Below are positions 1 to 64,000 of a stretch of 64,000 nt of DNA, piece after piece. The DNA comes from Bacteroidales bacterium (GTDB lineage Bacteria > Bacteroidota > Bacteroidia > Bacteroidales > UBA3824), in NCBI GenBank assembly GCA_017412115.1, contig JAFPYR010000098.1, positions 37,171 through 101,170 of the forward strand, written 5' to 3'. The first letter of the stretch is position 1. The number at the start of each line of letters is the position of its first letter. A model generated the notes under the pieces. The model had not been told where the DNA came from, did no database searches, and worked only from the letters and a program-made list of their open reading frames with translations. Both the position numbers and the translations under genes were made by a program.

Positions 1-2
1 GT

Positions 3-944
3 GCTGCATTTTTGGTTTATTGCGACTGTTCGTCAAAGGTTTTGAACAAAACGATGAAAATTTGCGCCGTTGTAACCGACGGTGAAATTGATAATCTTAA
101 AACCGGTAAAAATGCGATTTTCGTAGATAGAGAAAACAACGTTTGGGATGCAACAATTACAAAAGTTATCGAAAATCCGATTTCAATACGCGAGGCTTTT
201 TGGACACCGTACAGAAAAGTTGCAAGTTTTATCGAAGAACAGGTTACAAAATTTGCAGCCTCCAAAGACAAAGAAATGACAGACAAAACCTTAGGCTCAA
301 TAGCCGAAGGAGGAACAAAACTTACGGAAAAATCAGCGGCAGCAGCAAAAGCAGCTGAAACCGCATCAACGGAAACTGCGGTAGCCGAGGCTAAAATTGC
401 AGAATCTACATCTAAAAAAGAGGCTTTCGACATTGCTAAATACTGCGGTATTTTTGCCGCAATCGGTATGGCGTTAGGAACGATAGGCACATTTTTAGTT
501 GCAGCCGCAACAGGATTTATGAAGTTGTCAGTATTCAAAATGATTTTGGCTGTTTTGGCGATAATACTGATTATTTCAGGTCCGTCAATGCTTTTAGCAT
601 ACTTGAAACTGCGCAAAAGAAACCTTTCTCCGCTACTCAACGCCAACGGTTGGGCAATCAATGCGCATGCCTTTGTTAATATCATGTTCGGTTCAACACT
701 TACACATCTCGTTAAATTCCCAAGAGTAAATGTTAAAGACCCGCTTGCCGACAAAGGCTATCCGAAATGGAAAATCGTACTTTGGATTTTGTTAGCATTA
801 GCAATAATAGGTTTTGTACTCTATTGCAACGGCAGTCTTCACAGATTCGGTCTTGACCCGATACCGCTTTTGGATTTTACGGACAAAATTGACGCAAGTG
901 CAATTCCTTCAACAACTTCAACGGCTCCCGCTCCTGAAATTTAA
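3..944 (+). CDS. C-terminal part of a membrane protein of unknown function (5' end outside window)
   Basis: Frame is open from the window edge, with no stop upstream of the TTG at 12. An Ala/Glu/Thr-rich linker is followed by several hydrophobic helices (IFAAIGMALGTIGTFLVAAA, ILAVLAIILIISGPSML, IVLWILLALAIIGFVLY). A hairpin terminator follows. No family recognised. Confidence 0.5.
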   Translation, partial: AAFLVYCDCSSKVLNKTMKICAVVTDGEIDNLKTGKNAIFVDRENNVWDATITKVIENPISIREAFWTPYRKVASFIEEQVTKFAASKDKEMTDKTLGSIAEGGTKLTEKSAAAAKAAETASTETAVAEAKIAESTSKKEAFDIAKYCGIFAAIGMALGTIGTFLVAAATGFMKLSVFKMILAVLAIILIISGPSMLLAYLKLRKRNLSPLLNANGWAINAHAFVNIMFGSTLTHLVKFPRVNVKDPLADKGYPKWKIVLWILLALAIIGFVLYCNGSLHRFGLDPIPLLDFTDKIDASAIPSTTSTAPAPEI

Positions 945-974
945 TTTTTTCATTATATACCATAACGCAACTAA

Positions 975-1014
975 ATGCAAGGCCACTAAAAAATGCGGTC
1001 TTGCATTTTTTTTT
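975..1014 (+). terminator. Rho-independent terminator
   Basis: ATGCAAG (975-981) pairs with CTTGCAT (1000-1006) and is followed by a T9 run, directly after the stop at 944. Confidence 0.6.
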
Positions 1015-1129
1015 GACATTTTTTTCTTTTAGATTTTAAGGCTAAATATAAAAAAAATCAGAAAAGTTTAAAGCAAAGCAGCATCAATTTAAATGGAAAA
1101 TTACATTTTTTTATAACAGTATTTTTATC

Positions 1130-1137
1130 TAATTTTG
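1130..1137 (+). promoter_or_regulatory. Bacteroidetes-type -7 promoter box (TAnnTTTG)
   Basis: TAATTTTG lies 61 nt upstream of the ATG at 1199. Confidence 0.35.
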
Positions 1138-1198
1138 CGCTGTAATTTTTGAGGAATAAAAAAAACAGAATTATTAACTATAAAAAAAATTATACAAA

Positions 1199-2329
1199 AT
1201 GAAAGTATTAAAAAATGCAGTTTTAACAGCAGCCGTTGCTGCTTTAGGTCTTCAAGCAGAGGCTCAAATTACTATTGCGCCTGACAACGACAAAGATTTT
1301 AAATTGAAATTTATCGGTAGAACAAATTTTGATGCCGGTACTTATCTCAACCGCAACGACAAAGGAACATATAAAAACGGTGACGGTGAAGTAGATAATG
1401 CTATCTTAATAAACGATACCCGTCTTGGTTTTGTTGGAACAAAAGACAAATGGGAAGGTAAAGTTGAGGTTTGCTACACTAACGGTGCTATTTCGTTCAG
1501 AGATGTTACTTTGAAATACTCTTTCAACGAACACAGCAGAATCACATTCGGTAATCAATTCATGCCTTACGGTATCAAATTGACCGGTATCAACTACAAA
1601 TTCACCGAAGATCCTTCTGTAGACTACACATTCTGTCCATCAAGAAAAGTCGGTGTTAATTACCTTTACACAACTGATGGTTTCAACCTTTCAACAGGTC
1701 TTTATTCTAACGGAAATGTAGACAAAAAAGCTTATAATCAAGGTTTTAACGCTGGCTTACAATTAATCTGGAGACCCGTTTACGATGAAACGACAGTATT
1801 CCACATCGGCGGTGCATTCTTGTATACCGACAAAGGTTCGTCTGAAAATCCCTCTTTCAAAGGTGTAGTTCCGGCTTCTATCGAGGCTACAACACTCATT
1901 CAAACCGGTGAATTAGAGGCTCCAAATTACGAACGTTATGAATTACAAGCTCTCTTTATCAAAGAAAAATGGTTGTTGGAGGCTCACTTCATGGGCGCAA
2001 GCGTTAATACTGAAAAAAGAAGCAATTTCACCGGCGTTTGGGGTCAGGTTTCTTATCAAATCATAGGCGATCAACAGAAATATAACAAAGTTACGGGCTT
2101 ACCTATCACTTCAGCTCCCGGAACATTGGAAGTTTTAGGTCGCGTTGATTATCTTAATCTCGATAATTTCGGTAATCAAACCGACTTTGAACTCGGTCTT
2201 AACTACATCATTAACAAACATTTCAACGTAAAATTCAACTACGTTGTTGCAACGGGTAAAGATCGTCCGGATATTACCGAAGACAGAACTTTGAATCTCA
2301 TTCAAACAAGACTTCAATTCTCATTCTAA
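1199..2329 (+). CDS. Outer-membrane beta-barrel porin (phosphate-selective porin O/P-like)
   Basis: Signal peptide (AVAALGLQAEAQ). Alternating beta-strand pattern throughout, Gly/Asn/Tyr-rich, with a C-terminal aromatic residue (LQFSF). Followed by a strong terminator. Confidence 0.6.
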   Translation: MKVLKNAVLTAAVAALGLQAEAQITIAPDNDKDFKLKFIGRTNFDAGTYLNRNDKGTYKNGDGEVDNAILINDTRLGFVGTKDKWEGKVEVCYTNGAISFRDVTLKYSFNEHSRITFGNQFMPYGIKLTGINYKFTEDPSVDYTFCPSRKVGVNYLYTTDGFNLSTGLYSNGNVDKKAYNQGFNAGLQLIWRPVYDETTVFHIGGAFLYTDKGSSENPSFKGVVPASIEATTLIQTGELEAPNYERYELQALFIKEKWLLEAHFMGASVNTEKRSNFTGVWGQVSYQIIGDQQKYNKVTGLPITSAPGTLEVLGRVDYLNLDNFGNQTDFELGLNYIINKHFNVKFNYVVATGKDRPDITEDRTLNLIQTRLQFSF

Positions 2330-2349
2330 AAAATATTCTTCTTTTAAAA

Positions 2350-2386
2350 AAAAACGGCGGAAAAAATCAATCCGCCGTTTTTTTTT
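2350..2386 (+). terminator. Rho-independent terminator
   Basis: AAAAACGGCGGA ... TCCGCCGTTTTTTTTT: a GC-rich 7-bp stem (2355-2361 / 2371-2377) followed by a T9 run. Confidence 0.8.
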
Positions 2387-2433
2387 GTTTATTATTAATT
2401 ACATTTTTCTTTGGTAATCTTTGAAATATCATC

Positions 2434-2441
2434 TAATTTTG
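2434..2441 (+). promoter_or_regulatory. Bacteroidetes-type -7 promoter box (TAnnTTTG)
   Basis: TAATTTTG lies 28 nt upstream of the ATG at 2470. The leader is A-rich. Confidence 0.4.
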
Positions 2442-2469
2442 CAAATAAAAAAATAAAAAAAAAAAAACG

Positions 2470-5250
2470 ATGAAAAAAATTTTACTTGCATCATTATTGT
2501 TAATATCCATTAATGCTAAAGCTCAAATTTCAGGCTACACAGCCGAAAAATTAATCAACAGCGGGAAATTTCAAAAAGCTGAAACTAAAATTTCAGCAGT
2601 TTTACAAAAAAATCCCGAAGATTGTAACGCTAATTTTGCAGCCTATAAACTTAATTCTTGTCAAAATTACGAAAAATTCAACCCCGAAACCGCTTATTCG
2701 TATCTTGAAAAATCTCAAAACGATTTCAATAACAGCGACTCAAAACGCCGTCCGAAACTTTCAAAACAAGGTTACAACGAAACCGAATTTATGAACGAAT
2801 TTTCAAAAGTTTCGCAATTCGGACTCAATATTGCCGACCAAGAAAACACTATTGAGGCTTACAAACACTTCTTGAAATTTTATCAAAAAGCAAACGAAGA
2901 ACAAAAAGAATTAGCGACTTCAAGCCGTAACAAATTGGCGTTTGAAAACGCTCTCAACAAAAATACCGTAGAATCATACACGTATTTTTTGAACACCTAT
3001 CCTGATGCCGCTGAAGCCGAAGAAGCTTTAAGACGCCGCAACGCCTTAGCTTACAACCGCGCTGCCGCTATCGGAACAACCAAAGCCTTTGAAGATTTTA
3101 TCAACACCTATCCAAATGCCGAAGAAGTAAGTTCGGCTTGGCACAATATTTACAAAATAGAATACGAAAACGTCTTGAAAATCAACACGGAAAGTGCTTT
3201 CCGAAATTATTGCGCAAAATATCCTCAAAGCCCTTACGCCCCTCAAGCCGAAGAAAAAGCAAATTTAATGCAATTTGCCAACGAGGTAACACCCGGCGAC
3301 TGGCTCTCTTATAAAAATTACATCAACAAGCATTTCAACAACAAATCCATTGTTAAAACCGCTGAAATAGAAATCTTAAAACTCTGCGAAAAATCATACG
3401 AAATTCAAGCTCTTGATTATTTAGTAGAAAACTCTAAAGAGTATATCCGAGATACCGCTCTTATAATTCTTCACGAAATTTACGCCCAAAGCGGCGAAAG
3501 AAATTCGATAATAAATTTTTATTCAAAATACGATGTTTCTAATTGTCAAAGACTTTCAAGCATTAAAGAAAAAGAAATACAGGCTGTTAAAGAATTATGG
3601 TACAAAGACAGCGAATTTATCAAAGCTTTTGCGCCCAACTTCCTTGCACTCAAAAGATTAACAAGTTTAATTTCTGACAATCTGAAAAATAAAGAATGGT
3701 CGAAAGCGTTGAAAACCGTAGCTACTTACAAAAAATATTTCGGCACCGATTATAAATATCTCAACATTTTGAACACTCTTAAAACAGAATATGACAAGTC
3801 AATAAAAATCAACGATATTGGCTCTGCAATCAATTTCAAACCGGGCAGACAATATTCCGTTGCAATATCCGCCGATGACAAAACAATTCTTTTCTGCGGA
3901 CAAAACCGTAAAGACAGCAACGGCGGTGAAGATATTTTTGTTTCAACAAAGAAAAACGGCGTTTGGACGACATCAAAACCGATTTCCGATTTAAACACCA
4001 AATACGGAAACGAAGCTCCTGAGGCTCTTTCTGCTGACGGAACTAAACTAATTTTGTTCAAAAACGGAAAACTCTGTAAGTCAGAAAAAGAAAAAAAAGG
4101 TTGGTCCTCGCCCGAGGTTATGCCCGAAAACATCAACATCTGTTCTTGGCAGTCTGATGCTATGATAAGCAGCGACGGAAAAGCAATACTTTTTGCCGCC
4201 GCTCAAGAAACTCCTCATGAAATACAAGAGGGTTATTCGGTTTATGACCATTCCAACATTTACGTTTCGCTGCTCAACGAAGATGGAGAATGGGAAACTC
4301 CTATCGACCTCGGTCCTATGATTAACACGCCGTTTTGCGACCGTGCGCCGTTTTTGCACCCCGACATGAAAACACTTTATTTCAGCTCGCAAGGTCACGG
4401 CTCACTCGGCGGTATGGATATTTTTATGACAACAAGACTCTCTGAAGATAGTTGGACTCAATGGAGCGAACCCATTAATTTGGGAAAAGAAATCAACACT
4501 ATAGGTGATGATTGTTGGTACAAAATTTCAACAGACGGCAAAATAGCATATTTTTCAAAATCAACAAACGAAAACGACAAAATCATGTGGCTTAACCTTC
4601 CTGAAAGGCTCCGACCTAATCCCGTTGCAACAATTTCAGGACAACTTTGCGACAAGAAAGGCAAAGCCGTTTCCACCTCTATACGTTGGGAAGATTTGGA
4701 AGAAAACATCACTGTCGGACAATCTCAAACCGACCCCGTGGACGGAAGTTTTTTCATTGTTCTCCCAATGGGAAAAAATTACGGTTATTACATCAACGAT
4801 GATGATTATTTTCCGCTTGCTAACAATATCGACCTTAGAGGAAAAAACGAAAATATCATTTTAGAGAAAAAACTTGAGGTCGCCTCAATAAAACAAATGA
4901 TTGAAGAAAATATACCGATGCCGCTCAACAACATATTTTTTGCCGTAGGTGATTCTACTCTGATGACAAGTTCTGTTGCCGAACTGACTCGCGTGGCTGA
5001 ACTTATCAACAAAATAGGATTAAAAGTAGAAATAAGCGGACATACCGACAACACAGGCGATTTTGCCAAAAATCAAGAACTCTCAAAAGCGCGTGCAAAT
5101 TCGGTTTATAATTTCCTTATAAGCAAAGGTTGTAACGCTCAAAAACTTACAAGCACCGGTTACGGTCAAACCCGCCCCGTGGCATCAAACAAAACAGCTG
5201 AAGGACGGCAACAAAACCGCAGAGTTGAAATAAGATTTCTAAAAAACTAA
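2470..5250 (+). CDS. Large OmpA-family envelope protein (TPR-like N-terminus, TolB/PD40-like repeats, C-terminal OmpA domain)
   Basis: Signal peptide. The C-terminus carries the OmpA_C signature (NIFFAVGDSTL ... ISGHTDNTGDFAKNQELSKARANSV ... GYGQTRPVASN ... NRRVEIRF). The middle holds repeated WD40-like PD40 segments (SADGKTILF, SSDGKAILF, HPDMKTLYFSS). Confidence 0.85.
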   Translation: MKKILLASLLLISINAKAQISGYTAEKLINSGKFQKAETKISAVLQKNPEDCNANFAAYKLNSCQNYEKFNPETAYSYLEKSQNDFNNSDSKRRPKLSKQGYNETEFMNEFSKVSQFGLNIADQENTIEAYKHFLKFYQKANEEQKELATSSRNKLAFENALNKNTVESYTYFLNTYPDAAEAEEALRRRNALAYNRAAAIGTTKAFEDFINTYPNAEEVSSAWHNIYKIEYENVLKINTESAFRNYCAKYPQSPYAPQAEEKANLMQFANEVTPGDWLSYKNYINKHFNNKSIVKTAEIEILKLCEKSYEIQALDYLVENSKEYIRDTALIILHEIYAQSGERNSIINFYSKYDVSNCQRLSSIKEKEIQAVKELWYKDSEFIKAFAPNFLALKRLTSLISDNLKNKEWSKALKTVATYKKYFGTDYKYLNILNTLKTEYDKSIKINDIGSAINFKPGRQYSVAISADDKTILFCGQNRKDSNGGEDIFVSTKKNGVWTTSKPISDLNTKYGNEAPEALSADGTKLILFKNGKLCKSEKEKKGWSSPEVMPENINICSWQSDAMISSDGKAILFAAAQETPHEIQEGYSVYDHSNIYVSLLNEDGEWETPIDLGPMINTPFCDRAPFLHPDMKTLYFSSQGHGSLGGMDIFMTTRLSEDSWTQWSEPINLGKEINTIGDDCWYKISTDGKIAYFSKSTNENDKIMWLNLPERLRPNPVATISGQLCDKKGKAVSTSIRWEDLEENITVGQSQTDPVDGSFFIVLPMGKNYGYYINDDDYFPLANNIDLRGKNENIILEKKLEVASIKQMIEENIPMPLNNIFFAVGDSTLMTSSVAELTRVAELINKIGLKVEISGHTDNTGDFAKNQELSKARANSVYNFLISKGCNAQKLTSTGYGQTRPVASNKTAEGRQQNRRVEIRFLKN

Positions 5251-5378
5251 ATTTTTTGAATGAAATCTTACAAAACCGTAACAAAAAAACATTTTTTATG
5301 CTAAATATTGTTAATGATAAAACGAACTAAAAAGAATTTTACGTTACTTTGTCAAACTAAAATTTTATTATAAAAGAG

Positions 5379-6983
5379 ATGAAAAGAATTTTTACATTTT
5401 TGACGGCTCTGATTCTGTCTGCTAACATGGCTAATGCTCAGGGCTATGAAATCGAAGTCAAGATTAAATCAGTCCCTAACGATACATTAATTTTGGGACA
5501 TCACTTCAATGAAAGACTTATCCCCGACGATACAATAAAACTCGACGGAACGGGAAGAGGTGTTTTCAAAGGAAAAGAAGCTCTGCCGACAGGTATGTAT
5601 TTCATCTTTCTGCCAAACAAAAACTATTTCGATTTTTTAATCGATAAAAAAGCCGGCGAAAAATTTTACATCGAAAACGATACAACTGATTTCTTGAAAA
5701 ACGTCGTAATCAAAAACAGCCTTGAAAATCAGGTGTTTATGGATTATCAAATATTCTTAGCGGAAAAACAAAAACAGTTCAAAGAACTTAAAGAAGAATA
5801 CGATAAAATAAAAGACGGTAAAAACGCAGAAGCCAAACGTCAAGAAATTATTGACAGGCAAAATGCACTAAATCAAGAGGTTGATAATAAATATACTGAG
5901 CAAATAAAAACATACCCCGATATGTTTTTCTCTAAATTCTTAACCGCAACACGCGATGTTACAATTCCTGATAATATTACCGACCAAACTCAGAGGTATT
6001 ATTATTACAAAAACCATTTCTTCGATAATTTTGACATATCGGACGGTGCACTCCTTCGTACCCCGATTTATCAAAACAAAATCGAAAGATACATCGACCA
6101 AATGGTTGTGCAAATGCCTGATTCTCTGATAAAAGAAACGACATGGCTGGTAAATAAAACCCGTCCGAAAGGCAAACTCGACGAGAAAAACGGAGAACTT
6201 TTCCGTTTCATGTTAGTTTACTTTTTCAACAAATACGCAAAGAGCGAAAATATGGTTGCTGAAAATGTATACTGCTCATTAGCAGATATTTACATCAAAG
6301 ATGCTTTTTGGGATACCGACTCTTTCAAAACAAAACTCAAAGAACGTGTAGACAAAAAGAAAAACTGTTTGGTGGGAAACATTTCAAAAGACATAACGGT
6401 AAAATTGATACCTGACAGCAAGGAAGGAATGGATGCTCTGAGACCCGCAATCGACGAACTTAAAAACAAAGGCGTAGAAATCGAAAAGGCAAAACCCGAT
6501 TTTGAAGCCCGCAGAAACGATGTCGTAAAACTCCTTGATAGTTTTATCAATAAATTCGGCAAAAATTATTATTCAATGCACCAAATGTCAGCAAAATACA
6601 AACTCCTTGTTTTTTGGGATGCTGATTGTTCGCATTGTAAAGAAGAATTGCCGAAATTATGTCAGTATTTCAAAGACACTTTAAGCGCTACTGGCTGCGA
6701 GGTTTTCGCCGTTTATATGAACAAATCCGTTGACAATCTCTCTGAAGTAAGCCGCGGTTTTGGAAAATGTTTTGATTTCTTGCAGGAAAAAGGAATTCAC
6801 AACATAAAAGGTTGGCATAATATGTTTAACCCGTTCGACCAATACAGAACAAATTACGACATCAATTCTACGCCGACAATTTATTTGTTAAACAAAGATA
6901 ATGAGATACTTGCAAAAAGAATTGCACATACTCAGGCCTACGATTTGATAAAATACATTGAAGAAAACGAACAGAAAAAATAA
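5379..6983 (+). CDS. Thioredoxin-fold (TlpA/ResA-like) lipoprotein/periplasmic protein with N-terminal DUF4369/DUF5106-like region
   Basis: Signal peptide. CxxC redox motif in thioredoxin context (LLVFWDADCSHCKEELPKL). Paralogue of the next gene. Confidence 0.7.
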   Translation: MKRIFTFLTALILSANMANAQGYEIEVKIKSVPNDTLILGHHFNERLIPDDTIKLDGTGRGVFKGKEALPTGMYFIFLPNKNYFDFLIDKKAGEKFYIENDTTDFLKNVVIKNSLENQVFMDYQIFLAEKQKQFKELKEEYDKIKDGKNAEAKRQEIIDRQNALNQEVDNKYTEQIKTYPDMFFSKFLTATRDVTIPDNITDQTQRYYYYKNHFFDNFDISDGALLRTPIYQNKIERYIDQMVVQMPDSLIKETTWLVNKTRPKGKLDEKNGELFRFMLVYFFNKYAKSENMVAENVYCSLADIYIKDAFWDTDSFKTKLKERVDKKKNCLVGNISKDITVKLIPDSKEGMDALRPAIDELKNKGVEIEKAKPDFEARRNDVVKLLDSFINKFGKNYYSMHQMSAKYKLLVFWDADCSHCKEELPKLCQYFKDTLSATGCEVFAVYMNKSVDNLSEVSRGFGKCFDFLQEKGIHNIKGWHNMFNPFDQYRTNYDINSTPTIYLLNKDNEILAKRIAHTQAYDLIKYIEENEQKK

Positions 6984-6993
6984 TTTAAAAAAA

Positions 6994-8337
6994 ATGAACA
7001 AAAAATTTTGGCTGTCGTTGTCAATGCTGGTTTTAACGGTTGCGGGATTTTCGCAAGGTTATAAACTGACGATAAAATTTTCGCATTACAAACCACAAAA
7101 AGTCAGACTCGCTTATTATTACGAGGACAAACAATATTTGGCTGTTGATTCGGCCTCTCAAAGCGGCAGCACAGTTGTTTTTCAAGGTGCTGAACCACTT
7201 CCGAGCGGAATTTATTCCATAATTTTGACCGACGAATCAACATACTTTGATGTCCTAATCGACAAGGACAACCAAAATTTTACTATGAAATGCGATGTCA
7301 AAGACCCGCAAAAAACAATGAAAATTTCAGGGTCAGAGGTTAATGCGAAATTCTTCAATTATCAACGGAGAATGACCGCTCTTAACATCGAACAGCACAG
7401 ACTTGATACTCTGAAAAAATACGAAAAAGATTCGTCAAAAATCAAAGAATACGATTCTAAATTATCCGAAATTGATGACGAATATCAAAAAGCATTAAAA
7501 GAAACAGTTGAGACCAACAAAGGCAATATTTTGTCTGATATGCTTGACTGTCTTAATGCACCTAACAATCCGGGTAACAGTCAGTTAGACCATGTAAATT
7601 TTTCAAATTCGGCTCTTCTTAGAACGCCTTTTTTTTACAAGGTAATACGCGCACACATTGCACGTCATATCGAGGAGGGTCAATACGAGATTATGCGTCA
7701 AAACGATTTAATAATCTCTAAAGCTAAAGCTAATTCTGACATATATCATTACGTAACAGGCTATTTGCTAACGTTTTACAGAACTTTCTTTAAACTTGGA
7801 ATCAATGAAGTTTTTGTAAGACTGGCTGACAAATATTTTCTGGCAGATACTGTAAAAGGTTTGTCAGAGGAAAACCGACAAATGATAAAAGAGCAAAGAG
7901 ATGTTTATAATGCGTCAATTCCGGGCTCTGAGGCTGTTAATATCAAGGTTTGCAACACTTTAACCGGCGATTCGCTAAACGTTTTGGACAATATTAAAGA
8001 CAAACTTCTTTTACTTTTTTGGGCTAACGGCTGCGGACACTGCGACAGCGCAGAAAATGCAATTAAATACTATTATAACGGTCTGAAAAAGAACAACATA
8101 ACGGTAATTTCCGTTACAAACGACAAACACAGTTACGAATCCTTGAAATACAATTCTCAGCAAAAGAATTTTCCATGGATTGACTGTTGCGACACCAAAA
8201 ACTATTCCCGCTACAGGGAATATTATTATGTTGTCTCTACTCCGGTACTTTATATAATTGATAAACAGAAAATTATAATCAACAAAGTTGTCGGCGAAGA
8301 CAGAATAACTGATATAGTACAAAAACTAAGTGAATAG
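6994..8337 (+). CDS. Thioredoxin-fold (TlpA/ResA-like) protein, tandem paralogue
   Basis: Start moved to M13 of the tracked ORF (MNKKFWLSLSMLVLTVAGFSQ is a signal peptide), 11 nt after the upstream stop. CxxC motif (LLLFWANGCGHCDSAE). Confidence 0.7.
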   Translation: MNKKFWLSLSMLVLTVAGFSQGYKLTIKFSHYKPQKVRLAYYYEDKQYLAVDSASQSGSTVVFQGAEPLPSGIYSIILTDESTYFDVLIDKDNQNFTMKCDVKDPQKTMKISGSEVNAKFFNYQRRMTALNIEQHRLDTLKKYEKDSSKIKEYDSKLSEIDDEYQKALKETVETNKGNILSDMLDCLNAPNNPGNSQLDHVNFSNSALLRTPFFYKVIRAHIARHIEEGQYEIMRQNDLIISKAKANSDIYHYVTGYLLTFYRTFFKLGINEVFVRLADKYFLADTVKGLSEENRQMIKEQRDVYNASIPGSEAVNIKVCNTLTGDSLNVLDNIKDKLLLLFWANGCGHCDSAENAIKYYYNGLKKNNITVISVTNDKHSYESLKYNSQQKNFPWIDCCDTKNYSRYREYYYVVSTPVLYIIDKQKIIINKVVGEDRITDIVQKLSE

Positions 8338-8345
8338 ATATTACC

Positions 8346-8900
8346 ATGAAAAAAGCGTACATTTTTTTGGCGGAAGGTTTTGAAGTAATTGAAGCCTTGG
8401 CAGCATACGACGTTTTTTGCCGTAGCGGCATCGACGTTAAAACCGTTTCTGTTGATAACAAGAAACAAGTTCCGGCATCGAACAAAATAAAAGTCGAGGC
8501 CGACAAACTGATTTTGGAAATTAAAGACTTTTCAGACGCAGATTTATTGTATTTGCCGGGAGGTTATCCGGGTTATGAAAACCTCGCAAACAATTCAAAA
8601 GTTGGCGAAATAGTAAAAAAACACTATGAAAACGGGAAACTTTTAGCAGCGATTTGCGGTGCTCCAACCGTTTTGAAGAAAAACAAAATCGGTTTGGGCA
8701 AAAAAATAACTTCACATTCCTGCTGCAAAGACGAGATGAGTGAAAATTATGTTTATACGGGCAACCCGATAGAAATTGACGGAAATTTGATAACTTCGAT
8801 CGGAGCCGGTCATACGGTGGATTTTGCAATTAAAATTGCAGGAATTCTCTGCGGTGATGAAGCCGTAAAAAAAATAAAAACGGGAATGGAACTGAAATAA
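8346..8900 (+). CDS. DJ-1/PfpI (ThiJ) family protein
   Basis: Nucleophile-elbow motif LLAAICGAPTVL. About 180 aa, with the typical DJ-1 layout (LPGG ... G). Confidence 0.85.
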   Translation: MKKAYIFLAEGFEVIEALAAYDVFCRSGIDVKTVSVDNKKQVPASNKIKVEADKLILEIKDFSDADLLYLPGGYPGYENLANNSKVGEIVKKHYENGKLLAAICGAPTVLKKNKIGLGKKITSHSCCKDEMSENYVYTGNPIEIDGNLITSIGAGHTVDFAIKIAGILCGDEAVKKIKTGMELK

Positions 8901-8916
8901 TTCTCTTTCTTAAAAT

Positions 8917-8948
8917 AAAAAAGCCGCATTTTTTTGCGGCTTTTTTTC
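8917..8948. terminator. Bidirectional rho-independent terminator between convergent genes
   Basis: AAAAAAGCCGCA tttttt TGCGGCTTTTTTT. The stem is flanked by an A-run and a T-run, so it can serve both 8346-8900 (+) and 8956-10191 (-). Confidence 0.75.
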
Positions 8949-8955
8949 TTGAAAA

Positions 8956-10191
8956 TTATTTTACAGAATTAACAACCTTGTACATAATAAGCCTGTCTCC
9001 CCTATCCTTTAGCAAAGTTGTGTAAACTGTTATCAGATAATCATTTTCGGTATTAAACCAACTGCCGGAAAGAAATTTCGTTTGATTGGTAGTTTTATTT
9101 TTTTCAACAAACTGAAAATTATAAAGTCCTTGTTTTAGAAGTAATTCCTTTTCCCAAAGATATGTTTGAGAATTGAATTCGAGTTTACTGTCAGAATTAA
9201 AAAGATAATCCGAAAGTTCGCCGTAAAGATAAATTTCACCATCGGCAAACGGGTCGTATTTCAGAGAAAAAAGAACTTTAATATAATCGGATTCCAAATC
9301 AAGAGAAAAACCTTTATCGTTTTTAATATAATAACGCCCGTTTAAATCCTCAAGATAAGTATACGAAATTTCAATCGGCATAAAAGGTGTCAGTTTATAA
9401 TTATAAATACCGTTTTTGAAAGTAATATCGTCGATGCCGAGGGCTTTGAAATGTACGTCCTTAGCATCGAAAAAACTAAATTCAGAACCGCCTTGAAAAA
9501 TATTTTCATCCGAATTTTTCTCATATAAAATCGTATTATGCGAAAAACCGCTTATTTCAAGCCTCCGACGCGAAGAAAAATCCGTGTTTTGCATCGCAAA
9601 AACTTTAAGATATTTAGCAGGGTTCGAGATTTGAAGTTTATCATTTAAAAAGCTGACTTTCAACTGTTGAGAATCAAAAGCGTAATCCAAAAGAAACGGT
9701 TTTGAAACTAAAGCTGAAATTTTAGAATTGTCAGACTCTTCATAAACCATAAACTTCTTGCGCAAAACAACATTATCCCTGTCAGAATCTTCAAAAACTT
9801 CAACGATATAATTTCCGCTGATTAAAAGTTTTAAATCATCATTAGGAATTTTCAGAGTGTAATGCGTAAAACTTTGATGCGTATTGAAAGAATTTTGATA
9901 ATCCTCAATTTGTCGTTCATCAAACCCTTCGGCAAACTCGTTAAAACTCAAATCGTCAGGTTCAAAATCTGCATCACAATGTCTAACAGAATAAGATAAA
10001 TTTTCATATTTATCGTCCAAAACGTCAAAATCCAAGCGCAAGACCTGCCCTAACTGACAAATAGGAAAACCAAAATCCGCTCCGTCAACTCTCACACGTG
10101 CCGTTTTAATGCCGTCCTTAACAAAATCCTCAACCTGCGCAAAAACAGAAAAAGGAAAAAAGAAAAAGAAAAAATATAAAAAGTTTTTCAT
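8956..10191 (-). CDS. DUF5103 family protein (type IX secretion system plug-like)
   Basis: Signal peptide. The N-terminal region matches the DUF5103 pattern as I remember it (LRLDFDVLDDKYENLSYSVRHCDADFEPDDLSFNEFAEGFDERQIEDYQNSFNT ... ISGNYIVEVFED). Confidence 0.6.
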   Translation of the reverse strand: MKNFLYFFFFFFPFSVFAQVEDFVKDGIKTARVRVDGADFGFPICQLGQVLRLDFDVLDDKYENLSYSVRHCDADFEPDDLSFNEFAEGFDERQIEDYQNSFNTHQSFTHYTLKIPNDDLKLLISGNYIVEVFEDSDRDNVVLRKKFMVYEESDNSKISALVSKPFLLDYAFDSQQLKVSFLNDKLQISNPAKYLKVFAMQNTDFSSRRRLEISGFSHNTILYEKNSDENIFQGGSEFSFFDAKDVHFKALGIDDITFKNGIYNYKLTPFMPIEISYTYLEDLNGRYYIKNDKGFSLDLESDYIKVLFSLKYDPFADGEIYLYGELSDYLFNSDSKLEFNSQTYLWEKELLLKQGLYNFQFVEKNKTTNQTKFLSGSWFNTENDYLITVYTTLLKDRGDRLIMYKVVNSVK

Positions 10192-10193
10192 TT

Positions 10194-11102
10194 TTAATCT
10201 TTAAGCCTCAGAAAGAAAAATTCCTTATTAAACCCTGACTTATCCAATACAAAATTCATAAAATTAAATACATATTTCTTCAACCATGTTGAAATTCCCA
10301 AATGATTTACATCGTCATCAGCATATTTTATAACACGAAATTCTTTAGTTTTTATTTTGTTTTTCAACAACCAGACATAAAAAATTTCTTCCGCAATATA
10401 CCCGAATATACGTTTTTGCTGAGTGGAATAATTCTCTAAGTTCAGTTTTTTTTCAACATCACCCAAAAAAGAAAACAACCAATTACAATAAGCATCAAAC
10501 TTAGACCATTCCATTACAAACATATTGTATGGTACCATAATATTTGAATGCAACATAACCTTATCATAAGCCTCGAAATAGTCAGGATATATATTTTTTA
10601 TAATTTCTCTTTCCGTAAAAAAATCATCACTGACAAAATTTGCACAATATATAACTCCCATCGAATTAGGATAATAAGTCTTTTTAGGAATAATAGTCAG
10701 ACCTTTTTCTAACGATGAAATAAGGGAAGTTTTATTCAATTTGTAATTAGAAGTTTCCTTTGTCGGAATTATATATCTCTCGCTCAAAGAAAAAGACTTG
10801 TCAAAATCGAAATACCTTCTATAATGATTCAGCCCTATATACTCTAAATCAGGATAGATTTTTTTGATATTTTTCCAAGCCCAATACATTGCGGTAAGTT
10901 CACAATAATTAGGATTTTTTTTACTGATATTATCGCATGGCTGACCATTAACTTGATCGTCCCGTTGCAAACCTAAGTCAAAATCTGAAATTGCCGCACC
11001 AACATGAATAGGCAAGAAAAAATCATCTTGCGGCAAATCACAAGGCTTATGACAACATACAAGAATTTTTATTTTATTACTATCTAATGCGTTATTTTTC
11101 AT
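10194..11102 (-). CDS. DUF4422 family glycosyltransferase (putative galactofuranosyltransferase)
   Basis: DUF4422 hallmarks: KILVCCHKP ... LPIHVGAA ... DNISKKNPNYCELTAMYWAWKN. Lies immediately downstream of glf. Confidence 0.7.
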   Translation of the reverse strand: MKNNALDSNKIKILVCCHKPCDLPQDDFFLPIHVGAAISDFDLGLQRDDQVNGQPCDNISKKNPNYCELTAMYWAWKNIKKIYPDLEYIGLNHYRRYFDFDKSFSLSERYIIPTKETSNYKLNKTSLISSLEKGLTIIPKKTYYPNSMGVIYCANFVSDDFFTEREIIKNIYPDYFEAYDKVMLHSNIMVPYNMFVMEWSKFDAYCNWLFSFLGDVEKKLNLENYSTQQKRIFGYIAEEIFYVWLLKNKIKTKEFRVIKYADDDVNHLGISTWLKKYVFNFMNFVLDKSGFNKEFFFLRLKD

Positions 11103-11142
11103 AGCTTTATCTATAATCGTTTCTCATATTTTTCTTCAATAA

Positions 11143-12246
11143 TCATATTGAAAAATTTATCGCTTTTTCGATTACATCGTCCATATCATAATACTTATAT
11201 TCTGCCAATCTGCCGCCAAAAATGACATTTTTCTCTTTGTCGGCTAAGGCTTTATATTTCTGATACAGAGTTGTATTTTTATCATCATTAACAGGATAAA
11301 ACGGCTCAGAACCTTCTGCCCATTCAGAAGGAAACTCTTTGGAAATCACCGTTTTATTCTCAGAATAAGCAGAATTTTCCGGCTCAAAATGCTTGTGTTC
11401 GATAATGCGGGTATAAGGAATTTTTGCTTCGGTATAATTTATGACCGCATTACCCTGAAAATTCTGAACGTCCAAAATTTCGGTTTCAAAACGGATTGTG
11501 CGGTATTCAAGTTTTCCGAATTTATAATCGTAAAATTGGTCAATCTGCCCCGTAAAAACTATTTTTTTAGCAAGTTTTTCCAATTCCAAGCGGTTTTCAA
11601 AGAAATCAACATTCGTTTTGGTTTCAATACCATCCAAAAGTTTATCTATCAATCTGTTATAACCACCGATAGGAATACCTTGATAAGAATCGTTGAAATA
11701 ATTGTTGTCAAAAGTCATTCTGACGGGAAGACGTTTGATAATAAAAGAGGGAAGTTCAGTACATTTTCTGCCCCATTGTTTTTCGGTGTAACCTTTTATC
11801 AACGTTTCGTAAATGTCCTTACCGACAAGGTTTAATGCTTGTTGTTCAAGGTTTTGCGGAAAGTCAGTTTTAGATTCTTTACGTTGTTCTTCGAGTTTTT
11901 TTGCTGCCTCTTCGGGGGTTGTAACACCCCACATCTGATAAAACGTGTTCATATTGAACGGCAAATTATAAAGTTTACCTTTAAAATTTGCCACAGGTGA
12001 ATTTGTGTAACGGTTGAAAGGCACAAACGAGTTCACAAAATCCCAAACTTTTTTATTAGAAGTATGGAAAATATGTGCTCCGTATTTGTGGACATTTATA
12101 CCTTCGATATTTTCGCAATAAACGTTGCCACCAATGTGCGGGCGTTTGTCAATTACGAGGCATTTTTTACCAATCTGTTTTGCCTTGTATGCGAATGTAA
12201 CACCAAATAGACCAGAACCGACAATAAGGTAATCGTAAGTACTCAT
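11143..12246 (-). CDS. glf: UDP-galactopyranose mutase
   Basis: FAD-binding YDYLIVGSGLFG, then IDKRPHIGGN, VHKYGAHIFHT, and C-terminal GRLAEYKYYDMD. Start set at the second Met (MSTYDY); the tracked ORF begins 9 nt earlier. Confidence 0.92.
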   Translation of the reverse strand: MSTYDYLIVGSGLFGVTFAYKAKQIGKKCLVIDKRPHIGGNVYCENIEGINVHKYGAHIFHTSNKKVWDFVNSFVPFNRYTNSPVANFKGKLYNLPFNMNTFYQMWGVTTPEEAAKKLEEQRKESKTDFPQNLEQQALNLVGKDIYETLIKGYTEKQWGRKCTELPSFIIKRLPVRMTFDNNYFNDSYQGIPIGGYNRLIDKLLDGIETKTNVDFFENRLELEKLAKKIVFTGQIDQFYDYKFGKLEYRTIRFETEILDVQNFQGNAVINYTEAKIPYTRIIEHKHFEPENSAYSENKTVISKEFPSEWAEGSEPFYPVNDDKNTTLYQKYKALADKEKNVIFGGRLAEYKYYDMDDVIEKAINFSI

Positions 12247-12258
12247 ACATCTCATTAC

Positions 12259-13167
12259 TTATAAAAAATAGAGAATAAGACACTTAATTTTATCTACAAA
12301 ACCAACAGTTTTAAATGCAGACTCAAAAAACTTCCTTTTATAAATTTTTAATGTCGGTTTATTTTGTTTATCACAACGCCTTAATAACAAGTTTGTTGCG
12401 CACAATGCTTCATAACTGCAATACGAAAAAGCTATTTCATTCTTACCTCGTAATAACATTTGCATTATTTCAAATGCTTTTAATTCAGAAATCATTTTAA
12501 CGGAAAATGCAACCTTTGTCTTTCCTATCGCACTGTCATTCCGTTGAAAATAATTGTAAATTATATCATTACAGATTACAACTTTTTGACAATGTAATAC
12601 ATATTGCAAAACGAACAATCTATCTTCATTGTAATAAATATCCTCGTTGAATCTTATAGAAAAATCTTTGATTATTTTTGAATAATACAATTTTGGAGAA
12701 ATATATCCGAGATAGTCTTTTTTTCCGCTTTTAAATAGTCTAGTGGGGAAAAAATCACCTGAAATATTCTCATTTCTAAGTCTATTATTTTGCTTACCAC
12801 CAATAATTCGAATATCTCCAATAACTAAGCAATTCGATTCCGAATTTGCTAATAATATTTCTACAAAATTATTTTCTATCCAATCATCAGAATCCACAAA
12901 CCCAATCCACTCACCTTTTGCTTCATCTAATCCCTTATTTCTTGCAGCAGAAACCCCTGCATTTTCTTGATGAAACACTCTAAACCGCTTGTCTTTCTCC
13001 GCATATTCGTCGCAAATCTCGCCCGAATTATCAGGACTACCGTCATCAATCAAAATACATTCCCAATCAGTAAACGTCTGTGCGACAATACTATCAAGAC
13101 ATTTCCTTAAGTATTTTTCAACTTTATAAACGGGAACTATGATGGAAATTTTGGGAGAGAAATTCAT
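12259..13167 (-). CDS. Glycosyltransferase family 2
   Basis: GT-A N-terminus ISIIVPVYKVEKYLRKCLDSIVAQTF ... ILIDDGSPD ... AARNKGL ... FVDSDD. Confidence 0.85.
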   Translation of the reverse strand: MNFSPKISIIVPVYKVEKYLRKCLDSIVAQTFTDWECILIDDGSPDNSGEICDEYAEKDKRFRVFHQENAGVSAARNKGLDEAKGEWIGFVDSDDWIENNFVEILLANSESNCLVIGDIRIIGGKQNNRLRNENISGDFFPTRLFKSGKKDYLGYISPKLYYSKIIKDFSIRFNEDIYYNEDRLFVLQYVLHCQKVVICNDIIYNYFQRNDSAIGKTKVAFSVKMISELKAFEIMQMLLRGKNEIAFSYCSYEALCATNLLLRRCDKQNKPTLKIYKRKFFESAFKTVGFVDKIKCLILYFL

Positions 13168-13176
13168 AATGCTTTA

Positions 13177-13737
13177 TTAATGTTTAAGACATCCTATCGG
13201 CACAACCATAACACCATCTTTACGTGTGTAAGCGTATTGCCCCAATCCTGTCAAAACCATCTTAAAAGACGGTTGTTTTCCTTTGAACAATTCATCAAGA
13301 CTTACTTCACCCGAAGATTCTTGCGATTCCCACAAAGACATCGGTCGCATTGTAAGCCAACTAAAACGTCCTGCACCTGAATGATGGATTTTTTCTGTAT
13401 GGGCAGGAACAGCCGAGCCAGTCAAAATAAACTGTCCCACACTTATATCTCTGTGATCAACTTCAAAACGAATTGCATCCCATAATGCAGGTGCTGTTTG
13501 CCATTCATCAATCAAACGCGGCGTTGCACCTTTAAGGAGAAGTTTTATATTCGTATCAACAACAGACAATAATTCTTTTTCAACGGCAGGGTCGTTCATA
13601 TATACGACACTTTTCGACTGTTGTTCGGCAGTTGTAGTTTTGCCGCACCATTTAGGACCTTCAATCAAAACTGCACCCGCACCTTCCAATTCATCTTTCA
13701 ACAATTGGTCAGCAATTCTTTCCCGATATTTCGCCAT
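13177..13737 (-). pseudogene. AAA ATPase (AAA_14/DUF4143 family), internally deleted remnant
   Basis: Walker A (EGPKWCGKTT) and HSGAGRFSWLTMRPMSLWES are present. After about 160 aa the protein jumps to what looks like the family's extreme C-terminal tail (YAYTRKDGVMVVPIGCLKH). It is 186 aa against 436 aa for the intact paralogue at 31117-32427. Confidence 0.65.
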
Positions 13738-13759
13738 ATTTTTTATACTTTTAACAGCG

Positions 13760-13767
13760 CAAATATA
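13760..13767 (-). promoter_or_regulatory. Bacteroidetes-type -7 box (TATATTTG, within TATATTTGCGC)
   Basis: Minus-strand TATATTTG lies 22 nt upstream of the ATG at 13737. The same 11-mer, TATATTTGCGC, precedes the second ATPase gene. Confidence 0.45.
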
Positions 13768-13807
13768 AACAAAAAAAGCATTGAAACAAAGTATTTTAGT
13801 TATTTTT

Positions 13808-13876
13808 GTTGTGGCATTTGACGGATTTTTGTTGTGGCATTTGACGGATTTTTATTGTGGCATTTGACGTTTTTTT
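13808..13876 (-). repeat. Three tandem direct repeats, 23-bp period
   Basis: The core TTGTGGCATTTGACG occurs at 13809-13823, 13832-13846 and 13855-13869, just upstream of the ATPase -7 box. Confidence 0.9.
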
Positions 13877-14141
13877 ATAAATGGCTATAAAAAAGAGAAT
13901 TCAGCCAAACCTTTTTTCTTACCACACTAGCCCCTTGATTTTCTTGATGAATAACCTTAAACCTATAGTCTTTTTGTGCATATTCATCGCAAATTTTTCC
14001 TGAATTATCGTGACTACCGTCATCTACTAAAATACACTCCCAATCAGTAAATATCTGAGCAACAATACTGTCAAGACAACGACGAAAATATTTCTCTACT
14101 TTATAAACGGGAACAATGATGGAAATTTTAGGAGATGACAT
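13875..14141 (-). pseudogene. Truncated 5' fragment of a GT2 glycosyltransferase gene
   Basis: The first ~75 aa (ISIIVPVYKVEKYFRRCLDSIVAQIFTDWECILVDDGSHDNSGKICDEYAQKDYRFKVIHQEN) are paralogous to the N-terminus of 12259-13167. Similarity is lost near 13.93 kb and the ORF stops at 88 aa. Confidence 0.75.
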
Positions 14142-14181
14142 AAGTACAAATATTTTATAGACTCTTAAAAACTTATAACAA

Positions 14182-15108
14182 CTAAATTTTCCAAATTTCC
14201 TTTCTATATTGTTTAGTCTTTTTATAAAAACTCGGTAATAGCCAAAAGAATGCTAACAAAACTTTTAATATCCACGCATAAAAACTTGAGATATTATATT
14301 TGATAAATTTTATTCTGGATAAGTCTTGTTGAATTGCCCCAAATGTAATAAAATCGTCCAATCTAGCATCCCATTTTTTTTCACCTGATTTACCATACAA
14401 ATGAACAATCTTGGGTCCATCAATAATTAACCGTAACAAGCCTTTTTTCTTCATAAACCATTCAAGATTTGTTTCCTCAAAATATAAAAAAAATCTTTCA
14501 TCAAAAAAAGCTAAATCATTGTTTTTCAAAAATAAATCTGCACCTGATACACATTCGACTTCGCCTATTGTATATGTTCCGATATTATCCATTATTGTTC
14601 TTCTATAATTTATATGAAAGAGTTTCAAAATATATTTCACGTATGCACTCAAAATTGTCATTATAAACCAAAAAATTTCATTTAACGGTCTTGAAAATTT
14701 TATATGAGAAAGAGCAATTCCACCTTTTTCATTCAATAAATTTCCTCCTAATGCACCGATTCTATCTTTTTCAGGAGAGTTTTCCCAATAATCAAAAAAA
14801 AGTTTCACTGCATTATTAAGTAAAATTGTATCGCTATTTAAGTATAAAATGTACTTTCCTTTTGCGATTTTCACCCCCCTATTATTAGCGGCTCCAAAAC
14901 CTAAATTCGCATTGTTTTCAATTAAAATTACCTGTGGAAATTCTTGTTTTATCATTTCAACAGAACCGTCTTTTGAACCGTTGTCCGAGACAATTACTTC
15001 AAAATCAATATCTTTTGTTTGTTCAAAAACAGATTTCAAACAATTTCTAATGAGAGCACAAGTATTATAATTAACAATGATAATAGAAACGTCCATTTTC
15101 TTATTCAA
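14182..15108 (-). CDS. Glycosyltransferase family 2 (rhamnosyltransferase-like)
   Basis: VSIIIVNYNT ... VIVSDNGSKDGS ... NLGFGAANNRG ... YLNSDT. Confidence 0.85.
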   Translation of the reverse strand: MNKKMDVSIIIVNYNTCALIRNCLKSVFEQTKDIDFEVIVSDNGSKDGSVEMIKQEFPQVILIENNANLGFGAANNRGVKIAKGKYILYLNSDTILLNNAVKLFFDYWENSPEKDRIGALGGNLLNEKGGIALSHIKFSRPLNEIFWFIMTILSAYVKYILKLFHINYRRTIMDNIGTYTIGEVECVSGADLFLKNNDLAFFDERFFLYFEETNLEWFMKKKGLLRLIIDGPKIVHLYGKSGEKKWDARLDDFITFGAIQQDLSRIKFIKYNISSFYAWILKVLLAFFWLLPSFYKKTKQYRKEIWKI

Positions 15109-15122
15109 TTAATAGTTTAATA

Positions 15123-15971
15123 TTATTTTCGCGAAAAATTCACATCGTTAAATATATTCACAACCCAATTATATATATACTCATACATTTTTTTCAACCA
15201 ATTAGGAACTTTTTTCCCTACATGATATTCAAATGAGTCTACAATAGCATTATATTCAAAACTTTCTTTTGGATTGAAAAAATGCTCAGAATATAATTTA
15301 CGATGATTCAGCCAAATTTGTTTCCGCAAATAATCAAATTGTTCATCTGTTATACTATTATTTCTTGACAGTGTTTTGATTCTATAAAAAAACAAAACTT
15401 CTGGTATTTGATATACCTTTCCTCCTTGTTCCAACATAGATAACCAAAAATCCCAATCCTCCAATCCCAATGCCATATTTTCATTGTAACCTATAGTCTT
15501 TTCATAATCACCTTTCCTATAAAGAGCCGTACATACAATACAATTTCTGCCCATCATACGCTCCAATGTACAAATCGGTAATTTAAGTTCTTGATTTATC
15601 AATCCAAATTGCATAACTCTAGTATATACAACTTTAATTTCTGAATCAGAAACTAATACTTGTAATGTCTTTTCTAAAAATGTCCTATCAATTATATCAT
15701 CTGAATCTAATGGCAAAATATAATCACCAGAACTATGCTGTATTCCAAAATTTCTTGCAGATGAAATTCCCCCATTTTCTTTATATAAATATATAAATCT
15801 ATTATCTTTTTTACAAAATTCTTCAGCAACTTCCTTAGTATTATCAGGAGAACCATCATCAACAATTAAACATTCCCAATCTTGATAAGTTTGAGAAATA
15901 ACGCTCTCCAAGGTTTCAGATAAATATTGCGCCTGATTATAACAAGGAACAATAATTGATATTTTATTCAT
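15123..15971 (-). CDS. Glycosyltransferase family 2
   Basis: ISIIVPCYNQAQYLSETLESVISQTY ... LIVDDGSPDNT ... SARNFGI ... PLDSDD. Confidence 0.85.
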   Translation of the reverse strand: MNKISIIVPCYNQAQYLSETLESVISQTYQDWECLIVDDGSPDNTKEVAEEFCKKDNRFIYLYKENGGISSARNFGIQHSSGDYILPLDSDDIIDRTFLEKTLQVLVSDSEIKVVYTRVMQFGLINQELKLPICTLERMMGRNCIVCTALYRKGDYEKTIGYNENMALGLEDWDFWLSMLEQGGKVYQIPEVLFFYRIKTLSRNNSITDEQFDYLRKQIWLNHRKLYSEHFFNPKESFEYNAIVDSFEYHVGKKVPNWLKKMYEYIYNWVVNIFNDVNFSRK

Positions 15972-16942
15972 TTTGTACGGCTCTTAAAAGGAAACAAACG
16001 TAAAATCTTCTTATGTAAAATAAAAACTATTTTATAAAGAGAAATACAATGGATTAGTTTTTCACGAAAACTTTTATTCTCCAATTGCGCATAAACTTTA
16101 TTTAATTTTTCGACAAACATCGGTTCATAATTTTCAAATAACTTTGCATAATAAAGATTAAAACGTGTTCTATCTTCATCCCATACTGGACAAATTCCAT
16201 TGTATCTTTTTGCGAAGAAAGTTTGAATTTCATAACGAGATCTTTCAAATGCCAATATTTTATCACAATCTTTACTATGACTTGCACTTTCTTCTAACTC
16301 CCTATATACAACAAGCCCCTTTTCTATGAATTCAACCTTAGTGTTTTTGAAAAACCATAACCACATAGGATAATCTTCCGTTAACCAACCTCTCTCTATT
16401 GGTTTTATTTCCCGTATGTACGCATTCACTAACTCTTTTTTTAAACATACACTCAAAGCCGGAACAATATTAACTTTCAGCATATCATCATAACTACGAA
16501 AATGCTCCCCTATCAAATTCTCATAATATATTTTCTTTCTCTCAATCCAAACCTTAGCTTGACAATAACACATTCCGACATCATTGTGATTTTCCATAAA
16601 TTCAATCTGTGTCTTAACTTTGCCAGGCAACCACCAATCATCACCGGCACATTCCATTATATACTTTCCTGAACAATTTGAGATTACGTTATAATAATTT
16701 TTGATAAGACCCATATTTTCTTTATTGTATATCGCCTTTACAATTTTCGGATACCGCAAAACATAATCTTCGATAATTGATTTAGTACCATCAACAGAGC
16801 AATCATCACCGACTATAATCTCATACGGATAATCATGTTCCTGTTCTAATATACTATCCAACGTTTTGGAAATAGTCTTTTCCTGATTATATGTGATAAC
16901 AGCAACAGATAATAAGATATCATTATTACTCATATAAATCAC
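15968..16942 (-). CDS. Glycosyltransferase family 2
   Basis: LSVAVITYNQEKTISKTLDSILEQ ... IIVGDDCSVDGT ... AGDDWW. 4-nt overlap with the downstream gene. Confidence 0.8.
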   Translation of the reverse strand: MIYMSNNDILLSVAVITYNQEKTISKTLDSILEQEHDYPYEIIVGDDCSVDGTKSIIEDYVLRYPKIVKAIYNKENMGLIKNYYNVISNCSGKYIMECAGDDWWLPGKVKTQIEFMENHNDVGMCYCQAKVWIERKKIYYENLIGEHFRSYDDMLKVNIVPALSVCLKKELVNAYIREIKPIERGWLTEDYPMWLWFFKNTKVEFIEKGLVVYRELEESASHSKDCDKILAFERSRYEIQTFFAKRYNGICPVWDEDRTRFNLYYAKLFENYEPMFVEKLNKVYAQLENKSFREKLIHCISLYKIVFILHKKILRLFPFKSRTK

Positions 16943-16946
16943 TCTC

Positions 16947-18437
16947 CTACTTGTTTATTTTACTTTTTATTAAATCAATAAAACCTATTTTCTGATTTAA
17001 TTGTCTTAAAGAAAAAACACATAAAATTAATGACAAAACAACACTTAATATAATGGTTATCAAACTTTGTTGCATAAATTCTGTCAATATCAACAATATA
17101 GTTAATGAAATCGAAAACAACAGAATCAATGAGAAAAAGGTATTAGTAAGTATAACACCATATTTCTTGCGTACATATAACATAATTACACATAAATACA
17201 CAAAATAAATTACGCAAAATGAGATTGCTACCCCTCTTAACCCCATAAAATAATACCCTAAACAATTCAATGCAATTGTAAGTATATTACTAACAACACC
17301 TTCCAACCAAAAATAAGTTTTCTTATCCCCCTTAGCAAAAGACACATATCCCAAACAATAAGAAGCAATTTTGAATACCATTCCATAGGATAAAATTCTT
17401 ATAAAACCGTTTATTGTCATAAACTCATCTGTCAATAGAATTTTTATACACAATGGAGCTGTTAACATAAGTAATGACAATAACGGTGCGCCCAAAAGCA
17501 TAATTATTTCACCCTGATAATTAATAGTTTCATTCATTTTCTTAACATCCATACAAGCAGAAACCAATCTCGGGAAATAATCTACCGCCATCGCCGCAAA
17601 TACTAAGCCAATATACTGATTAGTAATACTGATACCTGCATTATACAATCCTACATCAGAAAAACTACCACTATGTGATATAAAAGTATTGATGATATAA
17701 CTTGCAATATTTCCTAAAACACTCGCTAATACTGTTATTAGTCCTAATCCAACGAATTTTTTTATTACATTTATCAATTCTCCTCGTGGAATCTTCGGTT
17801 CATAGAATTCTATTCGTTTTAACCTATTAGTCAGAACGAAATACATATAAATAAAACCTAATAACGAAGATAATATAAGCATAGGAACTATTGCTGTCAA
17901 TTCAAAATAATAATATATAGGTATAGATACAATTAAAAATAAAGTAGAGGGAATAATATTGCCTAATGCTATTGCTTTCAATTCTTGCATCGCTTGCAAT
18001 ATAGCTGATTGCCCCTGATTATACAAAGTAAAAAATACATATAACGATAATAAAAAATACGAAATAATATGTTTGGTATTATCAAAAGTGAAAACACTAA
18101 GCGGATAAGCTAGCATTAATGTTATAAATAGTCCTGCTAACGATAATACCAAAAAGATCTTTTTGGTAATAAAAATTAGCCTATAATACTCAATCGTATT
18201 TTTTTGCAAGACTGATATATATCTAACAGCGCTTAAATTGCAACCAAGACCTGCCAAGGTAATAAGAATTGTCAAACTGGATACGTATAATCCAGAAAGC
18301 CCCATTCCTTCCGAACCCAAAAACTGAGCTATAATCTTTCCCCTAATAAGAGATATAATAACATTATATACTTGAACTCCTCCAAATAGCGAAATACCCT
18401 TAAATACTTTTCTATATTCGGCACTATCTGTTGCCAT
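16947..18437 (-). CDS. wzx: Oligosaccharide flippase (Wzx, MOP superfamily)
   Basis: 496 aa, 12 or more hydrophobic helices. N-terminus typical of polysaccharide biosynthesis protein / flippase (IISLIRGKIIAQFLGSEGMG). Sits in a glycan locus. Confidence 0.8.
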   Translation of the reverse strand: MATDSAEYRKVFKGISLFGGVQVYNVIISLIRGKIIAQFLGSEGMGLSGLYVSSLTILITLAGLGCNLSAVRYISVLQKNTIEYYRLIFITKKIFLVLSLAGLFITLMLAYPLSVFTFDNTKHIISYFLLSLYVFFTLYNQGQSAILQAMQELKAIALGNIIPSTLFLIVSIPIYYYFELTAIVPMLILSSLLGFIYMYFVLTNRLKRIEFYEPKIPRGELINVIKKFVGLGLITVLASVLGNIASYIINTFISHSGSFSDVGLYNAGISITNQYIGLVFAAMAVDYFPRLVSACMDVKKMNETINYQGEIIMLLGAPLLSLLMLTAPLCIKILLTDEFMTINGFIRILSYGMVFKIASYCLGYVSFAKGDKKTYFWLEGVVSNILTIALNCLGYYFMGLRGVAISFCVIYFVYLCVIMLYVRKKYGVILTNTFFSLILLFSISLTILLILTEFMQQSLITIILSVVLSLILCVFSLRQLNQKIGFIDLIKSKINK

Positions 18438-18445
18438 AATATTTT

Positions 18446-19333
18446 TTATTCTGCATTATCTATCACTATCCAATTAGCATCTTGGATAAACATATCTTCA
18501 AGAACCCCTTTATCCTTACTCCAATATTTCGGGTTAATAACTATTTTGTCACGATTTTGGTTTAATAATGCAGCCCACCATGAAAATGAACTATTGGGTA
18601 TAATATTACATTTACACATTGACATTAGATACATATCTTTCCATGAATCAATTCCTTTATTCCAATCAATGTAAATAGAATTATCAAAAGTTATATTTTG
18701 TTTTGCCCATTCTGAATCGTCAGAGAAAACATAAAATATAGGATTCTGTATCTTCTGTCTAACAATATTTACTGCCTTTTCGTAATAACTAAATTTTACC
18801 ACATTCCCCAAAATAGGATTACCAACATAATCACCTCTTCTAATATGAATAGATATTGAATTCGTTTCTTTGATTTTCTTGAGTAACTGAATATTTTTAT
18901 AGTCCTTTTCATTAAATTCAGGAAACATATATATGCCATTCAAGCGAGACCTTATTGATTCAAAATATTTCAATGAAGTCCACATTTGAAAAATTACATA
19001 ATTTCCTTTCAAATTAAATATTTTTTTCTCAAAATTATAATTATCACGAAAAAAATAATTTATTATTTTCAATTTATAAGTAATACCACGAATCAGATAC
19101 CAAAATAAATTCTTGGAATACAATAACGAATCTATAAATTTAGGTAGTTTTTCCTCCACTATTCCAAACACTCGTTTTAATTCCTCCCCATTATGTCCAT
19201 TATCAATTTTTTCATCAAAAAAATGTGTATCATAATAAACTTTTTCATTAGGATAACATTCTTTTAATGAAAGATATGTGGCGTATGCCATCATTTGGCT
19301 TCCTATTCCGCCAATGGTTTGTATGATTTTCAT
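18446..19333 (-). CDS. Alpha-1,2-fucosyltransferase (GT11)
   Basis: GT11 motifs: GGIGSQMMAYA, ISIHIRRGDYV, YVFSDD, IIPNSSFSWWAALLN. Confidence 0.85.
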   Translation of the reverse strand: MKIIQTIGGIGSQMMAYATYLSLKECYPNEKVYYDTHFFDEKIDNGHNGEELKRVFGIVEEKLPKFIDSLLYSKNLFWYLIRGITYKLKIINYFFRDNYNFEKKIFNLKGNYVIFQMWTSLKYFESIRSRLNGIYMFPEFNEKDYKNIQLLKKIKETNSISIHIRRGDYVGNPILGNVVKFSYYEKAVNIVRQKIQNPIFYVFSDDSEWAKQNITFDNSIYIDWNKGIDSWKDMYLMSMCKCNIIPNSSFSWWAALLNQNRDKIVINPKYWSKDKGVLEDMFIQDANWIVIDNAE

Positions 19334-19343
19334 AAATAACTTA

Positions 19344-20376
19344 TCAGATTAGTTTTCTAAATCTTTTCCCTAAAAAAACAAATGATATATATTTATTCAA
19401 ACCTAATACATAACCTATTAATATAGGAATACCAATACCCAAAACGAATTTTACAACAGCATCTATATATTCATTAACAAGTACTGGCAAATCGTAAACT
19501 ATCATAAAATGAGCAGTATATATAATCAATGTCCTTTGCCCCAAAAATGACAAAGTTTTTTTCAGCAATTCAAACACATATTGTTTTACAAAACAATATA
19601 ATGCAATTATTGAAATAATTCCTGCAATTTGGATTATGTATTTCGCCAAAATATAAAATACTAATCTTTCATAACTAACAATTAAAATAGGTACTTTCTT
19701 TAATTCCAAGTAATCAAATAAAGGTGTTTCTATAAGAAAATGCGACGGGAAACGCCAAAATATCAGGAGATTACCAAATAGTATTATAGCCACAATCTTT
19801 ATTAATGACTTGTATTCTACCGACCGTCCTTTCCATATTATATCCAATTTGTATCCTAATAAAAAAAAATACATAGTGTATTACAATTAGATCAAATCCG
19901 AAATAATGAAATTGAGTTACCCCATATAATATGGTCGTTATTACAACAATTAGAACAAATCCTATATCACTTTTTAAAGTATTAGATAAAATCTGTCCCA
20001 TATAAATAAAAAAAGTAATCCAACTAAGTACCCACAAAAACCACAGTTTATGATCCGGATATAAAAACATAGTAACCATTGCGTCTAACGGGTTGTTTCT
20101 ATCTCGAATGCAAATATATACCACCCCCCAAACAACAAATGGCATAAACAACGAAAGCATACGCCGTAGCACATACTTACATTCAAATTCTTTATGACCA
20201 AGACTCAAAGAATAACCAGATAAAAACATAAAGAATGCCATATGGAATGAATAGATAGTAGCAAAAACAAATCCTCCTATATCAACTTTGAACACAAATT
20301 GTAATATATGTCCAAATAACATTAATAAAATTGCAATGCCTTTCAGTTCGTCTATTAATGTATTCCGTGATTCCAT
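19344..20376 (-). pseudogene. Acyltransferase family 3 (O-acyltransferase) split by a frameshift in a T9 tract
   Basis: The N-terminal ORF (19771-20376, LKGIAILLMLFGH ...) and C-terminal ORF (19344-19874) overlap in different frames. A 1-nt shift inside the T9 run (A9 on the + strand, 19857-19865) fuses them to ...IHYVFFFLLGYKLD..., one ~340-aa multi-TM acyltransferase-3 protein. Confidence 0.75.
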
Positions 20377-20386
20377 CTTTTATCAA

Positions 20387-21487
20387 TCAAAAAGCATTTA
20401 CACAATCCACCACATACTCCGCCTCTTCCCAAGTCAAACACGGACTCATCGGCAGACTAAGTTCCTGATTATGTATTTTTTCTGTTATAGGTAAAGAAAT
20501 ATTATTCCATTTTTTGTAACACTCTTGTTTATGAGGTGGGATGGGGTAATGAATCAACGTCTGAATACCGCTGTCTTTAAGATATTGTTGAAAATTATTT
20601 CGTTCTCTGCAAAAGACGGGAAAAAGATGATATACGTTGTTTTTGTCGGCAATACGCTTCGGTAAAACAATTTTGGAATTATTGATGTTTTCGTAATAAT
20701 ATTTTGCAATCTTCTGACGGCAAACGTTATCCTCGTCCAAATGTCTGAGTTTTACGTCCAAAACCGCAGCCTGAATCTCGTCTAAACGCGAATTTCTACC
20801 GCAATATTTAAAAACGTATTTCTTTTGCGAACCATAGTTTGCCAATGCGCGTATACATTCGGCAAGTTGCTGATTGTCTGTCGTTACTGCGCCACCATCA
20901 CCCAAAGCACCAAGATTTTTACCGGGGTAGAAACTATGTCCGGCTGCATCACCAAGCGAACCTGTCCGTTTGTCTTTAAAACAGCAACCGTGAGCCTGAG
21001 CATTGTCTTCAATTAGTTTGAGATTGTATTTTTTGCAAAGTGCGCCAATTTTCTCGGTGTAAGCACAACGTCCGTAGAGATGAACAATCATAATAGCCCT
21101 TGTTTTTGGCGTGATTCGTTCCTCTATTTTGGAGTCGTCAATCTCCAAATTATCAAACGTCGGCTCAACTAAGATTGGTTTAAGGTTGTTTTCGGTAATT
21201 GCGAGAATTGTCGCGATATAAGTATTGGCAGGAACAATAACTTCATCACCGTCGTGCATTATATCCAACTCTTTGTACGCTCTGAGTATCAAAAACAAAG
21301 CGTCCAATCCGTTGGCACAACCAATGCAATATTCTGTGCCAATGAACTTTGCAAAGTTTTCTTCAAAACTCTTATTCTCGCTACCTTGAAGATACCAACC
21401 CGAATTAACAACACGCAAAACAGCAGCGTTAATTTCTTCGGAATATTTTTCAGTAACGGACTTTAACGGTAAAAACGGTATTTGCAT
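20387..21487 (-). CDS. DegT/DnrJ/EryC1 aminotransferase, FdtB/QdtB-like (dTDP-3-amino-3,6-dideoxyhexose transaminase)
   Basis: PFLPLK ... SGWYLQG ... FEENFAKF ... GCANGLDAL ... [13 protein letters not shown]-Lys region [18 protein letters not shown]. Sits with FdtA- and FdtC-like genes. Confidence 0.8.
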
Positions 21488-21489
21488 AA

Positions 21490-21954
21490 TTATATTTTTC
21501 TTGCGAATTTAGCAGGATTACCATACCAAACTTCTCCGTCAGGCACGTTTTTGGTTACAACACTTCCTGCTCCAATCATGGCATTTTCGCCTATCGTTAC
21601 TCCGCAAAGTATTGTGGCGTTAGCACCGATACTTGCGCCTTTTTTTATAATTGTCTTCAAATACACTTTCGGATGAACTTTTGACCGTGGAAACAAGTCA
21701 TTTGTAAAAGTTACATTAGGACCGATAAACACATTATCTTCAACCGTAACGCCATCCCAAAGCTGAACTCCACTTTTTACAGTTACATTATTTCCTATAA
21801 CAACATCGTTATCGACAAGAACGCTTGCACAAATATTACAATTACTGCCAATTTTTGCCTCAGGCAGGACAACGCAGAATTGCCATATATTTGTGTTTTC
21901 ACCTATATTCTGGCTCTGTACATCTGATAATTTATGAATCATACTTTCTATCAA
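21490..21954 (-). CDS. Left-handed beta-helix N-acetyltransferase, FdtC/QdtC-like
   Basis: Hexapeptide repeats ([41 protein letters not shown]) and a WYGNPAK tail. An alternative start at 21942 reduces the overlap with the upstream gene. Confidence 0.75.
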
Positions 21955-22981
21955 ACACCATTAAAAATTTATTTGCAGCAGGCTTTTCATAAAACTTATG
22001 AACAACTGCACTTCCTATTAATACAAAAGCAAATTGTAAAAACGATTTATAAATAAAATTTATTTCTAATCCTAAATGCGAGATAACTAATCCAACAAAT
22101 GCTATACCAAGCGTATGCAGCATATAGAAAGTAAAGCTAATTTCACCTAAATAATTAAAAAGCTTTACACTTAGCAACTTTGAAAAAACATTTTTATCGA
22201 AAAGTGCAAAAGATAAAACCAACATTGCACTCGGAATAAAGAATAAAGCCTGAAAATGCAAACATTCAGGAACATATTTATAAACAAATATTGCAATACC
22301 TGTTATCAGTACAGAAAGGACTTGAAACACAATTCCAAGCATATTTTTATTTTCAAGTTTATCTTTCGTTGTTGTATAAAGCTTATAAAGTAACACTCCA
22401 ATATAAAAATCCGAAAATCTAAACAACGGATTTATATAAACAAAGGCATGAACATAATCTTTAGGAATAAGCGGAAGCAATATTCCATAAAGTACAAAAT
22501 ATATTACTGAAAATGAAATTACTCTATTTTTTTTCTGCAATAGTCTTATTACAAAAGGAAATACCGCATAGAAGAAAAACAAATCGGAAAGACACCAGCT
22601 GACTGCATTTCCTGAAAAATAGACCGTTTGTTTTGGAATCCAGCTTTGAACAAGGAAAAGGTTACAAATTATACTTAATATTTGTCCCTCGCCACACGAT
22701 ACAACTGACTTAATATTTAAACCAAGCCACAAAAAAAGACAAAGCAAATGGAGCGGATAAAGCCGTGCAAATCTCTTGAACAAAAACTTTTTATAGCTGA
22801 AGTCCGGCGCAAGAACTTTTTCTTTATACCCATAGCACATTACAAAGCCCGAAAGCATCAGAAAGAATGAAACTGCACAAGGTCCAAATGCTACAAGGTA
22901 TGGATTATCGATAGAATTCTTATGATGACAGAAAATCATAAGTGCATTGAAAAATCTCAATGCAGAAAAGGCTACTATCAT
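21932..22981 (-). CDS. Acyltransferase family 3 (membrane O-acyltransferase)
   Basis: 349 aa with ~10 TM helices. N-terminal [13 protein letters not shown] and internal motifs are typical of the OafA/acyltransferase_3 family. Confidence 0.8.
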
Positions 22982-22982
22982 T

Positions 22983-23378
22983 TTACTTCAGCTTCAGATA
23001 TTCATCATAATCTCGGATATACTCACCACAGTCATAATGAGTAGAAGCAAGCACTAAAAGAACAGAATCTGGTGAAAAATCATACATTTCTTTCCAAACC
23101 ATTTTTGGAAGATACACCCCCTGTCGTGGTTTTGTAAGTTCCACAATCTGCTTTTCATTTCCGTCCGTAACCATAACTTTTGAAGTTCCGCTTACATTAA
23201 TAAGCACAAACTCGCTGTCACGATTAGCATGTTTTCCTCGCACTACATCGCTATCGGAGCCATATATGTAGAAAAGTCTCTTAATTTCAAAAGGCACATC
23301 TTTTTTGCCTTCTACTATTACAAGTTTTCCTCTATCATCACCTTTTTCGTTAAATTCAAGCAATCTGCAAAGTTCCAT
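22983..23378 (-). CDS. WxcM/FdtA-like cupin (dTDP-4-keto-6-deoxyhexose 3,4-ketoisomerase)
   Basis: 131 aa. DDRGKLVIVEG ... PFEIKRLFYIY ... RGKHANR ... VYLPKMVWKEM fits the FdtA/QdtA family. Confidence 0.8.
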   Translation of the reverse strand: MELCRLLEFNEKGDDRGKLVIVEGKKDVPFEIKRLFYIYGSDSDVVRGKHANRDSEFVLINVSGTSKVMVTDGNEKQIVELTKPRQGVYLPKMVWKEMYDFSPDSVLLVLASTHYDCGEYIRDYDEYLKLK

Positions 23379-23380
23379 TT

Positions 23381-23391
23381 CACCTCCTCCC
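23381..23391 (-). promoter_or_regulatory. Strong Shine-Dalgarno-like sequence (GGGAGGAGGTG) in front of the fdtA-like gene
   Basis: The minus strand reads GGGAGGAGGTGAA ATG. The GGAGGTGA stretch is complementary to the canonical 16S 3' end. Confidence 0.5.
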
Positions 23392-23510
23392 TATGCTGCA
23401 ACGCATTTATATAAAATGATCTAATTTTAATCGCTACTATGAGCAACGGTTGCACACAAATCTTCCATTGACATATCATACATATTTTTATACGACACCA
23501 TATCTTTCTC

Positions 23511-23547
23511 TTGCAACAATAATGATTCAATAAACATATTGTTGCAA
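23511..23547. repeat. Perfect 11-bp inverted repeat (hairpin) in a 385-bp non-coding gap
   Basis: TTGCAACAATA - 15 nt - TATTGTTGCAA. There is no U-run on either strand. Confidence 0.85.
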
Positions 23548-23763
23548 CCACTATTCTATGCTTTCATGACTATCAAGAGCAAGATTTATCTTACGAACTC
23601 TCTCTCCGTCCACTTTCATACTAACGATACACATTTTTTATATTATTTAAAGTTTCCGCTACAAAAGTATATTTTTTTTCTATTCAAAACAACTTTTAAT
23701 TATTTCAATTATAATATCTTGTTGTTCAGGAGTCATTTTGTTGTCGCTCGGCAAACACAAAAC

Positions 23764-24351
23764 TTACCTAAAAATCTTAAAAACAGTCAAGAATATTATT
23801 TTGAAGTATTCTTTTAAAGTTTGATTTTCAATATATTTCATATTGAGTTTGATTTTTTCTGGCATAATTTCCTCAATATATGTTTTATCGGGGTCGGAAG
23901 ATTTGCCGAGAATTTCGTTTTCGTCAACATATTCTATTGACGCATAATCCGTTATACCCGGACGAACAGACAAAACCTTTTTCTGCTCGTCAGTGTACAT
24001 ATCAACGTATTTTCTTACTTCAGGACGCGGACCAACCAAACTCATATCACCTTTCAAAACGTTGAAAAGTTGTGGCAATTCGTCAATTTTGAATTTACGG
24101 ATAAAATACCCAATTTTTGTAATTCTCGGATCTCTGCCGCCGACAGTTATAAGACTACCTTTGTCAGCATTTTGACGCATCGAACGAAACTTATAAAGCG
24201 AAAAATCTTTTCCGTCTTTGCCAACTCTTATTTGACGGTAAAAACCGCCGCCCTTGCTCGTCAAAACAATTATCAACCAGATAATTACGAACAAAGGCGA
24301 AAGTATTACCAATCCAAAAAATGAATACAATATATCAAAAAAGCGAATCAT
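23764..24351 (-). CDS. Small monotopic phosphoglycosyl transferase (initiating sugar-1-phosphate transferase, PglC/WcfS-like)
   Basis: 195 aa with one N-terminal re-entrant helix. Motifs: YRQIRVGKDGKDFSLYKFRSM, DELPQLFNVLKGDMSLVGPRPE. Confidence 0.88.
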   Translation of the reverse strand: MIRFFDILYSFFGLVILSPLFVIIWLIIVLTSKGGGFYRQIRVGKDGKDFSLYKFRSMRQNADKGSLITVGGRDPRITKIGYFIRKFKIDELPQLFNVLKGDMSLVGPRPEVRKYVDMYTDEQKKVLSVRPGITDYASIEYVDENEILGKSSDPDKTYIEEIMPEKIKLNMKYIENQTLKEYFKIIFLTVFKIFR

Positions 24352-25565
24352 TTTCCTACTACTTTGTTGTAAGAATCTATAACGGTTTTGATTACAAACT
24401 CAACTTTTTCGTCATCTAATTGAGGATAAATAGGTAACGAAATTTCACAACTATAATTTTTATAAGCTTGCGGATAGTTTTTGATGTCGTAACCCAACCC
24501 TTTAAAGAACGAAAGCATTGGCATTGGGATAAAATGAACATTAACAGCTACTTCGTTTTTAGAAATTTCGTCAATCATTTTATCACGCATTTCTTCTGTA
24601 AAGTTCTTGATTCTCAAAGCAAAAATATGATAAGAAGTCTCTTTTTCTCCGGAAATTGACGGCGGTAAGATTGCCCAGTCAAGTTTTGAAAAAGCCTGTG
24701 CGTATGTATCAAAAACGCGTTTTCTTTCTTTCAACAGTCCCGCGTATTGACGGATTTGAGCCAAACCTATTGCAGCATTTACGTCTGCCATATTTATTTT
24801 CATGCCCTGACCGACAATATCATAACGCCAACCGCCGGCTTTGCTCTTAGAAAATGCGTCTTTGGTCTGACAATTCAACGCACGCATTCTGAGTTCTGCA
24901 TAAAGTTGCTTATTGTCAAAAGGGTGAGGCAAATTCAAACAAATAGCACCGCCTTCCGCCGTTGTTACATTTTTTACAGCATGGAGTGAGAAAATTGCAA
25001 CGTCAGTTTCGCTGCCGGTGTTAACGCCTTTTTTATAATGTGCGCCAAGCGAATGTGCGGCATCGTTCAAAACCAAAATACGACCCAACTTCTCTTGAAC
25101 AGGTGATTCTGCACGGAATTTCTTTTTAATTTCCGGTTCGTTCACGAGATTCATAATTGCATCATAATCACAAGGATAACCGGCAATATCAACGGGAAGA
25201 ATCGCTTTGGTTTTTTCCGTAATTGCATTTCTGATTGCATCAACAGAAATATCAAAATCATCGTTAGAATCTACCATAACAGGTTTTCCTCCTGCCCAAA
25301 GCACAGCCATTGCGGTAGCGCAATAAGTATATGCAGGAACGATAACTTCGTCGCCCTCTTTCAGCCCCAACCATCTGAGCATCAATATAGCTCCCGAAGT
25401 CCAAGAATTAACACCTAAAACGCTTTTAGCACCTGAAAGTTTTTTTATTTCTTCCTCTAAGGCTTTGACTTTCGGACCTGTTGTTATCCAACCGGATTTC
25501 AAAGAATCAGTTACTTCTGATATTACACTTTCGTCAATATATGGCGGTGAAAATGGTATTTTCAT
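24348..25565 (-). CDS. DegT-family aminotransferase, PglE/WcfR-like (UDP-4-amino-4,6-dideoxy-HexNAc transaminase)
   Basis: PFSPPYIDE ... SGWITTGPKV ... VIVPAYTYCATA ... FSLHAVKNVTTAEGGAI. 4-nt overlap with the downstream PGT gene. Confidence 0.85.
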   Translation of the reverse strand: MKIPFSPPYIDESVISEVTDSLKSGWITTGPKVKALEEEIKKLSGAKSVLGVNSWTSGAILMLRWLGLKEGDEVIVPAYTYCATAMAVLWAGGKPVMVDSNDDFDISVDAIRNAITEKTKAILPVDIAGYPCDYDAIMNLVNEPEIKKKFRAESPVQEKLGRILVLNDAAHSLGAHYKKGVNTGSETDVAIFSLHAVKNVTTAEGGAICLNLPHPFDNKQLYAELRMRALNCQTKDAFSKSKAGGWRYDIVGQGMKINMADVNAAIGLAQIRQYAGLLKERKRVFDTYAQAFSKLDWAILPPSISGEKETSYHIFALRIKNFTEEMRDKMIDEISKNEVAVNVHFIPMPMLSFFKGLGYDIKNYPQAYKNYSCEISLPIYPQLDDEKVEFVIKTVIDSYNKVVGK

Positions 25566-25605
25566 TTTTTTATATGATTTTTTTTAATTATACTTTTATA
25601 TAAAA

Positions 25606-27330
25606 TTATTTAAATTGAAAATCTTTTGCAATAATTTTCTTTGAAGAAAAACTATCTATTGTAAACTCGTAAGTGTAAATATTGCCTTTTTCAAGATGGA
25701 CTTTATATTGAATCAGTTCATCACTTAAATTCGTGTTACCTCGAAGATTAATATAATAATCTCCTGTTTCATCATCGTTAATATAAAAACCAGAAAAACA
25801 TCCAAGTTCCGATTTGTAATCAATCAATTTATAGCTATCATTACGTGGATTGTGAAGTTGGATACCCAAATAACTAAAACTATTATTTGCGACATCGGTA
25901 GTAAATACATAATTAGAATCAGTAACAACAACTCCTCCCGATATATCTACACGTTCAAGATTAACTTGAGATTGAACTGCAATAAATTTACTCTTTGTTC
26001 CATCGGAATACTGTACAAAAATATTACCTGATTCATTTATTATTTGTATCAAATCGGTAGAATAATAGCCATCAATAAGTTTGCAATCATAAACTTTATT
26101 ATCCAATTGTAACCATACATACTCTGCATTATTTTGGTTTGGACAGACAAAAGCAATGGTATTCCCCAATTGCTTGTAGTCAATCGTATAATTTCTATCG
26201 GTAAAAGATTCTTGATGCAGAGAAGGATTAAATTTAAGATTTTTCATGCGTTCTTGATTAAAATACCCATTGCCAAATACATATTCAGCTACTTCAAAAA
26301 CAACAGCATCTGGATGAAACATATTGACATATTTATCGAAATCAAGAATATTTTGATAATTATGTATAGCAATTTCCGTTTTTGCATTTGCAATCATAAA
26401 AGAGTTGCGATTAAAATAGCTACCCTGAAAAGTAAGAATTTTGGGCAAATTAACTGAATCAATATTAAATCTATAATGGAAGTACGGAAAATTCACATTC
26501 AAAGAAATGTCATCCCTATAAAATTTAGTACTATCAATGAACTCCGTTTTTAATTTAAACTTTTTGATAGGATCAGCAATAGGAAAGTAAGAAACAGGCA
26601 ATGTAGTTGCAATATCTTCAGTTATGTCAAAATCATCAAAAGTCAATAATCTTACATTTGGAAAATCGGCGTGCATTCTTTCAAACAACCTGTTAAAACA
26701 ATAAAACGCACCTAAATCGTTCCAATGTCCGGCATCGTATTGACGATTATAAACCTGCTCTGTAAAACTTTTTTCTTTTAAAAAATCAGAATTATCTATA
26801 TAATTCACTCCCAGGCTATCTAAGCAATGAATAAAATCTTTCACCCAATAATCTTTTGAATATTTAACACCAGGTGCAAAATAACGCTCATAAACATATT
26901 TCTTCTCTGGCTCAAACATAAAATAAAATTTTATACCTCTTTCTACACAATAGTTTTGGAGTTTTAAAACCATTGATGCAAAATCAAAATGAAACTCACT
27001 TATTTGTTGATCCAAACCACCGTACTTAAAAAATACATATCCCTCCTTTCCGTAAGTATAGCCAGGATGCACCATATAGTCAAATACCCAATCGTTTAAA
27101 ACTGTATAAGTAGTAATCATTTGACTACGTAGACCTATTCTATCATTGAGAGCAGCTTCAAACTTTTTATAAAAATCAGCTTCACTAAGCGAATCAGGAT
27201 AATCTTTTAGCATTCGATTATCAATTTTAGATGCTACGTTTTTACCCCGTTCGCTAAGAATTAAAGGAACAATTAATATTAAAAAAAATAGCGTAATAAA
27301 AATTATGTAACTTCTTTTATTCATAATCAT
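25606..27330 (-). CDS. AlgJ/AlgX-like (DHHW/SGNH-type) polysaccharide O-acetylation protein with a long C-terminal extension
   Basis: N-terminal TM anchor. YDAGHWNDLGAFY resembles the D-x-H-W signature of AlgJ/AlgX. Start overlaps the MBOAT stop by 1 nt (TAATG). The ~200 C-terminal residues have no family I recognise. Confidence 0.5.
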   Translation of the reverse strand: MIMNKRSYIIFITLFFLILIVPLILSERGKNVASKIDNRMLKDYPDSLSEADFYKKFEAALNDRIGLRSQMITTYTVLNDWVFDYMVHPGYTYGKEGYVFFKYGGLDQQISEFHFDFASMVLKLQNYCVERGIKFYFMFEPEKKYVYERYFAPGVKYSKDYWVKDFIHCLDSLGVNYIDNSDFLKEKSFTEQVYNRQYDAGHWNDLGAFYCFNRLFERMHADFPNVRLLTFDDFDITEDIATTLPVSYFPIADPIKKFKLKTEFIDSTKFYRDDISLNVNFPYFHYRFNIDSVNLPKILTFQGSYFNRNSFMIANAKTEIAIHNYQNILDFDKYVNMFHPDAVVFEVAEYVFGNGYFNQERMKNLKFNPSLHQESFTDRNYTIDYKQLGNTIAFVCPNQNNAEYVWLQLDNKVYDCKLIDGYYSTDLIQIINESGNIFVQYSDGTKSKFIAVQSQVNLERVDISGGVVVTDSNYVFTTDVANNSFSYLGIQLHNPRNDSYKLIDYKSELGCFSGFYINDDETGDYYINLRGNTNLSDELIQYKVHLEKGNIYTYEFTIDSFSSKKIIAKDFQFK

Positions 27331-28799
27331 TAAAATTGGAAATAAATAAACGGACTATAAGTAGAATTAATAATAAACAAAATGCTTACTACAAAAAGTA
27401 ACAAACAAACAACAGCTTTTGTTATTTTACATACATTATATTGTAAAAACTGCTCAATCTTTGTTTTAACAAAAGGAATATAGCCGACAATAGAACCCAA
27501 AATTGCGATAAGCAATGTAATTTTTATCTTATTGTCAAAATAGTATTCCCAAGAAAAATTGAGTTCGCCATCATAAATTGGCCGCACCATATTCTTCAGA
27601 TAATCAACAAATTGAGTAAAATCATAACATGAGAATAACAACCACGAGAAATATAAAAATATCGGAATATAAATATGTCCTAAGAAATCAGGAATGTACT
27701 TGCTTAAATTGTTATTTTTGAAAAATCGTTCTACAATAACCGCAATACCGTTAACAAGACCCCAAATAACAAAAGTCCACCCTATTCCGTGCCATATCCC
27801 AGTAAATGCGAATACTACAAAAAGATTAAAATAAACATTTCCGTTTCGACTTCCTCCCATTGGTATATATACATATTCTCTAAACCAACTGCCAAGCGAA
27901 ATATGCCATCTACGCCAAAACTCACCTACTGATTTTGACATATACGGATAGTTGAAGTTTTCTTTTATATTCACACCAAAAACTTTACATAGTCCGATTG
28001 CGATATCAGAATATCCTGAAAAGTCAAAATAAATTTGAAACATATACAACAATGCAGCAATCCAATACATTGGAATGTCTGTTTGAGGTAATTGTTCCAA
28101 AACATCCGAACTAAATAACTTAGGATTTCCGATATGCATAACATTGTGCATTTCTGCAATTTTAGCTCCTAATGTATCTGCAATAATAACTTTTTTAGCA
28201 TATCCTATACAAATACGTTCAATACCGTGCCAAATATTATTAGCTGAATTATTCACAAAAAAACTATCTTTCTGATAGTCTTTCCACAAGACAATAGGAC
28301 CTGAAAGTAGTTTTGGAAAAAATAATAGATATAATACCGTATCTAAATAATTACCAGCTTTTGCATCTCCACGATAAATGTCAGTAATATAAGATATGGA
28401 CGTAAACACAAGAAATGATAGACCTATTGGAATAATAATTTTTGTAGTTTCACCATAAAAAGAGTTGAATACGCTTGTATCAATTACGGATGATAATTTG
28501 TAGTAGAATATTGTACAAATAGCAACCAAAGATGAAACAATCAACCACGTCAACCTTTTTTTCGTATCTGATGCTATCCTTAATTTGTTTTCATAAATAA
28601 GATTACCTACAAGATAAACAACAGAAGAATAAAAAAGAAAGAAAAACATCGTTTCGGGCTGAACCCAGTAACAAAAAAACAGCGTCAAAAGCAATAAATA
28701 TATTTTTGTAACTACCTGATTTTTTGTCAATGAGACTAAAAAATACCCAAGAATAGAAATCGGTAAAAATAAAAATACAAATGTAAGTGAAGTAATCAT
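27330..28799 (-). CDS. MBOAT family O-acyltransferase (AlgI/DltB-like)
   Basis: Multi-TM protein with FWRRWHISLGSWFREYVYIPMGGSRNG and the conserved His region (GIWHG). Confidence 0.9.
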   Translation of the reverse strand: MITSLTFVFLFLPISILGYFLVSLTKNQVVTKIYLLLLTLFFCYWVQPETMFFFLFYSSVVYLVGNLIYENKLRIASDTKKRLTWLIVSSLVAICTIFYYKLSSVIDTSVFNSFYGETTKIIIPIGLSFLVFTSISYITDIYRGDAKAGNYLDTVLYLLFFPKLLSGPIVLWKDYQKDSFFVNNSANNIWHGIERICIGYAKKVIIADTLGAKIAEMHNVMHIGNPKLFSSDVLEQLPQTDIPMYWIAALLYMFQIYFDFSGYSDIAIGLCKVFGVNIKENFNYPYMSKSVGEFWRRWHISLGSWFREYVYIPMGGSRNGNVYFNLFVVFAFTGIWHGIGWTFVIWGLVNGIAVIVERFFKNNNLSKYIPDFLGHIYIPIFLYFSWLLFSCYDFTQFVDYLKNMVRPIYDGELNFSWEYYFDNKIKITLLIAILGSIVGYIPFVKTKIEQFLQYNVCKITKAVVCLLLFVVSILFIINSTYSPFIYFQF

Positions 28800-28821
28800 T
28801 AATGGAATATGTTAAAATGTA

Positions 28822-29832
28822 CTATCTATTTGATTGAGCAGTAAACGGTCTGTTAAACAAAACTTTAAAAAGTCCGATCCAATAGCCGATACCGTATGAA
28901 AGATGAACATTGAAAAAAATCCACGGCATAAGACAAACCATTGATGGTCTTTTTGTTACTTTTGCACTTTTGACACCCATCATGATTCCAATTGCAAAAT
29001 ACAAAATTAGAAATCCAAGGTATAGCCACAAAAATATTTTTGAAAAAACGCTTAATAAAGCACCAAAAATCAAGGCTGCAACAAATAATGGCGGAACAAA
29101 TTGTCTGATTGTTGCTGCTTGTCCTAACTTCTTATTAACCAACGGTTTGAAAAGTCCGTACTGATAAAACATTTTTCTTACTTTAGAAACTTTATCTCGG
29201 GCAAAATATTTTATTCCTAATGTCGGAATCAAGTAAATAGATCCACCGTTTTTTATAATTCTCGCATTAAGTTCATCGTCCTGATTACGAATAAGTTCCT
29301 CATCGTAAAGACCAACTTTGTCAAAAACTTCACGTTTGAAACAACCAAAAGGAACACTATCCGTTTTAACATTTTCTTTTGCGCCAATGCGATGAAGCGA
29401 ATTTCCCATACCAAATGGATTCTTCAAACACTCGGCAATTGCATACGAAATATTTGTTTCGTTACAAGGCAATGTTATAAAAACACCTCCGACATTGTCT
29501 GCATCATACTTTTTCAAATTGTCAACAAGACACGAAAAATAATTTTCAGGATATTCACAATGTCCATCCAAACGGATGATAGTATCACCTTTTGAAGCAT
29601 TAATACCGATATTCATCGCATACGGTACAGTACGGTAAGGATTTTTCAAAAGTTTTATGAAAGGATACTTTTGGGAATATTCATAAACAATTTGAGCGGT
29701 TTTATCGCCACTCATTCCATCAACAAAAAATATTTCCAAATCATCTTTTGGATAATCCTGCTGCAAAACAGAATCAATACATTTTGCAATGTATTTTTCT
29801 TCGTTATATATAGGACAAATTACAGATAACAT
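28822..29832 (-). CDS. Glycosyltransferase family 2 with C-terminal membrane helices (ExoA-like)
   Basis: LSVICPIYNEEKYIAKCIDSVLQQDYP ... FFVDGMSGDKT ... RLDGHC ... NQDDELN, followed by 3-4 TM helices. Confidence 0.85.
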   Translation of the reverse strand: MLSVICPIYNEEKYIAKCIDSVLQQDYPKDDLEIFFVDGMSGDKTAQIVYEYSQKYPFIKLLKNPYRTVPYAMNIGINASKGDTIIRLDGHCEYPENYFSCLVDNLKKYDADNVGGVFITLPCNETNISYAIAECLKNPFGMGNSLHRIGAKENVKTDSVPFGCFKREVFDKVGLYDEELIRNQDDELNARIIKNGGSIYLIPTLGIKYFARDKVSKVRKMFYQYGLFKPLVNKKLGQAATIRQFVPPLFVAALIFGALLSVFSKIFLWLYLGFLILYFAIGIMMGVKSAKVTKRPSMVCLMPWIFFNVHLSYGIGYWIGLFKVLFNRPFTAQSNR

Positions 29833-29841
29833 TTGTTTTAT

Positions 29842-30204
29842 TTATTTTTCTGTTACTTGCCAATGTCCGCCCTTATCAGGACCGACACGGGTAATTAAAC
29901 CTTGTTGTTTAAGTTTATCAATATTATTGCGGACTCCTCTGTCAGATAATCCAGTTATTTCACATAATTCAGGAATTGTGATGTTTGGATCATGTTTCAT
30001 ACACGATAAAATTTTCACGGTACTTTTTCCATTATCATTTTCTGGGGCATTTAATTGACCCAAACCTGATATTTTAATAAAAACTATCGTAGAATGTGTT
30101 ATTTCAGACTTAAAACTTATTGTTTGACCAGTAAGTGAAGTCCACGTTTTAATTTTGTCAATACCATAACCTACATTTTCCGCAAGTTTTGCCGCACGAA
30201 AAAA
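29842..30204 (-). pseudogene. 3' remnant of a RecG-like/AlbA_2-HATPase_c_4 'putative DNA-binding' regulator gene (C-terminal wHTH only)
   Basis: 120 codons open from a TAA at 30205-30207, with no plausible start. Encodes FRAAKLAENVGYGIDKIKTW ... then a wHTH (ITIPELCEITGLSDRGVRNNIDKLKQQGLITRVG). Shares a 193-bp repeat with the next remnant. Confidence 0.6.
30012..30204 (-). repeat. Direct repeat copy A (~193 bp, roughly 90% identical to 30613-30805)
   Basis: Base-by-base comparison: TTTTCACGGTACTTTTTCCATTATCATTTTCTGGGGCATTTAATTGACCCAAACCTGA... through ...CCGCAAGTTTTGCCGC, with scattered mismatches. Offset between copies is 601 bp. Confidence 0.9.
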
Positions 30205-30523
30205 TTAATAAATTAACATATTTTCATCATCATACCTATAACAGAAAATATCTGTTTTTTTGCAGCATTTAAAACATCGGAAAAAGCCTATGATTTCATT
30301 ATATAAGCGATTTACCTTTTTCAGTTAAATAATATTTTTGAGTTGGACTATTTGGAGAGTCGGGTTGTGTCATTGATATAATATCATAATCTAATAAACG
30401 TTTTACAATATTTTCTCGTACATACCTACGACTTGAAATCTCTACAAACTCTTTTATTTCCTTTAACGATAATTCCTTACCTAAAAGATATTTCAACAAC
30501 GAAAGTAATTGCTCATCTAATCT

Positions 30524-30583
30524 TACTTGACCACTTACTTGACCACTTACTTGACCACCTACTTGACCACCTACTTGACCACT
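30524..30583 (-). repeat. Coding 12-bp tandem repeat x5 (TACTTGACCAC[T/C])
   Basis: Five contiguous units, encoding GQVGGQVGGQVSGQVSGQV in the remnant ORF. Confidence 0.95.
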
Positions 30584-30612
30584 AGTTCCGATAACCTCAG
30601 TCTGTAAATTTC

Positions 30613-30805
30613 TTTTCACGGTACTTTTTCCATTATCATTTTCTGGGGCATTTAATTGACCCAAACCTGAAATTTTACTGAAAACTATCGTAGAATGTGT
30701 TATTTCAGACTTAAAACTTATTAATTGACCAGTAAGTGAAGTCCACGTTTTAATTTTATCAATACCGTATCCTGCATTTTCCGCAAGTTTTGCCGCTCGA
30801 AAAAG
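30613..30805 (-). repeat. Direct repeat copy B (pairs with 30012-30204)
   Basis: See copy A. The repeat covers the FRAAKLAEN...NDNGKSTVK coding segment in both remnants. Confidence 0.9.
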
Positions 30806-31116
30806 TTTAATTATGATTGGGTTGCGTGGCAGTGAAATTGCCTCTTGTTCTACTTTTTCCACAGGAACTATAAATCCGCCCGGATTTTGAAATTCAATAC
30901 GATTAGTAAAAACCCTTATCGTCGGGTGCATAGGGCTAAACCAATCTGAATGTGCAAGAAAGTTGATCAATCCTTCCCTCAGCGCATACAACCGAGATTC
31001 ATCATCCGGCGAAACTCCCATTTCTGTAGTAGTAAAAGGATTGTCAGCATAAAGTCTAAGCCGTTGAATTATAACATTATAGTATTCCCAAAATTTAAAT
31101 AAAAATTTACTCTAAT

Positions 31117-32427
31117 TTATTGCAATTCTTTTTGAATCAAGGACATTGCATACAACGGAATATCAGTAATGTTATTTCCTTTTTCATACTTCGACATTGA
31201 AAATCTTAGTACATAACGAGGCTGATAACGTTTAGTGAATACAGAAAGTGATTTTGCCCGCAAATTACGCTCGGCTTTTACTTCTATGGGCACAACTAAT
31301 CCCATCGTTTGTATAAGAAAATCTACTTCAGCAACACTATTTTCCGGAGACCAATAGTATATTTGGTAACCACCCAAAGACTGTAACTCCTGCAAAACAA
31401 ATTGCTCTGTCAATGCGCCTTTGTATTGCATAAAAAAGTCGTTTCCTTGAATCATCGTTCGTGCATCTAATCCCGACATCGCTCCTAAAAGACCAATATC
31501 CAATAAGTAAAGTTTAAAAGCATCAGGGTCTTCAAAACCTGCCAATGGAATCTCGCCTCCAAAACATCGACACACCTTATATGTCATACCTGCATCACAA
31601 AGCCATTGTATTGAAGTTTCAAAATCTCTTGCCCTAGCACTTTGTTTTAAAGCGGTATACACATATTTTTTATTTTCTTTTGACAACTGCGCAGGAATAC
31701 TATTCCAAACCATCAACATTCTTTTTACAATCTCCTTCGGCGGGTGCTTTGAAAAATCGTCTTTATAAGCTTTCAACAACTGGTTTTGAATCTTCCTAAC
31801 CTGTGAGTAATCCTTAGTTTCTATATACGTTTTCACAACCTCCGGCATACCACCTATGTAATAATATTCACGAAGCCATCCTATAAATCTTTCATGAAAA
31901 ACGGAAATACTCAACCAATCTCCTGTTTGCAACATCTGAGCCATCCCTTCCTTATCGTCTGCCATCAAAAACTCTTCAAACGTAAAAGGGAAAATAGATA
32001 CAAACTCAACTTTACCAACAGGAAATGAATCATTTTTATGATCTATAACGCCCAATAATGAACCCGCTGCAATTATATGCAATTCCGGCATTTTATCATA
32101 AAAATATTTTAACGCCAACAACCCTCGACGTGCAGATTGAATTTCGTCAAAGAAAAGTAAAGTTTTGCCTGCTACAATAGGTATACCTTTTGCTTGCTGT
32201 ATTGTCAATAAAATACGTTCAATATCAAAATTAAGTTCAAACAAACCTTGTAAATCATCATCAGTTTCAAAATTAACTTCAACAAAATTTTGAAATTCAG
32301 TATGCCCCAATTCACGAGCCAACCACGTTTTACCGGTTTGTCGCGCGCCCTCCAATATAAGTGGCTTACGGTGTTGAGCATCTCGCCTACACCAATCTAC
32401 CAACGTTGACATTACTCTTCTTTTCAT
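31117..32427 (-). CDS. AAA family ATPase with C-terminal DUF4143 domain (intact)
   Basis: Walker A (LEGARQTGKTW), Walker B (LLFFDEIQ), IIAAGSLLG, then a DUF4143-like region (KYVYTALKQSARARDFETSIQWLCDAGM) and a C-terminal EVDFLIQ...IPIEVKA nuclease-like tail. It has its own -7 box. Confidence 0.85.
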   Translation of the reverse strand: MKRRVMSTLVDWCRRDAQHRKPLILEGARQTGKTWLARELGHTEFQNFVEVNFETDDDLQGLFELNFDIERILLTIQQAKGIPIVAGKTLLFFDEIQSARRGLLALKYFYDKMPELHIIAAGSLLGVIDHKNDSFPVGKVEFVSIFPFTFEEFLMADDKEGMAQMLQTGDWLSISVFHERFIGWLREYYYIGGMPEVVKTYIETKDYSQVRKIQNQLLKAYKDDFSKHPPKEIVKRMLMVWNSIPAQLSKENKKYVYTALKQSARARDFETSIQWLCDAGMTYKVCRCFGGEIPLAGFEDPDAFKLYLLDIGLLGAMSGLDARTMIQGNDFFMQYKGALTEQFVLQELQSLGGYQIYYWSPENSVAEVDFLIQTMGLVVPIEVKAERNLRAKSLSVFTKRYQPRYVLRFSMSKYEKGNNITDIPLYAMSLIQKELQ

Positions 32428-32448
32428 ATATCATTCATATTATTGGCG

Positions 32449-32456
32449 CAAATATA
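32449..32456 (-). promoter_or_regulatory. Bacteroidetes-type -7 box (TATATTTG, within TATATTTGCGC)
   Basis: Minus-strand TATATTTG lies 21 nt upstream of the ATG at 32427. The 11-mer is identical to the one at 13757-13767. Confidence 0.45.
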
Positions 32457-32486
32457 CTATAATTAACTTAGTTATACAATTTTTTT

Positions 32487-32570
32487 CACATTTTCTCGAC
32501 GAACTTTTAAGCATACTCTCACATTTTCTCGACGAACTTTTATGTATACTCTCACATTTTCTCGACGAAC
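32487..32570 (-). repeat. Three tandem direct repeats, 33-bp period
   Basis: The core CACATTTTCTCGACGAAC occurs at 32487-32504, 32520-32537 and 32553-32570, between the Wzy stop (32603) and the ATPase promoter box. Confidence 0.9.
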
Positions 32571-32602
32571 ATTTCGTAATTCCTATATAATTCTGTCTTT
32601 AG

Positions 32603-33907
32603 TCATTTTGCTAATTCAGTCTTCTTTTCTTCGCTCATCATCAATAGCAACATCATAGCCCATGGAATAAACATCAATCCTGCATTTCGAGTTAACATAT
32701 TTTCAAAAAGCAAATTTACCATTACCGCCACAGCGAAACCAATTAACGGGAAGTATCTGTTTTTAATTCCATAGTAAAAAGCAGGAAAAAACATCGCTAA
32801 TAACAACAACAATCCAATCACACCCATCGAAAGTTGTGCGTAAATATATTGATTGTGGGTACCAAATCTAAAATCAACACCGTTTTTTTTGTATTGATTT
32901 TCAAGTTCGGTATCTGTGTCGCCGATACCGACTCCTAGAATGGGGTGTTGTTTAATGACTTGAATAGCGTTTTCCCAAATTATTATACGGTCGTTATCTT
33001 TCTCTATTTTTTCTTTCCGTTGCTCTGAATTTCCGTTAAAAGCTTCAACTAAATTTGTAAAAATCCATGATAAACGACTTGATTGTACAAGTTTAACGGA
33101 CATTAATGATATTACGACCATACCCACAATCAATACAAAAAACTTCTTTTCTATTATTGAGTAAAAAATAACAAATATCACAGCCACAATAACTACAGCA
33201 ACCAAATTAGCCCTACTTTGAAGAAGAAAAATAAAACCCAACAAATACAAACTAAAAAAACAAATACCAATTTTATATATGTTGTTTTTTATTGTATGAA
33301 GTTCACTCAACATAATAATCAGAGCAAACAAAATATATAATGCAAAATAAGAAGGATGAAAAAAATGCGATAAGTAATTGTAAGAAAAATGATTATACCC
33401 CGCAGTTATTGAATCGTATGCGTTACTATAAGACCAATCTATATTCAAAATAGTAGAACTAAATACTATTCCATTAGCCGTTTCTTGCCAACAATTTTTA
33501 TAAGATAAAACTAAACATACAATAGAAGACACTAATACTCCGGCAACAAATGCTGCAAAAGGCTGTTTATAGTTTCTTAAAATCCCCGCTGCTTTAAAAA
33601 AAAGTATATGCCATGAAAACGCTACAATTAGAAAATACCGTCCAATGAGTTGAAGTCCACGTCCTATTTCATCGCTCCATAAAAGACTTACAATACACCA
33701 AAACAAATATACATTTGCAGCAAAAATATAGAATTTTTCACCTTTACCAAGTTTCTTAAAACTGAAATTTTTATACATTTCTTTATCAATCAAAGTAAAA
33801 GCGACCGATAAAAACCAAAAAATATTTGACTCTGTAATATTAAATGGCAGAAGGAATACAAAAATAAGAAAAGAAATTAACGATATTTGTTTTATGTTTT
33901 TAAACAT
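32603..33907 (-). CDS. wzy: O-antigen polymerase/ligase family membrane protein (Wzy_C domain)
   Basis: About 11 TM helices, LLQSRANLVA, and a periplasmic loop with GVGIGDTD ... GTHNQYIYAQLSMGVIG, typical of the Wzy_C/O-antigen ligase family. Confidence 0.7.
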   Translation of the reverse strand: MFKNIKQISLISFLIFVFLLPFNITESNIFWFLSVAFTLIDKEMYKNFSFKKLGKGEKFYIFAANVYLFWCIVSLLWSDEIGRGLQLIGRYFLIVAFSWHILFFKAAGILRNYKQPFAAFVAGVLVSSIVCLVLSYKNCWQETANGIVFSSTILNIDWSYSNAYDSITAGYNHFSYNYLSHFFHPSYFALYILFALIIMLSELHTIKNNIYKIGICFFSLYLLGFIFLLQSRANLVAVVIVAVIFVIFYSIIEKKFFVLIVGMVVISLMSVKLVQSSRLSWIFTNLVEAFNGNSEQRKEKIEKDNDRIIIWENAIQVIKQHPILGVGIGDTDTELENQYKKNGVDFRFGTHNQYIYAQLSMGVIGLLLLLAMFFPAFYYGIKNRYFPLIGFAVAVMVNLLFENMLTRNAGLMFIPWAMMLLLMMSEEKKTELAK

Positions 33908-33921
33908 TAGAAATCAATGAT

Positions 33922-34431
33922 TTAGTTTTTTTTAAGTCTTTCGTAATTTTCTACATTACGATACTTGATTACTTTTGCTGGATTGCCGCCTACAATAGCA
34001 CATTTGGGAACATCTTTGACAACAACAGATCCTATCGCAATAATCGCACCTTCAGCTATATGAACGTTACCCGAAATAATTACATCAGAGCCTATCCAAA
34101 CATAATCCTCTATACTAACATGTCTTTCTGTATTATGCTGTCCATACGGAAGGCCATCCCCATAATCGTAATCATGCGAACCCAACATAATTTTAACATT
34201 TTCGCCAGAATGAAAAAAAGAACCAATTTTCACGGTTCCATTTCCAGAAATTGTCATTCCATTGAATGAAACATCATTTCCTACAAAGACCTTTGCTGTT
34301 GAGGCTATACGAGCTATTTTAGCCGATATAAAATTCTTTCCACATTGTCTTAACATTCTTTTGCTCAAAAATGTTGAAATAAAACGACGAAATCTCCTAA
34401 AACAATTAAATATCAAATACAAAATATTCAT
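33922..34431 (-). CDS. Hexapeptide-repeat (LbH) acetyltransferase, WcaF/maltose O-acetyltransferase-like
   Basis: IGSDVIISGNVHIAEGAIIAIGSVVVKDVPKCAIVGGNPAKVI. Confidence 0.8.
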   Translation of the reverse strand: MNILYLIFNCFRRFRRFISTFLSKRMLRQCGKNFISAKIARIASTAKVFVGNDVSFNGMTISGNGTVKIGSFFHSGENVKIMLGSHDYDYGDGLPYGQHNTERHVSIEDYVWIGSDVIISGNVHIAEGAIIAIGSVVVKDVPKCAIVGGNPAKVIKYRNVENYERLKKN

Positions 34432-34435
34432 AATT

Positions 34436-35584
34436 TTATTTCAAGAAATTAGAAAGTAAAGAACATTCTTTGTCTGCAAGAAAATAATGTCGAGATTTCA
34501 AATCAACATATCTTTTTTTAAAAGTAACATCATCAAGAACAACATTTTTCTTAGAAAAATAAGCTTGAAGCAAAACTGTTGTAAATGAACCAATTACAAA
34601 GTTAGAACTTGCAATAGATTCTACAATAGGCACTTTTTTTGTATCTTCAATATCTTCTAAAGATACATATTTTTTCAAAACAGACATATTCGTATACCGT
34701 GGATGAGGACGATATTTTATCGTTTCACCATTATTTACCAACTTTTGCATTGAATTAACAATGCTGTGAATTTCCTCCTCTGTTTCTTCGCCTAAATAAT
34801 ACTTATAATCTGCGAAACTCTCTTTTGAATAGTTCTTTTCACAATCAATAGTCAACGATGGTGGTACTGCAATCACAAATTGTGATTCTTCTGCACCAAG
34901 TTCCATAAACAATTGTTTATAATGTTCGTGCCAAATATAACATTCGTCAAAGTGAAAAAAAGTATCCCGAATATAATATAATTTTTCTCCGTGCATAACA
35001 TTTATGTGCTTTATTCCAAAAGAATTACAATATTCAGTTAAAACAGACGAAGTAAAAGAATATTCTGCACATACTTGTATGGCATTCGGCTTATATCTAT
35101 GAATCATGTAACTATAAAGAGAAATTTTTACAGAAACCTTTAATGTCAAGTACGGAGAAAATGTTCTGAACAAACATTTCAAACAAAATATCCAATCATT
35201 AAAAGTAAACATTTTACCAGAATACCATTCTTGAAAACTATATTGATATTTGCTCCTAAATTCACTCGGCAAAACCTCTTCCATACTTTTATACTCAGAA
35301 ATACAATCAACTTTATATAATAGTCGTTTAGAAACAAACAAACTTCTTATTAGAGCAATCAACCAATAAAAAGGCAAAACAATCAAAGAAACGATTTCAA
35401 AAAGAATACGTTTCCACAGCGGAACAAAAAACATCTGACATAGATATTGTTTTTTTGTTCTATCAAAATTATCAATAGGCTTCTTTAAGGTCTCAAAAAA
35501 TGCCCGTTGACTATCAACTGTAACATCAAACATACCTTTATCACCTTTTGCAAGGAAATTTGTAAGTTTAAATATATTAATCAT
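34436..35584 (-). CDS. Hypothetical membrane-anchored protein; possible GT-B-type (sialyltransferase-like) glycosyltransferase
   Basis: One TM helix (ILFEIVSLIVLPFYWLIALI). The C-terminal half carries KYRPHPR and VIGSFTTVLLQA, reminiscent of the H-P and S-S/T motifs of bacterial sialyltransferases. No firm family assignment. Confidence 0.35.
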   Translation of the reverse strand: MINIFKLTNFLAKGDKGMFDVTVDSQRAFFETLKKPIDNFDRTKKQYLCQMFFVPLWKRILFEIVSLIVLPFYWLIALIRSLFVSKRLLYKVDCISEYKSMEEVLPSEFRSKYQYSFQEWYSGKMFTFNDWIFCLKCLFRTFSPYLTLKVSVKISLYSYMIHRYKPNAIQVCAEYSFTSSVLTEYCNSFGIKHINVMHGEKLYYIRDTFFHFDECYIWHEHYKQLFMELGAEESQFVIAVPPSLTIDCEKNYSKESFADYKYYLGEETEEEIHSIVNSMQKLVNNGETIKYRPHPRYTNMSVLKKYVSLEDIEDTKKVPIVESIASSNFVIGSFTTVLLQAYFSKKNVVLDDVTFKKRYVDLKSRHYFLADKECSLLSNFLK

Positions 35585-36732
35585 CTTTTCCTTTTATAAT
35601 ATGCAACAATTCCTTTGACGGGATTTTTAAAAACGTAATAAAATATTAAAATATCAAATGCTCCAGGGAAAGCAATCCAATCAAGAGACATTCTTATAAA
35701 TACCGCAACAAGAGTAATAAAAATCAAACGGTCTCCTTTCTTAAATGAAACTATTGCAGTTCTTAGCAAAAGGAATATAAATAATAGAAACGGAATCAGA
35801 CCGTATTTAGAGTGAAGAATTAAAAATGAATTATGAATATTACCTTTATAATGAACCAAAAGAGGAAAATCACCAGATTCGTAATTAACTCCTAATACAA
35901 AATTTCTGACATTTAAAAACAAACCTGATAAATATTCAGACCAAATTTCTATTCTGCTGGATTGCATTCCAAATTTTTCATACTTTTCCTTGATATTATT
36001 TGTAAATGAAAAAGTATCATAAACAAAGAAAACAACAAAAAGCAAAACGAAAATTGAACACAAAATAATGATATTGGCTACACTGATTGTTTTTTTATTA
36101 ACCCAATATATTCCCAATGCCAAAAAAAACACAGACAAAAGTCCGGTTCTTGATGTTGACCAAACCACAATTAATCCTATAAACAAAATAGGGAAATAAC
36201 TAAGAGTGTCAGAAATTTTTCTATCAGACTTAAAATAAGAAAAATGTTTTAACCTTTTATGGTGATACGCTAAATAATACAAGATTAGAGAAAGAATACA
36301 TATTGACGAAATATTGTTTTCGCTACCACCATAAATCACGCTTTGAACAGGAACACCGATAATCATATAGACAGCAAAAACACCACCAACAAGATATACC
36401 AAAATCGTTGCGAGTTGTACAGAAATTCCATACCGCAAAAGGACTAAACCAAGTCCCATATAAGACCAAATCCAAAGTAAATTTTGAAAATTCGCATTAT
36501 GATTATAAAGTATTGAAAATGTCATAAACAAAGAAATCACCAATCCGAAAATTAATGAAGTGATCTTTGCAAAAGGTTTAGCGAAATATAAGTAATGAAT
36601 ATAAGCACATAACCCCGGCGCAACCAACAAAGCGTTACGCACAATATCAGGCATATTTATTAAATGAGTAAACAAATACAAGATGCAAAAAACAGCAACC
36701 CATACTTGCGTTTTTATCGAAAAGCTATCCAT
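35581..36732 (-). CDS. Second O-antigen polymerase/ligase-like membrane protein (Wzy_C-like)
   Basis: About 10 TM helices, WSTSRTGLLSVFF, and GNIHNSFLILHSKYGLIPF. 4-nt and 8-nt overlaps with its neighbours. Confidence 0.55.
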   Translation of the reverse strand: MDSFSIKTQVWVAVFCILYLFTHLINMPDIVRNALLVAPGLCAYIHYLYFAKPFAKITSLIFGLVISLFMTFSILYNHNANFQNLLWIWSYMGLGLVLLRYGISVQLATILVYLVGGVFAVYMIIGVPVQSVIYGGSENNISSICILSLILYYLAYHHKRLKHFSYFKSDRKISDTLSYFPILFIGLIVVWSTSRTGLLSVFFLALGIYWVNKKTISVANIIILCSIFVLLFVVFFVYDTFSFTNNIKEKYEKFGMQSSRIEIWSEYLSGLFLNVRNFVLGVNYESGDFPLLVHYKGNIHNSFLILHSKYGLIPFLLFIFLLLRTAIVSFKKGDRLIFITLVAVFIRMSLDWIAFPGAFDILIFYYVFKNPVKGIVAYYKRKR

Positions 36733-38005
36733 TGATTAGTTTTAACTTCAGCGTTCTTTTAACAAGCATTCTCACCAAAAAGAATTGTAAAAACTGTGTT
36801 GCGACATATAATACGCATGTTAACAATAAAGAATAACGTGTTAACCACAAAGACACCAATAAATGCAAAACAGACGAACCGAAGGTTATATACATTATTT
36901 TTTTTGTTTCTTGAAAAAAGAACAAATACGGTGAATATATTAAATAGAAGCACACAAATAAGCCGTAAAAAGAAAGAATATAAAAATACTTAACAGCTGC
37001 CACATATTTTTCAAAAAATAAAGGAATAACAAAAACAACGCACAAAGAAATAAAAATAGCAGCACCAATAAATATCCGATATAAAAAATTTCTTTGCTGT
37101 TTTAACACTGATAATTTTGTGCTTTCACTAATCGTTTTATCACCAAGAGTTTTATATATATCTACGCTAAACGACTGATTGAATCCAAAGCCAACCATCG
37201 TTATTGCACTCGTAAAGGTATAAGCAAAATTGAATAAGCCCACATCCGTTAAATCATAAAATTGCTTAATAATATAAGTATCACCTCCTTGTCTGATAAA
37301 TATAGCACCCAAATGTGGTATCAATGGAATTCCCCACAAAAGCATTTTTTTAAAATACTTGATATCAATACGACTCAGAAAATTTTGTTTTAACAACAAA
37401 ACAATGCCAATCAATCCCACTAATACAGTACAAAAACCTTGAGCATATACTCTGCCTACCCATCCAAAATCTAATAATTGTACAAGTATAACCGTCAATA
37501 TAAAATTAAGTACAGCATTTCCACAACTCAAAATTCCATACCAAAATACATCTGATTTAACACGAAGATAATCTAAATAAAGATTGAAATAGACATTAAA
37601 AAAAGATATTAAAATTCCTATAAACAAAATTTCTAACGGCAAATCAATCCGTACAGAGATAAAACTACCACCAATACCAAGCACTATGCACAACATTGCA
37701 GAAACAAGCAATGAAACCACAATAATACCTGAAAAAACTTGACGGACACCAAACACACCGTCTTTAAAAAAAGCAACAGAAAGATACCCTTCCGTTGACA
37801 TCGCTTGAAAATATCCGACAAGCATTATTACTGTACCAAATACACTCAATAATCCATAATCATACGGAGAAATAAAACGAGCGATTATAAGCAACAGCAA
37901 AAAAAAGAATCCCTTGTTGACAAAAGAAAATAGCGAAAATAAAAGACCATTTCTTAAAGTCGGATTATGAAATGCCGATAATATCTTGCTTAGTAATGAA
38001 TTCAT
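36725..38005 (-). CDS. wzx: Oligosaccharide flippase (Wzx, MOP superfamily)
   Basis: 426 aa with ~12 TM helices. The N-terminus (LRNGLLFSLFSFVNKGFFFLLLLIIARFISPYDYG) is typical of flippases. Confidence 0.75.
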   Translation of the reverse strand: MNSLLSKILSAFHNPTLRNGLLFSLFSFVNKGFFFLLLLIIARFISPYDYGLLSVFGTVIMLVGYFQAMSTEGYLSVAFFKDGVFGVRQVFSGIIVVSLLVSAMLCIVLGIGGSFISVRIDLPLEILFIGILISFFNVYFNLYLDYLRVKSDVFWYGILSCGNAVLNFILTVILVQLLDFGWVGRVYAQGFCTVLVGLIGIVLLLKQNFLSRIDIKYFKKMLLWGIPLIPHLGAIFIRQGGDTYIIKQFYDLTDVGLFNFAYTFTSAITMVGFGFNQSFSVDIYKTLGDKTISESTKLSVLKQQRNFLYRIFIGAAIFISLCVVFVIPLFFEKYVAAVKYFYILSFYGLFVCFYLIYSPYLFFFQETKKIMYITFGSSVLHLLVSLWLTRYSLLLTCVLYVATQFLQFFLVRMLVKRTLKLKLING

Positions 38006-38009
38006 TATA

Positions 38010-39056
38010 TTATTTCAAATGCCTTACCAATTCCTGAGCTCTTTGATATTCCTGAGGATTACCTATATCAATCCACGTACCATTAAGCGGATAACGGATA
38101 ACACTTTTGTTTTCCGAAATCAGTTTTTCTATCAAATCTGTAGCATTAAAAAATTGATTATCAGGAATTTTATTCAACGCTCGACGTTTTATGAGATAAA
38201 TTCCTGCATTAGCATAATAATTATATTGAGGTTTTTCTAATAATCCTTTTATATTACGTCCGTCCAAATCCAAGATTCCGTATGGAATCGAAATATTGTA
38301 AGGTACAGCGGCAACAGACATCTCGGCATCATACTGTTGAAAATGCAAATAAAAATCTTCATAATCAATATTGGTAAACAAGTCACTATTCATTACCAAA
38401 ATTGTATCGTTATAAAAAGACTCTACAAACTTAACACTTCCAATCGTTCCAAGAAATTTTGGCTCACGAAACGTACGAATTTTCACACCGTTACGTAATT
38501 CTTGATAATGCTCTTCTATTTGCTCATGAAGATAATTTACCGTTACACTGATATTCTTAACCCCGTATGAAATCAAACGATCTATATTATGATCAATAAT
38601 ACACTTATCTCCAACTTTGAGCAAAGGTTTTGGCGTTTTTTCAGTCAAAGGACGAAGACGTTCCCCTTTACCACCTGCCATAAGAACAGCATCAAGAGGA
38701 AGTCTTGTTTTATATTTATATAAATCGATAATATCTACAATGTGCATTTTTTCATCAAGCACAGGAACGAGTTTCATTTTCAATTCCTTTTGCTGCTTAA
38801 TTTTTTTCACATCATCAATATCGCTTAATGACAGATAATTAAAATTTCGGTGCATTATCTTTTCCGCTCTGTCAGCTACAGAAACACCAGAAATCAACGC
38901 CCGTCTAGAATCTCCATCAGTAAGAGTTCCAACCATACGATTTTCATCATCAACAACAAAAAGAACCAACGGCTCTGATGGAAAATTGTTAATCTGCGAC
39001 AAAGCCTCCAACAATGTCTTATCCTTACTAATTATATGATTATTACCGTCCAACAT
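38010..39056 (-). CDS. CBS-domain nucleotidyltransferase (PtmE-like sugar-1-phosphate nucleotidyltransferase)
   Basis: N-terminal CBS pair (VVDDENRMVGTLTDGDSRR ... VPVLDEKMHIVDII), followed by the NTP_transferase motif LMAGGKGERLRPLTEKTPKPLL. Confidence 0.8.
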   Translation of the reverse strand: MLDGNNHIISKDKTLLEALSQINNFPSEPLVLFVVDDENRMVGTLTDGDSRRALISGVSVADRAEKIMHRNFNYLSLSDIDDVKKIKQQKELKMKLVPVLDEKMHIVDIIDLYKYKTRLPLDAVLMAGGKGERLRPLTEKTPKPLLKVGDKCIIDHNIDRLISYGVKNISVTVNYLHEQIEEHYQELRNGVKIRTFREPKFLGTIGSVKFVESFYNDTILVMNSDLFTNIDYEDFYLHFQQYDAEMSVAAVPYNISIPYGILDLDGRNIKGLLEKPQYNYYANAGIYLIKRRALNKIPDNQFFNATDLIEKLISENKSVIRYPLNGTWIDIGNPQEYQRAQELVRHLK

Positions 39057-39057
39057 T

Positions 39058-39753
39058 TTAAACCATTTTTTCTTGAATCAACAACTCAGCATATTTCCAA
39101 TCAAGCATAGTATCCAAGTCAACAGAATGAATTTCGCTCATCTCGAAAAAATGTACTTTTTTAAAATCATTAATATGTAAAGCTTTCAAAGACTCAATAT
39201 TAATGACATACACGGCTCCGTTGTATTCATAACACTTTGGAGCCTCTTGACGGCGAGTAATTTTTCCATTGCCTTTTGAAATCACTAAGTTGCCTTCCCC
39301 ATCTTCTTCATAAATATCATAATACGGATTTGAAGCCGCTGATTTAACTGATACAACCATATCACAATCCAAATCAAATTTGTCGATACATCCTATAACA
39401 TCTTCTTTTGTTCTAAAAGGAGATGTTGGTTGCAACAATACTACATTATCATAACGAATACCTTGCTGTTCAAAAAAATTAACAGCATGAAGTATTACTT
39501 CATAACTCCCAGCCGTATCGGATGCCAAATAATCAGGACGTTTAAAAAGTACTTTAAGACCGTATTCTTCCGCTGTTTTGATAATTGTATCGTCATCTGT
39601 TGAAAGGCATATATCCGTATCTTCAACAAATTGGCGAGCAATATCTATCGAATAGTAAATCAACGGTTTACCCGCTAATGGTTTTATATTTTTATGAGGG
39701 ATACCCTTGCTACCTCCTCTGGCGGTTATTAAAAACAAAGATTTCATTGCCAT
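39058..39753 (-). CDS. neuA: Acylneuraminate (nonulosonate) cytidylyltransferase, NeuA/LegF-like
   Basis: ITARGGSKGIPHKNIKPLAGKPLIYYSI ... LLQPTSPFR. Confidence 0.88.
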   Translation of the reverse strand: MAMKSLFLITARGGSKGIPHKNIKPLAGKPLIYYSIDIARQFVEDTDICLSTDDDTIIKTAEEYGLKVLFKRPDYLASDTAGSYEVILHAVNFFEQQGIRYDNVVLLQPTSPFRTKEDVIGCIDKFDLDCDMVVSVKSAASNPYYDIYEEDGEGNLVISKGNGKITRRQEAPKCYEYNGAVYVINIESLKALHINDFKKVHFFEMSEIHSVDLDTMLDWKYAELLIQEKMV

Positions 39754-40748
39754 TATAATTCTATAGGTTCGTCAATCTGATAATCTCTCTTAGCAGGTTT
39801 ATCGGCCACCAAATCCCAAAATTTAGCCGGAATTCCATCAGAACTTCGAAGTAAAGCTATATTCTCGAAACTAATAATTTCACCTTTTTTTATAGGTGTT
39901 TTTGCTATCAAACGTTTCAAAACAACTTCTGCATTTTTTTGTTCTGAAACATTGGGTCGTTTAATTCCATCACCAAAAGCATTTTCAATATTTCTAATTG
40001 AAGTTACCATTTGTTTCAACTCATGCGGCTCTAATGATGCCAAATGATCAGGTCCTTCCATCGTCCGATCAAGAGTAAAATGTTTTTCTATTATTTCCGC
40101 TCCCATTGCAACGGCAGCAATAGGAACTTCAATACCCATTGTATGGTCAGAATAGCCCACTTGACATTTAAAAGCGGCTTTCAACGTTTGCATAGCACGT
40201 AAATTTACCTCACCGTAAGGACACGGATAATTTGTTGTACAATGAAGTAATGCCACTTCTTTTGCACCGCTTTCCAACAATGTATTGTAGGCTTTTTCCA
40301 CGTCAGAAAGCATTGACATGCCGGTAGAAAGAATCACTTTTTTACGTTTACTGCCAATCTGTCGCAAATATGGAATATTAGTAACCTCACCGGAACCTAT
40401 CTTCAAAAAAGGCAAATTCAATGAACATAAATAATCAAGGCTTTCTTTTTCGTCTGGAGTTGACAAAAATTGAATACCGATTTTATCGCAATATGCCTTA
40501 ATTTTATCAAAATCATAATAACTCAATTCTAATGCTTTGAGCATTTCGTATTGACTTTGCGCTGTGCCTGTATTTTCTTTTTGATATGCTGCTTTTGCAG
40601 CACTTCGTGTTACAATATTTTCAGTTTTCCAAGTTTGAAACTTCACAGCATCAACACCAGCTTCTTTGGCTGCATCACAAAGTTTTAATGCCAAATCAAG
40701 TCTACCATTGTGATTGACACCTGCTTCAGCTATAATATATACACTCAT
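39753..40748 (-). CDS. neuB: N-acetylneuraminate/legionaminate synthase, NeuB/LegI family
   Basis: IIAEAGVNHNGRLDLALKLCDAAKEAGVDAVKFQTW ... STPDE ... KIGSGE ... STGMS ... LHCTTNYP ... YSDHT, plus a C-terminal SAF/AFP-like domain. Confidence 0.92.
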   Translation of the reverse strand: MSVYIIAEAGVNHNGRLDLALKLCDAAKEAGVDAVKFQTWKTENIVTRSAAKAAYQKENTGTAQSQYEMLKALELSYYDFDKIKAYCDKIGIQFLSTPDEKESLDYLCSLNLPFLKIGSGEVTNIPYLRQIGSKRKKVILSTGMSMLSDVEKAYNTLLESGAKEVALLHCTTNYPCPYGEVNLRAMQTLKAAFKCQVGYSDHTMGIEVPIAAVAMGAEIIEKHFTLDRTMEGPDHLASLEPHELKQMVTSIRNIENAFGDGIKRPNVSEQKNAEVVLKRLIAKTPIKKGEIISFENIALLRSSDGIPAKFWDLVADKPAKRDYQIDEPIEL

Positions 40749-40751
40749 TCT

Positions 40752-41780
40752 TTAATATTTGTATTTTAACAGAAAATGTTTATAATGCTCAGCCTTTGAC
40801 GGATTATTCAGCTCCCATTCCAAACAAATCTGTTCGTATAAGTTTGAGTTAAAAATCAATTTTCCCAAACAAAACTGACGAGTACTATTTGAAAAACGAC
40901 TTTTAAAACAAAATAGGGTGTCATCTTCTGAAGATGTAGTACCACCGCCCAGATGAAATGTTTTAACGCCGCGGCGTTTCAATTCAAGAGCAGCATGCCA
41001 AAGCATAAAATTATTGGGGGATAATTTCAACGCACTGACATCACTACCAGCCAAATGATAATGTCCGTATTCGCCTTCATACATAAAAATAGCCGCAGAA
41101 ACGACTTTACCTTCGTATAGAACCACTCCCAAAAAACTATCAGGAAGTGACTTTTTAAATTGTTGATAATAAGACTGCTTAAAATAATAAAAATCGGAAG
41201 CGTCTAATTTATCCATCGTAGCATTATAAAGCCGGATAAAATCATCTAAATAATTATAATCATTATCTACGACAAATTTAAGACCGCTTTTTTCACCCTT
41301 CTTTATGACATTACGATTTTTAGTGTGAATTTCCTTCATCCAAATTTCGTTCTCCTCCAAAGCAAGGTTTATAGCAACAGTTTTTCGGTCTTCAACAACC
41401 CGTCCTATATTGAATTGTTTATAATTGTCTAACAAAGGGTGAAACCTTACAAAACCAGCAACATAATTGTTATTTTTTAAGGTCTCTGACATCAAGAGCA
41501 AAGCCTCTGACTTAAAATCGTCATCAGCATTGTTCCATATCGGTCCGCCATAACCATACGCTGTCTCAAAATCCAAAAGAGTATGTTCTTGATATTCAAA
41601 AGTACGGCTAAGAAACGGGAATAACATTTTACTATCACCTTTTTCTACTATACAACAGACCGCTTTTTCTGTTTCGGTTTCATACAATCTGAGGTATTCT
41701 TCTTTAAAATAAATATCCCGATTTTTAGGCGAAAAATTATTTAGTATATGATTCCAACTTTCAGAAATATGTATATTCAT
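40752..41780 (-). CDS. FemAB-fold / Acetyltransf_6-like GNAT protein
   Basis: 342 aa. The duplicated-GNAT layout and the C-terminal FHLGGGTTSSEDDTLFCFKSRFS resemble FemAB-family / BioF2-like acyltransferases. Assignment by eye only. Confidence 0.5.
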   Translation of the reverse strand: MNIHISESWNHILNNFSPKNRDIYFKEEYLRLYETETEKAVCCIVEKGDSKMLFPFLSRTFEYQEHTLLDFETAYGYGGPIWNNADDDFKSEALLLMSETLKNNNYVAGFVRFHPLLDNYKQFNIGRVVEDRKTVAINLALEENEIWMKEIHTKNRNVIKKGEKSGLKFVVDNDYNYLDDFIRLYNATMDKLDASDFYYFKQSYYQQFKKSLPDSFLGVVLYEGKVVSAAIFMYEGEYGHYHLAGSDVSALKLSPNNFMLWHAALELKRRGVKTFHLGGGTTSSEDDTLFCFKSRFSNSTRQFCLGKLIFNSNLYEQICLEWELNNPSKAEHYKHFLLKYKY

Positions 41781-41781
41781 A

Positions 41782-42819
41782 TTAAATACTATCTTCTAAA
41801 ACATTAAGAATACGTTTCATATCACTTTCTGTATATCGTTGGTCAATTATGATAGATAATTCATGAACCGATAAATCTATACCACGTTTTAATTCCAACT
41901 TGAACCTATCTTCGACCGGCCAATGTACAGGTAAAAAAATATTGTTGGCAAACATTGCCTTACGAACTCTATCACGATTATCTATTCTAATTGGAACAAA
42001 TAAAGGAACTGCTGTTTTCTGTAAAGGAATAATAGGAACAATTCCTAACTTTTTTAAACCATCAACTATTACTTCCGCATTATGCCTTCTTAACTTAGCA
42101 TAAACTTGCCAATCCATGTCGGAAAGAATTTCTTTTGACAATGTTGTCATATCAGTCTGATAGTCATCATCGATTTTAACCTCTCCTTTATGAAACAAAT
42201 CCAAATAAATTTCATCACAAAACAACCGATGCGCTCTTAACGACTTCAAATAAGATGCCGCAATCTTATATTGTGCGAAATCATTTATTTTGTTTGGTTG
42301 GCATAACATTCCTTTTTTAGAAATCACCCAAGCACCATCTGAAACAGGAAAAGCCTTACGAAAACTGGAAAAAACAAAATCAGCATCATTATCATCTGTC
42401 ATAGCATACGGTGCTTGAACATTATCTAATATAATAATCATATCCCGATTAATAGCCCGAAGATGATTAATTATAACATTATAATCTATCAAACCAAAAT
42501 AATTAATCAGAATTACTGCCTTAGAAGTATCATAACATGACTCTAATGCATTAAAATCGGGACTAAGTTGTTCATCAAGAGCATAAAATTCTATTTTCAA
42601 CTGATTTTTATAAGCCATCTGATATACAGATTCGCACAAATAATCAGGGAAAAGTATAGTAGTTATACCCAAATGCGCTTTAACAAAAGTGAGAATATTA
42701 TAAAGTGCGGAACGCCCTGAAGAAAAAGTAACAACATTTGTAGGCAAATGATGTATATTTTCATAATGTTGTTTTACTTCTATTTCAAACTCGCCACCTA
42801 TTATTTTTGTTTCAGCCAT
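41782..42819 (-). CDS. DegT-like PLP-dependent enzyme (second aminotransferase-like gene of module A)
   Basis: SSGRSALYNIL ... LFPDYLCESV ... ILDNVQA ... FSSFRKAFPVSDGAWV (putative PLP-Lys). Divergent from the LegC-like gene. Confidence 0.5.
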   Translation of the reverse strand: MAETKIIGGEFEIEVKQHYENIHHLPTNVVTFSSGRSALYNILTFVKAHLGITTILFPDYLCESVYQMAYKNQLKIEFYALDEQLSPDFNALESCYDTSKAVILINYFGLIDYNVIINHLRAINRDMIIILDNVQAPYAMTDDNDADFVFSSFRKAFPVSDGAWVISKKGMLCQPNKINDFAQYKIAASYLKSLRAHRLFCDEIYLDLFHKGEVKIDDDYQTDMTTLSKEILSDMDWQVYAKLRRHNAEVIVDGLKKLGIVPIIPLQKTAVPLFVPIRIDNRDRVRKAMFANNIFLPVHWPVEDRFKLELKRGIDLSVHELSIIIDQRYTESDMKRILNVLEDSI

Positions 42820-43916
42820 TCTTTAATTTTTGCAACAATTAAATTAGAAGTATGACCGTTGCCATAATATGTATCTATTATTTTGGACTGAGATAACATC
42901 TTTTGAAAAGCCAAAGCGATTGAAGTATTATCCCGATCACACTGAATAACATTCTTACAAAGATGTCTACCTTTTTGTCTTTCTCCAATATTTACAACAG
43001 GTATCCCTAAAAAAGGTGCTTCAACAATGCCGCTGGATGAATTTCCGATTATACCCGCAGATTGTTGCATAAAACTCAAATAACGACGTTGACCTAATGA
43101 GGAGAACAAATGAAACTTATCAGTATCTGACTTAACGGCTTCTTCCCAAAACTCATTTATCTGCATTCCGCCAAAATCAGCATTTGCCTTACTTATTACA
43201 AATTGAACATTTTCAGTTTTTTTCATCACATCAAAAAGATGATGAACCATTTTCAAATTATCATCAAGACTTAATTTCGTTTCAGAATGAAGAGTTACCA
43301 AGCACCAACGTTTACTTTCATCAAGTCCGATATTACTTGCAATTTCATTTCTAGTCATTAAGTCATATCGTAGAAAACTTTCAAGTCCAGGTTCTCCCGC
43401 AATAAAAATATTAGTGTCAGAATTAAGCATCCTTTTAAGATTTTCAGCAGAGCTTTCAACGCCTGGAAAATGAAGAGTAGACATCATAGATACAGCATTG
43501 CGCACTTCATTATCTATTGCACCTTCAGTAACATCACCACCAGAAATATGCGCTACTGGAATACCCATCACCAAAGCGGCACTTACTATGGGAAGTAATT
43601 CATATCTATCGCCTAATACAACAACAACATCTGACATCAATTTGAAATATACTTTTGCAAATCCCTCGGAACATTTTCCCATAGAACATACAATATCAGA
43701 TTTATTATCTGACCTCAACTGCATATCCACTTTTGCAGCAATAGGATACCCATCTTCTTCGATGAACCGATATGTCAACCCCTGCTCAAAAGAAAGATGA
43801 GCACCAGTTACTACTAATTGAAGTTCTAATTCAGGATCGTGATAAACAGAATCTATCACCCATCGTAATAATCCATACTCAGAACGAGCAGCTGTAACAA
43901 TACAAACTTTTTTCAT
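42801..43916 (-). CDS. neuC: UDP-N-acetylglucosamine 2-epimerase (hydrolysing), NeuC/LegG-like
   Basis: KVCIVTAARSEYGLLRWVI ... VVLGDRYELL ... HISGGDVTEGAIDN ... HFPG ... GNSSSGIVEAP. Confidence 0.88.
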   Translation of the reverse strand: MKKVCIVTAARSEYGLLRWVIDSVYHDPELELQLVVTGAHLSFEQGLTYRFIEEDGYPIAAKVDMQLRSDNKSDIVCSMGKCSEGFAKVYFKLMSDVVVVLGDRYELLPIVSAALVMGIPVAHISGGDVTEGAIDNEVRNAVSMMSTLHFPGVESSAENLKRMLNSDTNIFIAGEPGLESFLRYDLMTRNEIASNIGLDESKRWCLVTLHSETKLSLDDNLKMVHHLFDVMKKTENVQFVISKANADFGGMQINEFWEEAVKSDTDKFHLFSSLGQRRYLSFMQQSAGIIGNSSSGIVEAPFLGIPVVNIGERQKGRHLCKNVIQCDRDNTSIALAFQKMLSQSKIIDTYYGNGHTSNLIVAKIKEWLKQK

Positions 43917-45535
43917 TAATCAATATTATCAAAAGCCGTTTTCATCCATTCAAGACGATTTATAAGCCACATTTTCAAATATGAAACCTCATTTTGATAA
44001 CTACCCAACACATCACGATTAACATACGGCAAAAATTCATTCATTGTATGCCACCTATTTTCATTTTCTTCTACAGAATATTTTAGATAACTAACATAAG
44101 AATTTATTTTTTTCAAAATATCATTTTTTCTGCTATAAAAATAATAAAATCTTTCTTTGGCTTTATTACGAAAAATAGGATCCTCAAAAAGACGCATCAA
44201 CCATTTATTATTATATATTTGAAACAAAAAGCCATCAGTAGGATACAATGGTGTTGCATTATTATTACCTAATGACTGATCAAAATCCCACAAAGGTCCC
44301 ATTTTAAGTATACCATCGCGCTTATAGTTCATATAACAACTTGTGTACATACTCATTGCATCACCGTTCTTACATATTTCATTTATAAGAAACCAATCTA
44401 CAAACGATTCCAAATCCATATACGATTACCACCCATTTTCAGGATTTGTAAAATTGTCAGAAAAAAGTACTTCTTCTGCCTTCAAAACATACTGCTTAAT
44501 AAAATTATAATTATCGTCACCTACAACAACATCAGGATCTTTTATATTAATAGGCTGTGTAAGCATATTAGTTTCAAAATAAGGAGCATTCTCACTTATA
44601 GCTCTTTGATCAACCTCCAACAAAAAACCATCCTTACCAACATTCACACGATTTTCAGCTATTTTTAATTTATCTCCAAGCATATACGTTCCATGATATT
44701 TCCCATTTAACATCAATTCTACAAAATGGAAATGAGGTGTGTAATCAAGATTACTTATCATCCCCATATAATATGCGATAATATTACGAACCATGGCTTT
44801 ATCAAAATAATTAGCAATCAAAACCCATGATTTATCTTTAGGTTCATTCAGCAAAGAAATTTTTTGATCAAATTTTAAGGTATAAGATTTTTTAGGAGAT
44901 GATGAATATGAAGAATTTCCTCTACATTTTATTTGCACTTTTGTATTTAATTTTTCTTCAGAACTTTGAGTTAATTCATTTTCCATCAGTTGGAAATTAG
45001 CATTAACATATTCCTCTTTAGATGTTATATCAACCCTTTCATCGGTTTCAATCCATAAAATTGGTAAACCAGTAAATGTGCGCACATAAATGACATATTT
45101 TTTTTCTATACCATGCTCATCAAAGACCGACAAAATAACAGGAGTATTAAAATTAATATAATTAGAATTTTGATTTTCCGTATCGTAAACAACACTATTT
45201 GAATCCCAAACTATTTTTTCTCCTTTATATTCAATACATGGTATTAAATTTTTATTATCTACTATATAAGGAATACGAAATTCAATTATACTATCACCTA
45301 TTATAGTACCATACACGTCTTCAATCAGAACATCAGGATTTTCGTCTGACTTGAACGAAGCATTCAATACCTTCGGACCTAATATTTTAGTATCTTCAAT
45401 TATGTAAATAGATTCAGACTTTTTACAAGAAGATAAAATAAAACACAAAAAAAGTGTATAAAATATAATAATTCTTTTTTTATACATAGAAACTAAAATT
45501 ATGCTAAGCAGGAGTAAAGGAGAAGATTGAGTCAT
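43916..45535 (-). pseudogene. CotH-like kinase-fold lipoprotein gene interrupted by a single in-frame TAA
   Basis: ORFs 44426-45535 and 43916-44419 are in the same frame, separated only by TAA (44426-44428) plus two codons: ...NPENGW * SY MDLESFVDWFLINE.... CotH hallmarks span both halves (KKSYTLKF ... WVLIANYFDKAMVRN ... FVELMLNGKYHGTYML // FVDWFLINEICKNGD ... GPLWDFDQSLG). A lipoprotein signal (FILSSC) appears if the start is at 45487. Confidence 0.75.
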
Positions 45536-45541
45536 AAAAAC

Positions 45542-45979
45542 TTAATTCTCTGCAAACAATTCTTTGATTTCCTCAGATACCAAAGTACTTTTTCGTATTC
45601 CGTTTGCAATTATTTTCAGACCATATTCGTCAATAAAACCTGATAGAAGCTTTACTTTGCCGGATTTCAATAATTTGGCAAAATCTATATCATCAATTTC
45701 AATCACATTGTTGCAATCGATATATGTCTGAGGTTTTTTGAACTCATTTTTATTATCCGCCAAAAACACAGGATAAGTGCTTGTATCGAAACCGTTCAAT
45801 TCAGCAAGCCTTAGCGCAGTATTTATTTGCGACGAACACGTGGAAAAAAATAGTAACTTGTTGTTGCGCTTAATGCATACGTGAATATGTTCTTTTATAC
45901 CAATCGGACAATTTGCATAAAAGAAATAGAGTGCACCTTCCGTAATGCTCTGAGACAAAAGTGTTTCGGGCAGTTCCAT
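45542..45979 (-). CDS. Hypothetical 145-aa protein; candidate toxin partner of the Panacea-domain protein
   Basis: Start overlaps the upstream stop by 1 nt (TGATG). No signal peptide or TM helix. No family recognised (MELPETLLSQSITEGALYFFYANCPIGIKEHIHVCIKRNN...). Confidence 0.55.
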   Translation of the reverse strand: MELPETLLSQSITEGALYFFYANCPIGIKEHIHVCIKRNNKLLFFSTCSSQINTALRLAELNGFDTSTYPVFLADNKNEFKKPQTYIDCNNVIEIDDIDFAKLLKSGKVKLLSGFIDEYGLKIIANGIRKSTLVSEEIKELFAEN

Positions 45980-46557
45980 CAGCGGTTGTATTGGTGATAA
46001 AGTTCTTTTGAAAGGTTTACTATTTCAGGATTTTCATTCTGAAACAATCCTGTCGGGTCGTCATTGCAACCGTCAAAAAAACGGTCAATGTCAATTTTGT
46101 ACGAGTTTTTGAGGTTTGTGTCTCGCAACATTGGCTCGTAAAATGTCCATTCAGGAAACTTGTGCGAAATTTCTGACAAATCCTGACCTGATAAATTTTT
46201 GCACCTTTCTATAACCCTGTCCAATACTTCTGTATCTGTTTGCGAAAACTTTTTTGTGTCGGGTTCGCTGATTGCACTATATTTATGGTTTTCAGTAGGA
46301 CGGATATACATTTCGAAATAATTGTTATCCGTCTTCAACCGTGTCTTTTTTCCTTCCAAAAGATTTTTGGCATCGGTGGGCACTACACCTTTGGGCATAG
46401 CATAATAAACGTCGCCGCTTATAGTGCGTCCGTACCGCCGCAGATGGCAACGGTCAGAAAGCCAAAGAATTTTATAGGCTTTTATATTGTCTATTGTCCT
46501 ATCAGGCTGTTTAGAAGCGATATACGTCAAAGCCTGAATTATTTTTGTAGTGTCCAT
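45979..46557 (-). CDS. Panacea (DUF4065) / SocA-like antitoxin-domain protein
   Basis: KAYKILWLSDRCHLRRYGRTISGDVYYAMPKGVVP and LSGQDLSEISHKFPEW match the DUF4065 pattern (K-l-KLLY ... G-pi-g ... a-GPV ... LS--sH----W). Confidence 0.7.
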   Translation of the reverse strand: MDTTKIIQALTYIASKQPDRTIDNIKAYKILWLSDRCHLRRYGRTISGDVYYAMPKGVVPTDAKNLLEGKKTRLKTDNNYFEMYIRPTENHKYSAISEPDTKKFSQTDTEVLDRVIERCKNLSGQDLSEISHKFPEWTFYEPMLRDTNLKNSYKIDIDRFFDGCNDDPTGLFQNENPEIVNLSKELYHQYNR

Positions 46558-46573
46558 CGCAAATTATTTTTTG

Positions 46574-46581
46574 CAAAAATA
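46574..46581 (-). promoter_or_regulatory. Bacteroidetes-type -7 box (TATTTTTG) for the Panacea pair
   Basis: A perfect TAnnTTTG on the minus strand, 16 nt upstream of the ATG at 46557, inside the 52-bp gap after legC. Confidence 0.45.
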
Positions 46582-46609
46582 GGAAAATAATACTCAACTT
46601 ATTGAGCAA

Positions 46610-47764
46610 TTAACTTTTTTTAACCCTTACGCTACTCGGTATGTTAACCACTCTGTCGGCGAAGTAAATCGTATTTTCCAAACCGTCGTTTTGACAATGC
46701 TCAAACATTGGCAGACGATTCATCAGTTCCCAAATTGGACGAGTCATTACGCCATTGTCGTTGCTGAATTGCAGAAAATCTTGCTGCATATCCTTGTCTT
46801 TCAAGATGATTGCATTGAGCCAATAATTACTGCGACAATCATCGGGTTCGCTGAAAAACTTGATATCAGGAACATTCTTGAAAAACTCCTTGTATGCCTC
46901 TGCCGTTTGTCGCTTGCTTTCGATGTAAGAGTCGATGTTTTCCAACTGTGCGCAGCCGAGGGCGGCATTGATGTTTGGCATACGGTAATTGTAGCCGATA
47001 TGGTCGTGGCGGAACTCCCAACGGTGCGGAATCTTTGCCTGAGTTGTGATGTGCTTGGCATACGCACCGAGTTTTTCGTCATTGAAAAGCATCATTCCGC
47101 CGCCGCCAGTAGTGATAGTCTTGTTGCCATTGAAACTCAACGCTCCAATCTTGCCGAATGTGCCTGTGTGTTTGCCCTTGTAAAGACTTCCAATGCTCTC
47201 GGCGGCATCTTCCACGAGTTCGATATGGTATTCGTTGCAGACCTCAACCAATTCGTCCAAATGGACGGGATGACCAAAAGTATGCATCGGGACACACGCT
47301 TTTACGCGACGATGTGTATTCTTGTTAAAACATTGATTGTCTTTGATTTCGGCGTTCTTTTCGAGCCAATTTCTTACTGCCGCCGGCGAAAGTCCCATCG
47401 TGTCCCTGTCAACATCAATGAAGACGGGAACAGCACCGATGTAACTCAAAGCGTTGCAGGTTGCAATAAAAGTCAGGGCTTGTGTCAACACTTCGTCGCC
47501 GCGCTCCACGCCCGCCAACATCAGCGAAATATGCAGTGCATTAGTGCCGCTCACGCATACAACCGCCCTCTTGCAGCCTGTAAACTTTGCAATGTCTTCT
47601 TCAAATCTGTCAACGAACTTGCCGACACTCGACACAAAAGTAGTGTCGATACATTCGTTGAGATATTTTTTCTCGTTACCCGCAAACACAGGCACCGACA
47701 GCGGGATGAAGTCGCCGCCGCCATACCATTCACGGATAAAGTCAGTTATTTTTTTGAATTCCAT
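46610..47764 (-). CDS. legC: LegC-family aminotransferase (UDP-4-amino-4,6-dideoxy-HexNAc transaminase)
   Basis: FIPLSVPVFAGNEKKYLNECIDTTFVSSVGKFVDRFEEDIAKFTG ... ALTFIATCNA ... ALSFNGNKTITTGGGGM. Confidence 0.85.
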   Translation of the reverse strand: MEFKKITDFIREWYGGGDFIPLSVPVFAGNEKKYLNECIDTTFVSSVGKFVDRFEEDIAKFTGCKRAVVCVSGTNALHISLMLAGVERGDEVLTQALTFIATCNALSYIGAVPVFIDVDRDTMGLSPAAVRNWLEKNAEIKDNQCFNKNTHRRVKACVPMHTFGHPVHLDELVEVCNEYHIELVEDAAESIGSLYKGKHTGTFGKIGALSFNGNKTITTGGGGMMLFNDEKLGAYAKHITTQAKIPHRWEFRHDHIGYNYRMPNINAALGCAQLENIDSYIESKRQTAEAYKEFFKNVPDIKFFSEPDDCRSNYWLNAIILKDKDMQQDFLQFSNDNGVMTRPIWELMNRLPMFEHCQNDGLENTIYFADRVVNIPSSVRVKKS

Positions 47765-47766
47765 TT

Positions 47767-48975
47767 TTACATTTTTTGGTCGAGGTTCTTACCCTTTTCT
47801 TCGTGTTGGAAATTGGGAATGAACCCTTTTATTGCGTCAACAACCTGACCTTTGGTAAAATCGGGTTTGCTGAAAATGTTTTCTAATTCTGTGAAGAAAC
47901 TGTTGATTTCGTTCATTGGACGGCGTGTGGTCTGTTCCACGACACCAAGTGCCGAAAACCTCTGCATATTGATTTTTTCGCCCGGCACAAAAAACTCCTC
48001 GTAAGCCTTTTCGCCAGTGGTGTCGCTTTTGAAATATACCACAGGGTATTTGTCGGAATCGTATGACATTTGGTCTGCATATTCCTTGGCAGCGTTATCA
48101 TTCTGACATTCAACCTTTTGAAATCCTTGTGCCTTTACGAAGTCATCGCAAACCGTTGAGAAAGTTAGCATTTGGTCTTCGCCGAGTTTTGGGAAGAAAA
48201 CCTCGCCGCCTTTGCCGAGAATACAAGCCAACATACATATCTGACCGCTTTCTTCGGGCGAAACGAAATATCTTTTTACGTCGTTTGGCGCAGCGAGAGG
48301 CTGTTTTTTCTGCAAACGGTGAATCCAACCGTCAGGCAGCGAACCATTGGAGAAAGCAACGTTGGCAAATCTTGCCGTAGTTACCTTGAAATGAACGTTG
48401 TATGCCATCACCAAATCTTCCATAATCCTTTTGCTTGCGCCCATAATGTTGACGGGGTTTGCAGCCTTGTCGGTGGAAACACAGAAAAAATGTTTCGGCG
48501 GATACACACAAAGCAAATCCATCAGTTTCTTCGCCTTGATGTCGTTGTTTTCGATAAGAGCCTGAACGGAGTATTTGTCTTTTTCGCTTCTGACGTGTTT
48601 GTGCGCCGAAAAATTGGCAACAATGTCAAAACCCTTCTCCTCTCTGAAAATCCTCTCGAAAATCGGGTCGGCAAAATTCAGAGTGTAACACCTAAATTCG
48701 TCGGGACAAAACAGCCCCAGTGTAGAACGCACATCCCTGACAAGTTCCGCCAAGCCGTTTTCGTTCAAATCGACAACGACCATACTTTGTGGTTCAAACC
48801 TCAGTACCGCCTTTATAAAAGACGATCCGATAGAACCTGCACCACCGATAACGCAGACTTTTTTGTCTTTGATTTCTCGGCTCAAAGCATCTTTATTAGC
48901 CTCAATATCAGGCAAAAACATACTTTCAGGACGGAAAGTAACGCTATCAGAAATGAATTTGTTAAGGTTGAACAT
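47767..48975 (-). CDS. NDP-sugar 4,6-dehydratase (CapD/PglF/LegB-like, soluble form)
   Basis: Rossmann motif VCVIGGAGSIGSSF ... FSAHKHVRSE ... STDKAANPVNIMGASKR. Start set at the first ATG (MFNLNKF); the tracked ORF starts at a TTG 21 nt upstream. Confidence 0.8.
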   Translation of the reverse strand: MFNLNKFISDSVTFRPESMFLPDIEANKDALSREIKDKKVCVIGGAGSIGSSFIKAVLRFEPQSMVVVDLNENGLAELVRDVRSTLGLFCPDEFRCYTLNFADPIFERIFREEKGFDIVANFSAHKHVRSEKDKYSVQALIENNDIKAKKLMDLLCVYPPKHFFCVSTDKAANPVNIMGASKRIMEDLVMAYNVHFKVTTARFANVAFSNGSLPDGWIHRLQKKQPLAAPNDVKRYFVSPEESGQICMLACILGKGGEVFFPKLGEDQMLTFSTVCDDFVKAQGFQKVECQNDNAAKEYADQMSYDSDKYPVVYFKSDTTGEKAYEEFFVPGEKINMQRFSALGVVEQTTRRPMNEINSFFTELENIFSKPDFTKGQVVDAIKGFIPNFQHEEKGKNLDQKM

Positions 48976-49084
48976 AAAATCACAATCAATTTGCAATAAA
49001 GCAAACTATTATAAAATAATGGATTAATAAAACTATTTTATGATAAAAATATTATTAACTAATGCTTTTACTTTCGTATCCACA

Positions 49085-49402
49085 TTAGCAATATAACCTC
49101 AAATATTTCCCTGCCCGTTCTCTCACCCAAGAATCTAAAAAATCCAATCTATCTTGAGACAAATTATATTTCGGGTGTTTTTTAAAACTGAAATTTAGAA
49201 GTTTTGATAGCATTTTTCGTTGCCTATGAGTAATTATTTTCATAACCAAGTCGTCAAAATCGCTATACAAAGCAGGGTGAATTGTCTTTGAATATTTTTT
49301 ATAATTTTTAATATCATCATCCATTGCATAACAAAATAACGACAATCCGTTGTCAAACAAAGGGGCTGATGATATTATTTCGTTTGTAGAATTATCAATC
49401 AA
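49085..49402 (-). pseudogene. C-terminal remnant of a HipA-like/kinase-fold gene (decayed)
   Basis: No ATG start (TTG directly after a TGA). APLFDNGLSLF resembles the aPxYD/FDN segment of HipA_C-type proteins. More coding-looking debris lies upstream (EILNFTRLCGAIYTDEINFEFHF, about 49471-49539) in another frame. Confidence 0.3.
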
Positions 49403-49648
49403 AAATCACGTCGAAAATTACTTTACATTTTCCTTCCTCCCCCTAAAAATTATAGTTTTCAGAGGTTTAATTTTTGGTTAGGAAAATGAAATTCAAAGTT
49501 TATTTCGTCCGTATAGATTGCTCCACAGAGTCTTGTAAAATTCAAGATTTCAAATGCAAAATTAGCATTTATATTTGAAAATAGGCATTAAATAAATGTT
49601 AAAATCATAAAATATTTTTTTTATGCGAAATTTTAAGAAAAAAATAAT

Positions 49649-49656
49649 TAACTTTG
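49649..49656 (+). promoter_or_regulatory. Bacteroidetes-type -7 box (TAACTTTG)
   Basis: A perfect TAnnTTTG, 16 nt upstream of the ATG at 49673. Confidence 0.45.
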
Positions 49657-49672
49657 CCCAAAATTTTTCAAG

Positions 49673-50839
49673 ATGAATAACGAACAAAATATTAACAATC
49701 AGGATAATAAATCCGATTTGAAAGAAAAAGATTTCCACGAAATCGTGATGAAACAATATGAACTGATTAATTCTCAGTTCAATACAATCCGTCAAATGCA
49801 AATCGATCAGGAAGAAAGAGATGCTGAATTTGACCTTTCACGTCTTATTCCGGGCTTTTTAAGAAAGAAAAAAGGCGAAAAAGAAAAAAATACTGAAAAA
49901 TGCAATAATTGTGGAAAATTTTTCTCAAAAGTTTTTAATTTCTGCTTATTAGCTTTCGTTAAAAACTTCATCTTAATATCGGCATTCACTATTATAGGTT
50001 TAATTTACGGCTGCGTAGTATTTTTTACGTCCGAAAAAATGTACGAAAGCAAAATCAAATTCGCCTCTGGTGCTCTTACCAATAGTTTTTTCTCAGAATC
50101 AATTGAAAAACTCGGCATCATGGCTAAAACAGCCCCCGATTATTTAGCAACAAAACTGAATCTTTCAAAAGATGAGGCTTCTAAAATAAAAGACATAAGA
50201 TTCAGTGATTTCACCAATTACAAAGCTACCAAAAAACGTATCGTAAATGACTCTACAATAGAAGAATACGATTATTACCCGTTTTTTGAAGTAACACTTT
50301 ATGTAAAAGACAATGCCGTTTTGGACAATGCTGAAAAATCTATTTTTAACTATCTTAACAACAATTCATACATTACAGACAGACTTTCAACAATGTCTGC
50401 CGGTATTAAATCGCAATTAGAAGACCTTAGAAACCAAACCGCAAATATGGATTCTCTTACTAAAGCCGCTATCAGCAGATTGCAAAATAGTAACGAAAAT
50501 CAATATTTTATAAAAGAAACCGGATTGGAAGGCAAAGGTATTATCCTCAATCAAGGTGAACCGATTTCTGGAATCATAAAATCGATTTTGGAGGATAACA
50601 AAAAAACATCAGCAAGAAAAGGTCTTCTGACAGAACAATTATCTGATATTACCAACGATAAATTCAAACTCGTAGAAAGCCACTCCATCAATAATAGTCC
50701 GGCTTTTCCGAAAATTTCAACCATAATATTATATTGTTTAGAAGGTATGGTATTAGGCTTTTTTGCCGCATTATTTAAAATAGCAGTAAAAAAACTCAAA
50801 AACAAAGCCTCTGAATTGGAAAAAACAATTTCATTATAA
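49673..50839 (+). CDS. Wzz-like polysaccharide co-polymerase (chain-length determinant) candidate
   Basis: PCP-like topology: a cytoplasmic N-terminus, TM1 (ILISAFTIIGLIYGCVVFF), a ~250-aa predicted periplasmic region, and a C-terminal TM (IILYCLEGMVLGFFAALFKIAV). Transcribed divergently from the glycan locus. No strong motif. Confidence 0.4.
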   Translation: MNNEQNINNQDNKSDLKEKDFHEIVMKQYELINSQFNTIRQMQIDQEERDAEFDLSRLIPGFLRKKKGEKEKNTEKCNNCGKFFSKVFNFCLLAFVKNFILISAFTIIGLIYGCVVFFTSEKMYESKIKFASGALTNSFFSESIEKLGIMAKTAPDYLATKLNLSKDEASKIKDIRFSDFTNYKATKKRIVNDSTIEEYDYYPFFEVTLYVKDNAVLDNAEKSIFNYLNNNSYITDRLSTMSAGIKSQLEDLRNQTANMDSLTKAAISRLQNSNENQYFIKETGLEGKGIILNQGEPISGIIKSILEDNKKTSARKGLLTEQLSDITNDKFKLVESHSINNSPAFPKISTIILYCLEGMVLGFFAALFKIAVKKLKNKASELEKTISL

Positions 50840-50933
50840 TTGTTCGGTTTGAGAATTTTTAATTATTTTAACAAATAATGGAACTCTTATTGCATTATAC
50901 ACATTATAAGAAAAAACCATTAATTTGACAAAA

Positions 50934-51869
50934 ATGAAAAAACTTATTTTAACCGCATTTTTTGCATTTTCATTGACAACATTGACGAATGCTCAAGAAT
51001 TGGATCAGACGGAAGCAATCAAAGAACAATTGTCGGATGCTCAGGTAACACAACTTACACAAGCAGAGGAACAAATTGCTAAAGCCGAGGCTTCGTTGGA
51101 AAAATGTGCCAAAAAACAAGCCGAGGCTGACAAATTGAAATCTCAAGCGGCAGGTCTTGCAAAAGGAAAAGCAAAAAAATTGCTTAAACAGGCGGAAAGC
51201 ATTGAAACACCTCTTATTGCTCAAAAAATCTCGGCTTATAACTCTTACGAAAAAGCCAATTCAACAATTTACGGAATTTATGCCGCAAATATCGCTGATT
51301 TAGCTTCGGCAGCATCCGACAAAAAAAGAGAAGCAGCACAAAGTCTGACTCAAGAGGCAACTAACTCTTGGTCGGCTGCCGCCGCTACTTTAAAAAAAGT
51401 CCCAAAGGACAAAAAAGCTGATCAAAAAAAGGTCGCAAAACTCAAAGAAGAGGCTTCAAGACAACAAAAAGAAGCCATTTCTCAACAAATTCAGACATAC
51501 GCTGTTTTGTTAGGCTGGTTTGACCAACCCTCAGAAACTACGGACAGACTCGATTCTGAACCGGATTACAGCAGTTTTGACGAGGCTCCGGTAGCAGTAG
51601 AAAGCACTGAAAGAATAATTTTCAAAGTTCAGATTGCTGCCGATGTAGTACCTCTGTCACTAAAAAAATTAAGAGAAATTTATCCCCAAAAAGAAATTAT
51701 AAACAACGAAGAAGATAACGGAATCTACAGATACTCAGTTGGTTATTACAACACGTACGAAGAGGCCGCTGAAGCTATAAAGAAAATGGGCGTTAAAGGC
51801 GCATTCGTTGTAGCTTACCGCAACGGAAAACGTGTTCCGCAAATCAACGAAGTCGTTCCAAAAGAGTAA
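50934..51869 (+). CDS. SPOR-domain protein with a coiled-coil/low-complexity N-terminal region
   Basis: Signal peptide (MKKLILTAFFAFSLTTLTNAQ). C-terminal SPOR-like fold (IFKVQIAA ... YRYSVGYYNTYEEAAEAIKKMGVKGAFVVAY). Confidence 0.65.
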   Translation: MKKLILTAFFAFSLTTLTNAQELDQTEAIKEQLSDAQVTQLTQAEEQIAKAEASLEKCAKKQAEADKLKSQAAGLAKGKAKKLLKQAESIETPLIAQKISAYNSYEKANSTIYGIYAANIADLASAASDKKREAAQSLTQEATNSWSAAAATLKKVPKDKKADQKKVAKLKEEASRQQKEAISQQIQTYAVLLGWFDQPSETTDRLDSEPDYSSFDEAPVAVESTERIIFKVQIAADVVPLSLKKLREIYPQKEIINNEEDNGIYRYSVGYYNTYEEAAEAIKKMGVKGAFVVAYRNGKRVPQINEVVPKE

Positions 51870-51871
51870 TA

Positions 51872-52726
51872 ATGAACACTTTAGAAAAAAAATTCACGCT
51901 TTGTTGCAACGGTAAAATTATCAGCTTGGAAGAGCCGAAAATAATGGGAATCGTAAACGCGACTCCCGATTCTTTTTACTCAAAAAGCAGATGCAACAGC
52001 GAAAAAGAAATCATTGAAAAAACACAAAAACCCCTCTTAGAAGGTGCAACATTCATTGATTTAGGAGCTTTCAGCACCAGACCGGGTTGTGAAAACATCC
52101 CTGAAGAAGAAGAGATCAAACGATTGGATTTCGCTCTGAAAATAATAACGGATAATTTTCCACAAGCTATTATTTCCGTTGATACTTTTAGAAGCAAAGT
52201 TGCAGAATTTTCTCTTGATAAATACGGCGTTGCTATTATCAACGATATTTCGGGCGGTATGCTCGATGAAAAAATCTTTGAAACAGTAGGAAAATATCAT
52301 GCTGCATATATCTTAATGCACATGAAAGGAAATCCTCAAAATATGCAACAATTCTGTGACTATCAAGATATTACAGCTGAAGTTACGGATTTTTTCATCC
52401 GTCAGAGCAAAAAAGCCGAGGCTATGGGAATCAATGACATTATACTTGACCCCGGATTCGGTTTTGCAAAAAATCTTGATCAAAATTACTTACTTATGAG
52501 CCAAATGGATAGTTTTAAAATTCTTCAAAAGCCGATTTTAGTAGGAATTTCACGCAAATCCATGCTCTTTAAGTTATTGAATATAACGCCGGAGGAAGCT
52601 TTAGAGGCAACTACGGCTCTGAACACGATTGCGCTCAACAAAGGTGCTAATATTTTACGTGTTCACGAGGTTAAACCAGCTTATCAAGCGGTAAAAATAT
52701 GCTCAAAAGCAAATTTTTTAGGATAA
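51872..52726 (+). CDS. folP: Dihydropteroate synthase
   Basis: IMGIVNATPDSFYS ... IDLGAFSTRPG ... ISVDT ... INDISGG ... LDPGFGFAK ... VGISRKS ... ILRVH. Confidence 0.92.
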   Translation: MNTLEKKFTLCCNGKIISLEEPKIMGIVNATPDSFYSKSRCNSEKEIIEKTQKPLLEGATFIDLGAFSTRPGCENIPEEEEIKRLDFALKIITDNFPQAIISVDTFRSKVAEFSLDKYGVAIINDISGGMLDEKIFETVGKYHAAYILMHMKGNPQNMQQFCDYQDITAEVTDFFIRQSKKAEAMGINDIILDPGFGFAKNLDQNYLLMSQMDSFKILQKPILVGISRKSMLFKLLNITPEEALEATTALNTIALNKGANILRVHEVKPAYQAVKICSKANFLG

Positions 52727-53358
52727 CTTTTTTTAAAACGGTTTTTATTGCTTCTCTTTTTAATACGCTGTTTTTTGCAAAAAGTTTTGCGCAAGACAGA
52801 TATTTGGAATTTAATTTCGGAGGAGCAATAAACTCCGCTTTCAATAACGGTGAAAACGGCAAAAAACTCTCTGACATTCAACTCGGGACGGTTGCCGGTG
52901 TCGCCTACGGTTATGATTTGCCCTTTGCTTTACTACCCCCGACAGTAAACACTTTCAAAATTTTCGGTGAAATTTATTATGCCGGAAAAGGCGAAAAATA
53001 TCGCCTTAAACACACACATGAAAAACTTGAAACATCAATATATTACGGAGGTTTCCGTCCGAGTTTAAGATTTTATATCCCGCCATTAGAAATAATGTAC
53101 GTCAGCATAGGAAATTATTTTGCCGTTGCAGCCAATCAAACGGGCGATTATAAATACAAAAAATTCGATTACGGCAATCTCTTAGGATTCGGAATCGAAA
53201 CCGGCAGAGATAACGTAAAAGTCAATGTTTCATTAACATACGAGCACGGACTGATGAACATTTCCAAGAAAAAAGAAATTGACATTAGAAACAGATGCCT
53301 CATATTAACTTTAGGAGCATCTTTTAGAATCGTAGACAAGTCATATAAGCATTATTAA
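52699..53358 (+). CDS. Small outer-membrane beta-barrel protein
   Basis: Signal peptide (FIASLFNTLFFAKSFAQ). Alternating strand pattern with Gly/Tyr-rich strands. Overlaps the folP end by 28 nt. Confidence 0.5.
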   Translation: MLKSKFFRITFFKTVFIASLFNTLFFAKSFAQDRYLEFNFGGAINSAFNNGENGKKLSDIQLGTVAGVAYGYDLPFALLPPTVNTFKIFGEIYYAGKGEKYRLKHTHEKLETSIYYGGFRPSLRFYIPPLEIMYVSIGNYFAVAANQTGDYKYKKFDYGNLLGFGIETGRDNVKVNVSLTYEHGLMNISKKKEIDIRNRCLILTLGASFRIVDKSYKHY

Positions 53359-53466
53359 AGACACAAAAAGATTTTCCCGTTCATAGTCATCCTTTAATAA
53401 TAAAAGACTTACAAACAGGAAAATCCGAAAAAAATCTTTATCTTGAAAATGCGTTATAAACTTATT

Positions 53467-53847
53467 TTAAAAGTTTATCATATTGATTTTCAAGCCTGTA
53501 TCGGTAATATAATCTTGAATAGCCTCTTCCAAATCAAGGTCTTCATTGTCATAATACCAATTTACCGTAACTTGACCTCCCTCGGTTTCGTATTTCTTCA
53601 AAATCTTAAAAATATCCAAAAGACTCTTGGTAGAACTCGTATTAAAATACGTAAGTTTACAATTGAAAACCAAAGGCAAACCGGTCTTCGTATACTCCCT
53701 AATCCATGAAATCAACGGGGCATAGAAAACATTAGTTTCCTCCAAAAAAGACTCACCTGAAATTTCGCAAACTCCGTTTTGATAATTAAAATCAACAGTC
53801 GGTACGAAATATCCGTCATGTGAACCCGGTATATGTATATTATCCAT
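53467..53847 (-). CDS. DUF1987 / SiaC-family regulatory phosphoprotein
   Basis: ISGESFLEETNVFYAPLISWIREY ... KLTYFNTSSTKSLLDIFKIL ... VTVNWYYDNEDLDLEEA is the DUF1987 signature layout. Confidence 0.8.
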   Translation of the reverse strand: MDNIHIPGSHDGYFVPTVDFNYQNGVCEISGESFLEETNVFYAPLISWIREYTKTGLPLVFNCKLTYFNTSSTKSLLDIFKILKKYETEGGQVTVNWYYDNEDLDLEEAIQDYITDTGLKINMINF

Positions 53848-53882
53848 AATTTTTATTAAAAACCTTTGTTTTAAAAAAGTTA

Positions 53883-54449
53883 TTATAAATTTCCTATTTT
53901 AGGAACTTTAATCTCTATTTTCAGGGTAATAAAATATTTGTCCCCATCCGTTTTGACGGACTCATAATAAAACCTCGAACAAGCCACAATAGCACTCTGA
54001 ACCAAACCGATGTTAGCATTCTCAGAAAAAGCAACGCCTTCTTTCATCAGTCTACGTTTGTACAAGTGCAACTCCTCTTTGTCGTTGTTTAATGAAGCTA
54101 TATTCACAAGCCTGTCCATCAACCGTTTATGATTTTGCCCCGAAGTCATATTGCCACTAACGATAGCGTAGCCGTCATTCGATTGACATATCGAAATGAA
54201 ACCCACACCTTCGTCATTGTCTCTTTCTACGGAGTAACGGTTAATATTCTGTGCTAATTCCACAAACACAAACCTCACCTTTTTTCTGATTAAAGACCCT
54301 TGCTCTATTAATTGCTCGCAATAGGTCTCAATCATTGAGAAAGGCACTACGCCAAAAGCTCCTTTGTACAGCATTATGTTTTTTCCATGTATGTCTTGAA
54401 TATCAGTCGATAAACGCAACATACTCTCGTGTCTTCCCAAAAAATCCAT
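53883..54449 (-). CDS. SiaB-like small kinase (GHKL/anti-sigma-kinase-like fold)
   Basis: 188 aa with an N-box-like FVELAQNINRYS. Positioned between a PP2C phosphatase and a DUF1987 gene, as in siaABC. Confidence 0.55.
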   Translation of the reverse strand: MDFLGRHESMLRLSTDIQDIHGKNIMLYKGAFGVVPFSMIETYCEQLIEQGSLIRKKVRFVFVELAQNINRYSVERDNDEGVGFISICQSNDGYAIVSGNMTSGQNHKRLMDRLVNIASLNNDKEELHLYKRRLMKEGVAFSENANIGLVQSAIVACSRFYYESVKTDGDKYFITLKIEIKVPKIGNL

Positions 54450-54572
54450 AATAGTTTAAGAGTTGTTTTTGCTTTTGCAAATATAAAATATATTTTTCGG
54501 TAATCACAACAAGTTTTCAATTTTTTTTTGAAAAAAACTGAAATTTATTGCAGCAATCTGATTTTGACCGTT

Positions 54573-56363
54573 TTATATCTCGATTCCCAAGACACAAACA
54601 TCGTCAATTTGTATAAAATTGCCTTTCCAACCATAGTAATTTCGTGCAATACGGTCGCCTTGCTCCTGCATTGATAAGTTTGAGGTCTCCAAAATCAACT
54701 TTTTGAAGCGCGAGATTTTAAACTTTTCCTGCGAACTTTCTCCGAACTGATCGGAATATCCGTCAGAAAACATATAATATCTGTCGCCTTTCTCGATATT
54801 GAAAAAATGATCCTCAAAAGGCAGTTCCCTCGTATGTATACCTACGGGACATTTTATGGCGCTAAAAGTAAAAATTTCGTTATTACGCACCTGCCAAAGC
54901 GGATTGTAAGCCCCGGAATAATTTCCTTGACCCGTTTTCATGTCCCAAACACAAAGCGACATATCCATACCGTCTTTCGGCTCTTCGTTAAGACCCGTCT
55001 GACCCAAATAAGATTTCACCGAAGTACGCATCTGCTCCAAAATCTTTGAGGCTACAACCTCTTGCTGCTGAGCCACTATTTGATTCAAAAGCGCGATACC
55101 CAACATACTCATAAAAGCTCCCGGAACGGAATGTCCCGTACAGTCGCCAACCGTAAAAACGAACTTGTCTCCTACCCTATGCGCCCAATAAAAATCACCG
55201 GAGACAATGTCCTTCGGCGCATAAAAAATAAAGTAATCGTTGATTAAGCCGGAATAATTAGCAAAATCCCTCAAAAGAGCTTTCTGAATCTTGCCGGCGT
55301 ATGTCAAACTGTCAGTTATATCTTTGTTTTTAAGGTTAATAACCTCGTAACTCTTGCTAATTTCGAGATTTTTAGCTTTAATTTCTTCGTTTTGACGGTT
55401 GATTTCCTTGTTTTTGTTTTCGATTTCAGTGTTTTTCTCAAGCAAAGCCTTGTTGAACTTCTTTTTCTTGAAATAAAGCATTAAAAAAAGAATCAAAAAC
55501 ACACCTACACTTACAACGCCGCCTATGAGAATTTTATTTTGCAATTCTACCACAGTTTTTTCCTTGGCAAGAATCATGTTTCTCATAGAGGTCAGCTGAA
55601 TTTCCACTCTTTGAGCTGCGGCAATCGAGTCAAGTTTTTCCTTTTCGGATTTAAGGACTTCTTTCTGATTTTCAACGACTTCAATCGTTGAGTCCTTTTC
55701 GTCGATAAGTTTTGACTGTTGCTCGGAAAAATCCTGCAAAAGTGCAAATTCTTGTTGAAATCTTTTATTTTCGGCCCGCAAATATCGGTTAAGATAATCG
55801 TAAGCCTCTTTGTAGTTTTTTTGCTTTGCCGAAACATCAGACAACGAACGTGTCAGACTTTCGGTAAGATCCTTATTGCCAAGTTTTTGAGCAAGTGACA
55901 AACCCTCATCGTAATATTTTTTGGCCTTACGGCTGTTGCCTAATTTTTCGTAACAAAAACCCAAATAATAACAAGCCGTAGCCCTCGGTTTTGCCTTTTG
56001 ATGTTTTTTCCACAACGAATATTCACTTTCAAAAGCGGAAACGGCTTTTTTATAATTGTTGTTTTTGTAATTATAAACACCGATAATAGAATAAAGAGTT
56101 GCCGTTTGTTCGTCTAATCTTAATTTCTTCGACAATTTAATGGCATTATTTGCGTATGTCTCACATTTAGGATTGTTTAATTTCAAACAATGATTCGAAA
56201 TATCAATCCCGATTTTAACCTTCTCCTTATCAGTGGAGGCTGCTTTTAAAAGATTTTCCAATTTTTCCAATTCGGGATCGCCTTTAGCGTAAACCTCATT
56301 TGAAAAAACCGTTAAAAACATCAACACTAATATTAATATAATGTCCTTGCCGTGCATATCCAA
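54573..56363 (-). CDS. TPR / TM / coiled-coil / PP2C (SpoIIE-RsbU type) protein phosphatase
   Basis: Signal/anchor, then TPR repeats (ATLYSIIGVYNYKNNNYKKAVSAFE, ACYYLGFCYEKLGNSRKAKKYYDE), a TM helix (ILIGGVVSVGVFLILFLMLYF), and the PP2C motifs SGDFYW ... VGDCTGHSVPGAFMSMLG ... MFSDGYSDQ ... DDVCVLGIEI. Confidence 0.85.
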   Translation of the reverse strand: MDMHGKDIILILVLMFLTVFSNEVYAKGDPELEKLENLLKAASTDKEKVKIGIDISNHCLKLNNPKCETYANNAIKLSKKLRLDEQTATLYSIIGVYNYKNNNYKKAVSAFESEYSLWKKHQKAKPRATACYYLGFCYEKLGNSRKAKKYYDEGLSLAQKLGNKDLTESLTRSLSDVSAKQKNYKEAYDYLNRYLRAENKRFQQEFALLQDFSEQQSKLIDEKDSTIEVVENQKEVLKSEKEKLDSIAAAQRVEIQLTSMRNMILAKEKTVVELQNKILIGGVVSVGVFLILFLMLYFKKKKFNKALLEKNTEIENKNKEINRQNEEIKAKNLEISKSYEVINLKNKDITDSLTYAGKIQKALLRDFANYSGLINDYFIFYAPKDIVSGDFYWAHRVGDKFVFTVGDCTGHSVPGAFMSMLGIALLNQIVAQQQEVVASKILEQMRTSVKSYLGQTGLNEEPKDGMDMSLCVWDMKTGQGNYSGAYNPLWQVRNNEIFTFSAIKCPVGIHTRELPFEDHFFNIEKGDRYYMFSDGYSDQFGESSQEKFKISRFKKLILETSNLSMQEQGDRIARNYYGWKGNFIQIDDVCVLGIEI

Positions 56364-56562
56364 AAAATAACCGTTCTGTCTGATTTTTATTCAAAAAAAC
56401 CAGCCCCCAAAAATACAACAAATTTCAGTCCGAAACAAAACAAATGCAAAATATATTGTTAAAAAAATTTTTTTTAAAAGTTTAATAACTTGAAATTCAG
56501 AATTTTGAAAAATAAATATTTTTTTTTCACAAAAAATAACTTTTTGATAAAGAAAAAGTAAT

Positions 56563-56570
56563 TAAATTTG
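56563..56570 (+). promoter_or_regulatory. Bacteroidetes-type -7 box (TAAATTTG)
   Basis: A perfect TAnnTTTG, 20 nt upstream of the ATG at 56591. This argues against the TTG start at 56573. Confidence 0.4.
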
Positions 56571-56590
56571 GATTGGAAAAAAAACTTGAA

Positions 56591-57334
56591 ATGGCAAAAG
56601 TTTTTAACAATAAGTATAGAATAAATTACAACGATTCGGATTATACCGGAAAGCTTTCAATACCGAAATTAGGCAACTATATTTTGGATACAGCGGGTTT
56701 GCACGCGATAGAATTAGGAATTTCGATGCAAACTTTAGCCGAGCAAGGTTTGACTTGGGTAATGTCGGGACTTCATTTTGAATTTTTTGATATGCCGAGA
56801 GTCAATCAAGAGGTTTTGGTTACAACCAAAATTTCCGATTGCAGCAAAATCGCCTGCAAAAGAGATTTTATCGTAACCGGCCCCGAAAACGAAAAAATAG
56901 CTGAAGTATCTTCTGAATGGCTCATTATCAACACATTAACACGAAGACCCGTTTTCTTAAACGAAGTTTTTCCCAGTGTTTTTGATTTGATAGAAAATAA
57001 GGAAAAAGAAATCGAAAAATACAAACATTTGAGATTTTCGATTCAAAACCCTCAAATGAGCGCAACAAGAAAAATAACGTATTCTTTCATTGACATCAAC
57101 ACTCATCTTTACAGCATGAAATATTTGGAGATGACACTTGATATGTTTGATTTGGATTTTTTCAAAAACAACAAAATCAATAAAGCCGACGTTAATTTTA
57201 TAAAAGAAGTGCTTTATAATCAGCAAATTGAAATCAATATGCAAAACCCCGAACCCGGAATTTTTCAAACGGAAATGACGGTTGAGGGAAAATGCGTTTT
57301 TAGAGCGGAATTTGAAACTTCAAGAATCATTTAA
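56591..57334 (+). CDS. Acyl-ACP thioesterase
   Basis: YRINYNDSDYTGKLSIPKLGNYILDTAGLHA ... GLTWVMSGLHFEF and a double hot-dog length (~247 aa). Confidence 0.75.
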   Translation: MAKVFNNKYRINYNDSDYTGKLSIPKLGNYILDTAGLHAIELGISMQTLAEQGLTWVMSGLHFEFFDMPRVNQEVLVTTKISDCSKIACKRDFIVTGPENEKIAEVSSEWLIINTLTRRPVFLNEVFPSVFDLIENKEKEIEKYKHLRFSIQNPQMSATRKITYSFIDINTHLYSMKYLEMTLDMFDLDFFKNNKINKADVNFIKEVLYNQQIEINMQNPEPGIFQTEMTVEGKCVFRAEFETSRII

Positions 57335-57419
57335 GTAAATCTTTACGGTGTGATTTTTGCTGTCAAATAAAGATAATTTTTATTTTAACCACATTTAATT
57401 AATATTATTAAAAAACATC

Positions 57420-58646
57420 ATGGACAAAGTTATAAAAGAATTTACCGACAAAGTAAGTTCTTCGGTTTACAAAGGTATTTTTGTAAAACTTATCCTGTCA
57501 AAAAGAGTACTTGAGAATCAGGAAATGAACAAGATTATCGTCAAGTACGTAAAATTGCAAGAACAACCCTCTTTGCAATTCGTTTACAAATACGACCGGA
57601 ACGACGTAACGAAAAATTTCAGCGTGGAAGAGGCTACAAAACAGCTTCAGTCGATGATTGGCAACAATTTTTTAGATATAATCCTTTACACGACGAAAGA
57701 AGACATTGAACTGAAATTCAATAACAAAAGAATTCCAAAACTTTACAAACAAAAACCGACGTTTGCCCAAGCCGCCGACGGCAGCCACGACAATGTTAAA
57801 AAACGTCTTCTGGAAACCAAAAACAACGTTTATTTAAAATCCCTCGGTATTACCGACCAAAAAGGTGAAATAATTCCGAGCATGAGTGCAAAATACAAAC
57901 AAGTTGAAAAATTTGTTGAAATCATAGATTCTTTAACTGATAATTTCAAGGATTCCAAACCCGTAAAAGCCGTTGATTTGGAATCGGGAAAAGGTTATCT
58001 GACATTTGCCACATACGATTATCTTACCAACACAAGAGAACTTGATGTGGATATGCAAGGTATTGAAACTCAGGAAAATCTCGTTAAATTTTGCAACAAC
58101 ACCGCTCAAAAAGCACTTTTCGGCGGATTAAAATTCATAAAAAGCAATATCAACGATTTCAAAGCTGAAGACCTTGACCTTTTGATTGCACTTCATGCCT
58201 GCGATACAGCTACCGACGATGCGCTTTATCTTGGTATCAAAGCTAATGCAAAGGTAATAGTAGCCGCTCCGTGTTGCCACCGTCAGATACGCTCTCAGAT
58301 GAAAATCACTGAAAACAACGTCCTCGAACCGGCTATGAAATACGGTATACTTTTGGAGCGTCAGGCAGAATTGATAACTGATGCTTTGCGTGCTCTTATC
58401 CTCAACAAATTCGGTTATAAAACCAAAGTTTTTGAATTTATCGAATATGATTATACTTCAAAAAATATAATTATAACAGCAGAAAAAGGCGAAATGCCTT
58501 CAGAGGAAAACAAAGCCAAAATCCAAAAACAAATTGATGCCATAAAAAATAAATTCGGTATCAAATACCATTATTTGGAAAAACTGATTGAAAACCCTGT
58601 TGATCAAAGTTGGAGAATACTTAACGCTCAATGCGACAGGTCATAA
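57420..58646 (+). CDS. Class I SAM-dependent methyltransferase-like protein
   Basis: SAM-binding-like VDLESGKGYLTF ... IALHACDTATDDAL ... VAAPCCH. Specific family not recognised. Confidence 0.55.
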   Translation: MDKVIKEFTDKVSSSVYKGIFVKLILSKRVLENQEMNKIIVKYVKLQEQPSLQFVYKYDRNDVTKNFSVEEATKQLQSMIGNNFLDIILYTTKEDIELKFNNKRIPKLYKQKPTFAQAADGSHDNVKKRLLETKNNVYLKSLGITDQKGEIIPSMSAKYKQVEKFVEIIDSLTDNFKDSKPVKAVDLESGKGYLTFATYDYLTNTRELDVDMQGIETQENLVKFCNNTAQKALFGGLKFIKSNINDFKAEDLDLLIALHACDTATDDALYLGIKANAKVIVAAPCCHRQIRSQMKITENNVLEPAMKYGILLERQAELITDALRALILNKFGYKTKVFEFIEYDYTSKNIIITAEKGEMPSEENKAKIQKQIDAIKNKFGIKYHYLEKLIENPVDQSWRILNAQCDRS

Positions 58647-58708
58647 TTCGTTTTCCTTTAGCATATTAAAAAAAAATATATTATCATCATAAAATTTTAA
58701 TAAAAAAA

Positions 58709-58754
58709 GTAACGGCTCGGATTTTTCTTTTTTTTGAGCCGTTACGTTTTTTTT
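58709..58754 (+). terminator. Rho-independent terminator
   Basis: GTAACGGCTC (58709-58718) pairs with GAGCCGTTAC (58736-58745), followed by a T8 run. Confidence 0.8.
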
Positions 58755-58780
58755 ATTTCTCTTAAAAAAAAAGACTGTTT

Positions 58781-60055
58781 ATGCAACCGCTTGCAGAAAG
58801 ATTAAGACCGAAAAATTTAGACGAATACATCGGACAAAAACACCTTGTCGGAAAAGGTGCAATTATCAGAAACATGATTGAAACGGGCAGGATTCAAAGC
58901 ATAATTCTTTGGGGACCTCCCGGCGTTGGAAAAACCACATTAGCTAAAATTATAGCAAAATCCTCTTCCCGTCAAATGTTTTCCCTTAGTGCGATTTCAA
59001 GCGGTGTAAAAGAAGTGCGTGAGGTTTTGGACAGTGCAAAACGTCAAACTCTTTTCAGTAATCCCTCGCCTATACTTTTTATTGACGAAATTCACCGTTT
59101 CAACAAGTCGCAACAAGACTCACTACTCGGTGCCGTGGAACAAGGAATCATAACGTTAATCGGTGCAACAACAGAAAATCCGTCATTTGAAGTAAACTCT
59201 CCTTTACTTTCAAGATGCGAGGTTTACGTCTTAAAACCTTTGGAAAAAGCCGATTTGGAAGAACTTCTCAACAGAGCTTTAACAGAGGATGTTGTCTTGA
59301 AAGAAAAAAACATTAAAATCGAAGAGACAACAGCACTTTTCCGTCAAAGCGGCGGCGATGCCAGAAAATTTTTGAACGTTTTGGAAACCGTTATCAATGC
59401 CGAAACAAGCGATGAAATTGTTATAAACGATGAAATAGTTTCAAAACGTCTTCAAAAAAACACCTCGATTTACGACAAAAAAGGCGAAATGCATTATGAC
59501 ATAATCTCTGCTTTCATCAAATCCATACGCGGAAGCGATGCCAATGCTGCAATTTATTATTTAGCAAGAATGTTGAACGGCGGCGAAGATTTGAAATTCA
59601 TTGCACGGCGTCTTGTAATTTCGGCCTCTGAAGACATCGGACTCGCAAACCCTAATGCAATGCTTTTGGCAAACGCCTGTTTTCAAGCCGTTAATACGGT
59701 CGGCTACCCCGAATCAAGGATTATGTTAGCCGAATGTGTAATTTACATGGCTAATTCGCCTAAATCTAATTCGGCTTATCAGGCAATTAATTCGGCAATG
59801 GATTTTGCTCAAAAAACGGGCGACTTGGCAATTCCACTGCATTTAAGAAACGCACCGACCAAACTTATGGAACAACTCGGCTATGCAAAAGAATACAAAT
59901 ACGCCCACGATTACGAAGGAAATTTCGTAAAACAGGAATTTTTACCGGAAGAAATTTCGGGAACCACCTTCTACATTCCGCAAGAAAATCCCGCCGAACA
60001 AAAAGCAAAAGATACGATTAAAAGACTCTGGGAAAACAAATATAAAACTGAATAA
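58781..60055 (+). CDS. rarA: Replication-associated recombination protein A (MgsA/RarA AAA ATPase)
   Basis: PLAERLRPKNLDEYIGQKHLVG ... ILWGPPGVGKTTLA ... LFIDEIHRFNKSQQD ... IGATTENPSFEV ... SIRGSD. Confidence 0.92.
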   Translation: MQPLAERLRPKNLDEYIGQKHLVGKGAIIRNMIETGRIQSIILWGPPGVGKTTLAKIIAKSSSRQMFSLSAISSGVKEVREVLDSAKRQTLFSNPSPILFIDEIHRFNKSQQDSLLGAVEQGIITLIGATTENPSFEVNSPLLSRCEVYVLKPLEKADLEELLNRALTEDVVLKEKNIKIEETTALFRQSGGDARKFLNVLETVINAETSDEIVINDEIVSKRLQKNTSIYDKKGEMHYDIISAFIKSIRGSDANAAIYYLARMLNGGEDLKFIARRLVISASEDIGLANPNAMLLANACFQAVNTVGYPESRIMLAECVIYMANSPKSNSAYQAINSAMDFAQKTGDLAIPLHLRNAPTKLMEQLGYAKEYKYAHDYEGNFVKQEFLPEEISGTTFYIPQENPAEQKAKDTIKRLWENKYKTE

Positions 60056-60061
60056 AACTAC

Positions 60062-60097
60062 AAAAATGTAACATTGACCCAAAAATGTTACATTTTT
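60062..60097 (+). terminator. Rho-independent terminator (AT-rich 13-bp perfect stem)
   Basis: AAAAATGTAACAT - 10 nt - ATGTTACATTTTT, directly after the rarA stop. Confidence 0.6.
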
Positions 60098-60263
60098 GTA
60101 TGATTTTGTTACATTTTCTAATATAAAAAATTAACTTTTCATCGCCTATATTAAAAAATTGTTAATAACTTGCGGCATAATTTTACACGATTTAAGACTT
60201 ACTTTTTTACACTTATTATAATTACTAAAAAAAATTGTTTAATCAAAATCATTAAGAGTTATT

Positions 60264-63200
60264 ATGAAAAGCAACAATTTTTCAAAAATTGTGTTCATGC
60301 TACTCTTTTTTTGTGTGCCGATTATAGCCGCGGCGCAAAAAGTATCCGTATCTGGAACGGTTACGGATATGGCAGGTTCACCACTGCCAGGAGTCAGCAT
60401 TATTCAAAAAAGTACTACAAACGGTACTATTTCAGACATCGACGGTAATTTCTCAATTTCCGTCACCGACAAAAGCATTTTAAATTTTACTTTTATCGGT
60501 TATATTACCAACGAAATTCCCGTTTCAGGGAATATGACCGGCTTAAAAGTCGTCATGGAAGAAGACACCAAAGCCTTGGAAGAGGTAGTCGTGGTGGGTT
60601 ACGGCACGATGAAACGTTCCGACTTGACAGGTTCGGTAGTCTCGGTAGACGAAAAAGCAATTGGTAGAAGTGTTCCCACAAGTGTAGACCAAGTGCTTCA
60701 GGGACGTGCCGCTGGTGTGCAGATTTCTGCCAACTCTGGTACGCCGGGTGCTTCTACAAGTATCCGTATCCGCGGTACAAATTCTCTCAACGCCACCAAT
60801 CAGCCAATTTTCGTAATTGATGGCGTTGTAGTAGATCCCGCTGGTGCTGATGCAAGCGACCCGACATCCTCTAACAACCCGCTTGCATCAATCAACCCCT
60901 CCGACATCGTTTCTATGGACGTGCTCAAAGACGCATCAGCAACGGCTATTTACGGTGCAAGAGCCTCCAACGGTGTTATTATGATTACCACCAAACGCGG
61001 CAAATCGGGCGAGGCTACAATCACCTACGACGGCTATGTAGGTTGGCAACAAATGGCCAAAAAGCTCGATATGATGAATTTGCAACAATATGCAGCTCAT
61101 CACAATGCAAGAGCAGAAGCTCATATTGTAGATGCTTCCAATCAGTTTGTTAATGTAGACGCCTTGGGTGAAGGTACAGATTGGCAAGATGCACTTTTCG
61201 ACAACGGAGCGTTTATGCAAAGCCACAACCTTTCTGTTACTGGTGGCAACGAGAAAAACACTTACGCCATGGGTGCAGGCTATATGAATCAAGATGGTAT
61301 TGCCGTAGGGTCGGGATTTCGCCGTCTTACACTCCGTGGCAATATGGATAGTCAAGTGAAAAAATGGGTAAAAAATTCTCTGTCGTTTTCTCTCACCGAT
61401 TCCAAGCAAGATGTAGGCGCCGATAATACCGTAATCCTCAACGCATTGCAATCGCAGCCAAGTGCAGCCCTCACAAGTGCCGACGGCTCTTACGACGGTC
61501 CTGACAACGGCGACGATCAAGCTGTTTGGCTTCCCGTCAATCCTATTGCTATGGCCACAATCAAAGAGAATTTCAACAAAAAACTCAATTTCCGTATCAA
61601 CGAGGCGTTGGATTTTAGTATCTACAAAGGCATCACATTCAAGACCGAACTATCTGCCGACTACAATACCAACAAATTTTATTACTACATGCCCGATTAC
61701 GAGTTTGGAGTATTAACGCGCGACCAACGTGAAGGCACTTGGACCAACACAACTACTTCGTATTGGAGTTGGCGCAATATCTTAAACTACAGCGAAACCT
61801 TTGCCGAAAAGCACCGTTTTAATGCAATGTTGGGTCAAGAAATGAGCCATTCGCATTGGGAGAGTCAGGCAACGCAAGCCAGCGGATTCTTATCCAACTC
61901 GGTACACGACCCATCAGCAGGCGACCGTCAAGCTTCTACGGGCACAGGTACTCAAAACAATACTTCACTCTTCTCGTATTTCGGTAGATTATTCTACTCT
62001 TTCGACGAAAAATATATGCTCACCTTTACACTCCGTCGCGACGGTTCGTCAAGATTCGACGAAGATCATCGCTGGGGCTGGTTCCCATCAGCGGCTTTGG
62101 CGTGGAAAGTTTCTGGCGAGCCTTTTATGACATCTCTTGCCGAAAATATCAAGATGAACAATTTTAAAATTCGTCTTGGTTGGGGTTCTACGGGTAATCA
62201 GAATGTTAGCGATTGGCAATATATATCGCTTCTTGCGTCGAAATCTACACCGTGGGGCTCTGGCGTATTGGCTGCCAACACTGCAAATCCAAAACTTCAG
62301 TGGGAAACCACCAATTCTGTTAACGCAGGTCTTGATTTGAACTTCTTCAACAACAGAATAGAATTTATTTTCGATTATTACTACAAGAAAACCAAAGACC
62401 TTTTGCTCGAAATTGCACTTCCTGCAATGCTCGGTTCGGAGGGCAACGGCGCTGCTTCCAAACCGTGGGCTAATATCGGTTCGATGGAAAACAAGGGCGT
62501 AGAATTTACTCTCAATACCATTAACATCGACAAAAAAGGTTTTCAATGGCGTTCCAACATCGTATTCTCTCACAACAAAAACAAAATTGTAGAGCTCGAT
62601 TCGGAATCAGGAATGGTACCCGGTCAATTCTCCTTCGGCTCAGGTACTTGGACAATCACCAAATCGGTAGTTGGAGCTCCGGTAGGACAATTCTACGGTT
62701 ACAAAGTAATCGGCAGATTCGACAAAGCAGAAGATTTTTATTATCGTGATGCCGAGGGCAATATCAAGCAAGTAGCAATCCCAACAGGTGCAGCAATTGG
62801 CGAAAATGGTGTTTTCATTGGTGATTATATCTTTGAGGATATCAACGAAGATGGTGTTATCGACGATAAAGACCAAACTGTGATTGGCGATCCCAATCCC
62901 GATTTCACATTTGGTATTGGCAACACATTCTCCTACAAAGGGTTTGATTTAACACTTTATTTTAACGGTAGCTACGGCAACGACGTTTTCAATCTCAATA
63001 ATTATTACCTCGACGACGTAAGAGTAAATAGCAATGTGCTTGCAGATGCCGCAGATTACGCAAGGCTCGATGTTATAGACGGAAACAAGCCTACCAACGA
63101 TTATCGTAATGTTGTGGTAGTAAATACCGATAGCCAATATCCTCGTGCTGCAAGTGCCAACACCAACAACAACTCCCGTCAATCAGATCGTTATGTGGAA

Positions 63201-63449
63201 GACGGCTCGTATATCCGTTTGCAAAATATCGCTCTTGGCTACACCCTCAAAAAAGAATGGGTGAAGAAAGTAAAACTCGAAAATGTAAGAGTTTACGCCA
63301 ATCTTCAGAATGTTTATACTTGGACCAAATATTCGGGTTACGACCCCGAAGTGGGCTGTATGTATGGCAATGCACTTCTCAACGGTCTCGATTATGGACG
63401 TTATCCAAGTCCAAGAATCGTAACTTTCGGTGTTAATGTTCAGTTTTAA
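60264..63449 (+). CDS. SusC/RagA-family TonB-dependent outer-membrane transporter
   Basis: Signal peptide. Carboxypeptidase-regulatory-like domain (VSGTVTDMAGSPLPGVSIIQK). TonB box/plug (EEVVVVGYGTMKRSDLTGSV ... LQGRAAGV). SusC-type C-terminus (RYPSPRIVTFGVNVQF). Confidence 0.92.
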   Translation: MKSNNFSKIVFMLLFFCVPIIAAAQKVSVSGTVTDMAGSPLPGVSIIQKSTTNGTISDIDGNFSISVTDKSILNFTFIGYITNEIPVSGNMTGLKVVMEEDTKALEEVVVVGYGTMKRSDLTGSVVSVDEKAIGRSVPTSVDQVLQGRAAGVQISANSGTPGASTSIRIRGTNSLNATNQPIFVIDGVVVDPAGADASDPTSSNNPLASINPSDIVSMDVLKDASATAIYGARASNGVIMITTKRGKSGEATITYDGYVGWQQMAKKLDMMNLQQYAAHHNARAEAHIVDASNQFVNVDALGEGTDWQDALFDNGAFMQSHNLSVTGGNEKNTYAMGAGYMNQDGIAVGSGFRRLTLRGNMDSQVKKWVKNSLSFSLTDSKQDVGADNTVILNALQSQPSAALTSADGSYDGPDNGDDQAVWLPVNPIAMATIKENFNKKLNFRINEALDFSIYKGITFKTELSADYNTNKFYYYMPDYEFGVLTRDQREGTWTNTTTSYWSWRNILNYSETFAEKHRFNAMLGQEMSHSHWESQATQASGFLSNSVHDPSAGDRQASTGTGTQNNTSLFSYFGRLFYSFDEKYMLTFTLRRDGSSRFDEDHRWGWFPSAALAWKVSGEPFMTSLAENIKMNNFKIRLGWGSTGNQNVSDWQYISLLASKSTPWGSGVLAANTANPKLQWETTNSVNAGLDLNFFNNRIEFIFDYYYKKTKDLLLEIALPAMLGSEGNGAASKPWANIGSMENKGVEFTLNTINIDKKGFQWRSNIVFSHNKNKIVELDSESGMVPGQFSFGSGTWTITKSVVGAPVGQFYGYKVIGRFDKAEDFYYRDAEGNIKQVAIPTGAAIGENGVFIGDYIFEDINEDGVIDDKDQTVIGDPNPDFTFGIGNTFSYKGFDLTLYFNGSYGNDVFNLNNYYLDDVRVNSNVLADAADYARLDVIDGNKPTNDYRNVVVVNTDSQYPRAASANTNNNSRQSDRYVEDGSYIRLQNIALGYTLKKEWVKKVKLENVRVYANLQNVYTWTKYSGYDPEVGCMYGNALLNGLDYGRYPSPRIVTFGVNVQF

Positions 63450-63503
63450 TTGAAAATGCATAATTCATAATGCATAATTCATAATTTGTAATTAGAAATT
63501 ATT

Positions 63504-64000
63504 ATGAAAAATAAGATAAAAATTCTAAGTATGATAGCGGCAGGAGCGATTGCTGTATCGGGATGTAGCGAGGATTTTCTTGAACAAGAAAACACTTCCA
63601 ACCTCAATATGGCAACGTTTTTCGATAGCGACGATGCTATTTCTCAAGCCACTTCTACGCTCTACAATTACGTGTGGAACTCGTTTAACGGCAAACTATA
63701 TTATTCCATGGGCGACGGTAGAGCCAACAATATCACAGCTCAATGGAGCAACTATATCAAATATTTCACCAATTTCAACGACGACGGAACTACGGAAGGT
63801 CTTTACGACGGATGGTCGGCACTTTATTCGGTAGTAGCACAGGCCAACAATGTGATGAACAACGTAGAAAAATACGCTACCAATTCGGTGAGCAAAGAGG
63901 CTATAACACAAGGAATTGCCGAGGCTCGTTTTATGCGTGGTGTTGCCTATTGGTATCTTGCATCGCTTTGGGGTGATGTGGTACTCTACGAAAATACCGC
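63504..64000 (+). CDS. SusD/RagB-family lipoprotein (3' end outside window)
   Basis: Not in the ORF track because the frame stays open to the window end. I translated it by hand: MKNKIKILSMIAAGAIAVSGCSEDFLEQENTSN... (lipobox VSGC) ... GWSALYSVVAQANNVMNNVEKY ... AEARFMRGVAYWYLASLWGDVVL, the classic SusD N-terminal region. Confidence 0.85.
   Translation, partial: MKNKIKILSMIAAGAIAVSGCSEDFLEQENTSNLNMATFFDSDDAISQATSTLYNYVWNSFNGKLYYSMGDGRANNITAQWSNYIKYFTNFNDDGTTEGLYDGWSALYSVVAQANNVMNNVEKYATNSVSKEAITQGIAEARFMRGVAYWYLASLWGDVVLYENT

Follow-up and report, generated by a model that had tools for sequence, protein, structure and literature searches.

Two questions are raised by this locus in a rumen Bacteroidales bacterium: how did an intact ATPase gene come to lie between two glycan modules, with broken regulator genes behind it, and what is the triple repeat in front of it for? 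The window (the whole 64,000-nucleotide stretch that was analysed) had been given a preliminary description, which listed in one islet a repeat, a -7 box, an intact ATPase gene and 5'-truncated ORFs, together with a second copy of the ATPase at another junction. All of the elements assigned to the islet were found at 29842-32602, each at the position given for it, and the second copy was likewise present. The islet and its flanks are made up as follows.

28822-29832, minus strand: GT2 ORF, one flank of the islet
29842..30063, minus strand: orphan alternative 3' cassette, a 73-aa ORF with HTH_24 only (Pfam)
30012..30206, minus strand: second copy of the 195-bp direct repeat (94% identity between the two copies)
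30299..31096, minus strand: 3' half of a regulator gene, with partial HATPase_c_4 and a Fic-like_C winged helix (ORF 30299-31021; Pfam)
30613..30807, minus strand: 195-bp direct repeat, copy 1, a conserved segment found ahead of each alternative 3' end
31097..32580, minus strand: inserted cassette of array, promoter, ORF and about 20 bp (blastn and junction alignments with L164)
31117..32427, minus strand: intact 436-aa PDC-S01 ATPase with AAA_14, winged helix and DUF4143 PD-(D/E)xK (Pfam, PADLOC, AF2)
32449..32456, minus strand: predicted Bacteroidota-type -7 box TATATTTG, 21 nt upstream of the ATG
32486..32584, minus strand: three boxes in tandem, phased at 33 bp, which form the cassette's distal end
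32583..32606, minus strand: vestige of the disrupted AlbA_2/HATPase_c_4 regulator gene, its first seven codons and a stop (MTKDRII*); in the L164 alignment this start belongs to an intact gene of 478 aa
32603-33907, minus strand: Wzy_C ORF, the other flank of the islet

Alignment of the window with the related strain L164 locates the boundary. Homology stops at 29855, and the downstream module is a different one. As judged from this alignment, synteny does break at the islet, a module boundary in a glycan locus, which is where it had been placed from the first reading. The islet has a slightly higher GC content (0.33-0.36) than the surrounding genes (0.28-0.31), a difference that is not decisive, and a terminator scan found no convincing terminator inside it.

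L164 has no ATPase and carries in that place an intact 478-aa AlbA_2/HATPase_c_4/HTH gene. The cassette stands where L164 has ~730 bp of this regulator gene, and the junctions, at ~32580 and 31096, are those of a replacement without duplication. These limits agree with the limits of homology seen across the family, in which DNA homology between loci extends from some 90-150 bp ahead of the ATG to the stop codon. Since L164 lacks exactly the array, promoter and ORF, the alignments bear out the earlier proposal that the ATPase is a self-contained, self-promoted unit. L163 was set aside as an independent comparison because it is the same strain, at 99.9% identity. A transposon, IS or integron cassette was considered and rejected, as the cassette lacks terminal inverted repeats, a target duplication, a recombinase and a conserved 3' element; the one inverted pair that flanks it is 14 nt long and A/T-rich.

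These alignments show that the ancestral junction had the 478-aa regulator overlapping the Wzy stop, followed by orphan 3' ends, each behind a 195-bp block. In the window lineage, a 1.48-kb cassette (array, then -7 promoter, then ORF) took the place of regulator codons ~9-252, and the regulator leftovers are promoterless debris.

The remnants themselves can be assigned. The ATG of the vestigial start overlaps the Wzy stop (ATGA). The 3' half aligns at 94.7% nucleotide identity with codons ~253-415 of the undisrupted gene in L164; its ORF at 30299-31021 covers positions 3-66 of 89 of HATPase_c_4, plus Fic-like_C, and a 12-bp x5.2 repeat (30522-30583) encodes a (GQVG/S)n linker within it. The orphan 3' cassette is without an exact -7 box and ends 9 bp from the GT2 start. 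L164 holds its equivalent as a 79-aa ORF, and the 195-bp repeat is present in three copies there and in two in the window. Full-length relatives of the remnants (400-435 aa) bear AlbA_2, as does the intact L164 gene, and a Pfam search found no AlbA_2 (PF04326) left in either truncated ORF or elsewhere in the window. These comparisons mark the window ORFs as fragments of an AlbA_2/HATPase_c_4 regulator and not as members of the family. The preliminary description had seen two promoterless remnants of RecG-like regulator genes. Both are indeed truncated, and HATPase_c_4 and winged-helix segments remain; AlbA_2 is absent, and the two are the 3' half of one gene and an orphan 3' end. Rhs/CDI polymorphic toxin loci contain displaced "orphan" C-terminal cassettes that are promoterless and follow a conserved homology block. 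By analogy, the regulator remnants may be arranged in a similar way, with a full gene (in L164) and then promoterless 3' ends after 195-bp blocks. In contrast to Rhs/CDI, the gene here is a putative AlbA_2/HATPase_c_4/HTH regulator, and the swapped part is a winged helix (HTH_24 versus Fic-like_C).

The second ATPase copy, described at first as a deleted cassette at the other module junction, was confirmed at 13.2-13.9 kb.

13177..13737, minus strand: PDC-S01 pseudogene, 186 aa (PADLOC; comparison with the intact L083 copy)
13760-13767: -7 box TATATTTGCGC of the second cassette, the same box as in the main cassette
13802..13876, minus strand: 23-bp x3.3 box array, core CCGTCAAATGCCACAA (tandem repeat scan)
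13875..14141, minus strand: GT2 N-terminal remnant, an 88-aa ORF (sequence comparison)

The second cassette belongs to a different subfamily from the main ATPase and is located inside a truncated GT2 gene, whose remnant matches the 5' end of another, intact GT2 gene (12259-13167) at ~83% identity. Only the first 157 residues match the PADLOC model PDLC04790. Relative to the 425-aa L083 copy, 705 bp are missing in frame; this deletion, bounded by 12-bp microhomologies and joined at about 13267-13278, takes out the winged helix and the nuclease domain. L083 shares the cassette and differs in the flanks on both sides. The loss of the 705 bp is thus a later event in the history of this cassette.

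Both window copies (2/2) lie at module junctions of one glycan locus, and the preliminary description raised the possibility that the ATPase promotes the exchange of modules. As a dedicated factor for glycan-module exchange it is already close to refutation, and we consider this reading very improbable. Glycan-like genes lie near the ATPase in 7/80 and 5/80 loci and make up 1-2% of flanking genes, approximately the genomic background, so that the proposed positional bias to glycan-locus boundaries was not found. Furthermore, L164 has the same junction and other downstream modules without the ATPase. The 195-bp regulator repeats and the conserved 5' ends of the GT2 genes (83% identical) are sufficient recombination substrates without it. 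The more general claim, that the cassette recurs at the seams of variable loci, stands for the window, where both copies lie at synteny breakpoints, but does not extend to the family, in which no glycan or seam bias is seen.

A selfish element would explain the seams as a by-product: the nuclease would cut in or close to its own arrays, or in empty sites, and recombination would spread or keep the cassette. The discrete cassette boundaries, the presence/absence polymorphism at one site, the position of the two window copies and the variable copy number of the arrays are in line with this idea. Copies are also carried by Bacteroidales plasmids, and the closest homologue, L002 (84% aa), is found in an unrelated context. 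Against it, the cassette has no target-site duplication, inverted repeat or conserved 3' element, the insertion replaced about 730 bp, unlike clean homing, and the family shows no bias to seams. Decayed copies (the second cassette, and a 238-bp deletion variant in run X24) indicate that the gene is easily lost. We regard a selfish element as unlikely.

What the ATPase is can be read from its domains, for which the positions are given below.

31198..31443, minus strand: PD-(D/E)xK nuclease-fold core, residues 329-410 (homologue alignment, AF2, Foldseek)
31594..31632, minus strand: predicted winged HTH recognition helix, residues 266-278, FETSIQWLCDAGM (AF2 secondary structure)
32137..32154, minus strand: Walker B FFDEIQ, residues 92-97 (D94 and E95 invariant in the homologue alignment)
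32326..32349, minus strand: Walker A GARQTGKT, residues 27-34 (invariant in 33 homologues)

Pfam assigns AAA_14 (4e-27) and DUF4143 (3.5e-34) to the 436-aa protein, and it is a full-length match to PADLOC PDC-S01 (PDLC04786, E 1.9e-170, residues 1-433, model 3-434 of 439). AAA_14 and DUF4143 occur in one ORF, as expected of this single-gene system, and no partner gene is conserved across 80 loci. NCBIfam held no family matching the ATPase. A PDB sequence search returned only marginal P-loop matches. In the AF2 model (pLDDT 82.5), the predicted recognition helix is followed by a beta-hairpin wing, and Foldseek matched the model to 2qen (2e-7), 2qby, Orc1/Cdc6, ORC subunits and STAND proteins. 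The Walker motifs together with the modelled fold identify an AAA+ ATPase (ORC/Cdc6- or STAND-like).

The nuclease-like tail of the preliminary description was also substantiated. Its EVDF...IEVKA motif corresponds to residues 367-385, and E341, D369, E382 and K384 of the PD-(D/E)xK core are invariant in the homologue alignment. The model places these residues on an alpha-beta-beta-beta-alpha-beta core (H329-351, E355-359, E368-374, E377-383, H392-401, E406-410). Foldseek with the tail returned McrC and Bax1 at the top (probability 0.92-0.99), then DdmD, Can2, Cas4 and Hjc; nearly all of the top matches are nucleases of the same fold, yet E-values range from 2e-3 to 0.5 and TM-scores from 0.3 to 0.4. 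By the model, the tail has a nuclease fold. Coupling of a P-loop NTPase to a PD-(D/E)xK effector is shared with the NTPase-gated nucleases of the McrBC and STAND type (McrC, DdmD, Can2). In contrast to these, a single 436-aa chain here contains both ATPase and nuclease, separated by a winged helix, the ATPase is an AAA_14 protein of ORC-like fold and not the McrB GTPase, and the likeness of the tail comes from weak Foldseek E-values (2e-3 or worse).

The preliminary description regarded DUF4143 ATPases as having no assigned function. A literature search found no functional study of AAA_14, PF13173, PF13635 or COG1373. The family is not wholly unassigned, however: DUF4143 has been placed in the PD-(D/E)xK superfamily since 2012 (PMC3424549), and PADLOC lists the gene as PDC-S01, so neither the family nor its nuclease tail is new to the catalogues. 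The window protein is no different from other PDC-S01 members (PF13173 plus PF13635; COG1373), which are likewise single-gene units, often multi-copy and found in variable loci.

PDC-S01 is reported to rank fourth in abundance among prokaryotic "defence" types and to be found more often in rumen genomes than any other single locus (PMC12988326, PMC13356809). The idea of a defence or selfish gene, put forward for this islet, is an already published PDC-S01 hypothesis and stands as a proposal. A working single-gene anti-phage system has to be weighed, in which the ATPase senses infection, the nuclease degrades phage or host DNA, and the arrays just tune expression. The full-length match to the PDC-S01 models and the conserved, intact nuclease motif would suit such a system, and the family was nominated for its embedding in type I RM, BREX and DISARM loci (bioRxiv 10.1101/2024.01.29.577857). 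Embedding in variable loci, of which the glycan locus here is an example, may instead mean tolerance of insertion. In our survey of 160 homologous loci, the commonest neighbours were further paralogues, restriction-modification genes and integrases, and the 123 immediate neighbours included MTase_I (3), mad2 (3), GajA (2), Fic (2) and further PDC-S01 genes (7); most neighbours are nonetheless housekeeping genes, spread over 170 Pfam families. When systems were tested in E. coli B with phages T4, T5 and T7, the one PDC-S01 gene included was not among the four that protected (PMC12881386). A search of 50,697 phage records gave 12 matches, all weak or fragmentary, indicating that the gene is not typically phage-borne. 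Overall, we consider an anti-phage system possible but doubtful.

The feature that sets the locus apart from published accounts of the family is the array. Its 19-nt core, GTTCGTCGAGAAAATGTGA, recurs exactly three times (32552-32570, 32519-32537 and 32486-32504), where 0.02 matches are expected by chance, and the 33-bp array is the top-scoring tandem repeat of the 64-kb window. Downstream of it, TATATTTG is the sole intergenic minus-strand TAnnTTTG within the islet, and the -7 box is kept at the same position in most homologues. Strong arrays of 32-33 bp (unit identity of at least 80%) lie immediately upstream of the promoter in 33/75 homologous loci versus 11/204 controls (~3-5%; Fisher p = 2.5e-13), and at least four of the array-positive controls turned out to be confirmed DUF4143 paralogues. 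A tandem repeat lies within 300 bp upstream in 51/75 loci, with a background of 0.24 per kb; the other 24/75 have none in that interval, and a few loci, such as L039, have no boxes whatever. Consecutive boxes are 32 or 33 bp apart in 83/97 cases, and the distance from the last box to the -7 box is fixed at 46 bp in 25 loci. In the subfamily of the second cassette, the period is 23 bp in 47/48 strong arrays. In other clades, boxes flank the -7 box; they do so in the plasmid copy of B. fragilis FDAARGOS_1225 (WP_005868811.1). Array copy number differs between close relatives. We conclude that the box array is a hallmark of the PDC-S01 family, one that the papers found do not describe.

Which protein reads the boxes is the next question. 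Neighbouring paralogues of one genome bear unrelated boxes, as do the two cassettes of the window, and the cassette contains no gene besides the ATPase. Because the arrays are typical of the family, their period is specific to the subfamily and the boxes are specific to the paralogue, we infer that the ATPase probably binds its own promoter array. Some proteins that are nearly identical (90-91%) have different boxes, and in these 7-10 of ~40 substitutions fall within 20 residues, with most divergence at the HTH turn and the N-terminus of the recognition helix; in subfamily 2, the equivalent of the recognition helix varies with box type. This covariation is post hoc, confounded by phylogeny and located in a generally variable segment, and a mutual-information scan of every protein column against box type gave no localised peak, with phylogeny dominating; only the near-identical proteins with different boxes were informative. 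The last box lies at about -58 to -41, a position that fits an activator as well as a repressor. RNA evidence is weak: rumen metatranscriptome contigs cover the locus at a depth of about 3, and one of them crosses the predicted promoter, where Wzy read-through or DNA carry-over is possible.

Alternatively, a host factor could bind the arrays, or they could be slippage-prone promoter-upstream elements unrelated to the ATPase. The boxes are rich in A/T tracts and placed where UP-like or activator sites would be. A common host factor is hard to reconcile with paralogues of the same genome that differ in their boxes, with a period tied to subfamily (33 versus 23 bp), or with the rarity of upstream arrays at other genes. 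Moreover, boxes persist across phyla with different promoter types; the TTCGTC...GTG box accompanies the gene into Bacillota- and Gastranaerophilales-labelled loci without Bacteroidota promoters. This alternative appears decidedly unlikely.

Repeated binding sites directly beside an initiator or Rep gene typically serve autoregulation. Archaeal Orc1/Cdc6 with its ORB repeats and plasmid Rep with its iterons resemble the window in combining AAA+ and winged-helix domains with repeated sites beside their own gene. Unlike them, the window protein carries a nuclease domain at its C-terminus, its repeats are short, head-to-tail and placed before a promoter with no evident unwinding element, and PDC-S01 copies are scattered in chromosomes. 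A replication origin was rejected on similar grounds: cumulative GC skew is monotonic over 29-34 kb and smooth through the array site, with no strand-composition switch or evident unwinding element.

Taken together, the insertion history of the islet and recognition of the array by the ATPase itself form the reading we prefer, with a probability of roughly 0.6. As the sequence comparisons suggest, the winged helix would most likely recognise clade-specific boxes upstream of its own promoter, phased every 32-33 bp for this ATPase and at 23 bp for the other subfamily. On the array, protomers could line up next to one another, giving autoregulated expression, and ATP-driven oligomerisation may gate the intact PD-(D/E)xK domain against a target. 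More tentatively, and at somewhat less than even odds, each PDC-S01 gene may have its own address of 2-8 clade-specific boxes (32-33 or 23 bp) on which the encoded AAA+ winged-helix nuclease assembles. Expression and the nuclease would then both be switched on when the protein leaves the array or is titrated away by damaged or foreign DNA. The cellular role of the family would be that of a defence candidate or a selfish gene, and the position in a glycan locus would reflect an insertion tolerated at a recombination-prone seam and not a function in glycan synthesis.

What is new in this study is the array as a family hallmark, the L164 allele without the ATPase and the true identity of the two "remnants". 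PDC-S01 is counted in tens of thousands of genomes, and the single reported phage test was negative. Paralogue-specific phased arrays, together with a natural presence/absence pair whose limits are known to a few bases, make the family experimentally accessible, and a plasmid copy exists in cultured B. fragilis. For the biology of glycan loci, the ATPase resembles a passenger whose arrival disabled a regulator gene already resident in a rumen bacterium. If the reading of a self-anchored array is true, it would give the first mechanistic handle on one of the most abundant of the uncharacterised prokaryotic "defence" families and might also account for cassettes at recombination seams.

The islet at 29842-32602 is set in a long glycan locus with co-directional genes. 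All of the elements listed for it in the preliminary description (repeat, -7 box, ATPase and two regulator ORFs) are present, and the observation was confirmed. The features are as follows:

32603-33907, minus strand: Wzy_C polymerase gene, upstream flank of the islet
32583-32606, minus strand: first seven codons of a regulator gene, remaining in the window (alignment with the related locus L164)
32486-32584, minus strand: tandem array of three phased 33-bp units, 19-nt cores identical, GTTCGTCGAGAAAATGTGA
32449-32456, minus strand: Bacteroidota -7 box, TATATTTG
31117-32427, minus strand: intact 436-aa ORF, AAA_14 and DUF4143 (the ATPase)
30299-31021, minus strand: 240-aa ORF, partial HATPase_c_4 and Fic-like_C winged helix
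29842-30063, minus strand: 73-aa ORF, HTH_24
28822-29832, minus strand: GT2 gene, other flank of the islet

The array is the top-scoring tandem repeat in the whole window, with 0.02 matches to the 19-nt core expected by chance. The intergenic sequence of the islet holds no further exact -7 box, and a terminator scan of the islet gave no convincing terminator. The two regulator ORFs have a 195-bp direct repeat (94% identity) in common. A 12-bp x5.2 tandem repeat at 30522-30583 codes for a (GQVG/S)n linker within the regulator fragment; a contig from an RNA run (X19) lacks 36 bp (3 units) of it, indicating strain-variable copy number. The upstream module contains two Wzy_C-type polymerase genes (32603-33907 and 35581-36732) and one Wzx flippase gene (36725-38005). 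Elsewhere in the glycan locus, GC content is 0.40-0.47 at 46000-49000 versus ~0.30 across the remainder, and the genes of deviating composition at 46610-48996 may be conserved or foreign.

In itself the ATPase gene is unremarkable: it is intact and falls within an already known candidate family. The PADLOC PDC-S01 profile covers the protein over its whole length (E 1.9e-170), and Walker A, Walker B, E341, D369, E382 and K384 are invariant among 33 homologues sharing 61-86% identity with it. Structures resembling its AlphaFold model (pLDDT 82.5) are the P. abyssi Walker ATPase 2qen, origin-DNA-bound Orc1/Cdc6, ORC subunits and STAND proteins, and the model contains a helix-turn-helix and beta-hairpin wing at residues ~231-308. 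A nuclease-like tail had been proposed, with structure prediction and Foldseek as the check; the model of residues 262-436 (pLDDT 78.8) has an alpha-beta-beta-beta-alpha-beta nuclease core, and its best PDB matches (McrC, Bax1, DdmD, Can2, Cas4 and Hjc) are all of the PD-(D/E)xK fold, with weak E-values. DUF4143 was assigned to the PD-(D/E)xK superfamily as early as 2012 (PMC3424549), and PMC12988326 presents PDC-S01 as a fusion of an ATPase with a PD-(D/E)xK domain that ranks fourth in frequency among prokaryotic 'defence' types. Thus the nuclease-like tail is real and is not new. PDC-S01 was nominated only on its embedding in RM, BREX and DISARM loci (bioRxiv 10.1101/2024.01.29.577857). In the one phage test found in the literature searched, eight candidates including PDC-S01 were challenged with T4, T5 and T7 in E. 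coli B, and PDC-S01 was not one of the four that were protective (PMC12881386).

The history of the islet was read from L164, a locus of a related strain with 83% identity across the 6.6-kb upstream module, and this comparison is decisive. Contig L163, 99.9% identical to the window, is the same strain and adds no information; its first Wzy is split into two ORFs (298 and 74 aa), perhaps through a frameshift or a difference in assembly. The ATPase is absent from the L164 locus, where an intact 478-aa AlbA_2, HATPase_c_4 and HTH_24 gene directly follows Wzy with an ATGA overlap, followed by a 174-aa (Fic-like_C) and then a 79-aa (HTH_24) ORF, with the 195-bp block ahead of each 3' end. Homology between the window and L164 is lost at ~32580, the outer edge of the array, and returns at 31096, 21 bp past the ATPase stop and at about codon 253 of the regulator. 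Thus a 1.48-kb unit of array, promoter and ORF took the place of ~730 bp of the regulator gene. The boundaries match the family-wide pattern: DNA similarity between homologous loci runs from 90-150 bp upstream of the ATG to the stop codon, and the flanks of the nearest homologue (L002, 84% aa identity) are unrelated. The ATPase therefore is the self-contained unit that had been suggested. Homology ends again at 29855 and the genes downstream differ, making the islet a true module boundary.

The L164 comparison does not support two decayed regulator genes. One remnant is what is left of a single disrupted gene, its 3' half, fused through the 195-bp repeat to an end that was formerly an orphan; the other is a further orphan 3' end. 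AlbA_2-bearing relatives of 400-435 aa confirm AlbA_2 as the domain missing from the remnants. In L164 (L164:6586-9002, compared with 29842-31096 in the window) the two alternative 3' ends that follow the intact gene are promoterless and look like either displaced orphan C-termini or a reservoir for DNA-binding-domain swaps.

Genomic neighbourhoods were surveyed in 80 loci from GTDB genomes with ATPases 44-84% identical to that of the window. The immediate neighbours (123 non-redundant proteins, 170 Pfam families) include another AAA_14/DUF4143 gene most often (10 and 7 members), then integrase N-terminal domains (4), N6_Mtase (3) and Fic (2), and by PADLOC MTase_I (3), mad2 (3) and GajA (2). 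Housekeeping genes predominate among these neighbours. The anticipated enrichment at glycan loci was not found: genes resembling any of the 37 glycan-locus proteins of the window occur within 10 kb in 7/80 loci (12/1018 genes), and within 3 kb in 5/80 loci of the second subfamily (9/431 genes), both about genomic background. The PDC-S01 family thus clusters with itself and is modestly associated with defence and mobile genes; it has no special link to glycan loci. Homologues are present on Bacteroidales plasmids and scarcely any in phage records. One that is 48% identical (locus L082, B. fragilis FDAARGOS_1225 plasmid NZ_CP069564.1) adjoins two HipA-HTH toxin-antitoxin pairs on a ~98-kb plasmid that recurs, with near-identical size and match, in many Bacteroides and Parabacteroides species. 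The proposal that the ATPase drives module exchange found no support. The ATPase gene disrupted a resident regulator at a seam prone to recombination, where it appears to be a passenger.

The second PDC-S01 copy (cassette 2, 13177-13737, minus strand) belongs to another subfamily. Its intact 425-aa version in locus L083 is 99% identical over the first 157 residues; an in-frame deletion of 705 bp between two 12-bp microhomologies has shortened the window copy. The two copies have their immediate surroundings in common, from the GT2 remnant through array and ATPase to the initial ~300 bp of the following GT2; beyond this segment, neither flank has related glycan genes. The GT2 remnant and the 5' end of the intact downstream GT2 share 83% identity, and recombination could plausibly use such conserved GT2 5' ends as substrates.

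Expression of the ATPase is plausible. In one bovine rumen metatranscriptome, contigs with 0-1 mismatches lie on the ATPase (31306-31556 and 32328-32478) and Wzy at a depth of ~3; one spans the predicted promoter, and the signal may therefore stem from read-through or DNA carry-over. The L164-type allele is also found in this run. In another sample, a contig of run X24 joins 31626 to 31865, skipping 238 bp inside the ATPase gene, and thus represents a frameshifting deletion variant.

Arrays like that of the islet are characteristic of the family. Among the 75 loci with enough upstream sequence, 51 carry a tandem repeat within 300 bp upstream of the start (TRF; background density 0.24 repeats/kb). 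A stricter score (unit at least 80% identical to a neighbouring unit) is reached by 33, all with a period of 32 or 33 bp, versus 11/204 control genes with their own upstream region (p = 2.5e-13); at least 4 of these 11 'controls' are confirmed DUF4143 paralogues. Consecutive TCGTY cores are spaced 32 or 33 bp apart in 83/97 cases, and the last core begins 46 bp ahead of the -7 box in 25 loci. Within each unit, TTCGTC-N3-AAAA-N-GTG is conserved and the other half varies freely. Bacillota- and Gastranaerophilales-labelled loci without the Bacteroidota -7 box carry the same box, inverted in one case. In some clades the boxes lie 66 bp apart on either side of the -7 box, as do the two AAGTGCGGAWAAATGTAT boxes of the B. 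fragilis plasmid (region L082:5870-5965).

Distant paralogues (26-49% identical) adjoining the primary gene have their own arrays with unrelated boxes. Three DUF4143 paralogues in a row, one divergent, each have a different array at L033:5177-9462, and such clusters occur in 8/80 loci. The cassette 2 subfamily has a 23-bp period in 47/48 strong arrays (80 metagenome loci), with 2-8 copies of clade-dependent, GCCAA-N-YCGGAAA-like boxes whose number shifts among close relatives. Otherwise near-identical loci (L005/L006/L007; L084-L093; L100-L143) differ in copy number, with 2.8 versus 3.8 units (units 100% identical) and, in the second subfamily, 3.5 to 8.4 units; such expansion and contraction may tune expression. 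Additionally, an MgsA/RarA-type AAA+ gene (L005:3441-4748) has a 32-bp x3 array (AAAATCGTGGAATTGAATCCATGAATTTTGCC) upstream at L005:3271-3440, suggesting that phased arrays may not be limited to DUF4143 genes.

We found no description of a phased, paralogue-specific box array ahead of PDC-S01 genes in the literature searched. As the cassette contains no other gene and the boxes track the paralogue, not the host, the most economical reading is that the ATPase would bind its own array. In the cassette 2 subfamily, differences between proteins that are 90-91% identical and have different boxes peak at the HTH turn and the first recognition-helix residues, where 7-10 of ~40 substitutions fall inside 20 residues. 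This post hoc comparison is suggestive and would fit box recognition. Overall, the box array is the part worth pursuing, as it offers PDC-S01 a testable DNA-recognition mechanism.

Follow-up and report, generated by a model that had tools for sequence, protein, structure and literature searches.

The genes at 38010-48996 of the 64,000-nucleotide stretch analysed here (the window) all lie on the minus strand and are tightly packed, with spacings of -19 to +52 nt, which indicates that they form one operon. The assembly genes at 32603-38005 belong to the same operon (spacings of -8 to +14 nt). Every gene listed for 38-49 kb in the initial annotation was recovered in its place and on the minus strand from open reading frames and from Pfam and NCBIfam searches. 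In order of transcription the features are as follows.

47767-48996, minus strand: PglF/CapD-like soluble NDP-GlcNAc 4,6-dehydratase, Lea1 orthologue (Pfam Polysacc_synt_2, E 5e-36)
46610-47764, minus strand: LegC-family PLP aminotransferase, Lea2 orthologue (TIGR04181, 564 bits, cut-off 420)
45979-46557, minus strand: SocA/Panacea-domain antitoxin (PF13274, E 1.2e-24)
45542-45979, minus strand: 145-aa partner ORF of the antitoxin, overlapping the antitoxin gene by 1 nt
43916-45535, minus strand: CotH-like lipoprotein gene (CotH profile, Pfam)
42801-43916, minus strand: NeuC/LegG-type hydrolysing NDP-sugar 2-epimerase, Lea5 orthologue (TIGR03568, 378 bits, cut-off 236)
41782-42819, minus strand: P8, a divergent DegT-fold PLP protein of an unnamed family (profile, hhalign and AlphaFold model)
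40752-41780, minus strand: Fem-like protein, a FemX-fold (tandem GNAT) transferase, Lea3 orthologue (Acetyltransf_6, 47.7 bits; FemAB, 36.7 bits)
39753-40748, minus strand: NeuB/LegI-type nonulosonate synthase, Lea4 orthologue (TIGR03569, 472 bits, cut-off 400)
39058-39753, minus strand: NeuA/LegF-type CMP-nonulosonate synthetase, Lea7 orthologue (CTP_transf_3, E 1.8e-17)
38010-39056, minus strand: PtmE-like CBS and sugar-1-phosphate nucleotidyltransferase, Lea6 orthologue (NTP_transferase, E 3.5e-37, and a CBS domain)
36725-38005, minus strand: Wzx flippase (Pfam, NCBIfam)
35581-36732, minus strand: Wzy_C protein (Pfam, NCBIfam)
34436-35584, minus strand: 382-aa protein, candidate Leg transferase
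33922-34431, minus strand: LbH O-acetyltransferase-like protein (Pfam, NCBIfam)
32603-33907, minus strand: second Wzy_C protein (Pfam, NCBIfam)

The eight pathway ORFs are intact and of full length against their homologues, and base composition is mosaic, with a GC content of 43-47% in the dehydratase and LegC genes and 28-36% in the remainder. The description of the dehydratase as soluble and CapD/PglF-like holds: it gives only weak scores against the PseB and FnlA models of NCBIfam, and no hydrophobic or transmembrane segment was found in it. Its translation probably begins with the ATG at 48975, which would yield a protein of 402 aa, the length seen in homologues. The NeuA protein scores 135 bits against the PseF model of NCBIfam, under the cut-off of that model, and the NeuC and P8 genes overlap by 19 nt.

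Two insertions outside the sugar pathway separate LegC from NeuC. The two-gene cassette at 45542-46557 is missing from the orthologous modules compared, and its 145-aa partner ORF has zero matches in Pfam, NCBIfam, PADLOC and the PDB; lying where it does, the cassette could have polar effects. The CotH-like gene, which has an N-terminal signal/lipobox-like sequence and a GC content of 28%, is present as initially annotated but is not one intact ORF: a single in-frame TAA at 44426-44428 divides it into ORFs 44426-45535 and 43916-44419, which match positions 1-111 and 168-322 of the Pfam CotH profile.

The reported lack of a PglD/NeuD-type N-acetyltransferase at 38-49 kb was borne out by each search. 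Pfam and NCBIfam reveal no PglD/NeuD/PseH-type enzyme in the 38010-48996 operon, the antisense ORFs of 38-49 kb have no Pfam match, and small GNATs of related loci used as tblastn queries retrieve nothing from the whole window. The whole window encodes two LbH proteins only. That at 33922-34431 resembles WbbJ, WcaF and maltose O-acetyltransferase and scores 40.9 bits against the NeuD/PglB model (cut-off 160.8); that at 21490-21954, 17 kb off, is FdtC/QdtC-like and adjoins FdtA and a DegT gene.

The sole candidate for acyl transfer in the module is the Fem-like protein, in agreement with its initial placement at the acylation step. Both of its Pfam scores exceed the cut-offs, and its profile matches FemX (4ii9) with E 7e-8. 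When its AF2 model (pLDDT 90.7) is compared with the PDB, FemX, Sbb17/Sba18 and MprF domains rank first (E 1e-14 to 1e-9), and the best 28 folds are aminoacyl-tRNA-dependent transferases, bar two chains of 2hqy. The latter is one unannotated Bacteroides protein. Sbb17/Sba18 catalyse aminoacyl-tRNA-dependent aminoacylation of the amino sugar of streptothrisamine. F292-K293 of the Fem-like protein aligns with F304-K305 of FemX, of which Lys305 is the catalytic residue (PMC12945691), and K293 is invariant among 48 Fem-like homologues. The enzyme is probably tRNA-dependent, and its amino-acid specificity is probably alanyl by likeness to Lea3. NCBI labels many family members 'GNAT family N-acetyltransferase', and JGI labels one homologue 'UDP-N-acetylbacillosamine alanyltransferase'.

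The Fem-like gene lies beside NeuB, NeuC and NeuA in all 45 related loci tallied, which span Bacteroidota, Firmicutes, Spirochaetota, Nitrospirota and Proteobacteria including SAR11; a PtmE-like gene is present in 42 of the 45. The seven-gene modules of Phocaeicola plebeius and Morganella have the Fem-like protein as their only acyltransferase, and loci with a genuine small GNAT still keep the Fem-like gene. An orthologous cluster with a chemically defined product is that of Escherichia coli O161, whose O-antigen contains Leg5NAc7N(D-alanyl), i.e. Leg5Ac7(D-alanyl) (PMC10609480, PMC7685785), and whose Fem-like gene has been named Lea3 and proposed to encode an "alanyltransferase" (PMC7685785). 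This cluster includes a P8 orthologue and no small GNAT, and it supports the initial suggestion of an aminoacylated product. The initial annotation did not cite this chemical precedent and assigned no function to the second PLP enzyme.

That second enzyme, P8, is encoded directly upstream of the Fem-like gene. The earlier designation 'DegT-like' is not callable from Pfam, and P8 has no Pfam or NCBIfam match; a profile of the P8 family against the PDB, hhalign and the AlphaFold (AF2) model nevertheless agree on it. The profile retrieves sugar aminotransferases (best E 1.9e-5), the model (pLDDT 91.8) is closest to WbpE, DesV, ArnB and PseC, and alignment with LegC places K155 at the Schiff-base Lys and D132 at the PLP Asp. 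Residues G35, R36, C62, D132, S152, R154 and K155 are invariant across 32 P8 sequences, those of E. coli O161 and Aliivibrio wodanis among them. P8 is found in 27 of the 45 loci, it adjoins the Fem-like, NeuC or NeuB gene in every ORF map examined, and a NeuC-P8 fusion protein exists. Its absence from the other 18 loci, including the module of the closest Fem relative examined (83% identity), indicates that P8 is not needed for Fem function. The small GNAT is almost confined to P8-bearing loci (10/27 vs 1/18, Fisher p 0.03, for loci that are not phylogenetically independent). P8 is proposed to work with the Fem-like enzyme in tailoring the sugar, as an L-to-D aminoacyl epimerase that would convert L-alanyl to D-alanyl. 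This role is suggested by the one chemically defined D-alanyl product, that of E. coli O161, together with the chemical reasoning that tRNA carries L-alanine. The Vibrio alanyl product is reportedly of D configuration.

Taken together, it is fairly probable that the module encodes a 'lea-type' CMP-legionaminic acid pathway that places an amino acid rather than acetyl on N7, the Fem-like enzyme, together with P8, probably standing in for the usual acetyltransferase. The PtmE-like enzyme would provide an NDP-hexosamine, with either GDP or UDP as its nucleotide (step 1), which the PglF-like dehydratase and LegC would convert to NDP-4-amino-4,6-dideoxy-GlcNAc (step 2); the 4-amino group of the LegC product becomes N7 of the nonulosonate. 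The FemX-fold enzyme would then move an aminoacyl group, most probably alanyl by analogy with E. coli O161, from aminoacyl-tRNA onto this amine (step 3), and P8 would modify the new alpha-amino-acyl group, by the proposed epimerisation at C-alpha (step 4). NeuC would strip the nucleotide and epimerise C2 (step 5), NeuB would join the product with PEP (step 6), and NeuA would yield the CMP-sugar for a Wzx/Wzy-dependent capsule or O-antigen (step 7). Homology to curated families argues for steps 1, 2, 5, 6 and 7; fold, the conserved catalytic residue, synteny and the correlation of genes with structures in other species point to step 3; step 4 is inferred, as is the sequence in which steps 3-5 take place. 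The Fem-like enzyme and P8 may act on the NDP-sugar, the free hexose or the nonulosonate. The most likely product is CMP-Leg5Ac7(alanyl) with a free amine. Because the window has no small GNAT of the kind that caps the alanyl amine in relatives, the sugar expected is Leg5Ac7(D-Ala), its amine left free and bearing a positive charge, as in E. coli O161.

The Fem-like protein shares only 31-33% identity with Lea3 and the A. wodanis homologue, so the amino acid could differ. An unlikely alternative builds on this: a tRNA-dependent Fem-like enzyme would attach a different amino acid, such as Gly or Ser, and P8 as a transaminase or eliminase would form a 2-oxoacyl group; subsequent reduction to a glycolyl, lactoyl or glyceroyl group would give an N7-hydroxyacyl legionaminic acid. 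The DegT fold, whose usual chemistry is transamination, accords with it, as does a GFO_IDH_MocA oxidoreductase downstream of the module in some P8-containing loci, and N-glycolyl and N-glyceroyl nonulosonates are known from Bacteroidota (Tannerella). However, the window module has no reductase by Pfam, the PLP-stacking aromatic of aminotransferases aligns with an invariant P8 residue, Cys or Leu, and two clusters argue that the amine stays in place: it is intact on D-alanyl in E. coli O161, which has a P8 orthologue, and it is kept in the N-acetylated alanyl made by the V. vulnificus CMCP6 cluster, similar to the P8-bearing cluster of A. wodanis.

A tandem GNAT using acetyl-CoA, replacing LegH/PglD non-orthologously and making Leg5Ac7Ac with P8 unrelated or vestigial, is a distinctly doubtful reading. 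The Acetyltransf_6 match, described as a GNAT domain, the labels of many homologues and the many modules in which the Fem-like protein is the only acyltransferase, where LegH would be needed, are consistent with it, and the fold search also retrieves acetyl-CoA tandem GNATs (about E 1e-7). Aminoacyl-tRNA-dependent enzymes nevertheless win that search by 5-7 orders of magnitude, every homologue compared keeps the catalytic Lys of FemX, the acetyl-CoA P-loop signature of GNATs is absent from 48/48 Fem-like proteins (vs present in 8/10 neighbouring small GNATs), the Fem-like gene persists alongside genuine small GNATs, and the orthologous O161 cluster puts D-alanyl, not acetyl, at N7. That the pathway is decaying or inactive, with the ancestral small GNAT lost and no mature nonulosonate made, is very improbable: foreign genes at the LegC-NeuC junction (exactly where 10 of the 45 loci have a small GNAT), the in-frame stop in CotH and the GC mosaic would fit, but the pathway ORFs are intact, operon-like spacing persists, junction insertions are common in otherwise intact modules, and many loci lack the small GNAT, including that of sugar-making E. 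coli O161.

The aminoacyl pathway favoured here is of a known kind and not unprecedented; what remains novel is P8, a large unnamed PLP family. The E. coli O161 cluster has orthologues of all eight pathway genes, with identities of 41% for the dehydratase, 54% for LegC (the same as for A. wodanis LegC), 57% for NeuB, 37% for NeuA, 32% for the PtmE-like enzyme and 31% over the full length of the Fem-like protein (E 2e-38). For E. coli O108, which makes plain 8eLeg5Ac7Ac, the acetyltransferase Elg5 is listed and an alanyltransferase is not. The A. wodanis/V. vulnificus CMCP6-type cluster has the pathway genes of the module, Fem-like and P8 included, plus an extra small GNAT; V. vulnificus CMCP6, whose cluster is similar to that of A. 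wodanis, produces Leg5Ac7AcAla, in which the alanyl group is N-acetylated (PMC7371886).

The legionaminic-acid-type (Leg) nonulosonate module is enclosed by a 40-kb minus-strand polysaccharide region having a T9SS plug protein, DUF4422 and DUF4143 ATPases on its flanks. The gaps between successive ORFs from 48996 down to 38010 range from -19 to +52 nt, indicating a single operon. Pfam and NCBIfam family scans bear out the gene list of the initial annotation, including its two insertions between LegC and NeuC, and the operon comprises the following features.

Start probably at the ATG at 48975, minus strand: Polysacc_synt_2 dehydratase of 402 aa, without a membrane segment (family scan)
Minus strand: LegC-family aminotransferase (TIGR04181, 564 bits against a cut-off of 420)
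Between LegC and NeuC: SocA/Panacea-domain protein and its 145-aa partner
43916-45535, minus strand: CotH-like lipoprotein gene
Minus strand: NeuC-type hydrolysing 2-epimerase (378 bits against a cut-off of 236)
41782-42819, minus strand: divergent DegT-fold PLP protein, called P8 here
40752-41780, minus strand: FemX-fold protein, called the Fem-like protein here
Minus strand: NeuB-type synthase (472 bits against a cut-off of 400)
Minus strand: CTP_transf_3 cytidylyltransferase (Pfam family scan)
Minus strand: PtmE-type protein with CBS and NTP_transferase domains (Pfam family scan)

The 145-aa partner of the Panacea protein has no match in Pfam, NCBIfam, PADLOC or the PDB. The CotH-like gene, at 28% GC the lowest within the module, is a single frame that appears as two ORFs because one in-frame TAA at 44426-44428 (...ENGW*SYMDLE...) splits it; it is either a fresh pseudogene or expressed in two pieces. 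The LegC/NeuC junction (43916-46609 in the window) is an insertion site that recurs across loci. At the locus of P0002, a relative 83% identical to the Fem-like protein, the junction (5853-8770 of L060) holds an AAA_21 ATPase, small ORFs and a PIN_12/PIN_8 protein; further cases are the LegC/NeuC gaps of loci L015, L027, L030, L036 and L040, and loci other than L060 hold 2-5 kb of unrelated genes at this point. The small GNAT, an extra short acetyltransferase of some related loci, occupies the junction in 10 of the 45 non-redundant loci with adequate flanks that were tallied, the window and separately fetched loci included. The GC content of the dehydratase and LegC genes (46610-48996) is 43-47%, against 28-36% for all other genes of the module, which suggests that the 5' end of the operon was separately acquired or exchanged and that the locus is a mosaic.

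Several features of the surrounding region were observed in the same scans. A second polysaccharide gene set lies downstream of the module (10194-29832, minus strand), so that the window holds two Wzx and two Wzy_C genes. This set includes an FdtA-like isomerase, an LbH N-acetyltransferase and a DegT protein, which make up a 3-acetamido-3,6-dideoxyhexose pathway, together with a Bac_transf initiating transferase, an MBOAT and AlgX-like pair, a second flippase, a UDP-galactopyranose mutase, a GT11 fucosyltransferase-like protein and several GT2s. An Acyl_transf_3 gene (19344-20376, minus strand) looks split: the match of 19771-20376 is confined to positions 4-191 of the 326-position profile, and next comes an overlapping 176-aa ORF without a family match. 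The gene is probably frameshifted. Amid the polysaccharide region, an AAA_14/DUF4143 ATPase (30299-32427, minus strand) scores E 2e-170 against PDC-S01, a candidate defence family in PADLOC, and lies with a Fic-like_C/HATPase_c_4 protein, and a truncated second AAA_14 copy of 186 aa lies at 13177-13737 (minus strand). What looks like a partner-switching signalling module, made up of a SiaC-family phosphoprotein, a DUF6272 protein and a TPR and SpoIIE (PP2C) phosphatase, is found at 53467-56363 (minus strand), some 4.5 kb upstream of the capsule operon.

The initial annotation had reported no PglD/NeuD-type LbH N-acetyltransferase between 38 and 49 kb. When all ORFs of 80 aa or longer in this interval, on either strand, are scanned with Pfam and NCBIfam, no LbH or GNAT acetyltransferase signature appears, and tblastn of the window with ten small GNATs from related loci detects no homologue. 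The acetyltransferase scan also took in most of the larger ORFs of the window, where the LbH proteins number two, at 33922-34431 and 21490-21954 (169 and 154 aa). These score 40.9 and 107.8 bits where TIGR03570 (NeuD/PglB/VioB) requires 160.8, and the N-terminal nucleotide-sugar-binding domain is missing from both; the missing-acetyltransferase observation is therefore confirmed. Neither protein is acceptable as a dedicated LegH: 33922-34431 groups with O-acetyltransferases (WbbJ, WcaF and maltose O-acetyltransferase-like), and 21490-21954, which has FdtA and a DegT gene as neighbours, is part of a 3-amino-sugar pathway of the FdtA/FdtB type. Cross-talk of the two proteins into the Leg pathway is possible.

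The Fem-like protein exceeds the Pfam cut-offs of both Acetyltransf_6 and FemAB. Its score against PF02388 is 36.7 bits (cut-off 24), with the best matched stretch covering only residues 226-302, and in NCBIfam it reaches 32.7 bits with the FemX model (cut-off 500) and 54.8 bits with the PEP-CTERM FemAB model (cut-off 260), far short of both. A profile of 24 homologues searched against the PDB finds Weissella FemX (E 7e-8), and the AlphaFold (AF2) model, with a pLDDT of 90.7, has a tandem GNAT fold. The top Foldseek matches of the model (E 1e-14 to 1e-9) are FemX Wv, S. aureus FemX/FemA, Sbb17/Sba18, which are aminoacyl-tRNA-dependent peptide synthases whose PDB entries contain the bound amino-sugar compound streptothrisamine, and MprF domains, which are aminoacyl-phosphatidylglycerol synthase domains; tandem GNATs that use acetyl-CoA enter the list only from about 1e-7.

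Residues F292-K293 of the Fem-like protein align with F304-K305 of FemX. Lys305 is the catalytic residue of FemX, and DhpH-C has an essential equivalent lysine (PMC12945691). K293 is the same in all of 48 Fem-like homologues drawn from six phyla, and F292 is conserved in 90% or more of them. The acetyl-CoA loop, scored as G[KRQ]Gx[GAS] (the stricter [QR]xxGx[GA] missed even control GNATs), is found in none of these 48 proteins versus 8 of 10 neighbouring small GNATs. The fold ranking, the missing acetyl-CoA signature and the D-alanyl product of E. coli O161 lead to the proposal that the predicted acyl donor of the Fem-like protein is an aminoacyl-tRNA. One homologue is named "UDP-N-acetylbacillosamine alanyltransferase" by JGI. 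Full-text literature searches returned nothing relevant linking FemAB or aminoacyl-tRNA to nonulosonic or legionaminic acid, and no report of a biochemical test of the O161 protein Lea3 or any homologue; a 2026 review of aminoacyl-tRNA-dependent natural-product enzymes does not mention nonulosonic acids (PMC12945691).

The module belongs to the "lea" type of E. coli O161, here in a Bacteroidales host, and is not categorically new. A search of E. coli genomes with the window DNA matched neuB in seven strains, at a locus between galF and gnd (NZ_CP195454.1, 1794010-1802288) whose wzx and wzy are annotated "O161 family". The gene order there is dehydratase, LegC-family aminotransferase, FemA/FemB protein, neuB, neuC, "hypothetical protein", nucleotidyltransferase and cytidylyltransferase, the third being annotated as [quoted passage not shown]. 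The O161 genes have been assigned as Lea1-Lea7 for the synthesis of CMP-Leg5Ac7Ala, with Lea3 as "alanyltransferase", whereas the list for E. coli O108, which makes 8eLeg5Ac7Ac, has the acetyltransferase Elg5 instead of an alanyltransferase (PMC7685785). The Lea assignment, as cited there from Li et al. 2010, is bioinformatic and concerns one E. coli serogroup (PMC7685785). The O161 repeat is ->8)-alpha-Legp5NAc7NR-(2->4)-beta-D-GlcpA-(1->3)-beta-D-GlcpNAc-(1->, in which R is D-alanyl (PMC10609480). Full-length alignment of the window Fem-like protein with Lea3 gives 31% identity (E 2e-38), and in pairwise BLASTP all pathway proteins of the window match both O161 and Aliivibrio wodanis proteins full-length at 24-57% identity. 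The orthology of the window genes to the lea genes, the naming of Lea3 and the D-alanyl group of the O161 sugar lend good support to the aminoacylated 5,7-diamino nonulosonate that had been predicted at the outset.

The "hypothetical protein" of O161 (11161-12120 of L057, the O161 locus; NZ_CP195454.1, about 1799536-1800495) is a P8 homologue, 47% identical to the A. wodanis protein, and its start is mis-called in RefSeq. The RefSeq protein of 263 aa begins at an internal ATG, and the frame is open for about 56 codons further upstream; as its alignment with the A. wodanis protein begins at residue 1 of the latter (LGGEQEL...), translation starts at a codon other than ATG. The sequence is identical across all seven O161 genomes and carries no functional name in the PMC7685785 list. 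A blastn search for further E. coli serogroups with Fem-like or P8-like genes, such as O123 with its D-alanyl-Qui4N, matched only the seven O161 genomes, by a method blind to distant homologues.

The Fem-like family comprises 3,442 clusters at 90% identity (E ≤ 1e-5), with thousands of homologues in gut and rumen Bacteroidales. A scan limited to one genome per species gives 49 loci, whose hosts include, on the Bacteroidota side, Bacteroidales, Prevotellaceae, Muribaculaceae, Odoribacter, Parabacteroides and Prolixibacteraceae, and elsewhere Lachnospiraceae and other Clostridia, Treponemataceae, Nitrospirota, Wallbacteria, Aeromonadales, Rhodospirillaceae, Desulfarculaceae and Pelagibacter. In all 45 tallied loci, from at least six phyla, the Fem-like gene occurs with NeuB, NeuC and NeuA; a PtmE-like gene is present in 42 and LegC in 40. 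In Phocaeicola plebeius and Morganella morganii the module is a bare set of seven genes, and the Fem-like protein is the sole possible acyltransferase. Bacteroides hominis has the eight-gene module, with the small GNAT at its locus as well. P8 is present in 27 of the 45 loci and the small GNAT in 11, of which 10 also have P8 (Fisher p = 0.03, with loci counted regardless of kinship). Eight P8-poor loci (L034, L037, L039, L040, L046, L049, L050 and L051, mostly Firmicutes, Nitrospirota and alpha-proteobacteria) have a SAM-dependent methyltransferase of ~220 aa (Methyltransf_11/25) directly after the Fem-like gene, which could N-methylate the aminoacyl group as another tailoring variant. A Shewanella-like contig (L064, 5659-17008) carries the nine genes of the A. 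wodanis cluster, including Fem, P8 and small GNAT, in a flagellar glycosylation island, with the flagellar genes FlgT and FlgO to one side and an MptE/Maf-like protein to the other; its aminoacyl-Leg is probably a flagellin glycan and not a capsule sugar.

P8 has no match in Pfam or NCBIfam. PF01041 is not matched at E ≤ 0.01 by P8 of the window or by its E. coli and A. wodanis homologues, and it is carried by 1 of 120 P8 homologues among those listed. A 38-sequence P8 profile searched against the PDB reaches sugar aminotransferases (best E 1.9e-5). Alignment with LegC by hhalign extends over 285 columns (E 7e-5) and places K155 on the Schiff-base lysine K215 of LegC, D132 on D186, the PLP (pyridine-nitrogen) aspartate, and "SGR" on the "SGT" phosphate loop; K155 and D132 are invariant in 32 sequences. 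The P8 model (pLDDT 91.8) is matched by Foldseek to WbpE, DesV, ArnB and PseC and, less specifically, to NifS/IscS. These results make P8 a fold-type I PLP protein of DegT descent, as the initial annotation had proposed. It lacks the PLP-stacking aromatic residue ("TF" of PxxTFxAT), the position being occupied by L61 or C62 in alignments that differ by one residue; C62 is invariant in the 32 sequences. The family comprises 1,593 clusters at 50% identity (E ≤ 1e-30) and includes two domain fusions, NeuC (Epimerase_2) with P8 (P0459, 728 aa) and B12-binding radical SAM with TPR and P8 (P0429, 864 aa), the latter hinting at further chemistry on the same substrate.

The module of P0002, the closest relative of the Fem-like protein with a neighbourhood examined, has no P8, indicating that P8 is dispensable for the Fem step. 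A transaminase role for P8 fits poorly, because the amine is retained in the O161 product and, N-acetylated, in that of V. vulnificus CMCP6. P8 is proposed instead as the most economical source of the D configuration, namely as a PLP enzyme that works on the residue just attached, through its free alpha-amine, and this epimerase role is put forward tentatively. It is proposed because the alanine of O161 is D, tRNA delivers L-alanine, and no recognisable amino-acid-activating enzyme is encoded in the clusters examined, and because P8 is the sole unassigned PLP protein and is found in both O161 and Aliivibrio/Vibrio-type systems. According to McDonald et al., the alanine is reportedly also D in V. 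vulnificus. Speculatively, if C62 lies on the PLP face opposite K155, it could provide the second base for an epimerase of the two-base kind.

The A. wodanis cluster has the order dehydratase-LegC-Fem-NeuB-NeuC-P8-small GNAT-PtmE-NeuA. It is described as similar to the cluster of V. vulnificus CMCP6, a producer of Leg5Ac7AcAla (McDonald et al. 2018, as cited in PMC7371886), and A. wodanis yields a quinoxaline mass matching Leg5Ac7AcAla (PMC7371886). Of lea-type clusters, just two have a known 7-N-alanyl Leg product, those of E. coli O161 (PMC10609480) and V. vulnificus CMCP6 (PMC7371886). Across these systems Fem alone or Fem with P8 goes with free-amine alanyl (O161), and when the small GNAT joins Fem and P8 the group is N-acetyl-alanyl (Vibrio/Aliivibrio type). 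The best reading of the small GNAT is thus a capping enzyme for the alanyl amine and not an equivalent of LegH.

The window module has Fem and P8, with neither small GNAT nor methyltransferase. Its product would be CMP-Leg5Ac7(D-alanyl) or a related D-aminoacyl form having a free amine. That N7 carries an aminoacyl and not an acetyl group is probable, and the chance that the amino acid is alanine is about even. The Fem-like protein and P8 may act on the nucleotide-linked amino sugar, with the aminoacyl group supplied from tRNA and then epimerised at its alpha-carbon. The carrier nucleotide may be UDP or GDP: the dehydratase is PglF-like, yet a PtmE-like enzyme is conserved. An unannotated protein of 382 aa at 34436-35584 is a candidate for the transferase of the sugar. 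A joint reading, possible though doubtful, is that P8 represents an unnamed DegT-derived family of L-to-D aminoacyl epimerases in a modular tailoring cassette with a doubly charged product. Fem-like and P8, with or without small GNAT or methyltransferase, would then form a modular "aminoacyl-sugar tailoring" unit, and this cassette would be widespread in gut Bacteroidales, Lachnospiraceae, vibrios and SAR11. If this is true, P8 would explain amide-linked D-alanine, and perhaps other D-amino acids, on surface sugars without a dedicated D-amino-acid activation system.

In capsules, O-antigens and flagellin glycans, nonulosonic acids are found at the very tip, and their N-acyl groups set antigenicity, phage and lectin recognition, and charge. 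Since the Fem-like gene lies beside NeuB and NeuC in every tallied locus and has its thousands of Bacteroidales homologues, aminoacyl-Leg may be a common commensal surface sugar. A free alanyl amine near the Leg carboxylate would give a zwitterionic motif bearing positive and negative charge. Zwitterionic motifs in Bacteroides capsules are linked to immunomodulation, and we infer such a link for this locus. The Fem/P8 pair offers a direct handle on the attachment of D-amino acids to bacterial amino sugars, and would constitute tRNA-dependent chemistry in the biosynthesis of a glycan and not of peptidoglycan or an antibiotic. What these results contribute is the gut and marine spread of the lea-type solution and a testable hypothesis for its conserved, unnamed PLP partner.

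The predicted route of the window follows the Leg pathway of C. jejuni and T. forsythia in its logic: 4,6-dehydration and C4 transamination come first, N-acylation and hydrolysing 2-epimerisation follow, and PEP condensation and CMP activation complete it. For N-acylation those species use an LbH acetyltransferase, where the window has a FemX-fold protein; the window also has the extra PLP protein. The T. forsythia cluster is rejected as a precedent: it uses a PglD-like enzyme and is thus not the same solution. The window dehydratase is of the Polysacc_synt_2 type, as opposed to the LegB-like BFO_1074 of T. forsythia; LegB is of a different, GDP-mannose-dehydratase-like type. BFO_1074 is 62% identical to C. 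jejuni LegB, and a PtmE-like enzyme is present in the window as in the C. jejuni/T. forsythia pathway (PMC5378307).

FemX of Weissella viridescens (UDP-MurNAc-pentapeptide:L-alanine transferase, PDB 1NE9/4II9) shares the tandem-GNAT fold of the Fem-like protein (TM about 0.7), a basic segment that aligns with its "SKTKSKIKR", and the catalytic Lys305 with the preceding Phe, and its acceptor is likewise a soluble nucleotide-linked amine. The two differ in sequence (about 14% identity in the structural alignment) and in acceptor, which is a peptide lysine for FemX and is proposed to be an NDP-amino sugar for the Fem-like protein. Orf11/Sba18 and Sbb17 (PDB 9WQX/9WQY) carry out Gly-tRNA-dependent aminoacylation of the amino sugar of streptothrisamine in streptothricin-type pathways (PMC12945691). 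They resemble the proposed Fem-like role in having the FemX fold and transferring an amino acid from aminoacyl-tRNA onto a sugar amine, but they belong to Streptomyces secondary metabolism and not to surface glycans, and phmmer and hmmsearch detect no sequence similarity between them and the Fem-like protein. P8 has in common with the DegT/DnrJ/EryC1/StrS aminotransferases (WbpE, DesV, PseC, LegC) the fold-type I architecture, Schiff-base Lys, PLP Asp and "SG(T/R)xAL" loop; it differs in being about 25-40 residues shorter, in lacking a PF01041 match, and in co-occurring with a Fem-like gene in loci where the keto-sugar dehydratase is already served by LegC.

The A. wodanis/CMCP6-type nab cluster shares with the window the Fem-like, P8-like, NeuB, NeuC, LegC, dehydratase, PtmE-like and NeuA genes; the A. 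wodanis type has in addition a 161-aa GNAT beside P8, fitting an N-acetylated alanyl group, whereas the window has no homologue of it. The window and O161 have in common eight gene families, the absence of LbH and small GNAT, and wzx/wzy genes afterwards. They differ in host phylum, in the two foreign insertions of the window, and in gene order, which is Fem-NeuB-NeuC-P8 in O161 and NeuC-P8-Fem-NeuB in the window.

Follow-up and report, generated by a model that had tools for sequence, protein, structure and literature searches.

Two overlapping genes within a glycan operon

The window, by which we mean the whole stretch of 64,000 nucleotides of a Bacteroidales gut bacterium analysed here, carries a nonulosonic-acid-type glycan operon that includes two short, compact genes on the minus strand. 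The first, panA (45979..46557, minus strand), encodes a Panacea (DUF4065/SocA-like) antitoxin of 192 aa that is standalone, lacking an N-terminal domain; the second, panT (45542..45979, minus strand), encodes a 145-aa protein with a predicted, divergent MazF/PemK fold, presumed to be an endoribonuclease toxin. The two genes overlap by 1 nt, the stop codon of panA (TGA) and the ATG of panT having nucleotide 45979 in common in the string cgcTGATGgaa. An earlier reading of this DNA made from its letters (hereafter the sequence-only reading) had described two coupled minus-strand ORFs with a TGATG overlap, and its coordinates, strand and common nucleotide were all borne out.

Domain assignments place a Polysacc_synt_2 dehydratase and a DegT-type aminotransferase upstream of the pair, and an Epimerase_2 (NeuC-like) protein, NeuB and a cytidylyltransferase downstream of it. 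These flanking genes are those that the sequence-only reading had named; it had omitted a CotH-family lipoprotein gene (43916..45535, minus strand; PF08757 on both halves) located between the pair and neuC, which we treat as context, outside the toxin-antitoxin (TA) module. This gene begins 6 nt after panT, accompanies the pair in the DegT-NeuC slot, and is broken in the window by one in-frame TAA nonsense codon (44426-44428); an orthologous locus, L045, has CAA (Gln) at that codon, and its CotH gene is an intact single ORF. The GC content steps from 42-50% in the dehydratase and DegT genes to 36-39% in the pair and 27-31% in the CotH gene. No terminator-like site was found on the strand of the pair at either flank.

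A promoter box that recurs upstream of panA

The gap between the DegT-type aminotransferase gene and panA is 52 bp long and contains a candidate Bacteroidetes -7 promoter box for panA-panT, TATTTTTG (46574..46581, minus strand), 16 nt upstream of the first ATG, at the very position that had been claimed for it. The window alone lends this box no significance: TAnnTTTG occurs there 110 times for 101 expected, so that an argument from enrichment within the window was ruled out. The box gains significance because it recurs upstream of panA in related loci, 19 of 25 having a TAnnTTTG box between 15 and 80 nt ahead of the panA ATG; the background rate is 4% (any windows) or 12% (AT-rich windows). 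The proposal that the module has a Bacteroidetes-type promoter box of its own is thus upheld by the sequence and by its recurrence.

An inverted repeat, TATTTTT-GCA-AAAAATA (46565..46581, minus strand), overlaps the -7 box and is a weak candidate operator. Of 17 panA promoters, 4 have a perfect inverted repeat (6 bp or longer) that overlaps the box, compared with 2.2% of the other TAnnTTTG boxes (Mann-Whitney p=0.024 for the inverted-repeat comparison of panA promoters with other boxes). Since the repeat in the window is low-complexity A/T sequence, a role as operator is only suggestive.

The first gene encodes a Panacea-domain antitoxin

That the first gene would be a Panacea/DUF4065 antitoxin gene was confirmed by an HMM search: the 192-aa protein matches PF13274 (SocA_Panacea) with 87.8 bits (cut-off 25.7; E=1.2e-24) over residues 29-137, which span positions 3-112 of the 113 in the profile. 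It also matches phrog_1281 (E=3e-19). Beyond the Panacea domain, PanA has a C-terminal extension of 55 aa. Compared with its counterpart in L045, it has a dN/dS of 0.10, indicative of purifying selection. A phmmer search of PanA among PDB sequences found no solved Panacea relative, and no family of the PADLOC defence models (PADLOC-DB v2) was matched by either protein at E<=1. PanA has no DNA-binding domain for autoregulation of the operon, an observation that speaks against a TA reading.

The partner is predicted to be a divergent MazF-fold protein

The claim that the 145-aa protein belongs to no family recognisable by sequence stood up to searches of Pfam, NCBIfam, PADLOC and PHROGs, which returned nothing significant and only noise, and to profile searches of PDB sequences with both narrow and wide family alignments, which returned nothing relevant. 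The PemK toxin profile, PF02452, does not match the protein itself even at E<=10. Among 105 relatives, PF02452 is the sole Pfam family matched by more than two, with six sub-threshold matches (best E=0.0011; 13.8-17.1 bits, below the cut-off of 23.1) that are colinear and long to near-full-length; in the relative P0324, for example, residues 32-122 align with positions 17-105 of the 109 in the profile. An hhalign comparison of the family with an E. coli-MazF-type profile was not significant (probability 3.7%), and hhalign forced into global mode produced no alignment. The window protein therefore has no significant sequence-level link to MazF, which can be held against a TA reading. PanT, like PanA, is under purifying selection (dN/dS 0.15).

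PanT is too divergent for sequence searches, so that only its predicted three-dimensional shape exposes the presumed toxin. The AF2 model of the 145-aa protein (pLDDT 91.6) shows a compact alpha/beta globule that lacks any long hydrophobic segment, in agreement with the earlier statement that the protein has no transmembrane helix. Its best Foldseek matches in PDB and BFVD are MazF or PemK proteins, including E. coli MazF (5co7; prob 1.00, TMt 0.63) and a phage PemK-like protein (E=1e-5). P0324, which is 25% identical to the 145-aa protein, gave an AF2 model of pLDDT 95.5, and its top 40 PDB matches (prob 0.99-1.00, TMt 0.52-0.73, E down to 7e-5) are all MazF-type toxins: 39 of MazF/MoxT/YdcE type, among them MazF-mt3, -mt1, -mt6 and -mt9 and the MazF proteins of S. 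aureus, B. subtilis, E. coli and D. radiodurans, together with CptN. No CcdB chain is present among the 50 matches listed for P0324. The fold of PanT is thus confidently predicted to be that of MazF/PemK (the CcdB/MazF SH3-like barrel), with two helical insertions. The AlphaFold and Foldseek check proposed in the sequence-only reading accordingly left its negative sequence result in place and did not reveal a new fold, the models matching MazF/PemK endoribonucleases. Its suggestion of a toxin from an undescribed family or kind is not supported, given the Foldseek matches, the sub-threshold PF02452 matches of the relatives, and published, validated pairs of PanA with MazF-fold toxins (PMC8832971).

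His31, at the start of strand beta2, is the only (near-)invariant residue across the 105 relatives, and a T/S-S-Q loop, (T/S)49-S50-Q51, is conserved after strand beta3. In MazF, the catalytic residues are an Arg (E. coli R29, B. subtilis R25) and a Thr (T52 and T48, respectively), and the loop of PanT resembles MazF T52-T53-Q54 in motif. Because hhalign gave no usable alignment, we infer the residue-level mapping onto the MazF active site from secondary-structure register and motif resemblance. Mapped in this way, His31 would occupy the place of the canonical MazF catalytic Arg, and (T/S)49-S50-Q51 would correspond to the T-T/S-Q catalytic loop; judged by position, H31, T/S49-S50-Q51 and C89-N90 would coincide topologically with the MazF active and RNA-binding sites. 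The apparent replacement of the canonical catalytic Arg by His in PanT is a further observation that weighs against a TA reading.

The two genes form a conserved module

The family of the 145-aa protein comprises 269 clusters at 50% identity, all bearing the label 'hypothetical'. Most members belong to uncultured gut and rumen Bacteroidales, and among members with a source given nearly all come from metagenomes or MAGs, the exception being a protein of Marinitoga camini virus 1. In every context retrieved, a PF13274 gene directly precedes the panT family gene, with differing flanking genes; this order is found in 17 of 17 species-representative genomes and also in Marinitoga camini virus 1. 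The spacing between panA and panT is -8 to +10 nt in 25 of 26 loci, which cover several phyla and one Thermotogae virus; in the remaining locus (L032) the start was not resolved. Chance adjacency of two ORFs can be rejected because the two are adjacent in 25 of 26 loci, and the view of the pair as a conserved two-gene module, with homologues of the 145-aa protein co-occurring with DUF4065 genes elsewhere, is well founded. Identity matrices of PanA and PanT correlate at r=0.93, a value reached in none of 2000 Mantel permutations; such co-divergence shows co-inheritance only.

The surroundings of the pair are varied. Relatives are found beside polysaccharide genes (L001, L008, L019, L021, L030), and surface-glycan loci make up 6 of about 14 independent Bacteroidales contexts of panAT. 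For the suggestion in the sequence-only reading that the pair may stabilise the glycan locus, this recurrence beside polysaccharide genes is circumstantial support only. Other contexts include an outer-membrane protein gene, AhpC, restriction-modification islands, a prophage and a virus; remote family members reside in type I restriction-modification islands (L039, L040) and, at L036, have an integrase and a tape-measure gene for neighbours. Searches with tblastn gave no relatives of the 145-aa protein in a plasmid collection and one remote match to the family in a phage collection, and a scan of IMG/VR viral contigs gave none; the close Bacteroidales subfamily is absent from all three.

The pair is an insertion in the operon

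Among 80 loci with an ortholog of the DegT gene, 78 are without both genes. L045 is the sole locus of the 80 that carries the pair, and L043 has kept a truncated, decayed panA, from which precisely the C-terminal tail (residues 138-192) is missing, and is without panT. In L085, L086 and L095, DegT runs straight to NeuC. The near-general absence of the pair from orthologous loci (78 of 80) shows it to be an insertion, as had been proposed for this nonulosonic-acid-type operon, and it is not a conserved component of nonulosonic-acid (Leg/Pse/Neu-type) loci. Neither a metagenome scan for close DegT relatives nor a genome scan gave a pair-carrying locus whose identity to the window exceeds 94%. 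Judged from these sequences (a compact bicistron in one of 80 orthologous loci, plus one decayed copy), the distribution of the pair is patchy and horizontally mobile.

Relation to known systems

Kurata et al. 2022 (PNAS, PMC8832971) validated PanA proteins that neutralise MazF-fold toxins with no CDD match, toxins that inhibit translation. Their PanATs with MazF/PemK-fold toxins fall into clusters T5, T6 and T8, with WP_076782181.1, WP_083201923.1 and WP_073354223.1 as representatives, and include the validated pair of Pseudomonas moraviensis and a pair of Bifidobacterium ruminantium; the validated examples are type II, forming complexes and acting by direct binding (PMC8832971). The window pair resembles these in having a standalone Panacea antitoxin first, with no N-terminal domain, and a toxin gene that abuts or overlaps it, and its toxin, without a CDD or Pfam match, is predicted here to have a MazF-like fold. 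It differs in the route to that assignment: the published clusters reached HHpred probabilities of 99.4-99.7%, whereas for the 145-aa family HMMER and a limited hhalign comparison were negative and the link comes from structure prediction only. A placement of the family among the 88 T clusters through Dataset S1 and the cluster accessions was not obtained, because the family members looked up were all metagenomic and had no RefSeq WP_ accessions.

The pair also shares with MazEF and PemIK (Kid-Kis) the predicted toxin fold and an antitoxin-first bicistron with overlapping or abutting genes. Unlike in these systems, the antitoxin is a Panacea-domain protein and not an AbrB/MazE-type DNA-binding antitoxin, and the 145-aa protein falls below the PF02452 threshold and does not conserve the catalytic Arg. 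Compared with MazF, the family is some 30 residues longer, with two predicted helical insertions and, by the register described above, His for the catalytic Arg. SocAB of Caulobacter crescentus, the founding DUF4065/SocA member, has an antitoxin of the same domain family (PF13274). SocA serves as a ClpXP adaptor and thereby promotes the breakdown of SocB, a toxin that blocks the replication clamp; this is type VI logic. The 145-aa partner is unrelated to SocB, which is cluster T10 of Kurata et al. As modelled, then, the pair is a previously unannotated cassette of PanA and a predicted MazF-like toxin, of a kind already known: since PanA with cryptic MazF-fold toxins has been published and validated, it represents no new kind of system.

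A probable toxin-antitoxin cassette and its alternatives

We consider it probable that the pair is a chromosomal type II TA cassette of the PanA-PanT class which has entered a nonulosonic-acid-type glycan operon between its aminotransferase and neuC-like genes. With their overlapping stop and start, panA and panT are translationally coupled. Under the mechanism we propose, PanT, as its predicted fold suggests, would be a sequence-specific endoribonuclease that arrests translation when free, and PanA would neutralise it by direct binding through the Panacea core, the 55-aa C-terminal tail, or both. The cassette would be transcribed from its own promoter as well as by operon read-through, there being no terminator to either neighbour, and it may be a selfish, mobile addiction or abortive-infection module rather than a component of glycan synthesis.

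A primarily anti-phage role, in which PanA would be a sensor that releases or activates a MazF-fold effector upon infection, is compatible with the TA mechanism and is a reasonable possibility, if not the one we would favour. The remote members in type I restriction-modification islands point in that direction, as do those of a temperate virus and of L036, with its integrase and tape-measure gene. So does a general property of the habitat of the pair, as Bacteroidales capsule loci themselves govern phage susceptibility. Panacea has moreover been proposed as a sensor domain, in a study that linked TA modules to defence systems (Ernits et al. 2023, PMC10440598). Against such a role, neither protein matches PADLOC, and the close Bacteroidales subfamily is missing from the viral, phage and plasmid collections searched.

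It is rather improbable that the 145-aa protein has the MazF fold and is not a growth-arresting RNase, being instead a derivative, catalytically altered or inactive, that serves in regulation or binds nucleic acids, and PanA its partner rather than its antidote. The loss of the canonical Arg, with His31 as the sole (near-)invariant residue, and the sub-threshold similarity to PF02452 would fit such a protein, and a precedent is provided by the MazF-like PanT of Flavobacterium xanthum (cluster T8), which was non-toxic in E. coli (Kurata et al. 2022, PMC8832971). These points are countered by the strict pairing with PanA across phyla, usually at 0-10 nt, by the patchy, mobile distribution, by the decayed L043 locus, which kept part of the antitoxin gene and lost the partner gene, and by the conserved polar residues (H31, T/S49-S50-Q51, C89-N90) whose positions would coincide with MazF sites.

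Much less credible is an action like that of CcdB, poisoning DNA gyrase with no cutting of RNA. CcdB and MazF have a common barrel fold. The HHpred lists that Dataset S1 of Kurata et al. (PMC8832971) gives for MazF-like PanTs contain CcdB as well; yet Foldseek gave significant matches only to MazF-type RNases and the type III toxin CptN, with no CcdB chain among the 50 listed, and the sub-threshold Pfam matches point to PemK_toxin. Finally, a dedicated sugar-modifying or regulatory role in the glycan pathway, which the co-directional, terminator-free setting of the pair and the relatives beside polysaccharide genes might have suggested, is extremely improbable and effectively refuted by the 78 of 80 orthologous DegT loci that do without the pair, by its occurrence in unrelated contexts (outer-membrane protein, AhpC, restriction-modification, prophage, virus) and by the lack in either protein of an enzyme fold or domain for sugar chemistry.

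Implications for glycan loci and for the family

A literature search for TA modules in Bacteroides capsule loci returned nothing specific. As a speculation that we hold with little confidence, the 145-aa proteins may form a distinct, unannotated clade of MazF-fold PanTs with His for the catalytic Arg, and panAT in Bacteroidales may lodge preferentially in surface-glycan loci as an addiction or abortive-infection module that would protect loci which exchange fast and matter to phages, and from which the downstream glycan genes would receive an internal promoter.

A sizeable hypothetical family (269 clusters at 50% identity) acquires a name and a mechanism open to testing. Structure prediction, the analysis indicates, can assign a classical toxin fold to a PanA partner in which no domain is recognisable. 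The presence of a predicted TA cassette, and of a decayed copy, in a variable slot of a capsule/nonulosonic-acid operon bears on how glycan loci are shuffled and maintained.

A Panacea gene pair inserted in a glycan operon

Two coupled genes on the minus strand, panA (45979-46557) and panT (45542-45979), were called as ORFs of 192 and 145 aa, with nucleotide 45979 common to the TGA stop of the former and the ATG start of the latter (cgcTGATGgaa). PanA matches PF13274 with 87.8 bits (gathering score 25.7; E = 1.2e-24), and its residues 29-137 span nearly the full profile, which confirms the Panacea/DUF4065/SocA-like nature proposed by the sequence-only reading. The protein has a 55-aa C-terminal extension and is devoid of an additional N-terminal domain; a sequence search detected no related solved structure. 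The gene next upstream of the pair encodes a DegT/DnrJ-type aminotransferase (46610-47764), and the one preceding that a Polysacc_synt_2 dehydratase. Downstream, a CotH-family lipoprotein gene (43916-45535) starts 6 nt after panT, and the genes beyond it encode a NeuC-like epimerase, an unknown protein, a GNAT/FemAB-like protein, NeuB, a cytidylyltransferase and a nucleotidyltransferase. Every element of the layout described earlier (coupled ORFs, -7 box, flanking glycan genes) was found again.

The CotH gene had been overlooked; it occupies the inserted slot together with the pair. A single in-frame TAA (44426-44428) divides it into ORFs of 369 and 167 aa, and L045, a related locus 94% identical to the window, has CAA (Gln) at this position and a single unbroken ORF of about 570 aa. 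Judged from these sequences, the split seems to reflect either recent pseudogenisation or a polymorphism among strains.

Among 80 metagenomic loci encoding DegT orthologues (65-96% identity), the pair is present in L045 only, in line with the earlier claim that it is an insertion. The same comparative data effectively refute a role for the pair in the glycan pathway. The order dehydratase, DegT, NeuC, (unknown), GNAT, NeuB is kept in many of these loci, and DegT abuts NeuC in L085, L086, L095, L100 and L047. In L043 (DegT 96% identical; L043:6162-8016), DegT is followed by a BNR-repeat lipoprotein gene, then by a second copy of the DegT 3' end and intergenic region, and then by a panA truncated past about residue 147, with neither panT nor CotH before NeuC; by its sequence, the corresponding slot holds a degenerate version of the cassette here, in which the toxin gene is gone and a part of the antitoxin gene survives. 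The GC content changes in steps along the locus (in 46600-49000, dehydratase and DegT 42-50%; in 38000-46600, pair 36-39%, CotH 27-31%, Neu genes 31-37%), which marks it as a mosaic whose variable slot separates DegT from NeuC, and suggests an operon assembled from blocks of differing origin.

panA and panT are inherited together

Close homologues of PanT number 54 (44-99% identity, 140-156 aa), on Bacteroidales-type metagenome contigs, and 269 clusters at 50% identity (E<=0.001) were recovered when 1.84 billion representatives were searched with a profile; their full-length members measure 140-157 aa nearly throughout. The ten representatives looked up were all metagenomic and labelled 'hypothetical protein'. 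On this sequence evidence, PanT is a real and conserved family.

A PF13274 gene lies immediately upstream of panT, on the same strand, in every context retrieved, as expected of the two-gene module first proposed. Close-relative pairs were found in five distinct metagenomic contexts, and all 17 of the species-representative genomes retrieved (Prevotella, Muribaculaceae, Paludibacteraceae, Sangeribacter and further Bacteroidales MAGs) have the two genes side by side; panA is also upstream of each of four remote panT members (about 19-25% identity), one of them from Kiritimatiellia. In 25 of 26 loci, the gap between the two genes falls between -8 and +10 nt, the start in L032 not being resolved. 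Pairwise identities of PanA and PanT are correlated (r = 0.93), a value reached in none of 2000 Mantel permutations. PanA has a dN/dS of 0.10 and PanT one of 0.15 when the window is compared with L045 (94% DNA identity), with similar values for neighbouring genes: both proteins are under purifying selection.

UF08_38 and UF08_39 of Marinitoga camini virus 1 (locus L042) also form a panA-panT pair. In this temperate virus of Thermotogae (KP836355, 28057-29155), both genes are annotated as hypothetical and overlap by 8 nt; the first product matches a custom PanA HMM (E = 1e-31) and the second is a member of the MazF-fold family (E = 2e-27). Another locus (L038:1400-3441) has tandem Panacea genes, the first (172 aa) followed by a 63-aa ORF and the second (202 aa) by a gene of the 145-aa family; the locus may be a stack of two PanAT modules whose toxins differ.

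A recurrent promoter box upstream of panA

The 52-bp gap before panA contains a candidate -7 box, TATTTTTG (46574-46581, minus strand), spaced 16 nt from the ATG. TAnnTTTG motifs are not enriched across the window (110 found versus 101 expected). Of 25 loci, 19 have a TAnnTTTG box at 15-80 nt before the panA ATG, compared to 4% of random and 12% of AT-rich windows of the same size, so that the module very probably carries its own promoter, as had been claimed. The box-less loci are L039 (Kiritimatiellia) and L042 (the Thermotogae virus), the two that are certainly outside Bacteroidota, together with L029, L033, L038 and L040. Since no terminator-like site was found on the strand of the pair between it and DegT or CotH, operon read-through should also transcribe the pair, and transcription from the panA promoter should extend into the genes that follow.

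Inverted repeats overlap the -7 box in 4 of 17 panA promoters versus 2.2% of other TAnnTTTG boxes (p = 0.024): TATTTTT-GCA-AAAAATA in the window (46565-46581), ACTTTGCA-AC-TGCAAAGT in L024, AACTTTGC-AGTC-GCAAAGTT in L028 and ACCTTTG-TC-CAAAGGT in L030. They hint faintly at a candidate operator, though this PanA has no DNA-binding domain.

PanT is predicted to adopt a MazF/PemK fold

The window PanT has no significant match in Pfam, NCBIfam, PADLOC or PHROGs, and profile searches of PDB sequences with its family gave nothing relevant; in terms of sequence, the earlier statement that it belongs to no recognisable family holds. Its AlphaFold2 model (pLDDT 91.6, pTM 0.86) has as best PDB match E. 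coli MazF 5co7 (prob 1.00, TMt 0.63, rmsd 3.8 A), all other PDB matches having TM-scores <0.3 by query length and <=0.35 by target length, and as best viral-model match a phage 'PemK-like protein' (E = 1e-5, TM 0.57/0.68). As a replicate we modelled P0324, a relative only about 25% identical (pLDDT 95.5), which has the same order of secondary-structure elements. Its top 40 PDB matches (E down to 7e-5, prob 0.99-1.00, TMt 0.52-0.73) are all MazF-type toxins, plus the type III toxin CptN; they include M. tuberculosis MazF-mt1, mt3, mt6 and mt9 and the MazFs of S. aureus, B. subtilis, B. anthracis, E. coli, D. radiodurans and K. pneumoniae. PanT is, according to these models, a very divergent MazF/PemK-fold protein. 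Of the earlier interpretation, four points stand (PanA identity, two-gene module, insertion, own promoter) and one is wrong: with its predicted MazF/PemK fold, the partner is not of an unknown kind.

PF02452 (PemK_toxin) is the sole Pfam family matching more than 2 of 105 PanT relatives (6 matches, best E = 0.0011). They run colinearly over a long to near-full-length part of the profile, and lend slight, independent sequence support to the MazF link; in P0324, residues 32-122 align to positions 17-105 of 109 with 17.1 bits, under the cut-off of 23.1. The window PanT itself fails the PF02452 sequence definition, and hhalign gave no significant match between the family and a narrow E. coli-MazF-type profile.

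The elements of PanT succeed one another as beta1, beta2, beta3, helix 52-61, beta4, beta5, beta6, helix 97-105, beta7 and a C-terminal helix, which we take to be the order of MazF with helices inserted at two points. His31, at the start of beta2, is the only invariant residue among the 105 relatives; by register rather than superposition, it would stand where the catalytic Arg of MazF sits, and (T/S)49-S50-Q51, in the loop following beta3, would likewise correspond to MazF T52-T53-Q54. More than 90% of members share T68, C89-N90, G127 and S131.

Relation to known systems and proposed function

PanA and PanT were defined by Kurata et al. 2022 (PMC8832971), who found 88 toxin clusters. The validated PanTs of P. 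moraviensis (cluster T6) and B. ruminantium have no CDD match, are MazF/PemK-like by HHpred and inhibit translation, and clusters T5 and T8 are likewise MazF-like (PMC8832971). MazF/PemK is among the commonest folds of the toxin-antitoxin network, and a standalone Panacea domain is able to neutralise toxins directly (Ernits et al. 2023, PMC10440598). The window pair has the same architecture and logic, and is a new, previously unannotated example of this known type that may equal a published T cluster. Compared to the published MazF-like PanTs, its toxins form a more divergent clade, in which neither HMMER nor a limited hhalign test found anything; unlike the published PanTs, the family is nearly all metagenomic among members whose source was seen; and it carries extra helices and, as read from the register, would have a His in the Arg position of MazF.

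We consider it quite probable that the pair is a type II PanA-PanT toxin-antitoxin cassette, whose toxin is a MazF-fold endoribonuclease that arrests translation when free of PanA. Unbound PanT would cleave RNA through a chemistry involving His31 and Ser49/Ser50, and PanA would neutralise it directly. A role in defence, by abortive infection, is a rival compatible with this mechanism; the remote contexts (an integrase with a tape-measure gene, type I restriction-modification islands in two cases, a phage cement protein) are typical of mobile and defence DNA. PanT could also be a non-toxic derivative of the MazF fold: among the published relatives, the T5 toxin of Chryseobacterium bovis is toxic and the T8 protein of Flavobacterium xanthum is not (PMC8832971). 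A further, improbable rival, a CcdB-like gyrase poison, faces the MazF-type structural matches.

Within the close Bacteroidales subfamily, panAT lies in or borders polysaccharide-biosynthesis loci in L001/L002, L008/L009, L019, L021, L030 and window/L045, that is, about 6 of 14 independent contexts, where its neighbours encode glycosyltransferases, NAD-dependent epimerase/dehydratases, UDP-glucose dehydrogenase and DegT. By informal comparison, this exceeds what is expected from the genome share of such genes, and the recurrence of the cassette in Bacteroidales polysaccharide loci is the one feature that might merit attention.
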